Of a stretch of DNA of 59,030 bases, positions 1 to 59,030 are shown piece by piece. The DNA is from a virus (taxonomy: Duplodnaviria; Caudoviricetes). Every line of letters starts with the position of its first letter. Positions within the stretch are counted from its first letter, which is position 1. The DNA lies in IMG/VR virus record IMGVR_UViG_3300030406_002145, positions 1 to 59,030 of that record; one strand, 5' to 3'. A model generated the notes under the pieces. That model was not told the DNA's origin. It did no database searches and was given only the letters and a program-made list of their open reading frames with translations. The position numbers and the translations under genes were made by a program.

Positions 1-151
1 AAAGAAATACTTAATCTACTAAAAGATGATGAGCAATATTATAGTGGGGTAGGTAAAAACTATTTATCTAACTCTGACATAAGTGCATTGCTCAAAAACC
101 CAAAGATGTTTGGTAAAGAGCAACCTGATAATATAAACTTTATCAAAGGTA
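1..151. repeat. Terminal direct repeat, copy 1 (circular assembly overlap)
   Basis: Matches 58880-59030 except C78/T58957 and T129/C59008. Confidence 0.97.
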
Positions 152-723
152 GATTGTTTCATCAACTTATATTAGAGCCAAACAAGGCTAAGCATATCAA
201 CTGCATAGATGTCAACTCAAGAAACACAAAAGCATACAAAGAGTATAGCAATGGTAGTATAGTGCTACTACAAAAAGAAGTGGATGAGATGATTAACCTA
301 ACCTCTACCATGTTAGAAAATTTAGATTTCTTTGAGATGATAAGAGAGCAAGGTAACAAGTATGAAGTGCCTGCTATAAAAGAAATCAAGGGAGAGATGT
401 GGAAAGGGAAGGCAGACATTGTCAATGAGCATGTGCTTATAGATTTAAAAACCACAAGTGATATTAATAAATTTAAATGGTCGGCTAAAGAATACAACTA
501 CGATAGCCAAGCATATATATACCAACAACTATTTGGTAAGCCTTTAATCTTCCTCGTTATAGACAAGGGTACACAAGCATTGGGAATGTTTGAACCTACT
601 CAAGAGTTTATAGAGAGGGGAGAGAGAAAGGTAGAACTCGCAATAGAGGTTTATAGAACTTTCTTTGGAGACAGTCCAAGAGAAGATATAGACACCTATT
701 ACATTAATGAACAATTAACTTAA
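1..723 (+). CDS. RecE/exonuclease VIII-like PD-(D/E)XK exonuclease; true start at 58871 across the circular junction
   Basis: Motifs LSNSDI, KGKADI, LIDLKTT, YDSQAYIY; frame open from base 1; lies near the SSAP and SSB genes. Confidence 0.82.
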   Translation, partial: KEILNLLKDDEQYYSGVGKNYLSNSDISALLKNPKMFGKEQPDNINFIKGRLFHQLILEPNKAKHINCIDVNSRNTKAYKEYSNGSIVLLQKEVDEMINLTSTMLENLDFFEMIREQGNKYEVPAIKEIKGEMWKGKADIVNEHVLIDLKTTSDINKFKWSAKEYNYDSQAYIYQQLFGKPLIFLVIDKGTQALGMFEPTQEFIERGERKVELAIEVYRTFFGDSPREDIDTYYINEQLT

Positions 724-743
724 TTACAATTAAAATAAATACT

Positions 744-1010
744 ATGGAAAAAGAAAAAGTATTTGCAGATGGATTCTCATTTAAAAGAAGAGAGAATGCA
801 CCTGAGTTTGTGGTAGGCAGACTGTCTATCAAAGTCGAGGATGCCTTAGCATTCTTAAAAGATAATGCATCCAACGGATGGGTTAACATCAACATCAATC
901 AAGCAAGGAGTGGTAATCACTACTGCGAGTTAGATACATGGAAACCTAATACGGATGCTCAATCAAAAACTGAATCAGTAAAAGAAGAAAAGGAAGAACT
1001 TCCTTTCTAA
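744..1010 (+). CDS. Single-stranded DNA-binding protein
   Basis: Small beta-rich protein with acidic tail ending EELPF; sits between exonuclease and primase. Confidence 0.7.
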   Translation: MEKEKVFADGFSFKRRENAPEFVVGRLSIKVEDALAFLKDNASNGWVNININQARSGNHYCELDTWKPNTDAQSKTESVKEEKEELPF

Positions 1011-1027
1011 TACATTGATTCAGAATC

Positions 1028-1060
1028 AAGGGAGGTTTGTCATATGCCTCCCTTTTTTTT
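1028..1060 (+). terminator. Intrinsic terminator
   Basis: GGGAGG...CCTCCC stem followed by T8. Confidence 0.8.
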
Positions 1061-1062
1061 GA

Positions 1063-1220
1063 TGTCGTCTGTGTCGATTTTAGTGTACACCTATACACTT
1101 TATATTATTTACTTGACCTATTTTATTTACTGTATATATTTTGACTTTAAAATTGACATTTTCGACACTACTACTGATAATCAGTAAGTTATAAAATTAA
1201 AAACGACATAAAAACGACAC
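1063..1220. promoter_or_regulatory. Origin-like element A (TGTCG/CGACA repeats, AT-rich core, IHF-like site)
   Basis: TGTCG at 1063 and 1072; YGACA at 1154, 1163, 1204, 1215; AATCAGtaagTTA at 1179-1191; directly upstream of primase-helicase. Confidence 0.6.
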
Positions 1221-1224
1221 ACTA

Positions 1225-3642
1225 ATGACACAAGAAATAACAATATTTAAGAACATAATGGAAACATCTACACCATTTTACAGAGAGGTAGGTGTAGTGC
1301 TACATAGAATAAAAGAAGGAGCTTCTAAGGAGCTAGTAAAAAGAATTAGATTAGAGAAAGATAAATCTAAAAGAAACGAGATAAAAAAAGATTTACCCGC
1401 CGTCTGTTTCTCAGGTAAGTTTAATAAAAGAAATGACAACTCTCTTCAAGAGCATTCTGGTTTGATATGTTTAGACTTTGACGGCTACCCCAAAACCAAG
1501 TTACTACTTGAAGACAAAGAGACATTTACAAAAGATAAGTTTGTGTTCTCAGTATTTATTAGCCCATCGGGAAAGGGCTTGAAAGTGCTTGTGAAAATAC
1601 CACAAGATGCAGACAATCATTCTAACTATTTCAATTCTTTACAGAATCATTTTGATTCTCAATACTTTGACAAGACATGCAAAAACCTAAGCAGAGTGTG
1701 TTACGAAAGTTATGACCCATTAATATATATAAATGAAACATCATCAGTATGGGATGTCATTGAAGATGTGGAGTATACCGAAGTCAATGTACACCGAGAC
1801 CCACCTACCATACCTATCACGGATGAAAATAAAATTGTAGAGATACTTGTAAAGTGGTGGAACAAAAAGTATCCTATGGTCGAAGGACAAAGAAATCAAA
1901 ATGTGTATGTTCTTGCTATGGCATTTAATGACTATGGAATAAATAAAAGTTTAGCATCATATGTTATGAACAACTATGCTACTAATGATTTTAATATCAG
2001 TGAGATACAGAGAACCATAGAGAGTGCTTACTCACACACACAAAACTTTGGAACTAAATACTATGAGGATGAGGAAGTGGTAAACTCAATCAAAGCAAAG
2101 CTAAGGAGAGGGGTTACCAAGAAAGAGATAAAAAGAAACCTTGAAGAAACAAGTGTGGATGAGTCTACTATTGACGCAGTGCTAAGCAGAGCAGAGGAAG
2201 AAAACTCTATCACACAATTTTGGAGTAAGAACGAGAAGGGTGTGATAAAGATTGTACATATATTATTCAAGCATTTCTTAGAAGACAATGGATTCTACAA
2301 GTACTGTCCTGAGGGTAGTAAGAACTATGTCTTTGTTAGGGTTACTAACAACCTCATAGACCACACATCAGAGAAAGAGATAAAAGACTTTATACTCGAC
2401 CACCTAATACAACTTGATGACACCTCAGTATATAATTACTTTGCAGACCAAACAAGATTATTTAGAGAAGAGTTCTTGACTTTACTATCTACTATTGATA
2501 TTTATTTTATAGCAGATACAAGAGACAGTGCTTACCTGTATTATAAAAATTGTGCAGTTCAGATTACTAAGAACGAGATAAAACCTATTGACTACTTAGA
2601 TTTAGGTGGTTATGTTTGGAAAGACCACATCATTGATAGGAACTTTAAACTATGCACACATGATGATTGCGACTATAAAAAATTTATTAGAAACATTGCG
2701 GGCGAAGGAGACAAGAGGGTAAAGTCTATGGAGAGTACAATAGGATTTATGTTGCATGGACACAAGAATCTTTCTTATTGTCCGGCAGTAATTCTTAATG
2801 ATGAAGTTATATCTGACAATCCTGAGGGTGGTACGGGTAAAGGAATCTTTATGAATGCATTGTCACAGATGAAAAAGGTTGTTACGATAGACGGAAAGTC
2901 ATTTGCTTTTGAAAGGTCATTCGCCTATCAACTTGTGTCTGCCGACACACAGATACTTGTGTTTGATGATGTAAAAAAATACTTTGACTTTGAAAGATTG
3001 TTTAGTGTAGTCACTGAGGGACTTACACTAGAAAAGAAAAACAAGGATGCAATCAAGATACCATTTGCTAAGTCTCCTAAGATAGCTATCACTACTAACT
3101 ATGCTATCAAAGGAGCAGGCAATTCTTTTGAAAGAAGAAAGTGGGAACTTGAACTACACCAACACTACAACAAATCGTTTACTCCTCTCGATGAGTTTGG
3201 TAAGTTGATGTTTGGCGAGTGGGATGATGATGAGTGGTGCAAGTTTGACAACTACATGATTAATTGCTTACAAGAATATTTATCCAAAGGATTGCAAGCA
3301 AGTGAGTTTGTAAACCTAAAGGTAAGACAGTTATCGGCAGAGACCTCTCATGATTTTATTGAGTGGTGTGGATTGATAAAAGGCTCTCAACCAAACACAA
3401 GTCTGACAGTTGATGTCAAAAATTACAAGCATACTTTGTATCTAAATTTTATAGACGAGTATCCTGACTATGCCCCCAAGTCTAAGATGACAATATCCAG
3501 GACAAGATTTTATAAATGGTTAGTATCTTATGCTAAGTTTAAGACAGGTGTTCAACCTGAGGAGGGGAGAGATGCTCAAGGCAGATGGATTAGATTAAGA
3601 AGCAAACAAGAGTTAGAAGTGCAAACAAATTTAGATTTTTAA
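1225..3642 (+). CDS. Primase-helicase (VirE/BT4734-like N-terminus, PriCT-like region, P-loop helicase)
   Basis: CLDFD, SPSGKGLK, GQRN, Walker A GGTGKG, Walker B LVFDD, ITTN. Confidence 0.85.
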   Translation: MTQEITIFKNIMETSTPFYREVGVVLHRIKEGASKELVKRIRLEKDKSKRNEIKKDLPAVCFSGKFNKRNDNSLQEHSGLICLDFDGYPKTKLLLEDKETFTKDKFVFSVFISPSGKGLKVLVKIPQDADNHSNYFNSLQNHFDSQYFDKTCKNLSRVCYESYDPLIYINETSSVWDVIEDVEYTEVNVHRDPPTIPITDENKIVEILVKWWNKKYPMVEGQRNQNVYVLAMAFNDYGINKSLASYVMNNYATNDFNISEIQRTIESAYSHTQNFGTKYYEDEEVVNSIKAKLRRGVTKKEIKRNLEETSVDESTIDAVLSRAEEENSITQFWSKNEKGVIKIVHILFKHFLEDNGFYKYCPEGSKNYVFVRVTNNLIDHTSEKEIKDFILDHLIQLDDTSVYNYFADQTRLFREEFLTLLSTIDIYFIADTRDSAYLYYKNCAVQITKNEIKPIDYLDLGGYVWKDHIIDRNFKLCTHDDCDYKKFIRNIAGEGDKRVKSMESTIGFMLHGHKNLSYCPAVILNDEVISDNPEGGTGKGIFMNALSQMKKVVTIDGKSFAFERSFAYQLVSADTQILVFDDVKKYFDFERLFSVVTEGLTLEKKNKDAIKIPFAKSPKIAITTNYAIKGAGNSFERRKWELELHQHYNKSFTPLDEFGKLMFGEWDDDEWCKFDNYMINCLQEYLSKGLQASEFVNLKVRQLSAETSHDFIEWCGLIKGSQPNTSLTVDVKNYKHTLYLNFIDEYPDYAPKSKMTISRTRFYKWLVSYAKFKTGVQPEEGRDAQGRWIRLRSKQELEVQTNLDF

Positions 3643-3643
3643 A

Positions 3644-3886
3644 ATGGCTCAGAGAAGAAAAGATATGGATGAGTGGGACTTAGACATAGCTATGATGAAC
3701 TCATATAATATTATAGTAAAAGGCTATGACCCATTTGTTATTATCAGTGGTGGAGATGGATGGTTTGCACATGACCCAACGAAAGAACTGAATCCCTTAG
3801 ATGTGGAGTACATACTTTATTACTTTGAGGACAACGAGGATTACGAGAAGTGTATAGAACTAAAAAAAATTATAGATGAACTTTAG
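3644..3886 (+). CDS. Hypothetical protein
   Basis: ORF tightly packed in the operon; C-terminal EDYEKCIELK. Confidence 0.75.
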   Translation: MAQRRKDMDEWDLDIAMMNSYNIIVKGYDPFVIISGGDGWFAHDPTKELNPLDVEYILYYFEDNEDYEKCIELKKIIDEL

Positions 3887-5105
3887 AGATTATCAGTTAG
3901 AGATTATAGACAAAGGCATGGGTTTGATAATGAAACATGGCTTTGTATACTTGGGCATGGAGGTGCGTACGGGAAAGACTCTAACGAGTTTAGGTATAGC
4001 ACAAAAGATGTTTATGAACAATGTTCTGTTCATAACTAAGAAGAAAGCTATCACCTCCATAGAGAAAGATTACAAACTGTTGTCGCCCAAGTTTAAGTTG
4101 ATAGTAATAAACTATGAATCTTTGCACAAGATACCAGACATAAAATGGGATATGATTATATGCGATGAAGCACATAGTTTAGGTGCGTTTCCCAAGCCTA
4201 ACAAAAGAGCAAAGGCAGTAAAAGATATTATATACAAAACTCGTGCCAAGGTCATTCTATTATCAGGTACTCCTACACCTGAATCGTATAGTCAGATATA
4301 CCATCAAGTGTATGGCATTCCCACAAATCCTTTCAAGGATTGTATTAACTTCTATAAGTTCGCACATAAGTATGTAAGGATTAGAGAAAGAAAAATAAAT
4401 GGTCTGTATATAAGAGACTACTCTCAGGGTACAGACAAGATAGTGGACATAATGAAATCCTATACTTTAAACTTCTCACAAAAAGAAGCAGGCTTTAAAA
4501 CCACAATAAAAGAAAAAGTTTTGCATGTAGACATGGATGGACTGACTTACGAGTTAACAAAGAAACTAAAATTAGATAGAGTTATAGAAGGAGAAGAGGA
4601 AGTTGTGTTAGCCGACACCCCCGTCAAACTGATGACAAAACTGCATCAACTATACTCAGGCACAGTAAAGTTCGAGAGCGGTAATTTTATGGTGTTAGAT
4701 TACAGTAAAGCCATATATATAAAAAATAATTTTGCTGATAAAAAGATTGCCATCTTCTATAAGTTTAAGGCTGAGTTAGATGCGTTGCAAATAATATTAC
4801 ATGACAATCTAACTACTGATATCGAAGAGTTTAAAAGCACAGATAAGAATATAGCTTTGCAAATAGTAAGCGGTAGAGAAGGCATATCATTGAAGGAGGC
4901 AGAGCATATAGTCTACTATAATATAGACTTTAGTGCAACAAGTTATTGGCAAAGCAGAGACAGAATGACAACTAAGAATAGACTAAAAAATAGTGTATAT
5001 TGGTTGTTTGCTAGAGGAGGTATTGAAGATGATATATACAAGGCGGTTACAAAGAAGAAAGACTATACTGTAAAACATTTTAAAAAGGATTTACTATCTT
5101 TGTAG
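3876..5105 (+). CDS. Superfamily 2 (SNF2-like) helicase
   Basis: RTGKT, DEAH, SGTP, GREGISL, QSRDR motifs. Confidence 0.9.
   Translation: MNFRDYQLEIIDKGMGLIMKHGFVYLGMEVRTGKTLTSLGIAQKMFMNNVLFITKKKAITSIEKDYKLLSPKFKLIVINYESLHKIPDIKWDMIICDEAHSLGAFPKPNKRAKAVKDIIYKTRAKVILLSGTPTPESYSQIYHQVYGIPTNPFKDCINFYKFAHKYVRIRERKINGLYIRDYSQGTDKIVDIMKSYTLNFSQKEAGFKTTIKEKVLHVDMDGLTYELTKKLKLDRVIEGEEEVVLADTPVKLMTKLHQLYSGTVKFESGNFMVLDYSKAIYIKNNFADKKIAIFYKFKAELDALQIILHDNLTTDIEEFKSTDKNIALQIVSGREGISLKEAEHIVYYNIDFSATSYWQSRDRMTTKNRLKNSVYWLFARGGIEDDIYKAVTKKKDYTVKHFKKDLLSL
5095..5102 (+). promoter_or_regulatory. Bacteroidota -7 promoter element
   Basis: TATCTTTG 5 nt before ATG 5108. Confidence 0.55.
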
Positions 5106-5107
5106 TT

Positions 5108-5347
5108 ATGACTGAACAACAGATACAAGCTAAAAGAATCAAGCAGTTGGAGTCAGAGGGTTACTATGTTATCAAGTTAACAACCACAAATAAAAATGGG
5201 ATACCCGATTTAATAGCAATACCAAAAGATTGTAAAGTATTATTCGTAGAGGTTAAGAAACCTAACGGAAAGTTATCTAAACTACAAGAGTTTAGAATTA
5301 AAGAACTAGAAAAGCATGGAATTAAAACAGAAATATTCAGGGGTTAA
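5108..5347 (+). CDS. VRR-NUC domain nuclease
   Basis: GIPDL, FVEVK, LSKLQ motifs; adjacent to the SF2 helicase. Confidence 0.88.
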   Translation: MTEQQIQAKRIKQLESEGYYVIKLTTTNKNGIPDLIAIPKDCKVLFVEVKKPNGKLSKLQEFRIKELEKHGIKTEIFRG

Positions 5348-5627
5348 AAAGAGATGCCGATTCGATGAGTGGTTCATAGATTTGTTAATGGAGTTGCCAT
5401 ACGATATAGGTATAGATATTATGAAGCAGATAGAAAAAAAGGCAGGAGAACTACCTATAGGAGATTGGTCGCAGATGATAGGCGGTGTGTCGCACGGAGA
5501 GAAGCCATACTTTTTTCAAATAGAATATTTAAAAACAAAAGAAAACGGAGCTATATTTTTTCTGGACATAGAAGAAGTATCAAGCGACGATTATTTAGAT
5601 TATATCAACTTAAATCAAGCACTATGA
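5316..5627 (+). CDS. Hypothetical protein
   Basis: Acidic ORF whose stop overlaps the next start (ATGA). Confidence 0.7.
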   Translation: MELKQKYSGVKKRCRFDEWFIDLLMELPYDIGIDIMKQIEKKAGELPIGDWSQMIGGVSHGEKPYFFQIEYLKTKENGAIFFLDIEEVSSDDYLDYINLNQAL

Positions 5628-6067
5628 CAACATCAGACAAAACTGTAAATTATCTGCAAGAACTTGTAGAAAAAGCCTACAAGCTAGACCTATTAAAAAA
5701 ATGTAGAGAAACCAAATATATTTTAGCACGCATCACTTTTGCACAACTATTAAAGAGCAGAGGGTACGGCAGTTCAGCCATCGGAAGAATACTACATCTA
5801 AATCATGCTACTGTATTGAATTACTTCAATAGCTTTGATTGGTTCTACAAAACAAATGAAAACTTTAGTTCTTACTACCAAGCAATAGAGGAAGAGGCTA
5901 CAAAAACTTATTTAGAAAGAAGTGAATTGAACGAGATTGAGTTAAAAAAAGAACTAATTATGCTTCATAAAGAAAATAAATCATTATATTTGGCTAACAA
6001 AGAATTAAAAAAACAAATAGAAGAGCTTAAACAAAGCAAGGTAATGTACCTTGAAAGCAAGATGTAG
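5624..6067 (+). CDS. DnaA C-terminal (domain IV)-like HTH protein with coiled coil
   Basis: AR...IGRILHLNHATVLN; start moved to ATG 5624 (ATGA coupling). Confidence 0.7.
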   Translation: MTTSDKTVNYLQELVEKAYKLDLLKKCRETKYILARITFAQLLKSRGYGSSAIGRILHLNHATVLNYFNSFDWFYKTNENFSSYYQAIEEEATKTYLERSELNEIELKKELIMLHKENKSLYLANKELKKQIEELKQSKVMYLESKM

Positions 6068-6125
6068 GAACATCAAACAGTTAAGAATAAATATACCCCC
6101 ATGTAAATTTATTATATTCTTGACT

Positions 6126-6320
6126 ATGACTAAAAAAATAAATGCCTTAGAAAAAAATAGGCTATCTCACATAAATCATCTTATGGCAGAGGTTCATGCT
6201 GCCACCACAAATGTATACGAGAGCTTTGTAGATAAAGAGTATGATAAAGCAAAGCAACACACTCAAAGTTTAATCAAGCGTCTCAAAGATGTTATACAAT
6301 CCCTCGAAGATGAAATTTAA
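6126..6320 (+). CDS. Hypothetical helical protein
   Basis: ORF starting MTKKIN; start uncertain. Confidence 0.65.
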   Translation: MTKKINALEKNRLSHINHLMAEVHAATTNVYESFVDKEYDKAKQHTQSLIKRLKDVIQSLEDEI

Positions 6321-7029
6321 TAAAGACTTCAGACCGCGTTTGCAAGGCAACAAAAAAGCGGCATACGATTATTTTACAAAAAAAGAAAGAAGAATCCTTG
6401 TGATAGGAGACATCCATGCACCTTTTGTATTGGATGGATACCTAGAGTTTTGCCAGGATGTTTATGCCAAGCACAACTGCAATCAAGTAATTTTTATAGG
6501 AGACATTTTGGATAACCACTACTCCTCATTCCATCAGACCGACCCGAACGGTATGGGAGGGGGTCAGGAGCTTGAGCATGCTATCAGCATAGTGCAGGAT
6601 TGGTACAAAGCATTTCCGGTGGCAGATGTTCTAATCGGAAACCATGACCGCATCATAATGAGGAAGGCAATAGACTCAGATGTTCCTCAGCAATGGATAA
6701 AAAGTTACAACGAAGTATTAGGAGTAAATTGGAATTGGACAGAAAGAATAGTTTATGATGGTGTTCAGTTCGTCCACGGTGAGGGAGGTACGGCTCGTAC
6801 CAAAGCAAAGAACGATATGATGTCCACCGTGCAGGGTCATATACACACCCAATGTTACACGGAGTGGTTAGTGGGTAGAAACTTTAGAGTGTTTGGAATG
6901 CAGGTGGGATGTGGGATTGACGGCGGCTCATATGCTGCTGCCTATGCTAAACATTTCAAAAAGCAAGCCATTGGATGTGGTGTAATACTTGGCGGTCACA
7001 CCGCAATCAACTGTCTAATGGAGTTGTAG
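6310..7029 (+). CDS. Calcineurin-like metallophosphoesterase
   Basis: GDIH, GDILD, GNHD, HG, GHIH motifs. Confidence 0.9.
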   Translation: MKFNKDFRPRLQGNKKAAYDYFTKKERRILVIGDIHAPFVLDGYLEFCQDVYAKHNCNQVIFIGDILDNHYSSFHQTDPNGMGGGQELEHAISIVQDWYKAFPVADVLIGNHDRIIMRKAIDSDVPQQWIKSYNEVLGVNWNWTERIVYDGVQFVHGEGGTARTKAKNDMMSTVQGHIHTQCYTEWLVGRNFRVFGMQVGCGIDGGSYAAAYAKHFKKQAIGCGVILGGHTAINCLMEL

Positions 7030-7044
7030 TGTACATGTGTACAC
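7029..7044. promoter_or_regulatory. GTGTAC-N4-GTACAC palindrome copy
   Basis: GTGTACatgtGTACAC between two genes. Confidence 0.75.
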
Positions 7045-7056
7045 CAAATAGTTATT

Positions 7057-7470
7057 ATGAGATACGAAACACAAGAAGATAGAGAAAGAGAAAACAAAGC
7101 TATCGAAAAGTTTGTTAGTTTATTCAAAGGCTCTTACAAGAAGCTAGGACATAGCGATATAGACTTTCGTGTATTTGACAAAGACAAAAAGATTATCGCT
7201 TACGCTGAGGTAAAAGGCAAAAGCAGTACACTCAAAGAAGCATTTCCTGTGTATGTAGCCGCCCGTAAACTTGTGAAGTTGTGTGATAAAAGACTAAACC
7301 CTGTTATAATATGGGCATGTGAAGATGGAATTGTTTATGCTAAAGTAACGGAGCTAGTGGGAGAAATAAGATGGGGTGGCAGGAACACTATAAGAGAAGA
7401 AGCGTTTTATGACCAAGAGCTGATGGCTTTCTTTGAGCATAGCAAAGCTTTTAAGTATTTAAAATATTAA
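7057..7470 (+). CDS. Putative PD-(D/E)XK nuclease-like protein
   Basis: DIDF...YAEVKGK motif. Confidence 0.6.
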   Translation: MRYETQEDRERENKAIEKFVSLFKGSYKKLGHSDIDFRVFDKDKKIIAYAEVKGKSSTLKEAFPVYVAARKLVKLCDKRLNPVIIWACEDGIVYAKVTELVGEIRWGGRNTIREEAFYDQELMAFFEHSKAFKYLKY

Positions 7471-7604
7471 ACACCTAGCTTCTTACCTTTTCTTTTTCTT
7501 CTAGGCAATCTAGCATTCTTAGGAGTTTCTTTTTCAAATCTCTTTGCCATCTCAGGTTCATTAGCATACATCCATGCTCGTTGTGCTTTACTTACAAATG
7601 GCAT
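7467..7604 (-). CDS. Small basic protein, 45 aa (not in ORF track)
   Basis: Hand-translated MPFVSKAQRAWMYANEPEMAKRFEKETPKNARLPRRKRKGKKLGV; starts 1 nt after the upstream stop. Confidence 0.75.
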   Translation of the reverse strand: MPFVSKAQRAWMYANEPEMAKRFEKETPKNARLPRRKRKGKKLGV

Positions 7605-7605
7605 A

Positions 7606-10600
7606 CTATCTACTCTCTCTTAGTTGTCGTTCATACTCCCTTCTTTCAAAGGCTTTTCTTTTCTGCTCCTCTTGATATTCTGGAGTCCTTTTCATTAGTT
7701 CCTTTTCTCTTTGTATTTCATTGTAAGCTTCAGGGTCAAGGATTTTTAAATCTCTTAATGGTATCTTCTTTTTCTTCTTTGGTTTCTCAGGCTCTGCAAG
7801 TTGATACTGACTATAGTTAAGAACTCTTGCTATTGCTTCACCTGGCTCAATGTTGGGGTCATCAAGTGCTCCTATGTTATACCAATACTTTAATAGTACA
7901 GGTGCAGGTGATGGACCTAGTGTAGTTGTCTCAGCTAATGCTTCCATTAAAAGTTTCTGGACCTTCTCGTTTTGCTTCACTGCTTTTTTAAATTCCTTTT
8001 CTTCTCTGAGTTTGTCAAGCTGTGTCTTAGCCTTGTCATACTGCTTCCACTTTTTCATAATCCTAGATGATGTTTCTAGTGCACCTAAGGACTTTGGTTG
8101 GAAGTCCCAAGGCTTTCCTTGTATAGCGTCTGCTACACCACTAAACACCTCTCCAAATAAAAAGAATGCATTGAGGTTACCAAGAGCAGCAGCTCTCAGC
8201 AAATCCTCTTCATCACCATCTTTTTTAGGACGAAGTATTCCTGGCAATCCTATTGCTACATATTGGAATAATACAGGCATAGCAAAGTGATACATAAAGA
8301 ATGTTCTTATATTTTCCATTACTGTACCTTTACCTGCCTTTGGGTCTTGAGCCTTAACCTTTCTATATAGGTTTCTAACTGCTTGTATTTCCTTTCTAAG
8401 ATATTGCTTAGGTGTTGTTAGGAACATGTTCATAGCTCTGATGATGGGGTCTGCCGTTTGGAAGTAATCTTTATCCTGTATATCTCCTGACTGCTGTGTT
8501 CTCTTTGTGTCTCTCTCAAACTTCTTTATTGCATTGTCTATGACCTCTTGCTCCGAAGCATTGGGGTTTGCTTTACGATATTGGTCTTTATAGTACATAT
8601 AGTTAGGCATACCTCCAAGCATAATCGCTGACCTATCACCAAACTTAGTAGTAAACATTAAGAAGTCTAGGTAAAACTGTTTGTGTGAGCCTGGCACAAA
8701 GCTTAGCATACCCTCTTCAGTATAACTTTCAATTGTTTGTAATATAGAACTATACTTTCTGTCCTGCATATACACTGAGTTGTCAGTTATTTCTTTCCAA
8801 GTTTTTTTAATCTCACCCAAGTTCTTCATAGAATACTTTGCCCAATTACCTACACCTATGTCATTAGCATATGTAAACATTGATGTTAACTGCTTGAGTG
8901 CAATAACAGGACTAAGTGCTAGACGAGAAACAATAAACACATTATTCATAGCGTTTATAATTTTAGCTTGCATAGGGTTATTAGTTCCTCTGTTTGCTAT
9001 ACGGGTAATAATAGTGTTTATAAGTTTGTTTATATCATCGCCATGTATTGCCTTGATAGCATTCTTAATATCTGTATTAGTAAATATTTTGTTAACTAAT
9101 TTTATTGGCTCAGCATAAGCGGCAAAGTACTCCATATCATTTAGATATGTCATCATAGCATCTGTACCATCTATAATCTGTATAGGACTTGCATTATCTG
9201 TTCTTGTGTGAGTAGACTTTCCTGTAACACTACCACCACCTATAAACTCACCATTCTCTCCAAGCAAGTCTAATGGCTGTATGTCTGTGCCTTCTTTATA
9301 TAATCTACCTGCATAGTTTTGATTCCATGGCAGGTCTGTTCTATAAATCTTTTTATATACTTTGTTGTAGTGGTCATACAGCATAGGATACATTTCATTT
9401 ACCTGCCAATTAGAAAACTCCAGAAGGTCGGGGTAGTCTTTTTTAAGAAGTGCCTCCATTTCATTTATAACTCTTTTGAACTCAGGACCAAACTTAGCTT
9501 TAAAGCTAGGGTGATTCTTGGGGTCTTTAAATTGGTTGACTAAATAATACATCTCGTTAGGAGAAAGCAGCAGTTGAACTTGAGACTCCACAGCCTCCTG
9601 ATACAGTTGTTTGTTTTCAGGACTAGGGTCTTTCTCTACTGCTCTTTTAAATTGGTCAACTTTAGATGTGTATATGTCTGTATAAATTTTTTCTCTGTGC
9701 TTTCTTGATTTCTTTGCCCAATCCTTGCCATAGATTTGCTTCATCTTATTTTTAATCATAGCCTCCATCTTCATTCTTCTTCCCTTATATTCTATCGAAG
9801 CGTCATCTATCCTTTGTGTTACTAGAGTTTGAAGCTCACCACCAAACATTTCTCCTGGCACGGTAGATATTAAATCCATTAAACCATCTAGTGCTTCTGA
9901 CCTGTTAATAAAAGATTGTATTTTTTTACCAACTCTACGCATTGCTCTTGTAAGTGCATTACCCTGCCTCTTTTTTAACTCAGCCTTGTTGTCAAGTATT
10001 TGCTGAATACTACTAATTTTATCTCTAAAATCGGGAGACGATGGGTCTACTGTTTTTCCTGTAATACTTTTATATGCCTTTGCTAAATCTTTTTTGTATA
10101 GCTCATGTGCTGCTTTGACTTCAGCAGCTAGCTCGGTCCTACCAAACTCTATTATATCATTTAAGTTTTTACTAGCATCTGCTAATATCTCAGCTTTGCT
10201 AGGGTTATTGTTTTCTAAAAGCTGAGCCTCTATAAGGTTGATAGCTATCTGTAGGTCTACAAGCTTTGCTACATCTGTGTCTGATAGAGTGGGTTCTTTG
10301 CTGAGTGCATCAATGTCATTTAAAAGTTTTTGCTTAGTGCTGACCAAAGTATCTGCATCTAATTTTTTGCCAAAGCCAATAGCTTTTTTTATGGCATTTA
10401 TTCTTTTTCTTACCTCGTTACTAACCTTTACACCTTTTACTATACCACCCTCTGTTTTTGTAAACTTCTCACTTAGTATGGTGTCTATGTCGTTGTTCAA
10501 AATTTGAACATTCTTTTCTACTACTAGCTCAGCCACTTCGTCAATAACATTGTCAATATTTTTTTGTGTAGCTTTGGTAATCTTATTAACCAATCTTAAA

Positions 10601-13600
10601 GCCTCTGTTCTTGTGTACAGACCACGAGGCAAGTGTCTACGCATATAATTTTTTAGGTCACGCTTTACTTGCTGTAAATTTCTTTCACCTTTACTCATAG
10701 ATGCGGCAATCATTTTTATGTTACGCAATCTGTTTGCCATTTTAACTGTAGGTTTTCCTTCTAACAACACTTGAACATCTGCTAACATTTCAGCCTGTTG
10801 TTGAGAGTTTTGATTCTTGAACTCAGGCTGTGATTCCATATACTTTATAACTTCATCTGTGATGACAGAGTCAGGCTGTGGGTTGGTTTGTCGTGCGTTC
10901 TTCTTTGTAAGCTTTGTTTGAAATGTTTTTATTTTTTTAATTAGTTTCTTTGCAGCATTGACACCACCTGTCATATTACCAAAACTTGCAGGTACGCTAG
11001 AAGCAAGAGCTTTGTTAACTTCTCTTGCTGAAAATCTTTTTGTTACATTAACTAAAAAGTCTTTTATTCTTGCATCGGTAAAGCCTGCATCTCTAGCCTT
11101 ATCTATATATTCATCTAGTGATAAAAACTTTTTATCTTTAGGTTTTTTCTGCTGTCTTGGTTTAGGTGTCTTCTTATCAGTGTCTTCATCCACACCAAGT
11201 TTTTCTTGTACAAATTTTTTGAACTCATCAGACTCTAGTGTTCTTTGCTCCATAAGTCTTTCCATTGAGCTTCTATATTTTTTCATTCGTCTTTGCTGAC
11301 GAGGCTTTACATTTATCTTTGCACCGGTTGGTTGTGTTTTCTTAACACGAGTTATATACTGTCCACCCATTGCTGACTTAGCGGCAGCAGCCCTTTCTCT
11401 TTTACCCAATGGAGTTTGATTCATAGTTTTACTTTTAGGCTTTGCATCTGCGTAAACCTTTCTTACATCAACCGCTGTATCGAATACCATTATAGGCTTG
11501 CCTTCTATCACAAATGGATAGGAAGGATGAAAGTTAGGGTCACCTTCTCTTAATTCTGAAATGTCAGAGTTTTTATCAAACTGAATAGCTGAAACTATAT
11601 CTCCATATTGAGTGTCTACCAATGCCGGGTCATTAACATAATCTAAAACTCCTGTGTTAAAACTTTTATTAGGAACTAGTGGAGGTATACCAAACTTTTC
11701 TGCCGATTCACCCGTAAAAAATTTATCTGCAAAATTTGCTCTTTCTGCATATGAGAACTTATTTTTTCCTTCAAAAGGCATTAAAGTATTTAGTTGTTCT
11801 AAATTTTCTATCTGTAAAGGAGCACCTTTCTTTTTTAATGATGCTGCTACTGTAGGTGTTTGTAGTTTTTTATTAACATAATTTAATAAATCCTTAGGTG
11901 GCACTCCTTGATTTATAGAGTGAGCTATTTCAGCATTTAGATATTGCCAAAAGTTAAAGCTACCCGTGATTCCACCTGGACCTTGAACCATAACGAAACC
12001 AACCCCATCACTTTCTTTAGCTTTATTCAAAACCTTTTGAGCATTTAGTTTGTCAGTAAACGCCCATCCTTTACCACTACCATATGGATATAAAAATCCT
12101 CCACTAAAATTAAATTTTAATCCACTTGGACTTTGTATTTCACCATATACAGCTTTATCTGCTGCAAAAACAAACGCATTTGTTCCTTCTAAATCATTTA
12201 TACTACCCGTCTTAATATCATTCATGTTAATATTACGACGATTTAGTAATGTCTTTTGTTGTCTTTTTAAATTTATTTTGTTACCACCCTCAGTATCTAT
12301 ATTACTAGGTACTACACCCGACGCATTGTCTATTAAACTTCCATGTATTTCAGCGTCTAAATATGATAAATCTTCTACTGTTACCTGTTCACCTGTTGTA
12401 AACTTTCTTGAAAGAGTGTTTAACAAATCAATTGTAGCTTCTTCATCAGTAGTAAGTTGATTTATAAAATTCATTTCAAAGCCTAGCTTCACACCAATAT
12501 CTTTAATTAATTGTAGTACAGCATTTTTTTCAGGTTTAGAAAGTTTATCAAGGTTTTCTGCTAAAATCCCTGTAAGCTCAGCTAATTGTTCTTCATTACG
12601 AATATTTTCATTATCATACAGATTGACAAAATCATCAAGTTCTTTTTTTAATACACTGTCAGGAGCTATAACTTTATTTACGGCTTGAACCATTTTTTTT
12701 GTAACAGGAGCTATAACACTGTCATCTGCTAGTTTTTCTATTAGAACAGCGTGAAACAGTTCGTGAGGCACAGTTCTCATGTTTGCCCCTGATGCATCAA
12801 TATGAATTGTTTTGGTAGCAGGATTATATTCTGCTACACCATCCGATTTAATTGTTTTTCTATATTGTTCCGTGGTCTCATGCAGAACAACTTTTATGTC
12901 AGGTATAATCGATTTAGTAGCTGCTAGTCCTGTCTTAGCCATACTTAACAAACTATCGAATGCCACACTAGGTTTCTTTTGTTCTGCGGCAGGGTCAAGT
13001 TGAGACCTTTTGTTTATAACAATTGATTTATCCTCCACACTCAGATTTGAGTTTTCATCTACCTCTAAGCCAAAAAACTCAGATATTTCTTTCTGTTCTT
13101 CTGTTAATGGCTTATCAGTTTTTATTTCAGCATCTATTTTAACTTCTTGCTGTTCTGTTTTTGTGTCAGGTGTAGTTGGTTCAGCAGCAAGTGTTACCTT
13201 GGCTATCTCTTTATTTATTTCTTTTAATTTAGCTTTGCCTGCTTCTGTTTTGTTATTGGACAGCTTTCTTTTTTGCAATTCTAATTTAGTCAGCTCCTCT
13301 ATCTTTGACTCTTCAACACCCGCTTCCTTCAGCTCACCCCTAATCAAAGCCGACTGCATAGCATCGTCCTTTTTCTCTTGAGCTAAACTTAAAAGTGTGT
13401 CATCATTTTTTATGTTTATGGTTGCACCGGCTATCTCTTCGGGTGTGCCCTTTTCTATTAAGTCAATCATGGTTTTACCATCAACCCTTTCACCATTTAA
13501 TGTGTACTTAGGACTTTTATACAATCCTACACCTACCGACAACGGTGCTGTAGCTGTACCTGCTATACCCTCAAAACCTATCTCAGCTACATCCATTTCT

Positions 13601-14679
13601 TGACCTGCTACAAGTCTACCGCCCACCTCACCTAGTGAGCCACCAACCGCCTCTGTTCCTATACCGGCAACAGCTCCTCGTGTTTTGCTTAGTTTTTTAC
13701 CCTCTCTGAGAGCTTTGGTTGCTACCCCTTTGGTAACTTTACTAGCTATACCACCTGTAATAGCATCAATAGTCCCAATAGCAATACCCCTGCCGGCTGC
13801 TTTTCTTCTTATCCTGCCCAGGGCTTCTTCATCCTCTAAAACTTTTCGGATATTATCATCTGTGAGCTCTACTCCTTCACCTATTTCTTCTTGCAAGAAC
13901 TCTGCAAATGATAGTCCTGCTTCAAGGGTTAGCGTTGCACCACCCATAGCACCACCCATACCACCTACCAAAGTACCTATTGGTGTAGCTAGTGAGCCAA
14001 CTGCTGCTCCTGTTGCACCACCTGTTGCCGCACCACTCAAAACAGTTGGGTTTAGCATAGCTGAAACGGAAGAAACAAAAAGTTGAGGTACTACCGTTGG
14101 ATTTTTTAACACCCCCTTAGTAAATCCTAGCCAACCACCGCCATTATTTTGATAAATTTTATTGAAGCTTTTCATCTCGTCAGACTCACCGGCATTTCTC
14201 ATTACTTTCTGAGCCTCTATGAAATCAGCAACATCCTCTTCTGTTGCCTCATTACCTTTTAAGAATAGTTCTAAACCCTCGTCTACAGATGCACCTTGTG
14301 CCTGCCCTTGCCTGTAGGCTCTAACCATGTCACCCATAAGGTCGGTTACCATGTTTTTGCCAAACACTCTTTCTACAAGGGTATTTTCTTCAGTCGTTTG
14401 AGATTCTGTAAAATCCGAAGAACCAACCTCCAAGTCGGATACCATATCTTCCTGAACCATACCACTTTCTTGACTTGAGTCTTTTTTTTTTGACCACATG
14501 GAAGAAAAATCATCTAAAGTTATCTGGTCCGATATTAAACCATCTTGTTTAAATCCCTCATAAAAAGAATTTATTTGCTGCTCATTAATATTTGAAAAGT
14601 CATCAAAGCTTACATTTTCAGCAGACATGAGTCCATCACTAATAAGCATGTCATATACCTGTCTTAACCTTTCATCCAT
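7606..14679 (-). CDS. Giant internal virion/ejection (polyvalent-type) protein with zincin-like HExxH motif
   Basis: 2357 aa; Gly/Ala-rich hydrophobic segment, HELFH motif, helical C-terminus; at the end of the structural operon. Confidence 0.7.
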   Translation of the reverse strand: MDERLRQVYDMLISDGLMSAENVSFDDFSNINEQQINSFYEGFKQDGLISDQITLDDFSSMWSKKKDSSQESGMVQEDMVSDLEVGSSDFTESQTTEENTLVERVFGKNMVTDLMGDMVRAYRQGQAQGASVDEGLELFLKGNEATEEDVADFIEAQKVMRNAGESDEMKSFNKIYQNNGGGWLGFTKGVLKNPTVVPQLFVSSVSAMLNPTVLSGAATGGATGAAVGSLATPIGTLVGGMGGAMGGATLTLEAGLSFAEFLQEEIGEGVELTDDNIRKVLEDEEALGRIRRKAAGRGIAIGTIDAITGGIASKVTKGVATKALREGKKLSKTRGAVAGIGTEAVGGSLGEVGGRLVAGQEMDVAEIGFEGIAGTATAPLSVGVGLYKSPKYTLNGERVDGKTMIDLIEKGTPEEIAGATINIKNDDTLLSLAQEKKDDAMQSALIRGELKEAGVEESKIEELTKLELQKRKLSNNKTEAGKAKLKEINKEIAKVTLAAEPTTPDTKTEQQEVKIDAEIKTDKPLTEEQKEISEFFGLEVDENSNLSVEDKSIVINKRSQLDPAAEQKKPSVAFDSLLSMAKTGLAATKSIIPDIKVVLHETTEQYRKTIKSDGVAEYNPATKTIHIDASGANMRTVPHELFHAVLIEKLADDSVIAPVTKKMVQAVNKVIAPDSVLKKELDDFVNLYDNENIRNEEQLAELTGILAENLDKLSKPEKNAVLQLIKDIGVKLGFEMNFINQLTTDEEATIDLLNTLSRKFTTGEQVTVEDLSYLDAEIHGSLIDNASGVVPSNIDTEGGNKINLKRQQKTLLNRRNINMNDIKTGSINDLEGTNAFVFAADKAVYGEIQSPSGLKFNFSGGFLYPYGSGKGWAFTDKLNAQKVLNKAKESDGVGFVMVQGPGGITGSFNFWQYLNAEIAHSINQGVPPKDLLNYVNKKLQTPTVAASLKKKGAPLQIENLEQLNTLMPFEGKNKFSYAERANFADKFFTGESAEKFGIPPLVPNKSFNTGVLDYVNDPALVDTQYGDIVSAIQFDKNSDISELREGDPNFHPSYPFVIEGKPIMVFDTAVDVRKVYADAKPKSKTMNQTPLGKRERAAAAKSAMGGQYITRVKKTQPTGAKINVKPRQQRRMKKYRSSMERLMEQRTLESDEFKKFVQEKLGVDEDTDKKTPKPRQQKKPKDKKFLSLDEYIDKARDAGFTDARIKDFLVNVTKRFSAREVNKALASSVPASFGNMTGGVNAAKKLIKKIKTFQTKLTKKNARQTNPQPDSVITDEVIKYMESQPEFKNQNSQQQAEMLADVQVLLEGKPTVKMANRLRNIKMIAASMSKGERNLQQVKRDLKNYMRRHLPRGLYTRTEALRLVNKITKATQKNIDNVIDEVAELVVEKNVQILNNDIDTILSEKFTKTEGGIVKGVKVSNEVRKRINAIKKAIGFGKKLDADTLVSTKQKLLNDIDALSKEPTLSDTDVAKLVDLQIAINLIEAQLLENNNPSKAEILADASKNLNDIIEFGRTELAAEVKAAHELYKKDLAKAYKSITGKTVDPSSPDFRDKISSIQQILDNKAELKKRQGNALTRAMRRVGKKIQSFINRSEALDGLMDLISTVPGEMFGGELQTLVTQRIDDASIEYKGRRMKMEAMIKNKMKQIYGKDWAKKSRKHREKIYTDIYTSKVDQFKRAVEKDPSPENKQLYQEAVESQVQLLLSPNEMYYLVNQFKDPKNHPSFKAKFGPEFKRVINEMEALLKKDYPDLLEFSNWQVNEMYPMLYDHYNKVYKKIYRTDLPWNQNYAGRLYKEGTDIQPLDLLGENGEFIGGGSVTGKSTHTRTDNASPIQIIDGTDAMMTYLNDMEYFAAYAEPIKLVNKIFTNTDIKNAIKAIHGDDINKLINTIITRIANRGTNNPMQAKIINAMNNVFIVSRLALSPVIALKQLTSMFTYANDIGVGNWAKYSMKNLGEIKKTWKEITDNSVYMQDRKYSSILQTIESYTEEGMLSFVPGSHKQFYLDFLMFTTKFGDRSAIMLGGMPNYMYYKDQYRKANPNASEQEVIDNAIKKFERDTKRTQQSGDIQDKDYFQTADPIIRAMNMFLTTPKQYLRKEIQAVRNLYRKVKAQDPKAGKGTVMENIRTFFMYHFAMPVLFQYVAIGLPGILRPKKDGDEEDLLRAAALGNLNAFFLFGEVFSGVADAIQGKPWDFQPKSLGALETSSRIMKKWKQYDKAKTQLDKLREEKEFKKAVKQNEKVQKLLMEALAETTTLGPSPAPVLLKYWYNIGALDDPNIEPGEAIARVLNYSQYQLAEPEKPKKKKKIPLRDLKILDPEAYNEIQREKELMKRTPEYQEEQKRKAFERREYERQLRESR

Positions 14680-14685
14680 AACTGA

Positions 14686-17190
14686 TTATTTTTTTTTGGA
14701 CTTATTAAAGTTTTTTATAGCCTTTTTAACTAACCTATCATTAGCTCGGAACTCTCTTAGTAAAGCTTCAATCGCATTGTCTTGCTCCTCACCTTCACCT
14801 TCAGGGAACAAGCTAGTTCCCTCTAATAATCTTTTAAACTTTCTAAAACCTGGTTCACCTACTCGTGGGTCTCCGTAAGTTTGCAATTCAAGTGCTTGCC
14901 CTGGAGATGATTTAATAATAACACGAGGTTTTTCTTTATATAGAGTTAATATGTTACTAGGAATATTCAGCTCTTCAAAAGCGACATCTATACTTTCATA
15001 AGTTTTAGGTTGTTTTTTGTTGAGTTTTATATCCTTTTGACCTAACTGTCTTTTGACCGAATTGAATGTCTCTTTATATTCAGCAAATGCGTTTTTACCC
15101 TCGTCCGTTCTTATATCTAGACCTGTAATCTCTTCAAAATCAGTAGCACCATAAAGGTCTTTTCTTAAAGATGCATCTCGTATTTCGGTTCTAGGTTCAT
15201 AATATAGTTCAGGATATTGTTTAATTATATTTTGTGCTGCTGAACCAACATCTACAATACTGTCTGCTAGACTAGATATTTGTTCACTTTCATTAATTTC
15301 AACCTCTTCCTGATTTTCGTCAACACTTGGTGTACTTGCAGGTGAAGATGTTTTAATTAAGCTATCGTACTTTAACCCTTGTGGGGCATCACCACCTTCT
15401 GCTCCTGATGTCGTTGGTCGCTTAGTTGGAATAAGCTGATTGTGTTTATCAGCTATATCTTTGTATGCCGCTCTTATTTGAGTTTTTATATCACTTGGGT
15501 TTCTTTTTTTACTAAAAAACCCACTCTTCCAATCAAATGAAGACACCTCTTCATTACCCGCAGAAACAGTGACTTTGTCACCATTCATTTCAACCTTTAG
15601 ATTTACTAAGTCTTTATCAGCACCATTTTTATCGAGCATATCATTAAATAAATCTAATAAATATCCTGGTTGTTGGTTTTGAACCTGCGATTCAGCTCTA
15701 TCAATTCGTTCTTCAAAAGTTTCATCAAGGCTAGATTTGGCATCTAGTCCTATTGGATTTATACGAGTTCTTAATACAGTACCCTCATAAGTGCCTAGTC
15801 CTCCCTCAGGAACTTCTACTATTTGTTGATTAGTAAACACATTAGAGAATGAATCTTCTTTGCTTTGACTTGGCTGTAAGAACTCATATAATGTGGCTAC
15901 TCTCTGCTGTTGAGAAGCGTTCTCATCTACCGGTACAAACTTATCAGTTAAACCATCTCTTGATTTAAATGTTATAGTATATCCCTCGGCACTTGTAGAG
16001 ATTTTTTGAATAGGTGCTCTAAATGATTTGTCAGTCTCTACACTCTGATTATAGTTTTCTCTAAGAGCACTCTCAGCTAGATTTGCCTGGTCTCCTCCTG
16101 CTGTCAACATGTTGATATTTTTAATTATATCATCACCCGACATACCTTTGCCGCCACCTTTTTGATTATTTTTTTTCTTAGTTCCGGGGCTTTTATCTGA
16201 ACCAACCGCCATTTCAAACTGAGTATCCAAATAAGTTCTAGCAGCTTCTTTCTGAGAATCTTGAAAAGTGAAGTTCAAAATACCTGAATTGTTAGGCTCA
16301 AACTCTCCTAATATTAAAAGACCTGTTTTATCATTTTCAAACTCCTCTCTGTCTTTTGTAATTCTATACTCTTTACCAGGCATAATAAGATTGTCTTCAT
16401 CTCGTAGACCTGCTACATCATCTATCAATAAACTAGCAAGCTTAGAATCATTACTAGTAACTTCATCTATAGCACTGTTTTTAAATGCCTTATATTTATC
16501 TCTAATCCTGGGGTCACTAACTATTGTTCCATCTTTGTAAAAAGTTCTAAATGTCCCTATGGCGTTTACATTTTCTTCTAAAAATACATTTTTATCAAAT
16601 CGACTATACCTTTGACGCATTCCATTATTTAGGGTTTCAATAGAATTTGTTTTACTTGTATCTATACTACCGTCTTCATTTCTCTGAGCTAAAAAAAGTT
16701 TGCCCGACTCAGGGTCTTCATAAAAACCATGATTGTTAAAGTCAATCATATTACCATAGTTTTCCCACTCGTCTACATTTATTTGAGATAAAGTTCCATC
16801 TCTATAGCCATCCATTATCTCACCATACTGCTCTTGTAATTGTGTTCCTATATCCTGAACCCGTTTAGTATCATCCATCCTGTTCTGCCTTCTATTAGTC
16901 CAATCTTTTACAGACATATCGCCGTTTCTAAGCAACTTTGCATCTGCTAGGCTCTGTGTGGTCATTAACTCTGAAAGGCTCGCTAATCCATCATTAATGC
17001 CCTTATGCTGCCCCTGAGGCATTTTTTGTATATCTTTTAAGTCTTGACGAATTTGTTTGTCAATAGCAGCTTTTTTATTTTCTCTTCGAGTAATTTCTTT
17101 ATTTATTATGTCAGAATAACTCTTACTTATAGCACCCCAATCAGTGCCTTTAGCTACATCTTCTTTTTTTATACCGTAATATGTTTTCAT
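14686..17190 (-). CDS. Putative internal virion (ejection) protein
   Basis: 834 aa; lies between the pilot-like gene and the giant protein. Confidence 0.55.
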   Translation of the reverse strand: MKTYYGIKKEDVAKGTDWGAISKSYSDIINKEITRRENKKAAIDKQIRQDLKDIQKMPQGQHKGINDGLASLSELMTTQSLADAKLLRNGDMSVKDWTNRRQNRMDDTKRVQDIGTQLQEQYGEIMDGYRDGTLSQINVDEWENYGNMIDFNNHGFYEDPESGKLFLAQRNEDGSIDTSKTNSIETLNNGMRQRYSRFDKNVFLEENVNAIGTFRTFYKDGTIVSDPRIRDKYKAFKNSAIDEVTSNDSKLASLLIDDVAGLRDEDNLIMPGKEYRITKDREEFENDKTGLLILGEFEPNNSGILNFTFQDSQKEAARTYLDTQFEMAVGSDKSPGTKKKNNQKGGGKGMSGDDIIKNINMLTAGGDQANLAESALRENYNQSVETDKSFRAPIQKISTSAEGYTITFKSRDGLTDKFVPVDENASQQQRVATLYEFLQPSQSKEDSFSNVFTNQQIVEVPEGGLGTYEGTVLRTRINPIGLDAKSSLDETFEERIDRAESQVQNQQPGYLLDLFNDMLDKNGADKDLVNLKVEMNGDKVTVSAGNEEVSSFDWKSGFFSKKRNPSDIKTQIRAAYKDIADKHNQLIPTKRPTTSGAEGGDAPQGLKYDSLIKTSSPASTPSVDENQEEVEINESEQISSLADSIVDVGSAAQNIIKQYPELYYEPRTEIRDASLRKDLYGATDFEEITGLDIRTDEGKNAFAEYKETFNSVKRQLGQKDIKLNKKQPKTYESIDVAFEELNIPSNILTLYKEKPRVIIKSSPGQALELQTYGDPRVGEPGFRKFKRLLEGTSLFPEGEGEEQDNAIEALLREFRANDRLVKKAIKNFNKSKKK

Positions 17191-17199
17191 ATTTTTTGT

Positions 17200-17880
17200 T
17201 TAGCTAAACTCTATGTCCATAAATTCCTCATCAATACTATCCTGAATATCAATATCATCCTGAATATTAATAACATCATCACCCGCCACATCACCTTCTG
17301 CTACACCTGCTTTTTTAAATAAATCTCCATACAGTGGAGCTGCCTCCATAAGTTGCTGACCCGCTCTACTAAATGCATCCATTTGACTCTTTTTGGCTTC
17401 TGCACTTTCTTCAAGTTTTGCTTGAGCAAATTGTTGTGCACCACTTGCTTCAGCTAAATCTAAGTTAGCTAAGTTATCTCTAAGCCTGCTGTCTTCTTCA
17501 GCCACCAACATATCAATTTTTTGCATTTGTGCACCCATTCTTTTCGCCACATCTGCTTGTGCTTTTTGCTGTGCCGCCAACACCCTGCCTGATGCTCCCA
17601 CAGTTCCTCTGACACCTGCCTCTTGAGCAGCCTCTAGTGCTGTCGCCCCTTGAGCTAAAAGGGCATCTCTTTCTCTTTCGAAAGGCTCTTTTATAACGCT
17701 TAAACTTTCATAAAAATTTATATCTTGTTTTTTTCTTGCTTCATCGATAGCATCTTTTGCGGCTTGCTGAGCATTCTTAGCATCTCTACGAGCAGCTTTA
17801 GCTCGCTGACCTTCTTTTATACCACCATAAACACTTATGCCGATACTAACTCCTGTTGCTATTGCTGTAAATCCTGCCAT
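17200..17880 (-). CDS. Putative internal virion/pilot protein
   Basis: Hydrophobic Gly/Ala N-terminus followed by an Ala/Gln-rich coiled coil. Confidence 0.6.
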   Translation of the reverse strand: MAGFTAIATGVSIGISVYGGIKEGQRAKAARRDAKNAQQAAKDAIDEARKKQDINFYESLSVIKEPFERERDALLAQGATALEAAQEAGVRGTVGASGRVLAAQQKAQADVAKRMGAQMQKIDMLVAEEDSRLRDNLANLDLAEASGAQQFAQAKLEESAEAKKSQMDAFSRAGQQLMEAAPLYGDLFKKAGVAEGDVAGDDVINIQDDIDIQDSIDEEFMDIEFS

Positions 17881-18290
17881 TATAATGCTTTTATCATTTC
17901 TTTATTATATGAATCGCCTGCTGTAAAACCCAACTCCTCGTATGTTTCGATTAATTTAGAATGTTTTAACAATGCATAACCAAACATATAACCTTTGTTT
18001 TTAGCTATTGCAGAAAGAGTAGATATTAACATCTTAATAGCCTCTTTTCTACTTTCTTTTTCTTTATAATCTTTGTTTGATATAATCCAATCTATCCAAG
18101 CTACACTTGAATTAGTTGTATATATAAATCCTGCACAAACAGGAATGTCATCATCATATACCATTACACCCCCTGTTCCCTCTTGAGGTAAAAACTCTTT
18201 GACGGGAGGTGTCCAATCCCAATCTTTCCACCATTTTGTTAACACATTATCATAATCATCAGTTGATAATGCTTTTACATTTAATTTCAT
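17880..18290 (-). CDS. GNAT-like acetyltransferase-fold protein (T7 gp13-like position)
   Basis: PVCAGF, AWIDW, YEELGF motifs; precedes the ejection genes; ATG 18290 preferred. Confidence 0.6.
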   Translation of the reverse strand: MKLNVKALSTDDYDNVLTKWWKDWDWTPPVKEFLPQEGTGGVMVYDDDIPVCAGFIYTTNSSVAWIDWIISNKDYKEKESRKEAIKMLISTLSAIAKNKGYMFGYALLKHSKLIETYEELGFTAGDSYNKEMIKAL

Positions 18291-18295
18291 TAGCA

Positions 18296-18303
18296 CAAAG
18301 ATA
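18296..18303 (-). promoter_or_regulatory. Bacteroidota -7 promoter element
   Basis: TATCTTTG on - strand 5 nt before ATG 18290. Confidence 0.6.
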
Positions 18304-18309
18304 CTAATT

Positions 18310-19104
18310 TTAAGGATAACTTTTCATTATATCACTTGTAACTGCAAATAACTCAGTGTTAGGATATCCTCCTGACGGTGGCAATTGAATGGTAAATTCT
18401 AAGAATTGACCTATCACACCGTGTGACTCTATGCTTGAGCTCTTAACAAAAAATGTAAATGTATTGTCAGCGGGAGCAGATAAACCCGCCACAGAATTAT
18501 CTACTGTTATCTCATTTGTTTCATGATTTATGGCTGTTATCTGCCCAATGTTGTTAGTAGTAGGTTGGTATAAAAAGTCTCCAACACTAATCATACTACT
18601 TAAATCAACACTAAAAGGAACAACACATGCGTTAGTACCTGCCAAAGATACCGTGCCACACTCTCCAATACCCTTTACAGACCTCAGTCCTAATTGTGAC
18701 TGTGGTATAGGTGCATTGTCAGCAGTAGAGTCATTTCTAATATAAGAATAATACACTCCTTCTTTTTCTTCAAAATCAGTTGATGTTATGTTAGCACCAA
18801 CTTGAAAGTTGCCTCTTGGAGTGTTACCCAAAATATTAATAACTTCCCATGCTGAGTCTGAATGGAGCTCTAATGTTTTGAAAAGTTTTGCTTCTAATGG
18901 AGATTTGTTAAACACTGAAGAAATATTCACCAATCCCTTCTTGCCATAATAGTTAGCTCGTGGTCCGGTGTTGTGTCTATACAAATCACCACCACTAAAA
19001 CTATAAAAATAATTATTCATCCCAATCATTCTATCAGGACCAAAGCTATAGAAAGATGGAAATCCTTCTGAAGCTGCACTAAAACTAAGAGTATAAAAAT
19101 TCAT
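18310..19104 (-). CDS. Tail nozzle/stabilisation protein, C-terminal-like subunit
   Basis: TLSFS...GFPSFYSF...MNNYFYSF...KLFKTLEL...EKEG motifs; start MNFYTL. Confidence 0.6.
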   Translation of the reverse strand: MNFYTLSFSAASEGFPSFYSFGPDRMIGMNNYFYSFSGGDLYRHNTGPRANYYGKKGLVNISSVFNKSPLEAKLFKTLELHSDSAWEVINILGNTPRGNFQVGANITSTDFEEKEGVYYSYIRNDSTADNAPIPQSQLGLRSVKGIGECGTVSLAGTNACVVPFSVDLSSMISVGDFLYQPTTNNIGQITAINHETNEITVDNSVAGLSAPADNTFTFFVKSSSIESHGVIGQFLEFTIQLPPSGGYPNTELFAVTSDIMKSYP

Positions 19105-19114
19105 ATCAATATTT

Positions 19115-22100
19115 TTAAGCGTAATTACAAGGTGTTTGGTCGTTACAATCTTTAACACATCTAACTATACCATGTCTAACTGTAAACCATAAATCATCAC
19201 CACCGGTAGGAGCAAAATATGTGCCATCTTCAAGTGGGGTTTGACCATTTGCATCAGTAAACACCATATCATTCATGTATGGTATATTAACTGCTAATCC
19301 TGCCGCTCCTCCACACGCACCTGTTCCTGCTACACCAGGGATACAAGGAGCTCCGGTAGTTGTAGTTGGGTCATCTGAGTTGCCACCATATGAGTTATGT
19401 GCTATAAAACATGTGTCACTAGGTGCTCCTGCGGGTACACCACCTGCACAATAAGTTGCAAGAGTAAAGGTGTTAGTAACTTTATGAACATTAGTAGTGC
19501 TTATCGCAGGCAAGGCTGCCGGACACTCTACCTTAACTGTCAATGCAGTGTTAGATGTTATAGATACACCCTCTACTCTTATAAGTCGGTCATCTGCTTC
19601 CGGTTTAGGAATAACAGCCATTATCCATCCTGGCGACTTATCCTCACCCTCATATAGCTGAACCTGTGGACCTGATATAACATGTAAATATGTACTTGTG
19701 CCAGAAATAAATTGATTAGTTTGTCCATCATAAATGTTTGTTTTTAACGCCCCTTCATCACATAAAGTAACTGCTTGAGGATAAAGATAAACATCTTGTT
19801 GAATAACTTCACCATTTAGATATTCTAGTTCAAGTGGATTGTTTGGTAGCAAACCAAAGTTACCATTATACTGATGACTACCACTATTAGGTAAATTTAT
19901 TTGACCACCAAAATTACTATCTTGTGCTCCCTGACCCCCTGGAGCAAATCCCATAGAACAGTCAACCTCATTATCTAGGTTAGTACATGGTATGTATGAT
20001 ATAGGAGCATTGCCTTGGTTAAGCTTACCAATGTACATAAACATATCATAAGTCGCTTGAAAACTGCTACCAACTTGTGCATTTTCTAGTGTTGAATTAC
20101 CATCTTGGTCAATATAGAGTTGTTGGCTATAAATATTAGTTATTCCACCTGCAATAATTTCAGAACCATTATTGTCATTATAAAAAATACTTCTTTGTGC
20201 TCTAGTTTCATTAAAAGCTCCATTAGAGTTTTGAATAAATATTTGTTCAGGCAACAATTCATCAGCACCACCCGTGTTTAATGTAAAAACACTACCACCC
20301 TCTATCGCCCCTGTTTGAGTAATGTCTATTTGTGGTACAGGAGTTGTATTTGGAGGTGTTGCTAAAGACATACTATTTGTAATATAACCATCCTCTGTGA
20401 GGTCTCCCGTAATATTTTGCGAACCTCGCACGGCAAAGCTATTTGTTCTTACTAATACTGTGTCTCCTGAGATATTTAATTTTTTAACAAAAAGACCTAC
20501 GGGGTTAGCTCCTACCTCTGTAGCTCCTGCAAAAATTCTTACTATTACAGCTCCTGTTGCAGCTCCCGTAGTGTAGTCCACTTGATACAAACCACCACCT
20601 ACTTTATTAGAATCATTCTGAATTATAGTGCCGCAAGCCACAGGACTTGGGCTAAAAGATATATTTGTACGGGTTATAACATTATTTGTAACTTCAAACA
20701 CCCTATCCTCTCCTTGAGAATTTTTATATTTTACATATTTAGGAATGTCAGAATTATTAATAGAGCCACTACCATCAGGACTTGAGCACACTATGTCCCA
20801 TCTATTTGGAACACCGCTTTCATTTACCACTATCGATTGTGTATCTTGAGTTGCATAAGTTCCAATAGCTCCTGGCACATTATATATTAAATTAGTTAAA
20901 TCGTTTTCTCCTACTGCAAAAGCAGCTATTTCAGTATCTTGTGGTTGACTGCAATAAAATGTTTGACTTTGACCATTAGGGTCAAAAGGATTTTCAAAAA
21001 GATATGAAATAGGCTCTAAAATTTCAGCACAGTTAATATTTACTTTAACACCATATGCAGCCATATCAGCATTTGTAGTAACACCATTGGTTATAGCATC
21101 ACACCCTAGCATAGCTATCCTTATTCTTGCTCCAAAACTATCTCCGGTAGTGTTGGCGGGTCTAGGAACTACTGCTGTAAACCAACCTTTATATCCTCCG
21201 GGGGCAAAGCTAAATCCTGAACCGCTAACACCCGGATTGTCAAATGATGATGGAGGACCAAATTGAACCTGATTACTATTTACGGTTATGGTTTCTGTAA
21301 CATTTGGAGCAAATGCACTTTGACCGCTCCCCGAATCAAATAAAAAGTTTCTGTTTTGTAAAGTAAAGGTAGTACTCGGAGCTCCCAGACCTAAAGTAAA
21401 GTTAGGACTATTATTAGGTACTTGCATAACATCGGGAGTTGTACATGGGGCTGTTCCACTTTGAAATATAACACCTCCATTAGCATTAGCACCGGGTGCT
21501 GCAGGTGAAGTTGCGGCATGACCAACAAATAAAAAGTCAGTATCATTGTCTAAGACATTCTGATTGATATTTTTTTGATAACCCCCGTCATCTCCCCCTA
21601 GTCTAGGCTCTCCTGGTGTTACAAGAAATTGTTGGTCTAAAGTTAAAGAACTACTAAAATCAAGAGTTCCTGATGCAGAAAAGTTATTAGATGAGTATTC
21701 AGCTACTCCACCAATGCTTAAACTTGTACCTGACTCTAATAGTAAACCTACGCCCGCTCCGTATTGATTACTAATCCAAACTCTTGCTATAACCGCACCT
21801 GCTGTAGTAGGTCCTGTACCCAAGCCTGTCGTAATATTATATATTCCTAACATAGGCGGTAGAGTTAATGCCCCGCTAGTAGCTGACCCTTTGTTGATAT
21901 TTATAGCATAAATATTATTACCACTAACACTTTGACTAATCTGACACTCATTAACACATGAGGGACATTCATCATTTGGGATTTCAGCATCAACACTATT
22001 TATAGCAGGTCCTAAAGAACCAACACCCGCTGTGACAGTTTGATATCTAACAAAAGCTCCATCACTATAATAGCCTGCAGGGGCTACTGTGGTTAATGAT

Positions 22101-22171
22101 AAATCTGTAAACACACATGTGGCAAATTTAAACTCTACGCTATCTATAAAAAACTCTGTTAATGTTGGCAT
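19115..22171 (-). CDS. Tail-associated/receptor-binding-like protein with internal duplication
   Basis: 1018 aa, G/S/T/N-rich, Cys pairs, two similar halves. Confidence 0.55.
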   Translation of the reverse strand: MPTLTEFFIDSVEFKFATCVFTDLSLTTVAPAGYYSDGAFVRYQTVTAGVGSLGPAINSVDAEIPNDECPSCVNECQISQSVSGNNIYAININKGSATSGALTLPPMLGIYNITTGLGTGPTTAGAVIARVWISNQYGAGVGLLLESGTSLSIGGVAEYSSNNFSASGTLDFSSSLTLDQQFLVTPGEPRLGGDDGGYQKNINQNVLDNDTDFLFVGHAATSPAAPGANANGGVIFQSGTAPCTTPDVMQVPNNSPNFTLGLGAPSTTFTLQNRNFLFDSGSGQSAFAPNVTETITVNSNQVQFGPPSSFDNPGVSGSGFSFAPGGYKGWFTAVVPRPANTTGDSFGARIRIAMLGCDAITNGVTTNADMAAYGVKVNINCAEILEPISYLFENPFDPNGQSQTFYCSQPQDTEIAAFAVGENDLTNLIYNVPGAIGTYATQDTQSIVVNESGVPNRWDIVCSSPDGSGSINNSDIPKYVKYKNSQGEDRVFEVTNNVITRTNISFSPSPVACGTIIQNDSNKVGGGLYQVDYTTGAATGAVIVRIFAGATEVGANPVGLFVKKLNISGDTVLVRTNSFAVRGSQNITGDLTEDGYITNSMSLATPPNTTPVPQIDITQTGAIEGGSVFTLNTGGADELLPEQIFIQNSNGAFNETRAQRSIFYNDNNGSEIIAGGITNIYSQQLYIDQDGNSTLENAQVGSSFQATYDMFMYIGKLNQGNAPISYIPCTNLDNEVDCSMGFAPGGQGAQDSNFGGQINLPNSGSHQYNGNFGLLPNNPLELEYLNGEVIQQDVYLYPQAVTLCDEGALKTNIYDGQTNQFISGTSTYLHVISGPQVQLYEGEDKSPGWIMAVIPKPEADDRLIRVEGVSITSNTALTVKVECPAALPAISTTNVHKVTNTFTLATYCAGGVPAGAPSDTCFIAHNSYGGNSDDPTTTTGAPCIPGVAGTGACGGAAGLAVNIPYMNDMVFTDANGQTPLEDGTYFAPTGGDDLWFTVRHGIVRCVKDCNDQTPCNYA

Positions 22172-22184
22172 AATTTATTTTTAT

Positions 22185-25100
22185 TTAAGTACACGGAGTT
22201 CCTGATAAACAATCCGTACATCCCGCTCCCGTGCCACAAGATTGTACGCTTACAGTTATTGCATTTGTAGAGCAATTTTGCTCATATGTTTCAATTGGAG
22301 TGCCATTAATTTGCACAATAAATGGTATGGAGGTACTACACACCTGCCTGCATCCACTTTCTTCGACCACACCACTTTCACTTATTATTTTAGGAGGAAC
22401 AATAACATTGGTAATCGCTGCTGTTGTAAAATCTGTATATTGCAATGTGTATTGACAATTATTACTTGAGTTAACAATACTATAACAGGTCGGATTACCT
22501 GCTCCACAATCACAATCACAACATGTGTCAAATATATTAGCACTGCTATTGTTGGTAGCAGTAAGTGTCTGACACAATAATGTTTTCACTCTGCTTCTAA
22601 CATCTATAATAATATAAAATTCATTTTGTGTTCCTACAGGACTAGGCATAGAAGTGGTCGCTCTCCATTCAGTTGCTAACTTAGTAGCATCCCAACCCGT
22701 AGCAGGCTGCCAACCTTGAAGTTCATCATCCCAATACTCTATATTAGCTTTTGGTATAGCAATAGATGCAGCTAACAAAGCAACCGCATCAGCTTGACTG
22801 TTTTTATTAAAGTTAGTGGATGTTCTTAATATTCTAAAAGTATGAATTTCAGGATTAAACATAACTACCGCCTGTTCATTAGCAGTGACAAAAGGCTGAA
22901 ATTTTATTTCTATATTACTGCCGGGCGGCGGTGCTCCCTGACCCGGAGACTGATTCTGATAAGTTGTATCATTCCAACCTCCTAATCTAGGAACAAAAGG
23001 ATATTCTGTATTGTCACTTGTTGTATTGTATTCACTACCTACAGTATTGTTTGAAGATATACCACTTTGTATAAAGTTTCCAAAGGGCTGAACTGTTCCA
23101 ACCTCACCTCCTGGATTGCTCCATTGCCAGGTTGCAATGTAGCTTATTCCCTCATCCTGACCACTGTTTACATTAAAATAAGCTCCGTTTGCCCAACTGC
23201 CCGTATTGTCTATATCGATAGCTGAAGACACTCCTAAAGGATAATTAGAAGTGTATATTACTGTGTCTATGTTTAAAGGAGCAAGCAAAGGACAGTTAGC
23301 TGTAAAACTAACAGAAGTATTATTTGCTTGTGGTGTTACTTGAACAATACAGTTAGCAGGTGATACAGAAGTTTTTTCCCAAGTTATTATATTAGGACCT
23401 GAGCTGTATGTGCCTGTTGATACTACCGCTCCATCCCATAGCACTGAAACTTGTGCAGGACCGCCCACTATAACAACCTCCCAAACAAGTTGTCCTGTAG
23501 GTGCAGAAGTAGCTGTAGGTTCAAAATCTCCAATAGCTATCTCTACACTTTGAGTTGCAGTCGAACCATTTGGATTTTGAAATGTAACATCACTTCCACA
23601 ATCAAATATTGGTAAATCTAATTCATCATCTATTTCTGATGTTGTTTCACACTCATCAGTAGATGTAATAACGAGTGGTCGGTCATTTATAGATATTACA
23701 TACTCGTTCATGTATGGGTCATACCCTCCTAGCTTTTGTGTGAAAGGAGTAATAGAAGATGGTGTAGCAGCACCCAAACTACTGTTTTGTGGTGTTCCTA
23801 CAAGTTTTGCCGGTCCTTGACCATTAAAAACATCTCTAAAAAATGAACGAAGACCTAACTCAGATATTACAGTAAGCTTCTCAGCAGAAGTGTCTTGCCC
23901 TGTTAGTCTTAGCACTGCACCTCGTTTTTCATCTATAAAAAACTTATCTAAACCATACTGCACATAACTTTCAGGATTATTACTTATACCATATTGCTCG
24001 GTTCTTGCTATCTGAGTTCCTAGCACCTCAGGAACAGAAGCTATGTCACCACCACCCGCAGCATCACTCAGTAGATTTTTACCTTGCAACACATAAGAAA
24101 TTTTATCTTCTTGTAAAACTAAAACATCTGTTTCTCTGGAGTCCATAACTTGTATAGCTCCAAAAGAATCTTCTAAAGATTTAAAATTAACTAAACCAAG
24201 ATTAAACTCATTAAGATTATTAAGACCTGACTCGTCATTAAAAACACCACTGTATGTAATATCAGATGGTCTGTGATTTTGTCTATAATCCTCCTCGGTA
24301 GTGGTTACTGCTCTATTTCCTAAATTAAATGTTTTACCATTTAATTTATCTTCAATCTTGTAACTTTCCACACCATTACCAAATGTAAAACAATTAAAAA
24401 ACTGTAAGTTAATAACGCCTGTAGTTCCTGCTGAACTTGCGTTTGTCACCTGATTTATGTCTCCATGAGCAGCAATACCATTATGAGAGCCATTAGCTGT
24501 ATCTATAGTATATGAATCAGAACCCTCATACCACAGTTCGGGATTAGCATCTGCTGCTAAAGTTTCAAAAACAGTTCCAACCAATGGAAGCTCTATTTCA
24601 ATTCGTGCCTTTACTCTTTTTTGAATAGAGTTACCGCCGCTTCCTTTAATATAAAGAAGTATTTCATTTGTATTAGTGTTTTGAACAAATCTTAAAAGAT
24701 TCTGACAATCATCATTTAAATCAAATCCTGCAAAGATATCATTGATGTTTGTAGTGTTTGTTGCAGGAGTTTCTATGTATGTGTTGGTTACAAAGCCATT
24801 ACAGGGATTGCCAATAGTAACACCTGAGTTTAGTGTTGCACCTATATTCATGCCATTAAAAAACTCAATGAAATTTGAATAGGTAGCGTCAGCAACAAAT
24901 GTTTGTTCATATTTATATTTTAATTTGCCCTGACTACCATCAGAACTATCACCTTTTCTTTTGGTTGAATAAAATATTTTGACAGCAGTGCCTTCGGGTA
25001 TTACAAAAGGTGTAAAAACGGTATTGTTGTCATCATCTAAAGCGGGTGCTCCACTCAAACCTTTATAAGCTAAAACAGGAAAATCTTGAGTGCTAGTAGA

Positions 25101-27932
25101 ACCAGAGCTCTCAAATGCAAATTGTGTTAAATTATAATTATTAACAGGATACGGTACAAGTTGGTCTTGTGTTAAAGCAAAAGGAAAGTTTTTAAGCTGC
25201 ATATATACCCCTTGAGGAACATAGTCTTCTGCTCCCACATTAGGCGTTCCTGAAATCACCTCCTCTACTGTTCCAGGCTCTAAATCTACATCAATAAAGT
25301 TTTTTTCTTTAGCACCTTTTGACAATACCTGAACAACCTCACAAGAGTCCGTAGCACCCAATGCATCTTTTTTAACTATTAGTTGGTCTCCTGTTTCTAC
25401 TTTTAAAGCGTTCTCTCCTTCAAGTAAAAAGTAATAAGAACCATCTAAAGGGTCTTTGAACGACTTACTTGAATAAATAGTATTATATGTATCTTTTGTA
25501 GGTTTTAAAGCAAACTTATAATGAGTTGCCCACTTAGGAGCAAACTGTGTAGGAGGAATAGTTACTTTAATTTTATTTATCAATGATGAGGCTGAACATG
25601 GAAAATGAACCGTTGAAGCAGCCGTTGTTACACTACTATTTATATCTGTTGTTACAAAAGTATCTGTTAGTAGTGGCGGAGTTGCTCTATTAAATTTATC
25701 CATATAAATCATACCAACCTCATAACCTCTATTACTATGTAGACTTTTTTGACCATTAGGGTCAATCAAGGTTACTTTACTAGTATTAATAAATGGCATA
25801 ACCAATGCATTATTTGCTTGACCTGAGGTTGGTGACTGAATAATTGGAATATATATCATGGGATTTAACACCAACTTTATTTCATTCTCTGATGGGCTAG
25901 TATAAAGTATAGGCTCTGTTTGAACCGAAGATGCATTTACGGCAATATTTGAACTGTTACCACTTACATATTTTACCACATTAGATATGTTTCCTAATGG
26001 GGAAACAGGCAACCCTGCCGTTGAAACAGGAGTTATAGTTGGCTCAAACACTGCATTTATAGCATCTGTTAGTGTAGGATTTTCAACAGCACTTGCTGTC
26101 CCAGGAGTAGCAAATCCACCATCAGCAGCAATGCCTGCCCCTAAACGACTTTGAAAATCAGAGCTTAATAATAATTCTTGAGCACTTCCAAATGTCTGGG
26201 GGAGAGTGTAACTCCAATTAACAGACTGAAAATTTAACCCTGTTGTAGGGGCTGCTCCTCCTAGTCCTGTGAAAGTAGTAGTACCACCTAAGTCATATAA
26301 AATATTACCCTGTACAATATTAAATGAAAACTTAATGGTAGCACCCTCAATCAATTGCAATCCTGCAAAATTTATTGTTATTGCAGCTTCAGGAGCAGCA
26401 GGAAGTGTATATCCATATATAGGGTTTGTAAAAGTATGACTGCTCGTTGTTCTAGGCACTACTGTTTCTCCAACTTCTCTTGAGATGCCTGATGCAGTAT
26501 ATTGTATTCTAGTAGGCTCATTAGCATAGTTAATTAAATTATAATTTTCAATATAATTACCATACATTAACCTGTTACCCATGATGGTTTGAGCTTTAGC
26601 AACTCGTGGCACATTATCAAATGTTCTCAATATTTCTTGAACAGGCAATACTTGATATATCTTGCTATTATCAAAAATAATTTCAAATGTAGTATTACTA
26701 GCAACATTATTAGCTGCCTTATTAATTTTTTCTGCCACCTTTATTACAGAACTGTCCGCTTCTTTAAACAACACTTCTATCTCTTCAACCAACTCACTAC
26801 CCGTATCAAAGCTTACTCTAACTCTGTTTTGCTTGTTAAGCATACCCTGATTGTTAAACTCATCAGAAGATATAAAAAACTGTCCCGGCTCAAAAGCAGG
26901 GTCACTAAATTGTGATACAGCAGAATATTGATTATTAGCATATTTAAATCTAGTTGCAAAACATATGTATTTGTCCTCTAAATAATTTACTTCACTATTA
27001 TTGCTAACATCTAAATTTATATTAGGAGAGTTGTTTGGTGGTGCTTTTATTACCATTATCTCTTCAGCACTAAATTGGTCTACAGAGGTTGTACCTATAA
27101 CAGCAGGAGCAGCAGGGGGTGTTATTGTCGGCAAACCATAGGTTCGTGTTACATTAATCATTCTAGGGGGGTTGTAGTTGTCGGTAAAAAACAACATGCC
27201 ATCTATTAGATTAACACCATTAATTAATCTGTTAGGATTAAAATTTAATGTAGTAGAGTATCCTGTAGTGCATGGAACACCATTATATATACTTGCAACC
27301 AATGTTCTCCAAACATTTTCTTGAGTGTCATACGCTACTATTAAATCTATTTTTTGTGTGTTAGTTACTATCTGATAATTATTACCCGCAACAAAAAGGT
27401 CATTCTGTAATTCTACTTGGCTTTGTGATGTAATATTCGAAACAAATGTATGAGGGTTGCCGGCTAAAGAAGTGTTAATAACCTTATCGCCAACTTGAAC
27501 ACCATCAGTTAAAAAAGATGCTGTATTATCTACTAATAACCCCACAATTGTATTAGTGGTTGTACCTGAAGTTATTGTTGTAGAAGGAGAGCCACTTGAG
27601 TCATACACACCTGTCCATTTAGGGTCATGTATAAACCAATAAAGAGTTTCATTTGAAGAATCTCCATAAACACCTAAGCATCTAGCCTGTGAGCTTAATC
27701 CCTGAACAGGAACAGTAACATTTCCTAAAGCATCAAATTGAGGTTGCTGTGGGAATGTAACAGTGGTAAGTCTTGTATTACCTTTTGCAACTTCAACCGA
27801 ACCAATCTCTGTTTCTTCAGTAGAACCTAATCTAACATTTACCGCATCGACATATTCTCCATTAGGTAGGAGTCTTTCATCGATAGCTTTATTCATTCTA
27901 CCCTTAGCAAAATTTCTTTGTATTTTTGCCAT
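22185..27932 (-). CDS. Tail tubular/stabilisation (nozzle) protein with accessory domains
   Basis: GRMNK.IDERLLPNGEY.DA.N, FTDNYNPPR.IN, GNRLMYGNY, GNGVES, YGISNNPES, GGYDP motifs. Confidence 0.75.
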   Translation of the reverse strand: MAKIQRNFAKGRMNKAIDERLLPNGEYVDAVNVRLGSTEETEIGSVEVAKGNTRLTTVTFPQQPQFDALGNVTVPVQGLSSQARCLGVYGDSSNETLYWFIHDPKWTGVYDSSGSPSTTITSGTTTNTIVGLLVDNTASFLTDGVQVGDKVINTSLAGNPHTFVSNITSQSQVELQNDLFVAGNNYQIVTNTQKIDLIVAYDTQENVWRTLVASIYNGVPCTTGYSTTLNFNPNRLINGVNLIDGMLFFTDNYNPPRMINVTRTYGLPTITPPAAPAVIGTTSVDQFSAEEIMVIKAPPNNSPNINLDVSNNSEVNYLEDKYICFATRFKYANNQYSAVSQFSDPAFEPGQFFISSDEFNNQGMLNKQNRVRVSFDTGSELVEEIEVLFKEADSSVIKVAEKINKAANNVASNTTFEIIFDNSKIYQVLPVQEILRTFDNVPRVAKAQTIMGNRLMYGNYIENYNLINYANEPTRIQYTASGISREVGETVVPRTTSSHTFTNPIYGYTLPAAPEAAITINFAGLQLIEGATIKFSFNIVQGNILYDLGGTTTFTGLGGAAPTTGLNFQSVNWSYTLPQTFGSAQELLLSSDFQSRLGAGIAADGGFATPGTASAVENPTLTDAINAVFEPTITPVSTAGLPVSPLGNISNVVKYVSGNSSNIAVNASSVQTEPILYTSPSENEIKLVLNPMIYIPIIQSPTSGQANNALVMPFINTSKVTLIDPNGQKSLHSNRGYEVGMIYMDKFNRATPPLLTDTFVTTDINSSVTTAASTVHFPCSASSLINKIKVTIPPTQFAPKWATHYKFALKPTKDTYNTIYSSKSFKDPLDGSYYFLLEGENALKVETGDQLIVKKDALGATDSCEVVQVLSKGAKEKNFIDVDLEPGTVEEVISGTPNVGAEDYVPQGVYMQLKNFPFALTQDQLVPYPVNNYNLTQFAFESSGSTSTQDFPVLAYKGLSGAPALDDDNNTVFTPFVIPEGTAVKIFYSTKRKGDSSDGSQGKLKYKYEQTFVADATYSNFIEFFNGMNIGATLNSGVTIGNPCNGFVTNTYIETPATNTTNINDIFAGFDLNDDCQNLLRFVQNTNTNEILLYIKGSGGNSIQKRVKARIEIELPLVGTVFETLAADANPELWYEGSDSYTIDTANGSHNGIAAHGDINQVTNASSAGTTGVINLQFFNCFTFGNGVESYKIEDKLNGKTFNLGNRAVTTTEEDYRQNHRPSDITYSGVFNDESGLNNLNEFNLGLVNFKSLEDSFGAIQVMDSRETDVLVLQEDKISYVLQGKNLLSDAAGGGDIASVPEVLGTQIARTEQYGISNNPESYVQYGLDKFFIDEKRGAVLRLTGQDTSAEKLTVISELGLRSFFRDVFNGQGPAKLVGTPQNSSLGAATPSSITPFTQKLGGYDPYMNEYVISINDRPLVITSTDECETTSEIDDELDLPIFDCGSDVTFQNPNGSTATQSVEIAIGDFEPTATSAPTGQLVWEVVIVGGPAQVSVLWDGAVVSTGTYSSGPNIITWEKTSVSPANCIVQVTPQANNTSVSFTANCPLLAPLNIDTVIYTSNYPLGVSSAIDIDNTGSWANGAYFNVNSGQDEGISYIATWQWSNPGGEVGTVQPFGNFIQSGISSNNTVGSEYNTTSDNTEYPFVPRLGGWNDTTYQNQSPGQGAPPPGSNIEIKFQPFVTANEQAVVMFNPEIHTFRILRTSTNFNKNSQADAVALLAASIAIPKANIEYWDDELQGWQPATGWDATKLATEWRATTSMPSPVGTQNEFYIIIDVRSRVKTLLCQTLTATNNSSANIFDTCCDCDCGAGNPTCYSIVNSSNNCQYTLQYTDFTTAAITNVIVPPKIISESGVVEESGCRQVCSTSIPFIVQINGTPIETYEQNCSTNAITVSVQSCGTGAGCTDCLSGTPCT

Positions 27933-27933
27933 A

Positions 27934-28857
27934 CTATTTTATCCACTTATCTCTCCCACGCAGATTCATAAGTAGTCTGCCAGGATGTATATTACTTATT
28001 CTTAGTTTTGCGTTTCGTAAAAGAGCCGCCTTTTCTCTTTGAGTTCTTCTGACAATATATTCTTGTGTCCCCACCTTAGATGCTAGTATTGCATATTTAA
28101 TATATGCATACACATATTCTTCAAACATTTTATTTACAGCCACCTTAGAGTCATCACCACCCTCCATGCCATCTGACACATATTCAAGAATGCAAGATTC
28201 TCCCTCCATGGTAGAATCAAAATTTATAACTCCTGCTTTTTTGTCAATCCTAAATGTTGGGTTTGCATTAGCCGTTTCAGTATTCAGCCCAAATCTAGAA
28301 CCTACTCTATAATCAAAATACCACATACCATCACAACAATATCCTTCAAAGCCATGGAACATGCTGTTTTTATTTAAATAAATACTTTTTTGTCCTCCTC
28401 TAATTCTGTCAAAATCTAATTCTGAAAACTCGGGACTCAAAGCATTACCATAAATGTCAAACAAAATATTTTCATTGTTATCTTGTAAATATGCTAAAGC
28501 ACTATTAACTTGAATGTTTTCTGTTAGTGGTCTTATCAAACCATCTTTATACATTGAAATCCTAATCCAATTTACAAAGTCAGATGGTAATATAAATCTC
28601 AATAAAGAATCAACAGTTAATTGTAAAACTTTTACTTCTTTAAATGCATCGTAGTTAAGTTCTTGTATTGCTCTTTTAGCATGAAAGATGACCTTATATC
28701 TTTGCTCATTATTAATAATAGCATGATTATCATTATACATCATCATAAAATTATTTACAATGTCTTGTAATGATACATACTGATACGAACCCCAATTAGC
28801 ATTTGTGGGATTGTTACCATTATTTTCATAATACTGATATTGAGATATATAACTCAT
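27934..28857 (-). CDS. Structural (tail adaptor/ring-like) protein
   Basis: LPSDFVNWIRIS, LEYVSDG; lies between capsid and nozzle genes. Confidence 0.6.
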   Translation of the reverse strand: MSYISQYQYYENNGNNPTNANWGSYQYVSLQDIVNNFMMMYNDNHAIINNEQRYKVIFHAKRAIQELNYDAFKEVKVLQLTVDSLLRFILPSDFVNWIRISMYKDGLIRPLTENIQVNSALAYLQDNNENILFDIYGNALSPEFSELDFDRIRGGQKSIYLNKNSMFHGFEGYCCDGMWYFDYRVGSRFGLNTETANANPTFRIDKKAGVINFDSTMEGESCILEYVSDGMEGGDDSKVAVNKMFEEYVYAYIKYAILASKVGTQEYIVRRTQREKAALLRNAKLRISNIHPGRLLMNLRGRDKWIK

Positions 28858-29825
28858 TAAGCTTCTTGTTTATCATCGAGCTGCTCTTGCGTAGCTCCAA
28901 ATTTATATACTTCTAATTCTCTTATAGACATACCTGCATATTGTAATATTTTAACAGTTAAGTCTACTATTGCATCTCTAGGTACTTCAAAATCTTGATA
29001 GTCAACAGCAGATGCATTAAACTGTGCAGACCCACCAACCGTAACAAAGGTCCACCGAGGTGCTTTGGGGTATCTTATATATTGACACTGAACATCACCC
29101 TTTTGATTTATAGTACTAGGATAAACAGTTGCCTGATTACCACTTATAACATAAGCAGGAAACTGCTTTGTTGGTTTAGTAAGATTAGAACTTGTTAAAT
29201 TAAATATTTTATTTTGCTCCACCTTTTCAACCTTAGTGGTATTAGTTGCATCGTATATCTTGTAGTTTTGCCCTGTAGCCATTATGTCTTCACTTAGACT
29301 CAATGTGGTCGCACTGTCCACTGCAGTAACATAAGCCACTAACATGGGTGCAGCAGGAGCTCCCGCCGGACTTGTATTAACAACAATACTGCCCACCACC
29401 GGGCTTGGACTTATAGCTGATGCAGTAAATCCTTGAGCAACATCAATTAATTTATATCCTTGCTGTGCTGTTGTAGTGCCACTAAATAATGCATTAGGAT
29501 AAAAAAACAACTGATTTATAAAATAATAATCAGATGGTAGATTATAAATATTAGCAGTATTTAAAGTTGCTGTTGGTTGGTCTAAAACAACGGACTGTGA
29601 AAAAATAGCTATATCCTCTTCTATACCTTTTTTAATGTCAGCATATCCTGTGCCTTGTAGTCTTCTATTTTCTTTTGTAAGTTGATAGTTATATTCGTAA
29701 AAATAATCTTCAAACACATCTAGCTGTGCCTGCTCAGCAAATAGATTAAAGTCAGCAGGACTTAGATATCCATAATTATTTTTGTTCAATACTGACAGTA
29801 CTGTACTATACACTTCATTTATCAT
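28857..29825 (-). CDS. Structural (head-tail connector/ring-like) protein
   Basis: NKNNYGYLSPADFN, YIRYPKAPRW motifs; position. Confidence 0.6.
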   Translation of the reverse strand: MINEVYSTVLSVLNKNNYGYLSPADFNLFAEQAQLDVFEDYFYEYNYQLTKENRRLQGTGYADIKKGIEEDIAIFSQSVVLDQPTATLNTANIYNLPSDYYFINQLFFYPNALFSGTTTAQQGYKLIDVAQGFTASAISPSPVVGSIVVNTSPAGAPAAPMLVAYVTAVDSATTLSLSEDIMATGQNYKIYDATNTTKVEKVEQNKIFNLTSSNLTKPTKQFPAYVISGNQATVYPSTINQKGDVQCQYIRYPKAPRWTFVTVGGSAQFNASAVDYQDFEVPRDAIVDLTVKILQYAGMSIRELEVYKFGATQEQLDDKQEA

Positions 29826-29829
29826 ATGA

Positions 29830-29837
29830 CAAAGATA
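29830..29837 (-). promoter_or_regulatory. Bacteroidota -7 promoter element
   Basis: TATCTTTG 4 nt before ATG 29825. Confidence 0.6.
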
Positions 29838-29870
29838 CTAAAAAAAGAATATAGCCTTAAATTTATAGAG

Positions 29871-30209
29871 CTATTGTATGCTGCCAATACCTATTCTTTT
29901 ACCTGTGGTAGACAAAACATTAGGCGGAAAGGTTGAAGGGAAAGTAAAAGTATTTAACGAAGAAGCTGCTAAATTTATAATTTGTTTAGAAAAAAAATTT
30001 AATGCTGTGGCATCTCCTGCATTTAAAGCATCAGTAAAAAAAACTGACACTGTTACGCTGTTTGAATAAATTATGTCAATTCCATTATTTGCGGGAGACT
30101 TAGGTTTTATGGTTGCAATACCATCTATTCCTATTACCTGCTGTAATGATTGTGAGCCTGCACCTGAAGCTGTAGTTTTAGTAGTTGTGAATATTAAAAA
30201 TTTACTCAT
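29871..30209 (-). CDS. Small putative virion protein
   Basis: ORF in the structural operon; weakly resembles 30276..30635. Confidence 0.6.
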   Translation of the reverse strand: MSKFLIFTTTKTTASGAGSQSLQQVIGIDGIATIKPKSPANNGIDIIYSNSVTVSVFFTDALNAGDATALNFFSKQIINLAASSLNTFTFPSTFPPNVLSTTGKRIGIGSIQ

Positions 30210-30213
30210 AGTG

Positions 30214-30221
30214 CAAAGATA
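30214..30221 (-). promoter_or_regulatory. Bacteroidota -7 promoter element
   Basis: TATCTTTG 4 nt before ATG 30209. Confidence 0.6.
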
Positions 30222-30223
30222 AT

Positions 30224-30246
30224 AAAAAAAGGGGACTAGTGTCCCC
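30224..30246 (-). terminator. Intrinsic terminator
   Basis: GGGGAC/GTCCCC stem with T7 on the - strand. Confidence 0.8.
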
Positions 30247-30275
30247 TTCTTTATAAATATAATAATAATATATTA

Positions 30276-30635
30276 TTAAATAGCTACTTTACCAAACGTA
30301 CACCCATCTACATCTCTATTTGATGAGCCGATACTTACTTCAGTAATAACTTCTAAAGGGTTTGTCCAACTTTTTTGATATGAGTTAGCAATACTATTAA
30401 GAACATTTGCAACAACTGCATCTTTTTCCGTTCCGGTTAAATTAGCTCCTGTAAAAGTTAATGTGAAAACTGCTACTTCAGGAGCTGTTGCATCTGAGTG
30501 TGTAACCATATCCATTAGTATTTCTATGTTTGTATTAGCACCTGTTGCGGGTCTAACTGCAATAACTTTATCGATATCTATTGTTGCACCTCTATTAGGG
30601 TCAGCAGGTCTATTAAATCTTATATACTTTTTCAT
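30276..30635 (-). CDS. Small putative virion (decoration-like) protein
   Basis: Has its own promoter (30676-30683) and terminator, suggesting high expression. Confidence 0.6.
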   Translation of the reverse strand: MKKYIRFNRPADPNRGATIDIDKVIAVRPATGANTNIEILMDMVTHSDATAPEVAVFTLTFTGANLTGTEKDAVVANVLNSIANSYQKSWTNPLEVITEVSIGSSNRDVDGCTFGKVAI

Positions 30636-30690
30636 AATTTAAAAAATAAAATATTATGTGAGACTATTCTCATAGCAAATATAATAAATA

Positions 30691-31440
30691 TTATTTAGAC
30701 TTTTCAAGCAACTTTTCAAGCATCTTCAATGACTCAATACCTTCATCACTCTGTAAATAATTAGCTATAATTAAATTAACATCTTCACCATGAGGAATTA
30801 CTATCATCCTTTTCTTATTAGCTTTTGTGTTAAAATAAATACCGCCTTTAGGTTTTTTAACTAGTAATCCTTCATCAAAAAACTGTTGTACTTTAGCCTG
30901 ATGTTTTAACATTGGGTCATCGATAATATTTATAAAATCTTTTGGATGATTTCTAGCAAACACTAATAAGTCTCTTTTCAACTCAGCAGTTGTAACTTTT
31001 GTTACATCATGACTAAACAATACTCTTGCAACATTTTCTAATTGAGAGATGTCTAATTGTTTTGCAGCAATAAGAGCATCTACTTCAACATTTAACCTTT
31101 CTACCTGTTCAGCAGCATCTTTTTCATAGTCCACCTCGCTAAATCTTTTACCATTCATAGGATGAATATGTAAAAACTCTTGTAAAACTTGATTGTTTTT
31201 AGGTACTTTTAAAAACCCGTCTTCAAATATGATAGGCTCTAAAATAGCATTTCCATCTTGTTCATCTATGTAGATGCTTTTTTGATTACGAGCATATCGA
31301 AGCTCTCTGTTTGCTCCTGTCTCCTCATCAAAATGTAATAATGGAAATCTTGCTGTATGTCTTGTTGGTAGCATGTAAGATAAAGGAGCTACCTCTCCTG
31401 TAAGTTTGTAGACCTTGTCTACGAATTTCGCTTTTTTCAT
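30691..31440 (-). CDS. Conserved protein downstream of the capsid gene
   Basis: RELRYARNQKSIYIDEQ; position. Confidence 0.7.
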   Translation of the reverse strand: MKKAKFVDKVYKLTGEVAPLSYMLPTRHTARFPLLHFDEETGANRELRYARNQKSIYIDEQDGNAILEPIIFEDGFLKVPKNNQVLQEFLHIHPMNGKRFSEVDYEKDAAEQVERLNVEVDALIAAKQLDISQLENVARVLFSHDVTKVTTAELKRDLLVFARNHPKDFINIIDDPMLKHQAKVQQFFDEGLLVKKPKGGIYFNTKANKKRMIVIPHGEDVNLIIANYLQSDEGIESLKMLEKLLEKSK

Positions 31441-31474
31441 TTTATTTAATTTAATATAATTTTAATTTATAAAT

Positions 31475-31504
31475 AAAGAAAGGAGTGTACATGTGTACAC
31501 TCCC
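31475..31504 (-). terminator. Terminator after the major capsid gene, built on the GTGTAC-N4-GTACAC palindrome
   Basis: GGAGTGTAC-acat-GTACACTCC followed by TTTCTTT on the - strand. Confidence 0.75.
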
Positions 31505-31520
31505 ACTCTATTGTCAACTA

Positions 31521-33014
31521 CTACTCTTGGAATAAGAAGAAGTTGTTTGCACCCATTGTACAAACTGCTCTTTCAGACAAGAAGTTCACCTCCATCGCAT
31601 CTAAGCTAGATGTTCTCGCACCTCCTGCAGAACCTGTAATCCATGACTTGTATCGTCTGTCTTCAGTTTCTGAAGCACGATATCTTACATGTAAAAAAGG
31701 TCTCTTAGCATTCTTTCCAAGGATTTGGTCATAAACAGTTGTAGAACCCGCAGGTACTAATAAACCATTTACTCTACCCGAGCCTGCACCTGTTGGCAAA
31801 CCTCCTCTCATAGTTGGGTCATTTAAATACTTCCAATCTGACTTGTAGAAGTCGTATCCTCTTCGGAATCCTGTGAAACCTAGATTTAACGCCATCTCTT
31901 CATCATTGTCAAAAAGACCATAAGAAGTACCTCCTGCACCATATGAGTTTTGAGCTGCTAACATATCGTCAATATCAAAACCGAAGTTTCTGTCAACGAA
32001 TACTACATTCTCTTCAATAGCACCTTGATTATCTAATCTTCCGATTACTGCATCCCAATCAGCTAATACAGTAGGGTTTCCTCCACCCCATACATTACCT
32101 CTAGTGTTTACAGCATGGAAAATACCTTCAGAGCCCATAAAGCCTTGTGCTTTTGCTCCACCACCTGCACCCGCTACTGCCGGTACTGCTTCAATCATAG
32201 ATGTTTCTAGGTAGTCGTCAAAACGCAATCTTGTTTCATGCTCTGACTTTAAATACCATAAGTATCCTGTTGCACCATTTTCTGTAGTTACTTCTATCCA
32301 TCCGATTTGAGCCATGTCAGAACCATTAACTGAATATGTATCTTTTAAAATAATTGGATTATTTTCAAAGATGTAATCAGCAGCCTCTAAAGAACCAACC
32401 ATTCCTAGTGACCCCTTTTTAAACTCTGAACCATAAATGAATACCGTACACTGAGCTGCAGCTACACCTGCCGGTGCTACTGCCAAACCTGTATTTTCAT
32501 AAAACGCAACAGTGAATTGGTCATTTACTAAATCAACATTAGTAACAATTGCTTTGTTACTTCCTGCACCATTATTAAATGTAATCATAACTGTTTGTCC
32601 TACTCTTACAGAAATACCATTATTTGCATCATATGCCGTACCTGCTGCTGTACTACCAATTGTAGTTTGAGCACCCGATGCCGGATATGCACTGTCATTT
32701 ACTTGCAGAATTGCTGTTGGGTCTCCCGCAGCAGCACCACCACCACTATCTATACCTACTCGTGTATACTTAGTGTGTAGCCTTCCTTGCTCTGCCCATT
32801 TTATTTGGTCAGATATGCAAGGCATTTCTGCACCTACTAATCTTAAAAATGATGATATGGTACGATTACCATATCTTTCAAATTCTTTCTCATATGTATC
32901 AGGTAGATACTGAGTCAAGAAATTGAAGTCTGTTATATAATTTGTCGCCAATGGCACTTGACTACTACTAGGAGTTAAGTCAAACCCTGGCGTTGCTAAA
33001 ACTGAACCTGCCAT
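31521..33014 (-). CDS. Major capsid protein
   Basis: 497 aa; follows the scaffold gene and precedes a terminator; WAEQGRLH, GF.GFRRG.YDF motifs. Confidence 0.82.
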   Translation of the reverse strand: MAGSVLATPGFDLTPSSSQVPLATNYITDFNFLTQYLPDTYEKEFERYGNRTISSFLRLVGAEMPCISDQIKWAEQGRLHTKYTRVGIDSGGGAAAGDPTAILQVNDSAYPASGAQTTIGSTAAGTAYDANNGISVRVGQTVMITFNNGAGSNKAIVTNVDLVNDQFTVAFYENTGLAVAPAGVAAAQCTVFIYGSEFKKGSLGMVGSLEAADYIFENNPIILKDTYSVNGSDMAQIGWIEVTTENGATGYLWYLKSEHETRLRFDDYLETSMIEAVPAVAGAGGGAKAQGFMGSEGIFHAVNTRGNVWGGGNPTVLADWDAVIGRLDNQGAIEENVVFVDRNFGFDIDDMLAAQNSYGAGGTSYGLFDNDEEMALNLGFTGFRRGYDFYKSDWKYLNDPTMRGGLPTGAGSGRVNGLLVPAGSTTVYDQILGKNAKRPFLHVRYRASETEDRRYKSWITGSAGGARTSSLDAMEVNFLSERAVCTMGANNFFLFQE

Positions 33015-33034
33015 TATTTCTAATTTTTAATTTT

Positions 33035-34153
33035 TTATTTTCTTTTAATACTCTTAATTTTTAACCCTCTCCCTGAGTCTTGACTCAAAGAACGAATTTG
33101 CATTCCTCCCTTATTAACTACTTCAGGTGTTTTACGCTCACTCATATTTATATTTTTAGTTTTACGCATCACATCTTCAGTCGCTTGAGATTTACCTTGC
33201 TCATAAAAGAACTTAGCAAACTTCTCAGGATTCATTGCTAGTGCCAAAGCTCGATGGTATCCTACAGCGTCACTTATCGCACCATCTTCACCTATGTACT
33301 TATTTACAAAGTTCATTGGTGTAGATTGAGCTTTTTTAAGCTCTTCTGCTGTTCCCGGAGAATAAGTAATATTGGTATCACCTAAAGAAAATTCAAAACC
33401 TTTGAACTCTGTGTTAAAAATAGAATTTGTTTTTTCTTCAAAAACTCTTCTTCTTCTAGCACTCTCCTCGTTTTCACTTCTAGCTTTCGCTATAGATTGC
33501 TCATAAGCTTTTATTTTTTCTAAATCAGCTTCAGGAATGGCAGCCGTACTTGACTCAAGGGGTTGCTTGAAATACTCCTTTTGCTTATTAAAATATTTTT
33601 TTGCCTCAGCAATCTTTCTTTTCTTTGCTAACTTAGTTTTTTTGATAGTAGCTTCATCATCGATATCATCATCAAAATGATAATCTGCCATCATGTCTTC
33701 TATATCTTCTCTATCTAAACCCTCTTCGGTTTCAGTTAGATACTCTCGTAGCAATTTGTCAGAATCATAATCTTCAAAGTTTCTGTTAAGCTTAACATAA
33801 TCTTCAAAGCCACGACCTGTGTCTTTTTTATACTTTAAATAGGCAGATACATCTTCGGGTAGAGGGTTTTCTTCTCTCTCTCTAAATAACTCATCTACTG
33901 AAGTTATCTCCTTATTATGCTTTTCTTTTAAGTATGAAACAATATCTTCATCACTTAATTTTCTTTCTTCTACTACAGGAACTTCTTGTTCCACTTTTTT
34001 CTCTTCTACCTGTGCAGTTTCTGCTACAGGCTCTGATGTTTTTTGTTCTTGAACAGCATTCTCTTGTTGTTCATGCTTATCCAAAAGCTCTTGTTCTTGT
34101 TGCGACTGTGATTTTTCTTGCCCATCGCCTAAGGCTCTTACTTTTATTTCCAT
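33035..34153 (-). CDS. Capsid scaffolding protein
   Basis: Very acidic helical protein between portal and capsid genes; FFYEQGK; promoter TAACTTTG at 34171-34178. Confidence 0.7.
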   Translation of the reverse strand: MEIKVRALGDGQEKSQSQQEQELLDKHEQQENAVQEQKTSEPVAETAQVEEKKVEQEVPVVEERKLSDEDIVSYLKEKHNKEITSVDELFREREENPLPEDVSAYLKYKKDTGRGFEDYVKLNRNFEDYDSDKLLREYLTETEEGLDREDIEDMMADYHFDDDIDDEATIKKTKLAKKRKIAEAKKYFNKQKEYFKQPLESSTAAIPEADLEKIKAYEQSIAKARSENEESARRRRVFEEKTNSIFNTEFKGFEFSLGDTNITYSPGTAEELKKAQSTPMNFVNKYIGEDGAISDAVGYHRALALAMNPEKFAKFFYEQGKSQATEDVMRKTKNINMSERKTPEVVNKGGMQIRSLSQDSGRGLKIKSIKRK

Positions 34154-34198
34154 TAGATTAAATTTTTATACAAAGTTAATAATTTTTTTAATACAGAT

Positions 34199-34447
34199 TT
34201 AGACAAATCTTTTTGTTACTTTACCTGCTTTAGTATTAGACACAAACTGCTTGCCTGTTCTTCCTTCTCTTTTCTTTTTACGAGCTGTTTTTGCCCTTTC
34301 AGCTTTTGACATTGATATTGCTTTTTTATAAGGCAAGCACCGGTCAGGATTCTTTTTGTTTTTACTTGTACCACACGCACCCTTAATAGAACCATCTGTT
34401 CCTATTCTAACCCACTTTTGTTCTCTCCATTTTTTTAGCTCTCCCAT
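34199..34447 (-). CDS. Small basic protein
   Basis: LKKWREQKWV...CG...RCLP; K/R-rich. Confidence 0.75.
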   Translation of the reverse strand: MGELKKWREQKWVRIGTDGSIKGACGTSKNKKNPDRCLPYKKAISMSKAERAKTARKKKREGRTGKQFVSNTKAGKVTKRFV

Positions 34448-34750
34448 TTATTTACTTTTACTTTTTTTATGAATCTTTCTAATCATCTCTTTACCCTTTT
34501 TAAAAATACTTGCTATTCTTTTTTTGCCCATAACTTTAGCTCGTTGCTCAGCCACGGTTAATATTTGTATTTTTCTAGCAAAAGGCTTTGAAATATTTTT
34601 AACCTTTCTAACAGTTTGATTTGCATCACTAATAGTAGCAAACTTTATACCAACTGTATCTTTTGGATTTTCATCAGTATACAATCTTCTGCCAGAACCC
34701 TTAGGCTTCTTGCCTGTACCAACCTTAGGGTCTCTACTTTTTCTTGCCAT
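34448..34750 (-). CDS. Small basic protein
   Basis: GTGKKPKGSGRRLYTDENPKDTV. Confidence 0.75.
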   Translation of the reverse strand: MARKSRDPKVGTGKKPKGSGRRLYTDENPKDTVGIKFATISDANQTVRKVKNISKPFARKIQILTVAEQRAKVMGKKRIASIFKKGKEMIRKIHKKSKSK

Positions 34751-34856
34751 TTATTTTTTTTAGCATTGCATCAATTCGCTTAGCTTGACCTTTGTGCATA
34801 GCTGAAGCTTTTTTCAATTCACTAGATATTTGTTTTAGTTGTTTCTTGTCCATCAT
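34734..34856 (-). CDS. Small basic protein, 40 aa (not in track)
   Basis: Hand-translated MMDKKQLKQISSELKKASAMHKGQAKRIDAMLKKINGKKK. Confidence 0.65.
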   Translation of the reverse strand: MMDKKQLKQISSELKKASAMHKGQAKRIDAMLKKINGKKK

Positions 34857-34858
34857 AA

Positions 34859-35014
34859 TTATTTTCTTTTATCTTTTTTAGCATAGTTAGGGTCTTTACA
34901 ATACTTACTTGCACCCATGGCTGCATAAGCAGACCATTTACCATATTTTTTCATAGCCCAAGCTTTTCCTGCAGGGCAAATTTTATTACCTGTTTTCTTT
35001 TTTGTTCTTGCCAT
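34859..35014 (-). CDS. Small basic protein, 51 aa (not in track)
   Basis: Hand-translated MARTKKKTGNKICPAGKAWAMKKYGKWSAYAAMGASKYCKDPNYAKKDKRK. Confidence 0.7.
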   Translation of the reverse strand: MARTKKKTGNKICPAGKAWAMKKYGKWSAYAAMGASKYCKDPNYAKKDKRK

Positions 35015-35015
35015 A

Positions 35016-37451
35016 TTATCTTGGGTCAAACTCAGCTAAATCAAAACCATCTAAACTATCCTCATTTGACTCAAAGTTTTTAGGAGGTAAGTTGTTTTTT
35101 CTTTGATTAATTAGTTGACTCTGCTGAGTATTTTGTTGATTAATTCTTTGGGACTTTGCATCTTCTCTCTGCAGCTCTCTTTGAGATAATGCAGCTTCAG
35201 ACATTCCCCTTAACTGTTGATTAAACTGAAACTCTTTATCCATCAACATAGATTTTAATTGAGCTTCTTGTTTCATTTTTTCTATTTCAAAAGCAATCTC
35301 TGATTGTTTTATTTGCATCTTTATCTGACCTTCCGCCTGTATTTTTTGCATAGCCGTTTGAGCTGCCATTTGTTGTGACTGCTGATTTATCTGTGCTTGC
35401 TGTTGAGCTTGAGCAGATTTCATTTGCATATCAGCCTTTTGCTTTTGCTTTCTTTTTAATTTTAAAAGTTGATTAGCTAATTTTAAATTTCTAATCTCTC
35501 TAATATCTATTGCATCCTCAAGATTTATATCTTGTTTATTTAAAGCCATTTGAATGTTTTGTTCTAGCTTAGCCTTTTCTTCTTCATCAGGTGCAACCTC
35601 AATAAATATACCGAAATCATATATATACAACTCTTTACTGTCTTCTAAAATAGAAACATTATACTTTCCTATTTGATTTATAAAGTTGTCTTTAAAATCA
35701 GAATATTCTATTATATCAGCAACTCGATATGATAATGCTTCTGCCAAACTTCTATATATAAACAAACTGCCATCTAAAATATGTCTTGTAGCTGTATTGG
35801 AATTTAAAGCTGCTAATTTTTGAACGCCTACTAATGCATTCGGGTCAGGAGTTGTTCCATCTCTAGCTTCATTTAATCCTGTCACACTTCTAATCATATT
35901 TAAATAATGATTATAGTTTCCTATAAGCATTTGAGTTTTGCTTGCACCCGAGTTAGAGTTTAGCTGAGTTATTGGAACACGAGCCTGATTAAAGTCGCCA
36001 TCTTGAGTGTAGCTTCTTCCTATGACACTACCTGTTTGAAAATACAATCTCAAAGCATCTTCAGGATTATAGGCATTACCCGTTCCTAAGTCAACTTCAT
36101 TTAATCCATCAGCATCTATAAAGACACCATCCGGAACAACTCTCGATATTACCTGTTGTAATTTAAGATGTGTTATTTGTATCAAATCAGCAAAAGGTAT
36201 CATTCTTCTAACCAAAGACTCTATAACACCCTTATACATTCTAGGAGCAACAGCCACATAATTTGGTATTGCATATTGATTAGCAGATTTTGGTCTAACC
36301 ATATTCTCAGCCATTTTCCATTTTAGAATAATATTAGTACCCATAACCATAACCCCCTCATACCACACATCAATCGTTTTCTCTATTTTTTCAAACTTAC
36401 CCTCTTTCATCATTTCTTCAGGTGGATTAAATTGGTCATCCTTTTCAATCATCCTAGAGTTACCGGCATCATCAGTTATTTTTTTCTTATATACTATTTT
36501 ATTAGTAGTCTTATAATTAAAATATAAAAGAGTACATGTGTCTCTATAAAACAAACTATTTTGATAATACTGTGCAGTATTAAAATAATCATACCAACTT
36601 TGACTATACTTAGATATCTCTTCTAAATCTTCATTTGTTAGAGTGGGGTCAATTTTCATTAACTCTGTAATAGGTAAAGTTTTTATTTCTCCCCAATAAA
36701 AACAATCCTTAAAGTGAGGGTCTTCAGTATAACTATACACCACATTAGCAGGGTCTACATAACTAATCTTAACACCTGAGCCTGGTAAAAACTCATGCTT
36801 TGCCATAGCCACCCCTAGAACTGTTAAATCATAATCAAACCTTTTTCTTAAATCAACATACTTATTATTTTCAAATAAAGTGTCAATAGCTTCTTCTTGT
36901 GCTAACTCAATAGCAGGTTTGTAATTCATTTGCATAAATAAAGCTAACTCTTCATCAGACTCGGGAAGTTGGTCGGGTTCAACAGTAAAAGGGTCGAATC
37001 CCATTTTTTTAATATCTTCAAGCATCGGTCTAGCAGCCATCTGACCTTCAATCATGCTTTGATATTTACTACGCTTAGATTGTGATAAAGCATCTTGTGC
37101 ATAAGCATTTACTTTAAACAACCTGTCAGCCATACCGTTTACAACAATATCAACAAACTTAGGAAGTATTGGAACAGGTGTCCAATCTAAATTTAAATAA
37201 GATAAATCTCCATCAACAGCTAATTCATTTTTATATTTAGCTATTGACTGTTCCCCTCTTGCATATAGTCTTAATCTATTATACTCACCCCACTGATTAT
37301 AGAATCTGCATCTATTACTATCTTTTCTAAACCACTCATACTGTATAGCTTGACCTATCTTTAAACCATATTCTTCGGTGGCTTTTTCTGCGTCTGAAAC
37401 AAATTGACTAGGAAACTCTTGAGAATTGATACTTATTTTAACATCTTTCAT
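35016..37451 (-). CDS. Portal protein
   Basis: 811 aa directly after terminase; PILPKFVDIVVNG, TGLNEARDG, Gln-rich C-terminal barrel. Confidence 0.85.
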   Translation of the reverse strand: MKDVKISINSQEFPSQFVSDAEKATEEYGLKIGQAIQYEWFRKDSNRCRFYNQWGEYNRLRLYARGEQSIAKYKNELAVDGDLSYLNLDWTPVPILPKFVDIVVNGMADRLFKVNAYAQDALSQSKRSKYQSMIEGQMAARPMLEDIKKMGFDPFTVEPDQLPESDEELALFMQMNYKPAIELAQEEAIDTLFENNKYVDLRKRFDYDLTVLGVAMAKHEFLPGSGVKISYVDPANVVYSYTEDPHFKDCFYWGEIKTLPITELMKIDPTLTNEDLEEISKYSQSWYDYFNTAQYYQNSLFYRDTCTLLYFNYKTTNKIVYKKKITDDAGNSRMIEKDDQFNPPEEMMKEGKFEKIEKTIDVWYEGVMVMGTNIILKWKMAENMVRPKSANQYAIPNYVAVAPRMYKGVIESLVRRMIPFADLIQITHLKLQQVISRVVPDGVFIDADGLNEVDLGTGNAYNPEDALRLYFQTGSVIGRSYTQDGDFNQARVPITQLNSNSGASKTQMLIGNYNHYLNMIRSVTGLNEARDGTTPDPNALVGVQKLAALNSNTATRHILDGSLFIYRSLAEALSYRVADIIEYSDFKDNFINQIGKYNVSILEDSKELYIYDFGIFIEVAPDEEEKAKLEQNIQMALNKQDINLEDAIDIREIRNLKLANQLLKLKRKQKQKADMQMKSAQAQQQAQINQQSQQMAAQTAMQKIQAEGQIKMQIKQSEIAFEIEKMKQEAQLKSMLMDKEFQFNQQLRGMSEAALSQRELQREDAKSQRINQQNTQQSQLINQRKNNLPPKNFESNEDSLDGFDLAEFDPR

Positions 37452-39694
37452 CTTTTTAATTCGCTTATTATTCCACGGTTATTATACCTTGCAAAGTTAA
37501 TACTTATTTTTGATTGTTTTTTTTCAGGGGTGTATAAATGCCTTTGTGTAGCCATTATAGCTAGTCCTGAACTAATTGTTGCGTCAAACTTTGTTCGATT
37601 GTTAATATCAAACTTTGCCCAATCCTCTAGTGTTCTGGTAAATATCATTGAGCCTATTATATCATCATCTCTATATGTTTGTGTCAAATCAAAGCCTACA
37701 TGTTTTTCTATATATGATTCAATAGCCGCAGCATGAGCTTGTTTTACATCTTCTGAACTGTTTGGTATACCACCTAACTCTTTTTCCGATTTTGAAAGTT
37801 TAATATAATTTTTATCAGGTCTATTCATTGAATATCCTCTATAGCCCCTGTTCTTAAAATGATACAATAATCGAGGCTTGTTATTCTCAACTAGAATGGG
37901 CATTCCATAAAAAACACATGCCATCAGAACTTCTTCAAAAAATATTTCTGCAGTTTGAGGTCTTGCAACATATTCTAAAAAAAACTCGTTAGATGGTGCT
38001 TTCTCCATATTAAATTTAGTCACCCCATGCAAAGCTCCATTAGAACCGCCACCTCCTACTGTTCCTGATATGTCATATGAGTCACATCCAAAAGCTCCTA
38101 AATGCTCATTGCCTGGATACTTTATTCCTCTCTTATCAATAGAATTGTTTTGCAAAGCAGCTTCAGGTATCCAAGATATTTTAAATCTGCCACTAGGATT
38201 AGGTGTCCATATAACTTTTGAGTCTTTTATTCCATCCTTCCAACTAAAGCTACCTCTAGTCACATGTTGTTCTATTATTAAAGAATCATTATAATCTATT
38301 TGTTGATATATTTTTGTTAAGTTAAAAATAGAAGCTTTACTCTCATCCCTAAAAGCATGTGATTCAGTTCTAGGAAACTGACGATAAAATTCATTCAAAG
38401 CATCTGCATCATTTTTTAAAGACTCTACTTCAGCCTCCCAATAATTTATTGCACCATTATATATCATTTCTTTATCAACTCCTAACACCTCTTGCTTTGG
38501 CTTATCTAAAACAGGTGCACCATATATATCAATAAAACCCTCCATGTTCCACTCCATAGGAATAAAGAGAGAATACATTCCGCTTTTTGTTTGACCATTA
38601 GCATTTCTGTTTTCTACATTTGAATCTTCAAATAATTTTTTAAAATTACTACCACCCTTATCTAGTGAATTAGAAGTAGAACCCATCAAGCATTTACCAA
38701 TAATCTTACTACCTAATCTTAGACATGTTTTTGTAACTCTCCAATTGTTTAAAATATTATTAGGCTTTGACCACTTGCCACTCTCATCATGTACTAACAG
38801 CAAAAGTTTTTCACCATCATATGAGTTGTCATCAGTGTTCTTCCAATCGATAGTGGTATCTAATCCATATAGCTCATCATTAGCAACATCATACATATTT
38901 TTTTTTGTAATTTTTGATGCAGGAACTCTAAAGGCTAACTCTGTTTTTGGTTTGTCCATACCATCTTGTATGGGTTTAAAAAAGAATGGCAACCGAGTAG
39001 ATATAGGAACTACTTTGTCTGTAAACATTTTTTTAGCATCAGAACCTGTCTTTGACAATATGCCTACTCGGGAATCTTTTGCTAAAGTACCCGTGTTTAC
39101 ACATTCAGAAGAGCCCATGTATGAAAAGCCTGACCTTCTAATTTTTAAATATATCATTCCAAAACAACGACTATCAGCTCTGCATGCTTCCCAAAAAATA
39201 AAAAATATTCTGTTAGCTTCTCTATAATCAGGATATCCCACATCAATACTTGTCCATTGTAAATACATATAGTGTGACCCTGTTATGTAAGTAGGCTTGC
39301 CATTGTTCATAAACCAAAAGCCATCTTCTCTTTTGTCAAACTCATTTTCAATATAGTCAACCCATCTGGACTTAAACTCTTTTGGAGCATCATTCCACTG
39401 AAAGATTGACTGTATCTTCGAAAGACTTTTAGGAAGCTCAGCTCTTTCCCAATATTGTTCTGTAGTCTTGGCACTACGGCTGAAGCATTTTTTTGGAGAT
39501 AGTGGCAGTCCTATATTTAATCCTGAAACATTTATAACCTCACCTACCTGTCCGGTTTTTGATATGTTAACAAAGTCATATTTTGTATTATATCCATACC
39601 GCCAAGTTCGTCCTCTATTTTTATTAGTAAGAACTCTTTTGGGGATATAGTTATCTAAAACTTTATATAGTTTACTTTGAGCGTCTTTCTGCAA
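37448..39694 (-). CDS. terL: Terminase large subunit
   Basis: LKIRRSGFS Walker A, HDESGK Walker B, GST motif, RNase H-like GCDSYD, ENN, FDATI. Confidence 0.92.
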   Translation of the reverse strand: MQKDAQSKLYKVLDNYIPKRVLTNKNRGRTWRYGYNTKYDFVNISKTGQVGEVINVSGLNIGLPLSPKKCFSRSAKTTEQYWERAELPKSLSKIQSIFQWNDAPKEFKSRWVDYIENEFDKREDGFWFMNNGKPTYITGSHYMYLQWTSIDVGYPDYREANRIFFIFWEACRADSRCFGMIYLKIRRSGFSYMGSSECVNTGTLAKDSRVGILSKTGSDAKKMFTDKVVPISTRLPFFFKPIQDGMDKPKTELAFRVPASKITKKNMYDVANDELYGLDTTIDWKNTDDNSYDGEKLLLLVHDESGKWSKPNNILNNWRVTKTCLRLGSKIIGKCLMGSTSNSLDKGGSNFKKLFEDSNVENRNANGQTKSGMYSLFIPMEWNMEGFIDIYGAPVLDKPKQEVLGVDKEMIYNGAINYWEAEVESLKNDADALNEFYRQFPRTESHAFRDESKASIFNLTKIYQQIDYNDSLIIEQHVTRGSFSWKDGIKDSKVIWTPNPSGRFKISWIPEAALQNNSIDKRGIKYPGNEHLGAFGCDSYDISGTVGGGGSNGALHGVTKFNMEKAPSNEFFLEYVARPQTAEIFFEEVLMACVFYGMPILVENNKPRLLYHFKNRGYRGYSMNRPDKNYIKLSKSEKELGGIPNSSEDVKQAHAAAIESYIEKHVGFDLTQTYRDDDIIGSMIFTRTLEDWAKFDINNRTKFDATISSGLAIMATQRHLYTPEKKQSKISINFARYNNRGIISELKR

Positions 39695-39950
39695 AACCTT
39701 GTTTAGTATCTAAGTTAATATTTGAACCCAATGCTTTTAAACTCTCCTCCTCATTATCGATTCTATTTAATATTTCAAATGCATCAAATATGGCAAGTTT
39801 TTTTGTTGCGGCTGCATTTTTTAATCTATCAGCAGCCAACTCATCTTCGGGGTCAGGTTTAATTATTTCTTCTTTTGCAACTTTAATTAGTTGTCTCACC
39901 GCTTTTCTTCCTGCCTCAATAATCTGTTTCTTTAGTTCTTTTGAATCCAT
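39672..39950 (-). CDS. Putative terminase small subunit
   Basis: Helical protein overlapping the terL start; KNAAATKKLAIFDA. Confidence 0.5.
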   Translation of the reverse strand: MDSKELKKQIIEAGRKAVRQLIKVAKEEIIKPDPEDELAADRLKNAAATKKLAIFDAFEILNRIDNEEESLKALGSNINLDTKQGFAERRSK

Positions 39951-40053
39951 CTTTTTTTCGATTATATTTTTTTTTGCTTTTATGAACCTTAGGCTTTGTG
40001 TGTTTCCAAAAATCCTTTACATCAATTTTTTTCCACTCAAACTTATCACTCAT
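39916..40053 (-). CDS. Small basic protein, 45 aa (not in track)
   Basis: Hand-translated MSDKFEWKKIDVKDFWKHTKPKVHKSKKKYNRKKDGFKRTKETDY; ATGA-coupled to 40050. Confidence 0.65.
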   Translation of the reverse strand: MSDKFEWKKIDVKDFWKHTKPKVHKSKKKYNRKKDGFKRTKETDY

Positions 40054-40616
40054 AACTTTAACGTTATTTGATGGTCATATATACGATATAGTAATTCACC
40101 ATCTACATAGAACTCATATTCACTATCTGGATTAAAAGCCACTCTATCTCCATTTTTTATTCCTTGTGACTTTAAATATGTATTAGCATATTTCATTTTA
40201 CCTATTAGTGGCTCATATTTACAATTCTTTTGAATGTACATGTTTTGTTCTACAGGCAATGGCTTTACAAAACAATACCTATCATATGTTTTCCACTCTC
40301 CTTTATTTTTATACAAAAAAAACTGTTCACTGTCAATCAAAAAAATATCGTCTTTAAAAAAACTTCTACCACTCTTTTGTCTACCATACATGTCATTATA
40401 ATATTTAAAAACATTATGATGAACTAATAGTGTGTCTCCTTTTTCGATAGGACCTTCGTAGCCTAAAGGTGTTTCAATAACAATAGCTTCACGATTAGAA
40501 AACTTATGGTCTTCTTGTGAAGAGCTAACAACAAACTCTACTCCACCTATTTCTTTTGTATTAGAATATCTTTTATTGCCCTTTGGTTTGACTATAAAAT
40601 CTGTAGGCGACTTCAT
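40050..40616 (-). CDS. Tandem GroES-like (co-chaperonin fold) protein
   Basis: Two GroES-like units: FIVKP...IEKGDTLL and CFVKP...IKNGDRV.F...EF.VDGE. Confidence 0.55.
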   Translation of the reverse strand: MKSPTDFIVKPKGNKRYSNTKEIGGVEFVVSSSQEDHKFSNREAIVIETPLGYEGPIEKGDTLLVHHNVFKYYNDMYGRQKSGRSFFKDDIFLIDSEQFFLYKNKGEWKTYDRYCFVKPLPVEQNMYIQKNCKYEPLIGKMKYANTYLKSQGIKNGDRVAFNPDSEYEFYVDGELLYRIYDHQITLKL

Positions 40617-40834
40617 TCAAAAAAAATATTATACTCAATTGATATCGGCATTGTGTCTGTAAATGATTTCCACAAAACTACCTCATCTTCTTTTTGTATC
40701 CATATTTTTATTGCTCCATTGTCATTTTTAATTAGATGAATTTTGTAAGAGCCATTTAGGACTTCTTGTCCAACAATGTAATGCATAGCTCCCGACTTAT
40801 AGTCAGGACCTATAGATATTTTTCTTATATCCAT
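40613..40834 (-). CDS. Hypothetical protein
   Basis: IRKISIGPDYK..AMHYIVGQ; coupled ORF. Confidence 0.7.
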   Translation of the reverse strand: MDIRKISIGPDYKSGAMHYIVGQEVLNGSYKIHLIKNDNGAIKIWIQKEDEVVLWKSFTDTMPISIEYNIFFE

Positions 40835-40856
40835 TTTATTATATTTAAGTAATTTA

Positions 40857-41099
40857 TTATTGTTTTACTTTTACTGTCCCACTAGTTTGATAAAGCTGAC
40901 CGGTTACTAAACCTGCTGCTCCCGCAGCAGTGTCGTCTGCATAATTAGGTAAAGTTAATTGTACTGAGGGCAATACTTTTAAAATATCTTGAATAGTAAA
41001 ATTTACCGTGCTGTCAATAGGAGTTCCTACAACATCAGTTCCAATAACTTTATCAGTTGAGCTTGGTGTAACAGTAGTGTATGTACTTATTTTTGCCAT
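40857..41099 (-). CDS. Small fibre/decoration-like virion protein
   Basis: N-terminus shared with 41106..41678; YADDTAAGAAGL.G.LY motif. Confidence 0.55.
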   Translation of the reverse strand: MAKISTYTTVTPSSTDKVIGTDVVGTPIDSTVNFTIQDILKVLPSVQLTLPNYADDTAAGAAGLVTGQLYQTSGTVKVKQ

Positions 41100-41105
41100 A
41101 ATTAA

Positions 41106-41678
41106 TTAAAAAGTTGTAGATAAATTAATATCTTGATAAGTTAATTTAATATATATATCACTGTTTCCTTGGTTAGCAACAGTGCCTGCAAAACTTCTTA
41201 TTAAAATGCTAGCATCATTAAACAGTGTTAAAGTATCGTTAGCCATCGAAGCATAAATTTTATCAGTCTTCTTAGAAGATGAATTCAGGCTTGCAGGTAA
41301 TATTTTAAATGGTGATTGTGCACCTGCAGGACCTGTATTTCGTTTAACAACAATACCACATGCTCCATTTCCTAAATCAGTAAAATTATATGCAACACTA
41401 TTAAAATCAATATAAACAAGTAAGTCAATAGGATTATAAGTTTTATTTGCTCCTGCAGGAGGAAGAATTTCTACATCTGTAGTATCTAAACTTAACATTT
41501 CAGCAGGAGTAATTTTTTTTATTACCTGCTTATACTTAGTTACATCAATTAGATTTTGCAACTGTTGTATAGTAAAATTTTTAGTAACATTAGGAGGAGT
41601 TCCTCCTACCTCCGTTCCTATCAACTTATCAGTCAATAAAGGAGTTCCCACATTTGTATATGAACTTATTTTAGCCAT
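41106..41678 (-). CDS. Fibre/decoration-like virion protein
   Basis: MAKISSY...TDKLIGT...TKNFTIQ anchor plus beta-rich C-terminus. Confidence 0.55.
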   Translation of the reverse strand: MAKISSYTNVGTPLLTDKLIGTEVGGTPPNVTKNFTIQQLQNLIDVTKYKQVIKKITPAEMLSLDTTDVEILPPAGANKTYNPIDLLVYIDFNSVAYNFTDLGNGACGIVVKRNTGPAGAQSPFKILPASLNSSSKKTDKIYASMANDTLTLFNDASILIRSFAGTVANQGNSDIYIKLTYQDINLSTTF

Positions 41679-41919
41679 TTACCTTTTCTGTCTGCTTTTT
41701 AGTTATCTCACCGGTTTCTAAATTAATTTTAGTATCCTTACCGTACTTTTGTAGGAGCACTTTTTCTTTATTACCAAAATTATCTTTCATTTCTTTTATT
41801 ACAGTTAGAATCATTTGTTTCCTTAGCTCAGTATCAGCTAGTTCCATTTTTGCTCTATTGTAATCTTGTAAAGCTTGTCTTATTTCAGACAGCTCTTCTT
41901 TTTTTAATTTCTTTGCCAT
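41671..41919 (-). CDS. Coiled-coil hypothetical protein
   Basis: KYG...INLETGEI; promoter TATATTTG at 41944-41951. Confidence 0.7.
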   Translation of the reverse strand: MAKKLKKEELSEIRQALQDYNRAKMELADTELRKQMILTVIKEMKDNFGNKEKVLLQKYGKDTKINLETGEITKKQTEKVNG

Positions 41920-41951
41920 TTTATTTAATTTAAATTTATTTTACAAATATA

Positions 41952-42245
41952 CTAATATTTTCCTTGTCTTGATTTTGGAGAGGATTTAGTTGAACCTCCT
42001 TTGCCTGCCCACAAATGTTTACATGCCCAATATCTAGCTGTTAGCTTAGACTTAGCCTGACTACATTTATGTCTTGCTCTAAAACTCTTACGAGCAGCAG
42101 GAGAATAGTTGTGTCCATAGCCTTTAGCACCAAAGTGAATCAACTTCTCTTTGCCGCCTTCACAAGCCTTGACCATCTTCTTTTTACCGGGTCTAGTACT
42201 AGGTCTTACCCTATTGCAGGGCATATTCTTTTTACTTACCGCCAT
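41952..42245 (-). CDS. Small basic protein
   Basis: KLIHFGAKG...RKSFRARHKC...TARYWAC. Confidence 0.75.
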   Translation of the reverse strand: MAVSKKNMPCNRVRPSTRPGKKKMVKACEGGKEKLIHFGAKGYGHNYSPAARKSFRARHKCSQAKSKLTARYWACKHLWAGKGGSTKSSPKSRQGKY

Positions 42246-42354
42246 TCTTTTTTTTCTTTCTTTTTTTCAAAACCCTAAAATCACTGCCTGTGATTTTATC
42301 AAATGGTGGACTAGCCTGTGCTATTCTCCTTTGCTTTTTACTAAGTTTGCTCAT
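42232..42354 (-). CDS. Small basic protein, 40 aa (not in track)
   Basis: Hand-translated MSKLSKKQRRIAQASPPFDKITGSDFRVLKKRKKKKNGGK. Confidence 0.65.
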   Translation of the reverse strand: MSKLSKKQRRIAQASPPFDKITGSDFRVLKKRKKKKNGGK

Positions 42355-42358
42355 AGTT

Positions 42359-42502
42359 TTATCTCTTATTTTTTTTATTTAAATTTTTTAAATTTGCTGC
42401 ATTATCTAATGCCATTTGCATTCTTATTTTAAATTGGTCAGCATAAGGGGGAAATTTAGGTTTAGGTGTGTTTCCCCTATTATCTTTGTGCATTTTGCTC
42501 AT
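42359..42502 (-). CDS. Small basic protein
   Basis: Start moved to MSKMHK, immediately after the holin stop. Confidence 0.55.
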   Translation of the reverse strand: MSKMHKDNRGNTPKPKFPPYADQFKIRMQMALDNAANLKNLNKKNKR

Positions 42503-42503
42503 C

Positions 42504-42899
42504 TTATTGTTTTTTATTATGAGAGCCTCCAAAAAAGAAATCAACAACTGTGTTTACTTTAGCACTCATAGCACCAAAGATTGTTGATATAAAACTTATT
42601 TCAAACTCTCCTAAGTTAATATCTCCTTTTACAAAATATCTGAACATTACAAAACTCAAAGCAAAATATGCAATGGTAAATACTGTTGCTAATATTTTTT
42701 GTATTGAGGAATCATCAGAGTACATTTTTCTTGCACTCTTTCTATCTTCTACCTCTAACTCAAACATCTGTTTCTCATGCTGTTGAAACAACTGCTCTAG
42801 TCTTTCCTGAGCAGCTAGTCTCTCTTCATCAGTAGTGATTACCTCATCTAATATCTGGGTAGCATTACCCATTAAATTTTTTATTATTTTTTTTATCAT
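42504..42899 (-). CDS. Holin (GTA/3TM-like)
   Basis: TTDEER, DRKSAR, hydrophobic helices, FFFGGS; next to the endolysin. Confidence 0.75.
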   Translation of the reverse strand: MIKKIIKNLMGNATQILDEVITTDEERLAAQERLEQLFQQHEKQMFELEVEDRKSARKMYSDDSSIQKILATVFTIAYFALSFVMFRYFVKGDINLGEFEISFISTIFGAMSAKVNTVVDFFFGGSHNKKQ

Positions 42900-43384
42900 G
42901 TTAATTGAATTGGATTTCTATATTTAGTTTTATTATTTTTATCCTTATACGCTACCAACACTTGCTGTCTATTGTCAGATATCTTGTAACTAACATGTAT
43001 CCATGCAGGGTCTCCATCTATACTTTCAGTGCTTGTCCCAAACTCTAATATCAGTTGGTCAAAATCTAAATCTAACTTCTTTATAGCCTCATAGATTTTA
43101 ACATTATCCATTTTACCTTTTTTATAAAACTGACAATCCACCGCTTCATATCTGCAATGCTGTGAGTTTGAGCTTCCCCCTATAGCCATATTCAACTCAG
43201 GCGAACGATAGCCTGAAGTTATTCGTATAGGTCCTAGCTCCTTTCTTATGGGCTGTAACAAACCATTTGCCATCATAGTTAGCTTTTGTATTCCGTCTTG
43301 TGTCGGCTGATTTGAAATGCCTAGACGCATAGCCACATTACTTCTTGTTAATTCTTGTAGCGTAAAGTTTTTACTAATCTGCAT
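42896..43384 (-). CDS. Endolysin, peptidase M15A (Zn-dependent)
   Basis: SGYRSPELN.AIGGS.NSQH...AVD...WIHVS. Confidence 0.9.
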   Translation of the reverse strand: MQISKNFTLQELTRSNVAMRLGISNQPTQDGIQKLTMMANGLLQPIRKELGPIRITSGYRSPELNMAIGGSSNSQHCRYEAVDCQFYKKGKMDNVKIYEAIKKLDLDFDQLILEFGTSTESIDGDPAWIHVSYKISDNRQQVLVAYKDKNNKTKYRNPIQLT

Positions 43385-43386
43385 AA

Positions 43387-43755
43387 CTACATAAATTTTT
43401 TCAACACCAACTCTTCCGTTTTTTTCACAGCTTGTTTTGTTGATAGTTGAAATGTTAAATCAGCTTCATACTTTTCAACAATCTCTTTATTGTTAAAAAT
43501 TATTAATGTAGGAACTGACAATATTTTATATTTTTTAGTTAGCCCTGGACAGTGTTCAATATTAACCAAATAGGTTTTTACATCTTTAAAATCCGATAGG
43601 TCAGTCATATTAGACTTATTCCACTCAGCATAAAACTCTACTACCACAATATCCTCACTAAGCTTTTCATTAAAATTACTTTCATTTATTTCTACCTGAG
43701 AAAAACTAAATAGACTAAGTAAAAGTAGTATTAATAATATTATTTTAGTATTCAT
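43387..43755 (-). CDS. Exported thioredoxin-fold protein lacking CxxC
   Basis: Signal peptide; VVEFYAEWN in place of WCxxC; SVPTLIIF cis-Pro loop. Confidence 0.75.
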   Translation of the reverse strand: MNTKIILLILLLLSLFSFSQVEINESNFNEKLSEDIVVVEFYAEWNKSNMTDLSDFKDVKTYLVNIEHCPGLTKKYKILSVPTLIIFNNKEIVEKYEADLTFQLSTKQAVKKTEELVLKKFM

Positions 43756-44042
43756 TTTTTTTGAATTACTTCATACAATCTCTCATCCATAACATCTATC
43801 TTTTTTTCGATTGCATCTAATGTTTCCTTATTTGACAAAACAGTTTGTCTAATAAGTTCATTTTTCATATTTATTTCATTGGCACTAGGATAGTTGTCAA
43901 ACTTGTTTACCTTTAATTCAATAGCACTAACTTGCCCTACTAAATTATAATAAGTTCCCACTAACCCCACAATCATAACTACAAAACTAATTATGAATTT
44001 TAAGTCAGTACTAACCTTAGTGTTTTCTCCTATTTGTGCCAT
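43752..44042 (-). CDS. Single-TM coiled-coil membrane protein
   Basis: FIISFVVMIVGLVGTYY helix followed by a coiled coil. Confidence 0.65.
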   Translation of the reverse strand: MAQIGENTKVSTDLKFIISFVVMIVGLVGTYYNLVGQVSAIELKVNKFDNYPSANEINMKNELIRQTVLSNKETLDAIEKKIDVMDERLYEVIQKK

Positions 44043-44704
44043 TTAACTTTTCCATTTTCTATAAACAAACCTTTTGGATTCTCCATCGGCTGTCCATAAA
44101 TATTATACATTAAATCACTATTCTTTGATTTTTCTATAACTTCTAGTAATGAAGAGTTACAAGGCAACCCTGTTTCACAATCAATAAACTCTTCTATTAT
44201 AAACTCAACATACTCTGTCTCAACTATTGTGTCATATACTACTACTTCAACTTCTTCTATAACATCAACAAAAAGCGTGTCTAAAACTTCTGCGTATACT
44301 GTATCGGTAATATAAATATATTGTGGTACAGAAACTTCTACCTCAACAGTATCAACTACTATCTCATAAATATATTCAGTGTCAAAGATAGTATCAAACA
44401 AGGTTTCATATTCTGTAAGATACACAGTATCACACCCCACAGGTATTGGGGGCAAACAATTTATAGCTTCTGTTGGACCTTCAGTGTTTTCATCAGCAGC
44501 ATCCACACAGTCTTCCCAACCGTCATTTATCCAATCTGCTTGAACACAACCATCAGGTGAGTATTGAGTCCAATTAGAAGGGTCATCACCGCAAAAGAAT
44601 CCTCCTGACTCAGCACAAGTTATACACAAAAGCTGAAAGTCAAATCCTTGTCCTAACCCAATGTATGACATTAGGAATAAAAAATAAGTTATAAATTTTT
44701 TCAT
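44030..44704 (-). CDS. Secreted Cys-rich protein with LDLa-like motif and T9SS-CTD-like tail
   Basis: Signal peptide; WINDGWEDCVDAADE; DT-repeat stalk; YNIYGQ...KGLFIENGK. Confidence 0.6.
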   Translation of the reverse strand: MKKFITYFLFLMSYIGLGQGFDFQLLCITCAESGGFFCGDDPSNWTQYSPDGCVQADWINDGWEDCVDAADENTEGPTEAINCLPPIPVGCDTVYLTEYETLFDTIFDTEYIYEIVVDTVEVEVSVPQYIYITDTVYAEVLDTLFVDVIEEVEVVVYDTIVETEYVEFIIEEFIDCETGLPCNSSLLEVIEKSKNSDLMYNIYGQPMENPKGLFIENGKVKWHK

Positions 44705-44706
44705 AC

Positions 44707-45735
44707 TTAATAGATTAAATAGTTAAACCCAAACTTCAACTCATATACAGGTATCATCCAATATCTTTGATGTGTTCCTTCAATAAACAAACCTAAATGT
44801 TTTGTTATTCGTGAACCAATTACTACACCTGCATCCCACTCTGCCCAATCGTTTTCATCTTGACCATATTCAAATGAATAATCATCAAGTCCATAATGCA
44901 AAGGTAATAAATTATACCATATGTGAATCCATAGTTTAGGAGTCCATTTATAGTATGAAACGCCTAATACGGCACTGATTTCGTTTTGTGTGCCTAACTT
45001 TTCTAATTCTCGTTGATTAAATGATGCTACTGCATTACCAAAGTAATGTTTGTAAAACTCATCATTAGAAGTAGCTATTACTTCTCCTTCTCTTGACCAA
45101 TGCCAACTTCCATTTACAAACTCTCTGCTATATCCAAAGTCAGCAGCTAGCTCTACAAAAGTGCTTTCACCAGGTGTCCAAAAATCTTCTATAGGGGTAA
45201 TGCCATAAGCCGGATGATTCCTACCCACCACACCTAGTGTAAAGTCCCAAGGTCCTTTGTTTAGTCTTAGTCTAGTATCAAATGATTTATATTCTAATCC
45301 TACTCTTTGATTATCTTTGTATTGCAGCTTAGTAACATTATAGTCACTTAGGTATCGTAACCAAAAGTTAGCATTATTAAACTTCTCACCCCTATTGCGA
45401 ATAAAAGAATAATTAAAAAGATACTCCCAACCATTAGCATTACCAATGGTAACATCATCTGAAACAGTTCTTTCAGTACCATAGTACCATGTTTTAACTT
45501 TGTACTCATAATCAAATCTAGCTATTTTTCTAATACCTATTGTAAGGTTATAGTCATATGGGTTTACCTCCGTAACATCTTGGTAGCCTCTATCAACTGC
45601 AATATAATTTTCTCTCTCTACCATAGATGTACCCATGGTCATAGATGTGTAAATAGTAGAGTATTTAAAAAACTGACCGAAACTTATTAGTGGTATGCTA
45701 AGTAATAATATAAGTAGTCTCATCATTTTTATCAT
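44707..45735 (-). CDS. Putative outer-membrane beta-barrel protein
   Basis: Signal peptide, aromatic-rich alternating strands, C-terminal LKFGFNYLIY. Confidence 0.65.
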   Translation of the reverse strand: MIKMMRLLILLLSIPLISFGQFFKYSTIYTSMTMGTSMVERENYIAVDRGYQDVTEVNPYDYNLTIGIRKIARFDYEYKVKTWYYGTERTVSDDVTIGNANGWEYLFNYSFIRNRGEKFNNANFWLRYLSDYNVTKLQYKDNQRVGLEYKSFDTRLRLNKGPWDFTLGVVGRNHPAYGITPIEDFWTPGESTFVELAADFGYSREFVNGSWHWSREGEVIATSNDEFYKHYFGNAVASFNQRELEKLGTQNEISAVLGVSYYKWTPKLWIHIWYNLLPLHYGLDDYSFEYGQDENDWAEWDAGVVIGSRITKHLGLFIEGTHQRYWMIPVYELKFGFNYLIY

Positions 45736-45803
45736 CTGTATCTTCAGTTAAAAAATATTTTAAATGATACTTGCCTTTTATTGTTACTGTTGCTGTCCAC
45801 ATA

Positions 45804-46424
45804 TTAATTGTAAAATGCTAATAGGTAACCTCCATTTATTAAAGTCCTAGTATCCGTAGGGGTTGAAGCATTATCATCACGAAATAAAAGGTTTCTAGAT
45901 AAAGGCATTTGTCGTGGAAGGAATCCCCTTCCTATAAAAATAGTTTGTGTTGTGCCACCCATTGTTTTAACTGTTACTAATTCAGTAGGAAGTCTTGAAA
46001 ATCCATTAGGTATTTCAAATATAGCCCCACCTCTACATCCGGGCTTGAATAATAAGAAAGCCGATAAAATTCCTGGAGTATACCATGGGTCTTGTGCATT
46101 AAAACGGGTATTGTCTATTATTGATACTACAGATGTATAAGTACCATATCCTCCGGTTGCACCTGGAGTATCTGAATAATTTACATTAAGAATTATATCT
46201 CCAACCTCTATACCCAAAGGAGTAATACCTGCTCCTGCAGTTGCACCTGTCTCAAATCCTGTAGGCAATGTAATAACAGACCCTACTAATGCTGATGGTG
46301 TTATAGGTGTGGGATAAATTTTATTAGAAGGATGGGGTATATCATTTGTAGCTGAATATGCTGTATTATTTATCGGTGGTGCTATTGGTAATACATTAGT
46401 GTTTAAATAATTTCTATTAATCAT
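45804..46424 (-). CDS. Hypothetical, possibly virion protein
   Basis: T/G/P-rich; contains a GIEVGDIILN module. Confidence 0.6.
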   Translation of the reverse strand: MINRNYLNTNVLPIAPPINNTAYSATNDIPHPSNKIYPTPITPSALVGSVITLPTGFETGATAGAGITPLGIEVGDIILNVNYSDTPGATGGYGTYTSVVSIIDNTRFNAQDPWYTPGILSAFLLFKPGCRGGAIFEIPNGFSRLPTELVTVKTMGGTTQTIFIGRGFLPRQMPLSRNLLFRDDNASTPTDTRTLINGGYLLAFYN

Positions 46425-46432
46425 AATTCTTT

Positions 46433-46594
46433 TTATTTACTGTATGGAAAAATTCTGTTTAGTGTATCACGCCTCTGACCACAGCCACATGGTTTGCCTG
46501 TAGCTTTAGAAACAGCATCTACCGCAGCTTTAATTCCTGTTGCTCTAGTTATTTTTTCTATTGAATCTCCTAATCCTCTTGATGGTTTATTCAT
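46433..46594 (-). CDS. Small conserved-type phage protein
   Basis: GLGDSIEKIT.ATGIK...CGC..RR..LN; start MNKPS. Confidence 0.7.
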   Translation of the reverse strand: MNKPSRGLGDSIEKITRATGIKAAVDAVSKATGKPCGCGQRRDTLNRIFPYSK

Positions 46595-46675
46595 GTTACT
46601 TACATTTACAAATATCTTCTTTGCACTTTGTTTTAAACAAACATACAATCCAACATTTAATTTTTTTAATTAAAC

Positions 46676-46861
46676 TCATTTTCTTTTATTTTTACAGCCA
46701 AAATTATTGGCATAGTTTGCCATCTTGACTACTTTCTTTGAATATTTATTTTTATTCTTCATAACCGAAGAAGCGGCAGAGCATGTGTCCTTAAACCCAT
46801 TACTCTTCGCCCACTTCGTAAAAGCTCCTTGTCGGGAATCTTTTATATCAGGAAATGCCAT
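46676..46861 (-). CDS. Small basic protein
   Basis: GAFTKWAK...ANYANN. Confidence 0.7.
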   Translation of the reverse strand: MAFPDIKDSRQGAFTKWAKSNGFKDTCSAASSVMKNKNKYSKKVVKMANYANNFGCKNKRK

Positions 46862-47070
46862 TACTTTCTAATCAATGCTCCTAAGTGACCTTTTACATCA
46901 CTTGGGTAGTGCTTATCCATAGAGTGGTCTCCACTGTATGCGTGACCTGTCATTTTTTTAGCCATTCCTTTTGACTCATCTCTACGGTCTTTCATAGACT
47001 GTGAGTGACTTCCTTTATGCTTCATTCCTAAAGACTCATCGAGTCTATCATTATAACCTTGGTGTTTCAT
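46861..47070 (-). CDS. Small basic His/Met-rich protein
   Basis: QGYNDRLDESLGM...QSMKDRRDESKGM. Confidence 0.7.
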   Translation of the reverse strand: MKHQGYNDRLDESLGMKHKGSHSQSMKDRRDESKGMAKKMTGHAYSGDHSMDKHYPSDVKGHLGALIRK

Positions 47071-47089
47071 CTTTTTATATATTTATTTA

Positions 47090-47263
47090 TTAGTAGCCTG
47101 TGCTTTTAGTTTTTTTCTCCATGCCGTATCCCGGATTGTTTTTCATTTTTCCATCCATCATATTTGCAAAAGCACCTGCTTGTGCTTTACCTACTGCATT
47201 ATATGGAAATACTTTCTTTTTCATTGTACCGCTATCAGGGCATTTGTATGTTACTGTTGGCAT
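47090..47263 (-). CDS. Small basic protein, 57 aa (not in track)
   Basis: Hand-translated MPTVTYKCPDSGTMKKKVFPYNAVGKAQAGAFANMMDGKMKNNPGYGMEKKTKSTGY. Confidence 0.7.
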   Translation of the reverse strand: MPTVTYKCPDSGTMKKKVFPYNAVGKAQAGAFANMMDGKMKNNPGYGMEKKTKSTGY

Positions 47264-47282
47264 ATCTAAACTATTTATTAAT

Positions 47283-47301
47283 TATCTTTGTAGCAAAGTT
47301 A
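47283..47301. promoter_or_regulatory. Face-to-face promoter pair
   Basis: TATCTTTG (+, 47283-47290) and TAACTTTG (-, 47294-47301). Confidence 0.6.
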
Positions 47302-47315
47302 AGAAAAAAAAATTA

Positions 47316-47750
47316 ATGAAATCAAATTACCTAAAGTATTGGAGAGTGATACGCTACTTCATAAAAGCAAAGTACAAACTATCGCAAGCCGAACTAGATG
47401 TTCTACTCTTTCTCCGTGATGAAAAATATTTCTCCAAAGATAAGTTTGAAGAGTTTAACAACCTGCTGTCATGGGATGTTAATAGATTTGATAAACTGCT
47501 AAGAGATAAATGGATTGAGGTATTTAGAAAGCGACAGGGTAAAAGCAAAACACTATACAGCCTATCCTATAAGTCACAAAGAGTATTAACCTCTATATAC
47601 AATAAGCTTAGCGGTGAAGAGATTCCCACAAGTCAATCTGCCAATCCTATGTTTGCTAAGAATGTGTCTTACTCAGACAAGGTATATAGAAATATGATAT
47701 TAGAGATGAATAAGTTTATAAAACAACAACGACATCTCTCTCCTGAATGA
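47316..47750 (+). CDS. Putative winged-HTH (MarR-like) regulator
   Basis: LSQAELDVLLFL...L.RDKWIEVFR...LYSLS; the only credible + strand gene in the late arm; start moved to 47316. Confidence 0.65.
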   Translation: MKSNYLKYWRVIRYFIKAKYKLSQAELDVLLFLRDEKYFSKDKFEEFNNLLSWDVNRFDKLLRDKWIEVFRKRQGKSKTLYSLSYKSQRVLTSIYNKLSGEEIPTSQSANPMFAKNVSYSDKVYRNMILEMNKFIKQQRHLSPE

Positions 47751-47973
47751 TGCCGTACTTCTCATTCTTTATCATCATAGTATGTCCTGACCTGCGGTCA
47801 TAGTATACTGTATCGTCTTTGCTAATAGCTGTCACCTCTGTCCCTGGTGTAACAACCTTACCTTTCTTGTATCGTATATCTTGCATATCGCCTGACCCTA
47901 GAAGCAGTCCTGACTTAGTCTCTATCTGCTCCTCTATAGTTTTAATAATAATATATTTACCTATTGCTTTCAT
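47716..47973 (-). CDS. groES: Co-chaperonin GroES
   Basis: TKSGLLL mobile loop, GKVVTPG, IIQERDVV; coupled to groEL. Confidence 0.9.
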   Translation of the reverse strand: MKAIGKYIIIKTIEEQIETKSGLLLGSGDMQDIRYKKGKVVTPGTEVTAISKDDTVYYDRRSGHTMMIKNEKYGIIQERDVVVVL

Positions 47974-49580
47974 TTAGTATCATATGTTCTTGCCATAGTT
48001 ACAATAGCATTAGTGCTTAGTATGGTTACCGCTACAGATACTGCGTTCTGTAATGCGTTCTTAGTAACTTTCATAGGGTCTATCACTCCAAGACTTATTA
48101 GATTACCATACTTCTCTTTCTTCACATCATAGCCATGACCCTTAGCCATGTCTTTACTATATATAGCAGAATGCTCTAGTCCTGCATTGTCTAGTATTTG
48201 TTCTAGTGGAGCACTAATCGCTTTAGTTAAAATTGCGTCAGCAATTTTTTGGGAAATATTTTTAGCATCTTTTAAACATTTGTCTGTTGATAACTGATGC
48301 AATGCTCTACCTGCCCCTGGCAGTATCCCTTCCTTCATCGCTGACCTAACGGCACAGACCGCATCATCAACTCTGTCGTATAGTTCTTTTTGCTCTAGGT
48401 CTGTTTTGCCTCCTACATATATCACACCGATGCCTCCCGTTAGTGATGCTATCCTTGACATGATAAACTCACGCTCTACTTTGTCTGATGACAACTTGTG
48501 TGCACCCCACAGCTCCTCTACTCTTTTATTTATCTCGTCATTGTCCTTCTCCTCTGACGAGAGAATAATCGTTGAGTCTCTTCCAACTATCACCTTGGAA
48601 GCTCTACCCAAATCAGGGAAGTCTATTATACTCAAATCATCTCCCGTCTTTTCAGAGAAGTATGTTGAGCCTGTAGATAAAGCAATGTCTTGCATTAGCT
48701 CATGTTGCTTGTAACCGAAGTTGGGAGGAGGTATCACACATATCTTCAATCCCCGCTTCATAACATTAGCCGCTAAAGTATTTAATACATTCTGCGAGCA
48801 TGGTGCTATAATTAGTAATGACTTATTCTCAGCAATCACAGGCTTTAGTATGTTCTCAATATTTAATATGTTAGTTATCTCTGCGTCCGACACAAAGACA
48901 TATGGGTTCTCAAGGATGCACTCATCCTTCTTGTGGTTGTTAACAAACAGTGGATTTGAGTATCCTCTATCTACCTTAACACCCTCCGTACTCTCAAAGT
49001 AGGTGTTGTGAGTCTTAGACTTCTCCACCGTCACAATACCGTTGTCACCAACACTATTATATACATCTGCAATGATTGAGCCTATCACATCGTCATTGTT
49101 AGCACTGATTGTCGCAACTTGTTTAACCTTTGAAGAGGTGACAGGCTTGCTCATCTTCTTTAACTTATCCACCACCTTGTTAGTAGAGTTTACTAGTTCT
49201 CTTAAAACTTCAGTCTTATTACAGTTAGGATACTTCTCCATAACCTCAAGTGCTGACTTTACTAGTGCCTCAGTCAGAACAATAGCTGTGGTAGTACCAT
49301 CACCGGCTGAGGTAGCTGTCCTATCAGCCGCCTCCTTCATCATACGCACCGCTATATTCTCAACAGGGTCTAGGAGTTGAATAGACTTAGCCACAGTCAC
49401 ACCATCCTTTGTTACCGTTAAACTATGGGTATGCTCTGGCGACTCAATGATAACTGTGTTACCACGAGGTCCTAAGGTTGACTTAACTGCTTTTGAGATT
49501 TTTTCTATACCGCTTATTAAGCGTGAGCGACCTTCAGGTCCGAAGTTCAACTCCTTGGGGGTGTATCCTGTTTGATTCAT
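47970..49580 (-). CDS. groEL: Chaperonin GroEL
   Basis: TLGPRG, TKDGVTVA, GDGTTTA, DRVDDA, GVIDP; no GGM tail. Confidence 0.97.
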   Translation of the reverse strand: MNQTGYTPKELNFGPEGRSRLISGIEKISKAVKSTLGPRGNTVIIESPEHTHSLTVTKDGVTVAKSIQLLDPVENIAVRMMKEAADRTATSAGDGTTTAIVLTEALVKSALEVMEKYPNCNKTEVLRELVNSTNKVVDKLKKMSKPVTSSKVKQVATISANNDDVIGSIIADVYNSVGDNGIVTVEKSKTHNTYFESTEGVKVDRGYSNPLFVNNHKKDECILENPYVFVSDAEITNILNIENILKPVIAENKSLLIIAPCSQNVLNTLAANVMKRGLKICVIPPPNFGYKQHELMQDIALSTGSTYFSEKTGDDLSIIDFPDLGRASKVIVGRDSTIILSSEEKDNDEINKRVEELWGAHKLSSDKVEREFIMSRIASLTGGIGVIYVGGKTDLEQKELYDRVDDAVCAVRSAMKEGILPGAGRALHQLSTDKCLKDAKNISQKIADAILTKAISAPLEQILDNAGLEHSAIYSKDMAKGHGYDVKKEKYGNLISLGVIDPMKVTKNALQNAVSVAVTILSTNAIVTMARTYDTK

Positions 49581-49603
49581 TTTAATTTGATTTAATTATT
49601 ATG

Positions 49604-49611
49604 CAAATATA
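49604..49611 (-). promoter_or_regulatory. Bacteroidota -7 promoter of groEL-groES
   Basis: TATATTTG upstream of an A-rich leader. Confidence 0.6.
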
Positions 49612-49633
49612 AAAATAATTTTTAAACCTACAC

Positions 49634-49795
49634 TGTGTCGGTTATGTTATTTTATACACACCCTACTGTGTATATATATATTATATCTATATTAAAAAAA
49701 TTATCCTGTAAAATATCTAATCAAAATCGACATTTTCGACACTGTCCTTGATTATCAGTTAGTTAGCTATCTATTTTCGACACTAAATCGACACT
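49634..49795. promoter_or_regulatory. Origin-like element B
   Basis: TGTCG at 49636; CGACA at 49728, 49737, 49778, 49789; TATCAGttagTTA at 49753-49765; same spacing as element A. Confidence 0.6.
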
Positions 49796-49895
49796 AATAA
49801 TGTCAATAATTAACACTAACTTTGTAATATGACTATTGAGATTTCAAATTACCTATATATACTTATAATGATTTTTATGTTTCTGTTGGGACTAT

Positions 49896-49922
49896 AAAAG
49901 AAAAGGGAGCATATAGCTCCCT
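49896..49922 (-). terminator. Intrinsic terminator
   Basis: AGGGAGC/GCTCCCT stem with a T-rich tail on the - strand. Confidence 0.7.
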
Positions 49923-49949
49923 AATCCCACATCAAACAAAAGAATATAT

Positions 49950-50189
49950 TTATACCATAGAGTTAATCCCCTTAAAAGGGTCATCTAGTTTTTCGCTAGA
50001 GGCTAAATTAACTGCATTATTTTTCATATACTTTCTACCTAAAGCATTACGATTACTTACACTTGTATTGCCGTTAGCAATATTCATGCCTACATTATTC
50101 TTAATAGCCATGTTTTGTATATCCGGCTCTTCAATAGGATTCACACTCATCGCAGGTGAATTGCCATACATGTTCTTATCCATTGCCAT
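49950..50189 (-). CDS. Hypothetical protein
   Basis: ORF coupled to 50189..50389. Confidence 0.65.
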   Translation of the reverse strand: MAMDKNMYGNSPAMSVNPIEEPDIQNMAIKNNVGMNIANGNTSVSNRNALGRKYMKNNAVNLASSEKLDDPFKGINSMV

Positions 50190-50389
50190 TAGTCAAATAA
50201 TTTATTTAGTTTGTTTGCAAGCTCAGCAGTCATCTTTCTTTGCTCTGCTAATTCAATACCACTTGCAATGTCTCTTACTTGCTTAGAAGACTTGAGTTCG
50301 TTTCTAAGTCTAGCTGCCATAGCAATACCCGACTCACCATCAGGTCTCATGTTTAACAGCCTACCATCTTTGATTTCTAATCCGTCCAT
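50189..50389 (-). CDS. Hypothetical protein
   Basis: GLEIKDGRLLN.RP; promoter TATCTTTG at 50406-50413. Confidence 0.7.
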   Translation of the reverse strand: MDGLEIKDGRLLNMRPDGESGIAMAARLRNELKSSKQVRDIASGIELAEQRKMTAELANKLNKLFD

Positions 50390-50803
50390 AGTTTATAGTT
50401 TTATACAAAGATACAAAAAATTATGAGATACACAGACTGTTTGGGTTATATGCTGTGTCACGCACATTGCCCCTCGCACAAAACTGTCTTTTTTTTTAGG
50501 GGGGGAGTGTCGTTTTTGTTGTGCTAGTGCAGATTTTTTTGACTTTTTGTGTGTGTACCGGTAGACATCTGTTAAATATGTGGTAGTGTGTACACCTATA
50601 CACCTTTATACACTCTTAAATCGCACTAAATAAGCCTTATTTAGCGTAAATATGTATGGAGAGAGAAAGAGAGAGAGCGTAACATCCCCATCCAACGAAA
50701 CCAACACAAACTTTTTTTGGGGACATTTGTAGGTTGTAATTGATTGATTTACAGAGTAAAACCTAAAAAAAGCTCTAAAATGACAAAAAAAATTAATATT
50801 GAG

Positions 50804-50834
50804 TTTGTAATATTGAGAATTAATCGTAATTTAG
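50804..50834 (+). promoter_or_regulatory. Early promoter (-33/-7)
   Basis: TTTG-N19-TAATTTAG. Confidence 0.55.
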
Positions 50835-50875
50835 TCAAAGATTAAACAAATAGTAATAACTAAAATTTAAAAATT

Positions 50876-51475
50876 ATGAGAAATTTATTAACAATTGAGA
50901 GCGATGCATTACTACATCCTGAGCTTATCAACGGATTACAAATCATTAAAATCAATACCATTCAAAGAGCCGTATCCAAGAACGAGATGTCCAAGATTAA
51001 CAATTCAAGAAAGCTATCCAAGATTATGCTCGAGTCATACGAGTATTTCAAAACAAGTGGTAAATCAATCTTAGCAGAACTAGGTGTGTTTTGGACGGCA
51101 GAAGACTTTGGTCAAAAGATATTTGGCTTCAAGAAGTCATACTTTATGAGGATGATTAAGTTTGGTAAGCTAACAGATGAACAAGTCATTGAGTTTACTG
51201 ACAAGTGTAAAGAACTGATTGCAGAGGGCGAGAAGCCATCCATATCTGTACCGAGCTGTTTAGACTACATCAAGCAACAAAACCAATCAGATGGTGGAGA
51301 AGCTACACCAAGACAAACTGAATCAGTTGTTCTTCAGTTGAAATTTATGGGTAAAAAACTCAAGGTAACGGGTGATGGAGATGCTCCCACAATCAAAACT
51401 GATTTTGACTCTGATGATATGGAGGAGTTTAACAGACTGATGGAGATTGTTCAGTCATATATCGGTGACAGATAA
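50876..51475 (+). CDS. Early hypothetical protein
   Basis: First ORF of the + arm; A-rich leader. Confidence 0.75.
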   Translation: MRNLLTIESDALLHPELINGLQIIKINTIQRAVSKNEMSKINNSRKLSKIMLESYEYFKTSGKSILAELGVFWTAEDFGQKIFGFKKSYFMRMIKFGKLTDEQVIEFTDKCKELIAEGEKPSISVPSCLDYIKQQNQSDGGEATPRQTESVVLQLKFMGKKLKVTGDGDAPTIKTDFDSDDMEEFNRLMEIVQSYIGDR

Positions 51476-51502
51476 CCAAGCGAGGTGTACACATGTACAC
51501 CT

Positions 51503-51555
51503 CTCTGTCTCAAGGTGTGTGCCTTGACTGATGAGTACAAAAGTACGAAACAGAG
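51503..51555 (+). ncRNA. Hammerhead ribozyme, type III (HH1)
   Basis: CTCTGT-C / TCAAGG tgtgtg CCTTGA / CTGATGA / GTAC aaaa GTAC / GAA-ACAGAG; GUC site, predicted cut after 51509. Confidence 0.93.
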
Positions 51556-51577
51556 TAACTAAATAAAATTTAAAAAT

Positions 51578-52645
51578 ATGAGAAATTTAAACAACGGTAT
51601 TGATTACACACCAATACCCGATAACTATCCTAGAACTGAAATCCATGGATGGCATGGTACTAAAGGATGGGACAAAGACCTAGCCAAAGGGGGCAAAAGA
51701 TATGATTTAAGAGGGTTTACAAGAGCCACAATCAACAAGAATCTAATCACTTATGCAAATGACACCTATGAGTCAAAGTACAAGATAGGGTTTGAGGTTG
51801 AGAAGAATTACTTTCACACCTCTTTGGATTCAAGAAGCCAAGATGTAGGTAAATTATTAGAGTTATTCAGAGGGTACGAGACTGATGGCTCTTGTGGAGT
51901 TGAAGCCGTAACAAACATCTTACCACTATTACCGAATGGTATATGGAGAACTAAAGTGTATGATATGATGCATCAAGCAGAGACCATATTGGATGATAGA
52001 TGGAGTGGTTCAGATTCTCGTTGTGGTGGTCACATTAACCTATCGGTAGTTGGATGGAGTGGTGAAAGATTATTCAAAGCTATACGAGAGTTTAGTGGTT
52101 TGATACAATCTCTGTATCGATTGAGGTTATACAGAACAGAGTACCATATTCGTAATATTGGAGAAGATTTCTGTAATCAGAATATGAATATGATATGCCC
52201 AAGTTCAGAAGATTACTCGATATCATTAAAAGCATTAAATAGTGGTTTGCAGAGGTCAATACCAGGCTCAAGATATAACTTTTGTAGTCAGTATTCCAAT
52301 CGTATTGAGTTTAGAGTCCCTCCAAGAGTGACATCTGTAAAGTGTCTGATGCTCAGATACCAATTGTTCTATGAGTTGGTTGACTTTGCAGTAACCTACG
52401 AGGGCAGAGTTACACCACAGACTCGTAAGAAGTTCTACAACAAGGTTAGACCAATCATTCTTGATATGTCTGATGGTAATGTGGACAAGGCAAGAACAAT
52501 CATATCAGATGCAAGATACTTTCAACAGTTCATTGACACCAAGGGGGATTTCAGAAACAATGCAGTAATCAAAGCATTCATTAATCCTACAAGACAAGTG
52601 GACAGGGACAGAAGAAAGAGATGGTTGAATGGGGAGTGGAGATAG
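51578..52645 (+). CDS. Putative amidoligase (COOH-NH2 ligase, glutamine-synthetase-like fold)
   Basis: GFEVE, DGS..VE, CGGHINL, IEFR motifs. Confidence 0.75.
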   Translation: MRNLNNGIDYTPIPDNYPRTEIHGWHGTKGWDKDLAKGGKRYDLRGFTRATINKNLITYANDTYESKYKIGFEVEKNYFHTSLDSRSQDVGKLLELFRGYETDGSCGVEAVTNILPLLPNGIWRTKVYDMMHQAETILDDRWSGSDSRCGGHINLSVVGWSGERLFKAIREFSGLIQSLYRLRLYRTEYHIRNIGEDFCNQNMNMICPSSEDYSISLKALNSGLQRSIPGSRYNFCSQYSNRIEFRVPPRVTSVKCLMLRYQLFYELVDFAVTYEGRVTPQTRKKFYNKVRPIILDMSDGNVDKARTIISDARYFQQFIDTKGDFRNNAVIKAFINPTRQVDRDRRKRWLNGEWR

Positions 52646-52657
52646 CACTCCCCCAAA

Positions 52658-52716
52658 GTTACTCTGATGAGGATTCAATATCCGAAAGTGGTCAGAATAC
52701 CTGACTACTAAGTAAC
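52658..52716 (+). ncRNA. Hammerhead ribozyme, type I (HH2)
   Basis: GTTACT / CTGATGA / GGAT tcaat ATCC / GAA-AGTGGTCAG aatac CTGACTACT-A / AGTAAC; CUA site, predicted cut after 52710. Confidence 0.92.
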
Positions 52717-52743
52717 AATAATAACTTTTAAATAAATAAAATT

Positions 52744-52947
52744 ATGAGAATAAAAATAGAAGATTACTATGGGAATGATATAGTGGAATTAAATGTTAAA
52801 AAATTAGATAATAACAAATATGAGGATAATATATTTCACCGAAACAAGATTGATATTATAGAAACAGATGAATATAATATAGCAGATGTAGATGAAGATG
52901 AGAAAGGAGAGTATTTAAGAATACAACTAAGTAACAATAAAATTTAA
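52744..52947 (+). CDS. Small acidic early protein
   Basis: Shared leader TAAATAAATAAAATTATG. Confidence 0.7.
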   Translation: MRIKIEDYYGNDIVELNVKKLDNNKYEDNIFHRNKIDIIETDEYNIADVDEDEKGEYLRIQLSNNKI

Positions 52948-52965
52948 AATTAAAAATAATTAACT

Positions 52966-53178
52966 ATGAAAAATAAAATAACCTACGATGACACAAGAGA
53001 CATCGCAATAAGAATTATTGAATTTCTTTTAGATAAGCACTATCTAAGTGAAGATAAGCATATCCAAATGGAGTTGGACGACGAGTGGGATTTTTATCTC
53101 CAAGATGGAATACAAGATAAGATAAATGATGTACTAGGATTAGACATCGATGATAAATTTGAAATAACAATTAAATAA
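52966..53178 (+). CDS. Small acidic early protein
   Basis: Paralogue-like to 53259..53414. Confidence 0.7.
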   Translation: MKNKITYDDTRDIAIRIIEFLLDKHYLSEDKHIQMELDDEWDFYLQDGIQDKINDVLGLDIDDKFEITIK

Positions 53179-53258
53179 ATAAAAATGATTATAATAATAA
53201 CAATTTTAAATATAATAACTAAAACAATATTAAATATAACTTTTAAAAATAATTAACT

Positions 53259-53414
53259 ATGAAAGCAATTTGGAATCAAAAAATTGATAATACTACTGAA
53301 AAAATAACAGATAACATTTTAGATTATTTGTTGGACAATGGGTATATAACAAAAAATATAGATGAGGGGGAGAATATATACTCAATAGTGAGTAAAGAAT
53401 TAAAAAAATTATAA
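53259..53414 (+). CDS. Micro-ORF, 51 aa
   Basis: Hand-translated MKAIWNQKIDNTTEKITDNILDYLLDNGYITKNIDEGENIYSIVSKELKKL. Confidence 0.65.
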   Translation: MKAIWNQKIDNTTEKITDNILDYLLDNGYITKNIDEGENIYSIVSKELKKL

Positions 53415-53443
53415 CTATAAATAACAATTAAATAAATAAAATT

Positions 53444-53563
53444 ATGGAAAAAGAAAAATGTAAATTTTGTGATAGCAAAGAATTAGTTTATCATCAGTAT
53501 ATAATATGCGACTATTATTGCGAAGAATGTGGAGAGTGGCAAAATGGAGAAACAATTAAATAA
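53444..53563 (+). CDS. Micro-ORF, 39 aa, Zn-ribbon
   Basis: CKFC...CEECG; shared leader. Confidence 0.7.
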   Translation: MEKEKCKFCDSKELVYHQYIICDYYCEECGEWQNGETIK

Positions 53564-53571
53564 TTAAAACT

Positions 53572-53751
53572 ATGAAAAATCAATTAAACATAAAAGAATT
53601 ACAATTAATACAAGATTTAATTGTTGATTGGAAATTTAACAGAGATGTTTTGAATCAATTACCCATATCAGATGACAAAAAAGATTTGTTAGATGAAATA
53701 GGCGAAAAATTATTAAATCAAATAAGACAACAAAAAAAATTAAAACTATGA
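53572..53751 (+). CDS. Micro-ORF, 59 aa
   Basis: MKNQLNIKELQLIQDL...; shared leader. Confidence 0.65.
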   Translation: MKNQLNIKELQLIQDLIVDWKFNRDVLNQLPISDDKKDLLDEIGEKLLNQIRQQKKLKL

Positions 53752-53921
53752 AAATATACAGACAATATAAAGATGAAAATACAAGTGAACAAGTTAGTGT
53801 AGAAACATTCTTGCATTATACTGAGGGCAGTGGTTTTTGGGAAAAAGGCACTGCATTAGAAACATTAAAACAATCCGGTGTTATACACACAAGTTTTGCA
53901 ATATACAAACTAAATAAATAA
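53748..53921 (+). CDS. Micro-ORF, 57 aa
   Basis: MKIYRQYKDE...EGSGFWEKGTALETLK; ATGA-coupled. Confidence 0.65.
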   Translation: MKIYRQYKDENTSEQVSVETFLHYTEGSGFWEKGTALETLKQSGVIHTSFAIYKLNK

Positions 53922-53925
53922 AATT

Positions 53926-54051
53926 ATGGACACAATTAAAGAATTAAAAGAATTAGTATCTCTTTTTAAATACAGAGAACGATGTACCAACGATAGTATA
54001 ATAATGGTGGGTGATTTAGAAAAATTAGAAGAATTGATAAATAAATTATAA
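53926..54051 (+). CDS. Micro-ORF, 41 aa
   Basis: MDTIKELKELVSLFKY...; shared leader. Confidence 0.6.
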   Translation: MDTIKELKELVSLFKYRERCTNDSIIMVGDLEKLEELINKL

Positions 54052-54055
54052 AATT

Positions 54056-54211
54056 ATGGACAAGTTAACAAGACAGTTGTTTAAACTAAAATCTTTAGAG
54101 TTGAGGAATGGAACATCTCCGTTCCTCGCTCAACAAATGCAAAAGGTCAGAGACAAGATTGATGCACAAAAAGAGTGTACACGCGTACACCTTAACAAGG
54201 TTTGTAAGTGA
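54056..54211 (+). CDS. Micro-ORF, 51 aa
   Basis: MDKLTRQLFKLKSLELRNG...; contains a palindrome copy at 54175-54190. Confidence 0.6.
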   Translation: MDKLTRQLFKLKSLELRNGTSPFLAQQMQKVRDKIDAQKECTRVHLNKVCK

Positions 54212-54248
54212 CTGAGTATCAGTGAAGTGCAAACTTTTTTCAAAAAGA

Positions 54249-54280
54249 TTTGGTGGTTAAATTTATTTCACTTATCTTTA
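54249..54280 (+). promoter_or_regulatory. Early promoter (-33/-7)
   Basis: TTTG-N20-TATCTTTA. Confidence 0.6.
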
Positions 54281-54583
54281 CAATGTTTTTAAATTTTTCA
54301 TGTGGTGTGGTGGTTGACAAATGAGATTGAGTTCTCGCCATCACACCATCTACTAAATAAAATTTTGCCTAACAATCCTTAGAGTGATAAATATAGTGTA
54401 CACCATTAGGAACTTAGAGTTTATGGAATGTTGCTTAGCTACCAACAGGAAGTAAATGCTCAATACAAAGTTAAAAGAAATTTTATACTAAAGACAAGGC
54501 ATAGTTCAAAGACATCATAGGGGTTGATGTTGAGGACTGTGCCTTTGTTCGTTTATAGAGGTCATAAAAAACTTTCTCTAAAA

Positions 54584-54615
54584 TTTGGATATGTCTAAAT
54601 TTTGTCTTATCTTTG
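54584..54615 (+). promoter_or_regulatory. Early promoter (-33/-7)
   Basis: TTTG-N20-TATCTTTG, full Bacteroidota consensus. Confidence 0.75.
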
Positions 54616-54673
54616 TGTAATACTAACCGAGTTCTACCTCTCAGTTATAGAGGTTGCTCACAAAATTTATACT

Positions 54674-55738
54674 ATGTGTATTATAATAATCAAACAACAG
54701 AAGGACAAGAAAGTCCACAAGCAAACATTAAAAAATTCATCTCGTATCAATCCTCATGGGTTGGGGGTTGTGTGGTTAGATACCTTTGAGGTTACCTACC
54801 ACAAGTCAAATGAGTATGCCATCTTACATACTGAAAGACCATTCATTGCTCACTTTAGATATGCTACCATCGGCAAGGTAAACAGAGAAAACACACATCC
54901 CTTTGTGTGTGGTAATAATTCTGATGAGTTGCTTATGATGAACGGAACGATTCGTAATCTTGGTAATGACACTATGTGTGATAGTAAAGTTCTCGCACAC
55001 TCTCTCGGCAGAGTCAAGCGACAGAATTGGAAAAGCGAGTTGGCTAAGTATGATTGTAGGTTTACTACTATCAACACTCGTACTAGGACATTTCAAATCT
55101 ACAACAAAGAGTTGTGGACAAAAAAGAATGGTGTGTGGTACTCTAAGCCAAATGTACTTATGGACAATCTCGTTGCAGTGTATGGTACATTGAAGAAAGG
55201 TTACAATAATTACAATTCTTATCTAAGAAGAAGTGTATACCTTGGGGGCGGTGTTACTACGGACAAGTATCCTCTTATAATAAGGGGGTTGCCTTATATG
55301 GTAAATCAAAAAGGTATGGGACACAATGTTGAGGTTGATGTGTTCAAGGTGTCTGATGAAGTTCTTGAAAACCTTGATAGGTTAGAGGGGCATCCGGAGT
55401 GGTACAAGCGAGAAAAGGTTGAGATAAATGTAAAGGGCAAGGTGCTATCTTGTTGGGTTTATTTCAATCCCATAGACATCTCAGGTGCTATTGAGTTTCA
55501 CAAAACCTACACACAACAAACTTCTATACCATCATACACTCCTACTGATTATGATTGGAGTCAACACACCTTTGACTTTGATGATGATGATGATGACTCA
55601 TCTATGATTGTTGAGGATGGTAAGCCATACTGTGTGGAGTGCTTCAATGAATTAGAGAACGATGGATACGATAACTACTGTTGCAAGGGTTGTCATAGTT
55701 GGTATACTCAAAACCAAATAAATAACTTAAATTATTAA
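54674..55738 (+). CDS. Class II glutamine amidotransferase fused to gamma-glutamylcyclotransferase (AIG2-like) and a C-terminal Cys cluster
   Basis: MCIII (N-terminal nucleophile Cys), HG.G, HFRYAT.G, NTHPF, NG; VYGTLKKG, LDRLEG; CxxC...CxxC; start moved to 54674. Confidence 0.88.
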   Translation: MCIIIIKQQKDKKVHKQTLKNSSRINPHGLGVVWLDTFEVTYHKSNEYAILHTERPFIAHFRYATIGKVNRENTHPFVCGNNSDELLMMNGTIRNLGNDTMCDSKVLAHSLGRVKRQNWKSELAKYDCRFTTINTRTRTFQIYNKELWTKKNGVWYSKPNVLMDNLVAVYGTLKKGYNNYNSYLRRSVYLGGGVTTDKYPLIIRGLPYMVNQKGMGHNVEVDVFKVSDEVLENLDRLEGHPEWYKREKVEINVKGKVLSCWVYFNPIDISGAIEFHKTYTQQTSIPSYTPTDYDWSQHTFDFDDDDDDSSMIVEDGKPYCVECFNELENDGYDNYCCKGCHSWYTQNQINNLNY

Positions 55739-55797
55739 TTACTCTGATGAGTCCTTTGTGGACGAAACAAGTGTACACATGTACACTTGTCAGTAAT
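55738..55797 (+). ncRNA. Hammerhead ribozyme, type I (HH3)
   Basis: ATTACT / CTGATGA / GTCC tttgt GGAC / GAA-ACAAGTGTAC acat GTACACTTGT-C / AGTAAT; GUC site, predicted cut after 55791. Confidence 0.94.
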
Positions 55798-55814
55798 AAA
55801 CAACAACAAACAAA

Positions 55815-56057
55815 ATGACTGAATTAAAAAAAGATGCTCGTGATATATTAAATAGAATGAGAAAAGCTACGGCAGAAAGATTTAAACTATTAGTGATGTT
55901 TATAGTCACATTAGCATCCCTTGGTGGGGGTGGTTATGGTTGCTATGTATCATTAGAGAGTGCCGGTGGACAGATAATGACCTTCCTACTGTGTGCAGTA
56001 TGGGTATGGTTTGGTGTGGCTATGTTAGATTTATTTAGAGACATGTATAAAAAATAA
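55815..56057 (+). CDS. Small two-TM membrane protein
   Basis: Basic N-terminus and two hydrophobic helices. Confidence 0.7.
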   Translation: MTELKKDARDILNRMRKATAERFKLLVMFIVTLASLGGGGYGCYVSLESAGGQIMTFLLCAVWVWFGVAMLDLFRDMYKK

Positions 56058-56061
56058 AATT

Positions 56062-56250
56062 ATGGAAAAAGAAAACAAAAACTATTCAGTATCAGTATGG
56101 GATATTCAATTCTATATGGTAGATGAAGATGGAAACGAAAAATTAGATGATAATGGAAATATACAAAAATATATATTTGAGGGTAGATTAAAACCTTTAG
56201 AGTATTTATGTGAGGGTATGACAGAAGATGAATTAACTAAAATTAAATAA
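56062..56250 (+). CDS. Small acidic protein
   Basis: VWDIQFY.VDEDGN. Confidence 0.7.
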   Translation: MEKENKNYSVSVWDIQFYMVDEDGNEKLDDNGNIQKYIFEGRLKPLEYLCEGMTEDELTKIK

Positions 56251-56258
56251 ATAAAATT

Positions 56259-56390
56259 ATGGAACAAGAATTAAAACTAACAGATGAAGTTAACGATATA
56301 CTACAATATATAATTGACTTTGAATATCAAAGAATGTCTTCAAGTGGACAACAGATGATAGATGAATTAATAGAAATTATAAATAGATAA
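56259..56390 (+). CDS. Micro-ORF, 43 aa
   Basis: Hand-translated MEQELKLTDEVNDILQYIIDFEYQRMSSSGQQMIDELIEIINR. Confidence 0.65.
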   Translation: MEQELKLTDEVNDILQYIIDFEYQRMSSSGQQMIDELIEIINR

Positions 56391-56394
56391 AATC

Positions 56395-56523
56395 ATGAAA
56401 CAAGAATTAAAAATATTAAAAGAAGAGTTAGAGTGGTGGAGAACTTATGGAGAGTATGTAAACGCAAATTACTCAGGTGTGTGTGCAGAGGCTTCTGCCT
56501 ATGCAGACGGAGATATAGATTAA
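56395..56523 (+). CDS. Micro-ORF, 42 aa
   Basis: Hand-translated MKQELKILKEELEWWRTYGEYVNANYSGVCAEASAYADGDID. Confidence 0.65.
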   Translation: MKQELKILKEELEWWRTYGEYVNANYSGVCAEASAYADGDID

Positions 56524-56533
56524 TTAAAAATAA

Positions 56534-56565
56534 TTTGGAAATGTATAATAATTAAACTATCTTTA
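56534..56565 (+). promoter_or_regulatory. Early promoter (-33/-7)
   Basis: TTTG-N20-TATCTTTA. Confidence 0.6.
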
Positions 56566-56585
56566 TACAAGTAATGCATAATTTT

Positions 56586-56616
56586 AGGGAGGATGCGAAA
56601 GCTACCTCCCTTTTTT
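56586..56616 (+). terminator. Terminator-like hairpin with GAAA tetraloop
   Basis: AGGGAGG at GC gaaa GC ta CCTCCCT followed by a T-run. Confidence 0.7.
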
Positions 56617-56628
56617 AAACTTAATCAA

Positions 56629-56967
56629 ATGAAAGAAAAAATAAAACAAGACATAGAATATATATCTAAGGATAAAAACAATGTGTGCAACAATCCTGAT
56701 TACCTGAGATTGTTAAACCATCTATACGATAACTTCTCTGAGTTATCTAGAGGGGCATGGTTAATAACTGCACAACATCACAATGCTACAAGGTATGTTA
56801 AATCATTCCCTCATCTATCCGGCAAGATAGATAAATCACTTAACCAACTAATTAGATTAGCAGGTGGATACATTATAGAGGTACATGAAGACAAGTTCTC
56901 TTGGAACGATTGCGTGTATGATGACGCAAGTGATGTAGCAAATTGCATATGGGATAAAGAATCGTAG
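56629..56967 (+). CDS. Hypothetical protein
   Basis: Start moved to MKEKIK, after the hairpin. Confidence 0.7.
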   Translation: MKEKIKQDIEYISKDKNNVCNNPDYLRLLNHLYDNFSELSRGAWLITAQHHNATRYVKSFPHLSGKIDKSLNQLIRLAGGYIIEVHEDKFSWNDCVYDDASDVANCIWDKES

Positions 56968-56968
56968 T

Positions 56969-57244
56969 ATGAGTAAAAAGAAAATACAAGAAGTGTCTCG
57001 TAAAGTTTATGAGATGTTAGCATCTAAGAATGATGCGTATGGAGATTCGGCATTGAATCCTATAAATATATTTAGTAAAGGAAACGCAAGTGAATCCTTG
57101 TGTGCAAGAATAGACGACAAGTTATCAAGAATAAAAAATCGTGGGTTGTCAGACGAAACAGAAGACACTTTGTTTGATTTGTGTGGCTACCTAATTCTAT
57201 TAATAATAGCTAAAGAAAAAGAAAATGAAAGAAAGAATATTTAA
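56969..57244 (+). CDS. DUF1599-like (nucleotide-modification-associated) protein
   Basis: KNDAYGDS...RIDDKLSRI...DTLFDLCGY. Confidence 0.8.
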   Translation: MSKKKIQEVSRKVYEMLASKNDAYGDSALNPINIFSKGNASESLCARIDDKLSRIKNRGLSDETEDTLFDLCGYLILLIIAKEKENERKNI

Positions 57245-57518
57245 TTTATATGCTAAGCGAGTGGGAGAATTGTATAACCTTTCGCCTGAAGAGTTATTCA
57301 AAAAAAGCAAGACAAGAGAGTGCGTGGATGCAAGACATCTCCTGTACTACCTGTGTAGCAAGAGACCAATGCGTATCACATACATTCAAAAGTATATGAA
57401 AGAAAATGGATACACCATCAATCACTCTTCTATCATACATGGAATAAATGTTATGAAAGAAAAGATTAGTGAGGATGCAGATTATATTGAAGTAATAAAT
57501 AGCTTTGAGAATGTATAG
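57225..57518 (+). CDS. DnaA domain IV-like DNA-binding protein
   Basis: LSPEELFKKSKTRECVDARHLLYYL...HSSIIHG. Confidence 0.78.
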   Translation: MKERIFNLYAKRVGELYNLSPEELFKKSKTRECVDARHLLYYLCSKRPMRITYIQKYMKENGYTINHSSIIHGINVMKEKISEDADYIEVINSFENV

Positions 57519-57918
57519 CTTAGAGGATATATATAAAGAAGCAAGTACCGATGGAGATAGTGGTAATGTAAGTTCAACACAGTATGGGGCATACATATGC
57601 AGTGCTATCAAAATATCTAAGTGCTATGAAACTGATGAAATAAATATATATAACACCACATTGGGTGGAGACTACTACAAAGAGATAACCAAAGATGAGT
57701 ATAAAATTTTTCTAGCAAAGGGTTGGAGAATTGGAATATATGTATTATCTTTGTCTAATTATCGTAGAAAACTGACTAAAATAGAAAAGAAGATTAGGAT
57801 TCTACTAACAACAAATAAAAGCAATAAGGCTATACAAGATGCAAAGACCAGAAGGTTGAGCATCCTTAAAAATTTTAGCCGAGTGTCAAACAAATTAAAA
57901 GAATATCAATATGACTAA
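57511..57918 (+). CDS. Hypothetical protein
   Basis: Coupled ORF with basic C-terminus; start uncertain (57505 or 57511). Confidence 0.7.
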   Translation: MYSLEDIYKEASTDGDSGNVSSTQYGAYICSAIKISKCYETDEINIYNTTLGGDYYKEITKDEYKIFLAKGWRIGIYVLSLSNYRRKLTKIEKKIRILLTTNKSNKAIQDAKTRRLSILKNFSRVSNKLKEYQYD

Positions 57919-58507
57919 ATTAAAAAACTACTACAAATCACTGTCTGAATTACCTATTAAAAGATTGGTAGAAAAGAAAGGTGGATTAGACTACTTATCA
58001 TGGTCTAATGCATGGGACATGTTAAAGAAAGAACACCCAACTGCACAAAGGATTGTGTATGAATCACAACAAAACGGACTTAATTATTTTACGGATGGTA
58101 AAAGTGCTTATGTTAAGGTGGGCATCATAGTAAAAGACATTGAGCATATAGATTACTTACCGGTTATGGATTTTAGAAACAAATCAATATCTCTTGATAA
58201 GATTACATCAATGGATGTAAACAAAGCTATACAGAGAGCAACTGCAAAAGCTATTGCTATGCACGGGTTAGGACTTTCACTGTGGACGGGGGAAGACATA
58301 CCATCAGAGCCAACACCTACTAAGGAACTTGAAGTGCTAGAAATAGGTAGTGAGAAGTGGGCAAGAGTGGTAACTTATATTACTGCAAATAAAACTATGA
58401 CTGTAGATAAAATAATTCTTATGCTATCTAAAAAATATAAAGTGACTACTGCTATCACAAATGAGATTACTAAGTTAGTTAAGATGATTAACATAAAAAA
58501 GAAGTAA
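57911..58507 (+). CDS. Sak3/DUF1071 (Rad52-like) single-strand annealing protein
   Basis: YLSWSNAW, LPVMDFRNK, NKAIQR..KAIAMHGLGL...GED.P. Confidence 0.88.
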   Translation: MTKLKNYYKSLSELPIKRLVEKKGGLDYLSWSNAWDMLKKEHPTAQRIVYESQQNGLNYFTDGKSAYVKVGIIVKDIEHIDYLPVMDFRNKSISLDKITSMDVNKAIQRATAKAIAMHGLGLSLWTGEDIPSEPTPTKELEVLEIGSEKWARVVTYITANKTMTVDKIILMLSKKYKVTTAITNEITKLVKMINIKKK

Positions 58508-58509
58508 AG

Positions 58510-58632
58510 ATGGATTGGTGGACAGAGCCATACCAAGAGTATGTAGATATAAAAGAGTGCTTACATTGTGGAGAAGAGACAACAAAAGATTTTTGTTGCA
58601 AGGGTTGTAGGAATGCTTACTTTACTGATTAA
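58510..58632 (+). CDS. Micro-ORF, 40 aa, Zn-finger
   Basis: CLHCGE...FCCKGC. Confidence 0.65.
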   Translation: MDWWTEPYQEYVDIKECLHCGEETTKDFCCKGCRNAYFTD

Positions 58633-58722
58633 TAATATGGGGTGTGCTTGTTGTTTAAAATGTCGTCCAACAACAAAAGTGTTCAACGCACCCCATATAA
58701 ACTTTAACTTAATTTATATATT

Positions 58723-58881
58723 ATGAACAAATCAATTGACAAAACCAAACATACATACATAAAAGATATAAACTTAGAATTAGAGTATACTTACGATGAT
58801 AAAAGTAATATTGTATACGATTTAAAAAAACTAAGAAGACACTTTAGAAATATAGTAAACACATTAAAAGATGAAAGATAA
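58723..58881 (+). CDS. Micro-ORF, 52 aa
   Basis: MNKSIDKTKHTYIKDINLELEYTYDD...; overlaps the exonuclease start. Confidence 0.6.
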   Translation: MNKSIDKTKHTYIKDINLELEYTYDDKSNIVYDLKKLRRHFRNIVNTLKDER

Positions 58882-59030
58882 AGAAATACTTAATCTACTA
58901 AAAGATGATGAGCAATATTATAGTGGGGTAGGTAAAAACTATTTATCTAACTCTGATATAAGTGCATTGCTCAAAAACCCAAAGATGTTTGGTAAAGAGC
59001 AACCTGACAATATAAACTTTATCAAAGGTA
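58871..59030 (+). CDS. N-terminus of the RecE-like exonuclease (continues across the junction)
   Basis: MKDKEILNLLKDDEQYYSG..., in frame with 1..723. Confidence 0.85.
   Translation, partial: MKDKEILNLLKDDEQYYSGVGKNYLSNSDISALLKNPKMFGKEQPDNINFIKG
58880..59030. repeat. Terminal direct repeat, copy 2
   Basis: 151 bp match to 1-151 with 2 mismatches. Confidence 0.97.

Follow-up and report, generated by a model that had tools for sequence, protein, structure and literature searches.

Genes and hammerheads of the replication-side block

The window, that is the whole 59,030-bp phage genome analysed here, carries on its + strand a block with Sak, exonuclease, primase and helicase genes, and the structural genes lie on the opposite strand. 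Three hammerhead ribozymes (HH1, HH2 and HH3) are found within this block in the junctions around a 355-aa gene, a run of small ORFs and a GATase-GGACT gene (Table 1).

Table 1. Genes, hairpins and hammerheads of the block (positions in the window)
Feature	Position	Strand	Description
199-aa ORF	50876..51475	+	upstream of HH1; from the ORF list
Hairpin GAGGUGUAC-ACAU-GUACACCUC	51482..51503	+	adjoins HH1; from sequence and fold
HH1	51503..51555	+	type III; predicted cut after C51509 (GUC^U)
355-aa gene	51578..52645	+	between HH1 and HH2
Hairpin GGGGAGUG-GAGAUAG-CACUCCCC	52631..52653	+	spans the 355-aa gene stop, 4 nt before HH2; from sequence
HH2	52658..52716	+	type I; predicted cut after A52710 (CUA^A)
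Seven small ORFs (41-70 aa)	52744..54211	+	from HH2 to the GATase-GGACT gene; from the ORF list
GATase-GGACT ORF	54602..55738	+	weak class-II glutamine amidotransferase match plus gamma-glutamyl cyclotransferase (GGACT) domain
HH3	55738..55797	+	type I; predicted cut after C55791 (GUC^A)

The 199-aa ORF has no Pfam or PHROG match; tblastn finds its homologue in 73 of 80 related viral loci, always directly 5′ of the homologue of the 355-aa gene. The 355-aa gene likewise has no match in Pfam or PHROG. Its 38 family members match no Pfam family at E ≤ 1, scattered noise aside, and no PDB relative was found with the family profile. Foldseek searches with an AlphaFold model of the protein (pLDDT 88.1) return glutamine synthetases, GmaS, YbdK, glutamate-cysteine ligase and PafA as top matches, for the most part members of the carboxylate-amine ligase superfamily, with probabilities of 0.9-1.00 but TM scores of only 0.24-0.34. 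The residues E73, E75, K76, E101, D103, H152, R183, E244 and R246 are invariant in the family, and the E, D, H and R positions among them are compatible with a GS/GCS2-type active site. We describe the product as a candidate glutamine-synthetase-like (carboxylate-amine ligase) fold and the gene as ligase-like.

None of the seven small ORFs has a tblastn match in any of the 80 related loci and, on this comparison, their run is a variable island. The GATase-GGACT ORF (PHROG 2520) matches Pfam GGACT with E 5.9e-22, and GATase_6 and GATase_4 below their cut-offs. Translation of this ORF probably begins further downstream than the listed TTG, and a homologue is present in 66 of the 80 loci.

No terminator-like site is found on the + strand between the three hammerheads, and promoter-like sites occur at chance level (53 found, 49.0 expected). 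Shine-Dalgarno-type GGAG, GAGG or AGGA motifs are found at −20 to −4 in none of the 54 window ORFs, whose 20-nt upstream regions are 51% A.

A descriptor scan of the whole genome found three complete hammerheads on the + strand and none on the − strand. The same descriptor, applied to both strands of 400 random genomes (first-order Markov, same size as the window), returned none. The sequence-only reading of this DNA had claimed three + strand hammerheads, and the scan returned its coordinates and types to the base; the cuts that it predicted at 51509/10, 52710/11 and 55791/92 also follow from the sequence.

All three elements have CUGAUGA and GAAA/GAA at the right places and thus the conserved core (C3 U4 G5 A6 N7 G8 A9 ... 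G12 A13 A14). Stem II is closed by G10.1-C11.1 and the A15.1-U16.1 pair is present in each. Position 17, which should not be G, is C, A and C in HH1, HH2 and HH3, respectively (GUC, CUA, GUC). All three elements also pass the filter described by Perreault et al. (PMC3088659), which asks for the helix pairs 1.1-2.1, 10.1-11.1 and A15.1-U16.1 next to the core. Stems I/II/III pair without mismatch over 7/4/6 bp in HH1, 6/4/9 bp in HH2 and 6/4/10 bp in HH3. The minimum free energy (MFE) structure of each isolated element is the hammerhead secondary structure (z = −2.3, −3.4 and −3.2, respectively).

In HH1, stem III is CUCUGU/ACAGAG, the 7-bp stem I carries a 4-nt loop and stem II is GUAC/GUAC with the loop AAAA. 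The hairpin adjoining it includes GTGTACACATGTACAC, a palindrome that is repeated in the genome (palindrome scan), and the same layout of a hairpin abutting the ribozyme recurs in the relatives L001 and L002. The palindrome also makes up stem III of HH3 (55767-55790, palindrome copy at 55771-55786), an element whose first base is the final base of the preceding stop codon. Stems I and II are GUUACU/AGUAAC and GGAU/AUCC in HH2, and AUUACU/AGUAAU and GUCC/GGAC in HH3. The claim that stem sequences differ between the copies thus stands for stems II and III and fails for stem I of HH2 and HH3, which have five of six pairs in common (UUACU/AGUAA).

At Rfam gathering thresholds no family matches anywhere in the window, so that none of HH1, HH2 and HH3 reaches a curated score. 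In E-value mode, HH1 matches Hammerhead_3 (RF00008) with 41.1 bits (cut-off 48.5, E 1.2e-6) and HH3 matches RAGATH-1-hammerhead (RF03152) with 29.9 bits (cut-off 56.3, E 0.045), both aligned end to end, and HH2 matches no family at E ≤ 10. HH3 falls outside RAGATH-1, a type I family with a conserved 5′ hairpin and scores above 56.3 bits; that hairpin is poorly matched in HH3, with low posterior probability. RF00008, RF00163 (Hammerhead_1) and RF03152 share their catalytic core and three-way junction with the window elements, and a gathering score is a practical cut-off set by curators that does not define the ribozyme biochemically. A type I model (R2), seeded from relatives only and without window sequences, recovers both HH2 (37.0 bits, E 4.8e-7) and HH3 (39.8 bits, E 7.5e-8).

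Conservation of fold and junction in related phages

The phage belongs to a clade that is a large group of uncultured aquatic phages with genomes of roughly 60 kb. Using R2 together with a type III model (R1), we found 170 hammerheads in the 80 related loci, all on the gene strand. R1 has 144 matches in the window plus the 80 loci (823 kb), again all on the gene strand, and R2 has 35. In the R1 alignment 93.2% of the cells are paired, both members vary in 14 of 17 pairs and covariation is 0.658 compared to 0.228 in shuffled controls. In the R2 alignment these values are 99.0%, 17 of 18 pairs, and 0.876 compared to 0.182 in the control. Both alignments were fitted to their models, which favours the structure, and slid controls reach at most 0.113. 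Accordingly, the helices covary in type III and in type I elements.

At least one hammerhead is present in 68 of the 80 loci and none in 12, counted within the locus fetched, with 0 to 5 copies per locus. Five complete relatives have four type III matches each, within 3.2-4.1 kb adjoining the ligase-like gene. In L001, the closest fully syntenic relative, whose flanked gene is 56% identical at the amino acid level, all three hammerheads recur at the same junctions with compensatory changes in the stems. Two stem III pairs differ in its HH2 orthologue, one on both sides and one from G-U to A-U. In its HH3 orthologue an A-U pair of stem III is swapped to U-A and H17 changes from C to A. The hairpin before HH2 is replaced in L001 by a different, likewise pairing sequence. 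In a 91%-identical relative (L099), HH1 is identical though the coding sequence directly upstream differs. These two relatives and the strand of all 170 matches bear out that the hammerheads are real, sense-strand and intercistronic, and conservation of their position and fold is supported by both models and the 80 loci.

Occupancy differs between junctions. Downstream of the ligase-like gene, 61 of 79 loci have a hammerhead (60 type III and 1 type I), 8 have a tRNA-like acceptor/T-arm minihelix, 3 a terminator-like hairpin and 7 no element that we could find. In one relative, a twister-P3 lies just 5′ of the ligase-like gene (61.8 bits, cut-off 39.9). The use of different 3′-end or cleavage devices at one junction points to processing as the function that would be under selection at this site. 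The junction 3′ of the GATase-GGACT gene has a hammerhead in 32 of 63 loci and the HH1 junction in only 11 of 73. Because of this last figure and the 12 loci devoid of hammerheads, we consider the elements dispensable.

The surroundings of the elements are also regular. A strong hairpin (39-nt MFE ≤ −8 kcal/mol) adjoins 127 of the 133 type III copies in relatives on the upstream side, compared to 13.5% and 11.3% of control windows that reach this threshold. The median distance to the next ATG-starting ORF is 21 nt for type III copies (IQR 19-26) and 16 nt for type I copies (IQR 15-18).

The loops of type III elements are conserved. Of 123 distinct sequences, 43 have UGAGUG and 12 have UGUGUG as loop I, and 54 have CAAAAG as loop II. 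HH1, with UGUGUG and CAAAAG, matches the clade consensus. This conservation fits a contact between stems I and II but offers no covariation signal there. In HH2 and HH3 we found no loop-loop or pseudoknot contact and no partner for loop II, which is UCAAU and UUUGU, respectively; the loop common in the clade, UGAAU, occurs in 17 of 31 distinct type I sequences. Hammerheads without tertiary contacts are slow at cellular Mg2+ (PMC13725137).

Proposed processing of the transcript and alternative readings

We propose, with a probability of roughly 0.75, that the three elements are functional self-cleaving hammerheads that cut the replication-side sense transcript at intercistronic junctions. The sequences are best read as self-cleaving punctuation of a polycistronic mRNA, with cleavage as a prediction. 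Against this proposal stand the scores below the Rfam cut-offs, the energetic disadvantage of the HH1 fold in its 83-nt context (see below), the type I loops devoid of a contact, and the lack of hammerheads in 12 loci and at most HH1 junctions. When RNA polymerase passes a junction, the ribozyme would fold and cut after H17, leaving a 2′,3′-cyclic phosphate upstream and a 5′-OH downstream. In both topologies the cut would fall 1-8 nt past a strong hairpin, located just 5′ of stem III in type III elements and being stem III itself in type I elements. At HH1, for example, 6 nt would separate the hairpin from the 3′ end created by the cut. As the cut would fall shortly past a hairpin, the upstream mRNA would end in a stem-loop and thus resemble a terminated transcript while transcription goes on.

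Downstream of type I elements, the cistron would receive a short unstructured A-rich 5′-OH leader. The lengths of 33 and 23 nt given earlier for HH2 and HH3, from the cut to the next ATG (52744 and 55815), are correct. Downstream of type III elements, the leader would comprise the ribozyme body and about 21 nt. The ligase-like gene would thereby be freed as its own RNA of ~1.2 kb with both ribozyme bodies, and a second unit would comprise the variable island and the GATase-GGACT gene. Each unit could then be stabilised and translated on its own, which is the likely advantage for a phage with genes that lack Shine-Dalgarno motifs; we infer both the stabilisation by the hairpin and the effect on translation.

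The hammerheads may instead chiefly insulate or delimit cassettes of exchangeable accessory genes, with the stability of conserved genes not their main purpose. They would then be kept either because new small genes are expressed whatever their neighbours, or because they travel with the cassettes. The seven small ORFs without homologues between conserved flanking genes and the variable copy number agree with this idea, as does the junction after the ligase-like gene, where a type I element in the window and L001 and type III elements in 60 relatives argue for replacement. Genes flanked by phage hammerheads are also inconstant according to Perreault et al. (PMC3088659), and a 2017 review (PMC6155905) describes such flanked ORFs as small and not conserved. 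We nonetheless regard the cassette idea as unlikely: the best-conserved sites follow two conserved genes (61/79 and 32/63) and not variable ones, and neither repeats nor mobility genes were seen around the window elements. It also largely overlaps the proposed processing, since cleavage is still required.

Somewhat less probable again is conditional cleavage, slow or switched by flanking hairpins, Mg2+ or a palindrome-bound protein, which would control when the ligase-like and GATase-GGACT genes are expressed or hold their expression down. Regulated cleavage of phage hammerheads was raised by Perreault et al. (PMC3088659). When HH1 is folded within 83 nt of sequence, an extended form of the adjacent hairpin competes with it: the hammerhead fold reaches −27.9 kcal/mol, 2.4 kcal/mol short of the MFE (−30.3 kcal/mol), in which that hairpin captures two stem III bases. 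The palindrome has 7 copies in the window, and 339 GTGTC..GACAC sites are found in 66 loci; its sequence is conserved beyond what pairing needs, which suggests a protein partner. Yet the elements have no aptamer-like extension, their cores are canonical and not attenuated variants, and the conserved type III loops I and II are those expected of a fast ribozyme stabilised by tertiary contacts.

We consider it highly improbable that a segment between two cuts, e.g. 51510-52710, is circularised by an RtcB-type ligase as in viroid-like agents or retrozymes. Two cuts would indeed place a 5′-OH and a 2′,3′-cyclic phosphate on one 1.2-kb RNA, and such ends are RtcB substrates. However, the window proteins that were scanned include no recognisable ligase, and most relatives have a hammerhead on one side of the gene only. 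Perreault et al. considered circular RNAs, and the spliced or circular products sought in that study were not detected (PMC3088659). Least probable of all are chance matches or decayed, inactive relics: the scores below Rfam gathering are set against the empty random genomes, the covariation, strict strand bias and positional conservation in relatives, and the identity of HH1 in L099.

Relation to known systems

The proposed self-cleaving punctuation resembles the processing of T7 early polycistronic mRNA by RNase III, which cuts between cistrons, leaves upstream RNAs with a terminal stem-loop and gives each cistron its own ends. The scheme in the window would need no protein enzyme, and its predicted ends (5′-OH and 2′,3′-cyclic phosphate) differ from the 5′-phosphate and 3′-OH left by RNase III in T7. 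In RiboJ insulators and Csy4 operon processing, a cleaved element 5′ of the cistron standardises the leader and uncouples it from upstream sequence. These are engineered parts, of which the window elements would be a natural counterpart. The extra hairpin lies downstream of the ribozyme in RiboJ and upstream in the window.

The idea of hammerhead transcript processing in phages is not new. Clustered prophage hammerheads and the transcript-cutting hypothesis were published in 2011 by Perreault et al. (PMC3088659), for Agrobacterium tumefaciens (the ardA triple arrangement), Clostridium scindens and Azorhizobium caulinodans. That paper reports cleavage in vitro for three clustered prophage arrangements, for one of them also in E. 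coli. As in the window, phage genes are separated by several sense-strand hammerheads that differ in topology, one gene has a ribozyme on either side, and the proposed role is to turn long phage transcripts into gene-length mRNAs. Those cases are integrated prophages of cultured bacteria in which cleavage was demonstrated, whereas the window is the genome of an uncultured 59-kb marine phage, in which cleavage is predicted. New relative to that paper are the conservation of junctions across a large clade, the coupling of the ribozymes to an adjacent hairpin and the constant spacing of 16-21 nt between the ribozymes and the following start codon; the words ‘terminator’, ‘stem-loop’ and ‘exonuclease’ do not occur in its main text.

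R1 also matches a type III hammerhead of Pseudomonas phage PaP3 (AY078382; 45417-45469, − strand) with 53.8 bits and E 4.6e-15. It lies directly upstream of orf71, within a block of small leftward ORFs, and does not adjoin the amidotransferase-like gene of that phage (orf46). PaP3 has one strong copy, as a second R1 match reaches just 12.1 bits (E 0.23). Its loops I (UGUGUG) and II (UAAA) are of the same type as in the window clade. The closing pair of stem II is U/U in PaP3 compared to G10.1-C11.1 in the window, and the PaP3 ribozyme is listed among active core variants in the legend of Figure S6 of PMC3088659.

Three hammerhead motifs in the window

A structural descriptor was run on the whole 59,030-bp window, which is the complete record of a virus genome. 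It demanded the core, a stem II hairpin, GAA, pairing of A15.1 with U16.1, H17, and a minimum of 4 bp in each of stems I and III. Only two topologies, type I and type III, were covered, and core position 7 was not restricted to U. Exactly three matches were found, all on the + strand (HH1 to HH3, see the table of features), compared with none in 400 first-order-Markov random genomes scanned on both strands. Folded alone, each of the three has the hammerhead secondary structure as its minimum free energy (MFE) structure. HH2 and HH3 keep this fold as the MFE in 91-nt contexts. For HH1 in an 83-nt context the hammerhead is 2.4 kcal/mol worse than the MFE, with an adjacent hairpin taking two of the stem III bases. 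These results confirm the observation of three hammerhead motifs, and the coordinates, predicted cleavage sites and leader lengths of the sequence-only reading all proved correct on reading the sequence and in the descriptor scan. It had also described the stems as differing between copies, which is only partly right, since HH2 and HH3 have 5 of 6 stem I pairs in common.

The Rfam search suggested as a check was less favourable: at gathering thresholds, nothing is reported in the window. In E-value mode, HH1 reaches 41.1 bits (cut-off 48.5) and HH3 reaches 29.9 bits against RAGATH-1-hammerhead (cut-off 56.3), both sub-threshold, and HH2 has no match.

Features of the window and of related loci
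Feature	Location	Strand	Remark
HH1	51503-51555	+	type III; descriptor
HH2	52658-52716	+	type I; descriptor
HH3	55738-55797	+	type I; descriptor
Ligase-like gene (355 aa)	51578-52645	+
Seven small ORFs (41-70 aa)	52744-54211		between HH2 and GATase-GGACT gene
GATase-GGACT gene	54602-55738	+
Palindrome sites	1083-1098, 7029-7044, 31485-31500, 50588-50603, 51485-51500, 54175-54190, 55771-55786
GroEL-type chaperonin	47970-49580	-	PHROG 5725, E 3e-132
GroES-like co-chaperonin	40050-40616	-	PHROG 13932
2,357-aa ORF	7606-14679	-	no Pfam domain; matches only first 500 residues of unknown PHROG
1,915-aa ORF	22185-27932	-	matches virion structural protein family
tRNA-like minihelices	L087 3105-3146; L080 5880-5923; L030 5875-5917; L027 5891-5933
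tRNA-like minihelices	L022, L033, L070, L075
Type-P3 twister	L074 4895-4972		61.8 bits, Rfam cut-off 39.9
Type I hammerhead	L018 8016-8076		descriptor
PaP3 hammerhead	L098 45417-45469	-	type III model, 53.8 bits
PaP3 weak candidate	L098 44070-44123		type III model, 12.1 bits, E 0.23
DUF805b RNA motif	L091 4121-4155		39.0 bits, Rfam cut-off 35.6

Fold, strand and place in related phages

The 355-aa gene between HH1 and HH2 has many metagenome homologues. A profile search of IMG/VR gave 277 tblastn-confirmed homologous stretches, and the best 80 of these loci, mostly on 55-65-kb contigs, were examined as relatives. Gene order is kept among them: the 199-aa ORF upstream of HH1 (73 of 80), the 355-aa gene (all 80), a variable stretch, and the GATase-GGACT gene that precedes HH3 (66 of 80).

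In L001, a viral contig at 56% identity, all three junctions bear the same ribozymes as in the window. In its HH1 all three stems are changed in sequence with pairing kept; in stem III of its HH2 a G-C pair has become A-U through changes on both sides and a G-U pair has become A-U through a change on one, and its HH3 shows an A-U to U-A swap. In a closer metagenome contig (L099, 91% identity) HH1 is identical, and the last 40 nt of the ORF upstream of it differ at many places. One hammerhead of a further relative (L002) has the core CUGACGA.

Two covariance models were used. The type III model, built from 11 seeds with HH1 among them, gives 144 matches in the window and the 80 loci, every one on the gene strand. 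The type I model, seeded from four relatives only, gives 35 matches in 86 sources; in the window its only matches are the two type I copies (37.0 and 39.8 bits). Both types show strong covariation, in alignments that were fitted to their models. At least one model match is present in 68 of the 80 loci and none in 12. In five complete relatives, all four type III matches lie within 3.2-4.1 kb beside the homologous gene. The type I model misses a copy that the descriptor finds in L018, so the type I counts are lower bounds. The covariation and synteny that the sequence-only reading had asked for are present, and the motifs, their statistics and the conservation of fold, strand and place are shown.

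A collection of 50,697 phage records was searched with 50800-56100 (blastn) and with the 355-aa protein (tblastn). Each search returned one metagenomic Caudoviricetes record, matching at 65.8% across 5% of the query in the first and at 34.5% at the amino acid level in the second. With a single distant metagenomic match per search, the clade has no cultured member in this collection. The 20 sequencing runs listed as containing the window sequence are labelled marine metagenomes, with no RNA run among them, and the four inspected consist of contigs.

Interchangeable devices and hairpins at gene junctions

The same junctions are occupied by different devices in different relatives.

Devices found at the three junctions of the related loci
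Junction	Loci	Hammerhead	tRNA-like minihelix	Terminator-like	Nothing found
Between 199-aa ORF and 355-aa gene (HH1 position)	73	11	6	0	56
After 355-aa gene homologue (HH2 position)	79	61 (60 type III, 1 type I)	8	3	7
After GATase-GGACT gene (HH3 position)	63	32	0	5	26

Of the 26 loci scored empty at the HH3 position, one contains a type I copy seen by the descriptor only. In L074, a locus without a hammerhead, a type-P3 twister well above its Rfam cut-off lies just upstream of the ligase-like gene. Eight relatives lacking a hammerhead after that gene have a tRNA-like minihelix at the junction instead, in which a linker of 10-13 nt separates an acceptor stem of 5-7 bp from a T-arm whose loop reads UUCGANU. 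The minihelices are not called as tRNA by ARAGORN. Their acceptor stems covary (for example GAGCGG/CCGCUC versus GCAAAG/CUUUGC), and we regard them as candidates for cleavage by RNase P/Z. Of 97 loci, 30 contain the 11-mer of the T-arm, nearly always on the gene strand, and some of these are true tRNA genes. In the window itself ARAGORN finds no tRNA-like element, and the T-arm motif has two one-mismatch matches against 0.71 expected.

A strong hairpin lies directly 5′ of 127 of the 133 distinct type III copies. The 39 nt upstream of these copies have a mean MFE of -15.7 kcal/mol compared to -4.7 and -4.6 in control windows. Since type III copies follow a hairpin and type I copies use one as stem III, the predicted cut falls a few nucleotides past a hairpin in both topologies. 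Often the basis of this hairpin is a palindrome found clade-wide, GTGTCTTYRAAGACAC. Across 66 loci, 339 GTGTC..GACAC sites were counted; 85 immediately precede a type III copy, and in relatives the palindrome often stands about 20 nt before start codons. The version in the window is the 16-nt palindrome GTGTACACATGTACAC and its variants, at seven sites against 0.45 matches expected. Two copies are tied to hammerheads, one adjoining HH1 and another forming stem III of HH3. The copy at 31485 (- strand) lies behind a virion-protein gene and forms a hairpin with a U-rich tract following it, and those at 1083 and 50588 have a common variant, GTGTACACCTATACAC, in longer intergenic regions. The palindrome sequence is more conserved than pairing requires, so it may have a protein partner or act as a site at the DNA level.

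The distance to the next ORF start has a narrow spread, with medians of 21 nt for type III and 16 nt for type I copies; in the window the three distances are 22, 27 and 17 nt. Promoter-like sites in the window are at chance level (53 versus 49.0 expected). None of its nine terminator-like sites is on the + strand between the ribozymes, a result that is neutral on a single transcript. The seven small ORFs following HH2 have homologues in none of the 80 related loci. This is a hypervariable island, with a conserved gene on either side and HH2 at its boundary.

Proposed RNA processing, probable host and flanked genes

The sequence-only reading proposed that the phage self-processes a polycistronic mRNA. 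The proposal is partly supported, and is plausible and conventional; cleavage, a single transcript and the effects on stability and translation we infer. Constitutive co-transcriptional self-cleavage punctuating a polycistronic mRNA is our preferred reading, with a probability of roughly three in four. Upstream products would end in a hairpin and a 2′,3′-cyclic phosphate, and downstream products would begin with a 5′-OH. The downstream leader would be short and A-rich for type I, and the ribozyme body plus about 21 nt for type III. A separate RNA would carry the ligase-like gene.

The rival readings are that the elements insulate cassettes, that cleavage is conditional, that the RNA is circularised, or that the motifs arise by chance. 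Because both hammerhead types, the twister, minihelices and terminators interchange at the same junctions, the making of an RNA end there appears to be a selected trait. This interchange is the strongest indirect argument for selection on the RNA end at the junction.

Beyond punctuation by self-cleavage, we consider a more tentative idea, which we think rather unlikely: that the intercistronic junction of this clade is a modular punctuation cassette freeing 5′ ends near start codons in non-Shine-Dalgarno hosts, probably Bacteroidota. Its order would be stop codon, strong and often palindromic hairpin, interchangeable device, A-rich spacer fixed at about 16-21 nt, and start codon. The device would cut the RNA or form its end. 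Candidates are hammerheads of type III, hammerheads of type I with the hairpin as stem III, twisters, terminators, and tRNA-like acceptor/T-arm minihelices serving RNase P/Z. Each cistron would thereby gain a free 5′ end near its start codon. Such a cassette would be the phage counterpart of mitochondrial tRNA punctuation and, if real, would assign a function to phage-associated self-cleaving ribozymes.

The host assignment draws on translation signals. Shine-Dalgarno-like cores (GGAG/GAGG/AGGA at -20 to -4) precede none of the 54 ORFs of the window considered (ATG start, at least 70 aa, in coding blocks), and the 20-nt regions upstream of these are 51% A and 30% T. Initiation in the window appears to proceed without Shine-Dalgarno pairing. 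Together with a primase carrying a BT4734-like domain, encoded in the + strand block, and with general knowledge, these features suggest a Bacteroidota host. The + strand block runs from about 50 to 59 kb and resumes at 1-7 kb, with genes for a Sak annealing protein, an exonuclease, a helicase and many small ORFs. The - strand block (about 7.6-49.6 kb) holds the terminase, portal, virion protein, GroEL and GroES genes.

The window hammerheads are of an already known kind and the hypothesis is the standard one: in Perreault et al. (2011; PMC3088659), multiple hammerheads flank genes in prophages, three tandem arrangements cleave in vitro, and processing of long phage transcripts is proposed. 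The ribozyme of Pseudomonas phage PaP3, listed there among the active variants, is matched by our type III model directly upstream of orf71; a second PaP3 candidate is weak. Reviews from 2017 and 2019 (PMC6155905, PMC6765202) consider it still open what hammerheads, twisters and related ribozymes do biologically near phage genes, and our finding offers a comparative handle on this question. In the openly searchable literature, we found no text pairing 'hammerhead' with 'amidoligase', and neither this clade nor a module of hairpin and hammerhead described. In the passages covered there is also no account of clade-wide positional conservation, hairpin coupling or fixed start-codon spacing, for which no priority is claimed.

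The window thus adds no new kind of ribozyme and gives access to a large natural data set of 277 stretches. With device interchange, hairpin coupling and a fixed start-codon distance, this data set turns a loose idea of mRNA processing into specific predictions: hairpin-capped 3′ ends and defined non-Shine-Dalgarno leaders. Operon design in Bacteroidota-like hosts may also profit from the junction parts as natural insulators.

By sequence, the 355-aa protein matches nothing in Pfam, PHROGs or a PDB profile search, and the lead on it came from a fold search only. Its AlphaFold model (pLDDT 88.1) has Foldseek matches to glutamine synthetases, gamma-glutamylmethylamide synthetase, YbdK, glutamate-cysteine ligase and PafA, with high probability and low TM-scores of about 0.3. 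Its invariant acidic, His and Arg residues are compatible with a carboxylate-amine ligase. The ligase-like and GATase/GGACT genes are kept together in the 66 relatives with the latter, and their products look like a small amide-bond-forming module. Amidoligase and amidotransferase genes are also present in the early region of LUZ24/PaP3-like phages (PMC3890496). An extension of the hammerhead-ligase link to these phages is unsupported, since the PaP3 hammerhead heads a leftward block away from those genes.

Finally, one related phage locus (L091) contains a match to the DUF805b RNA motif above its Rfam cut-off.
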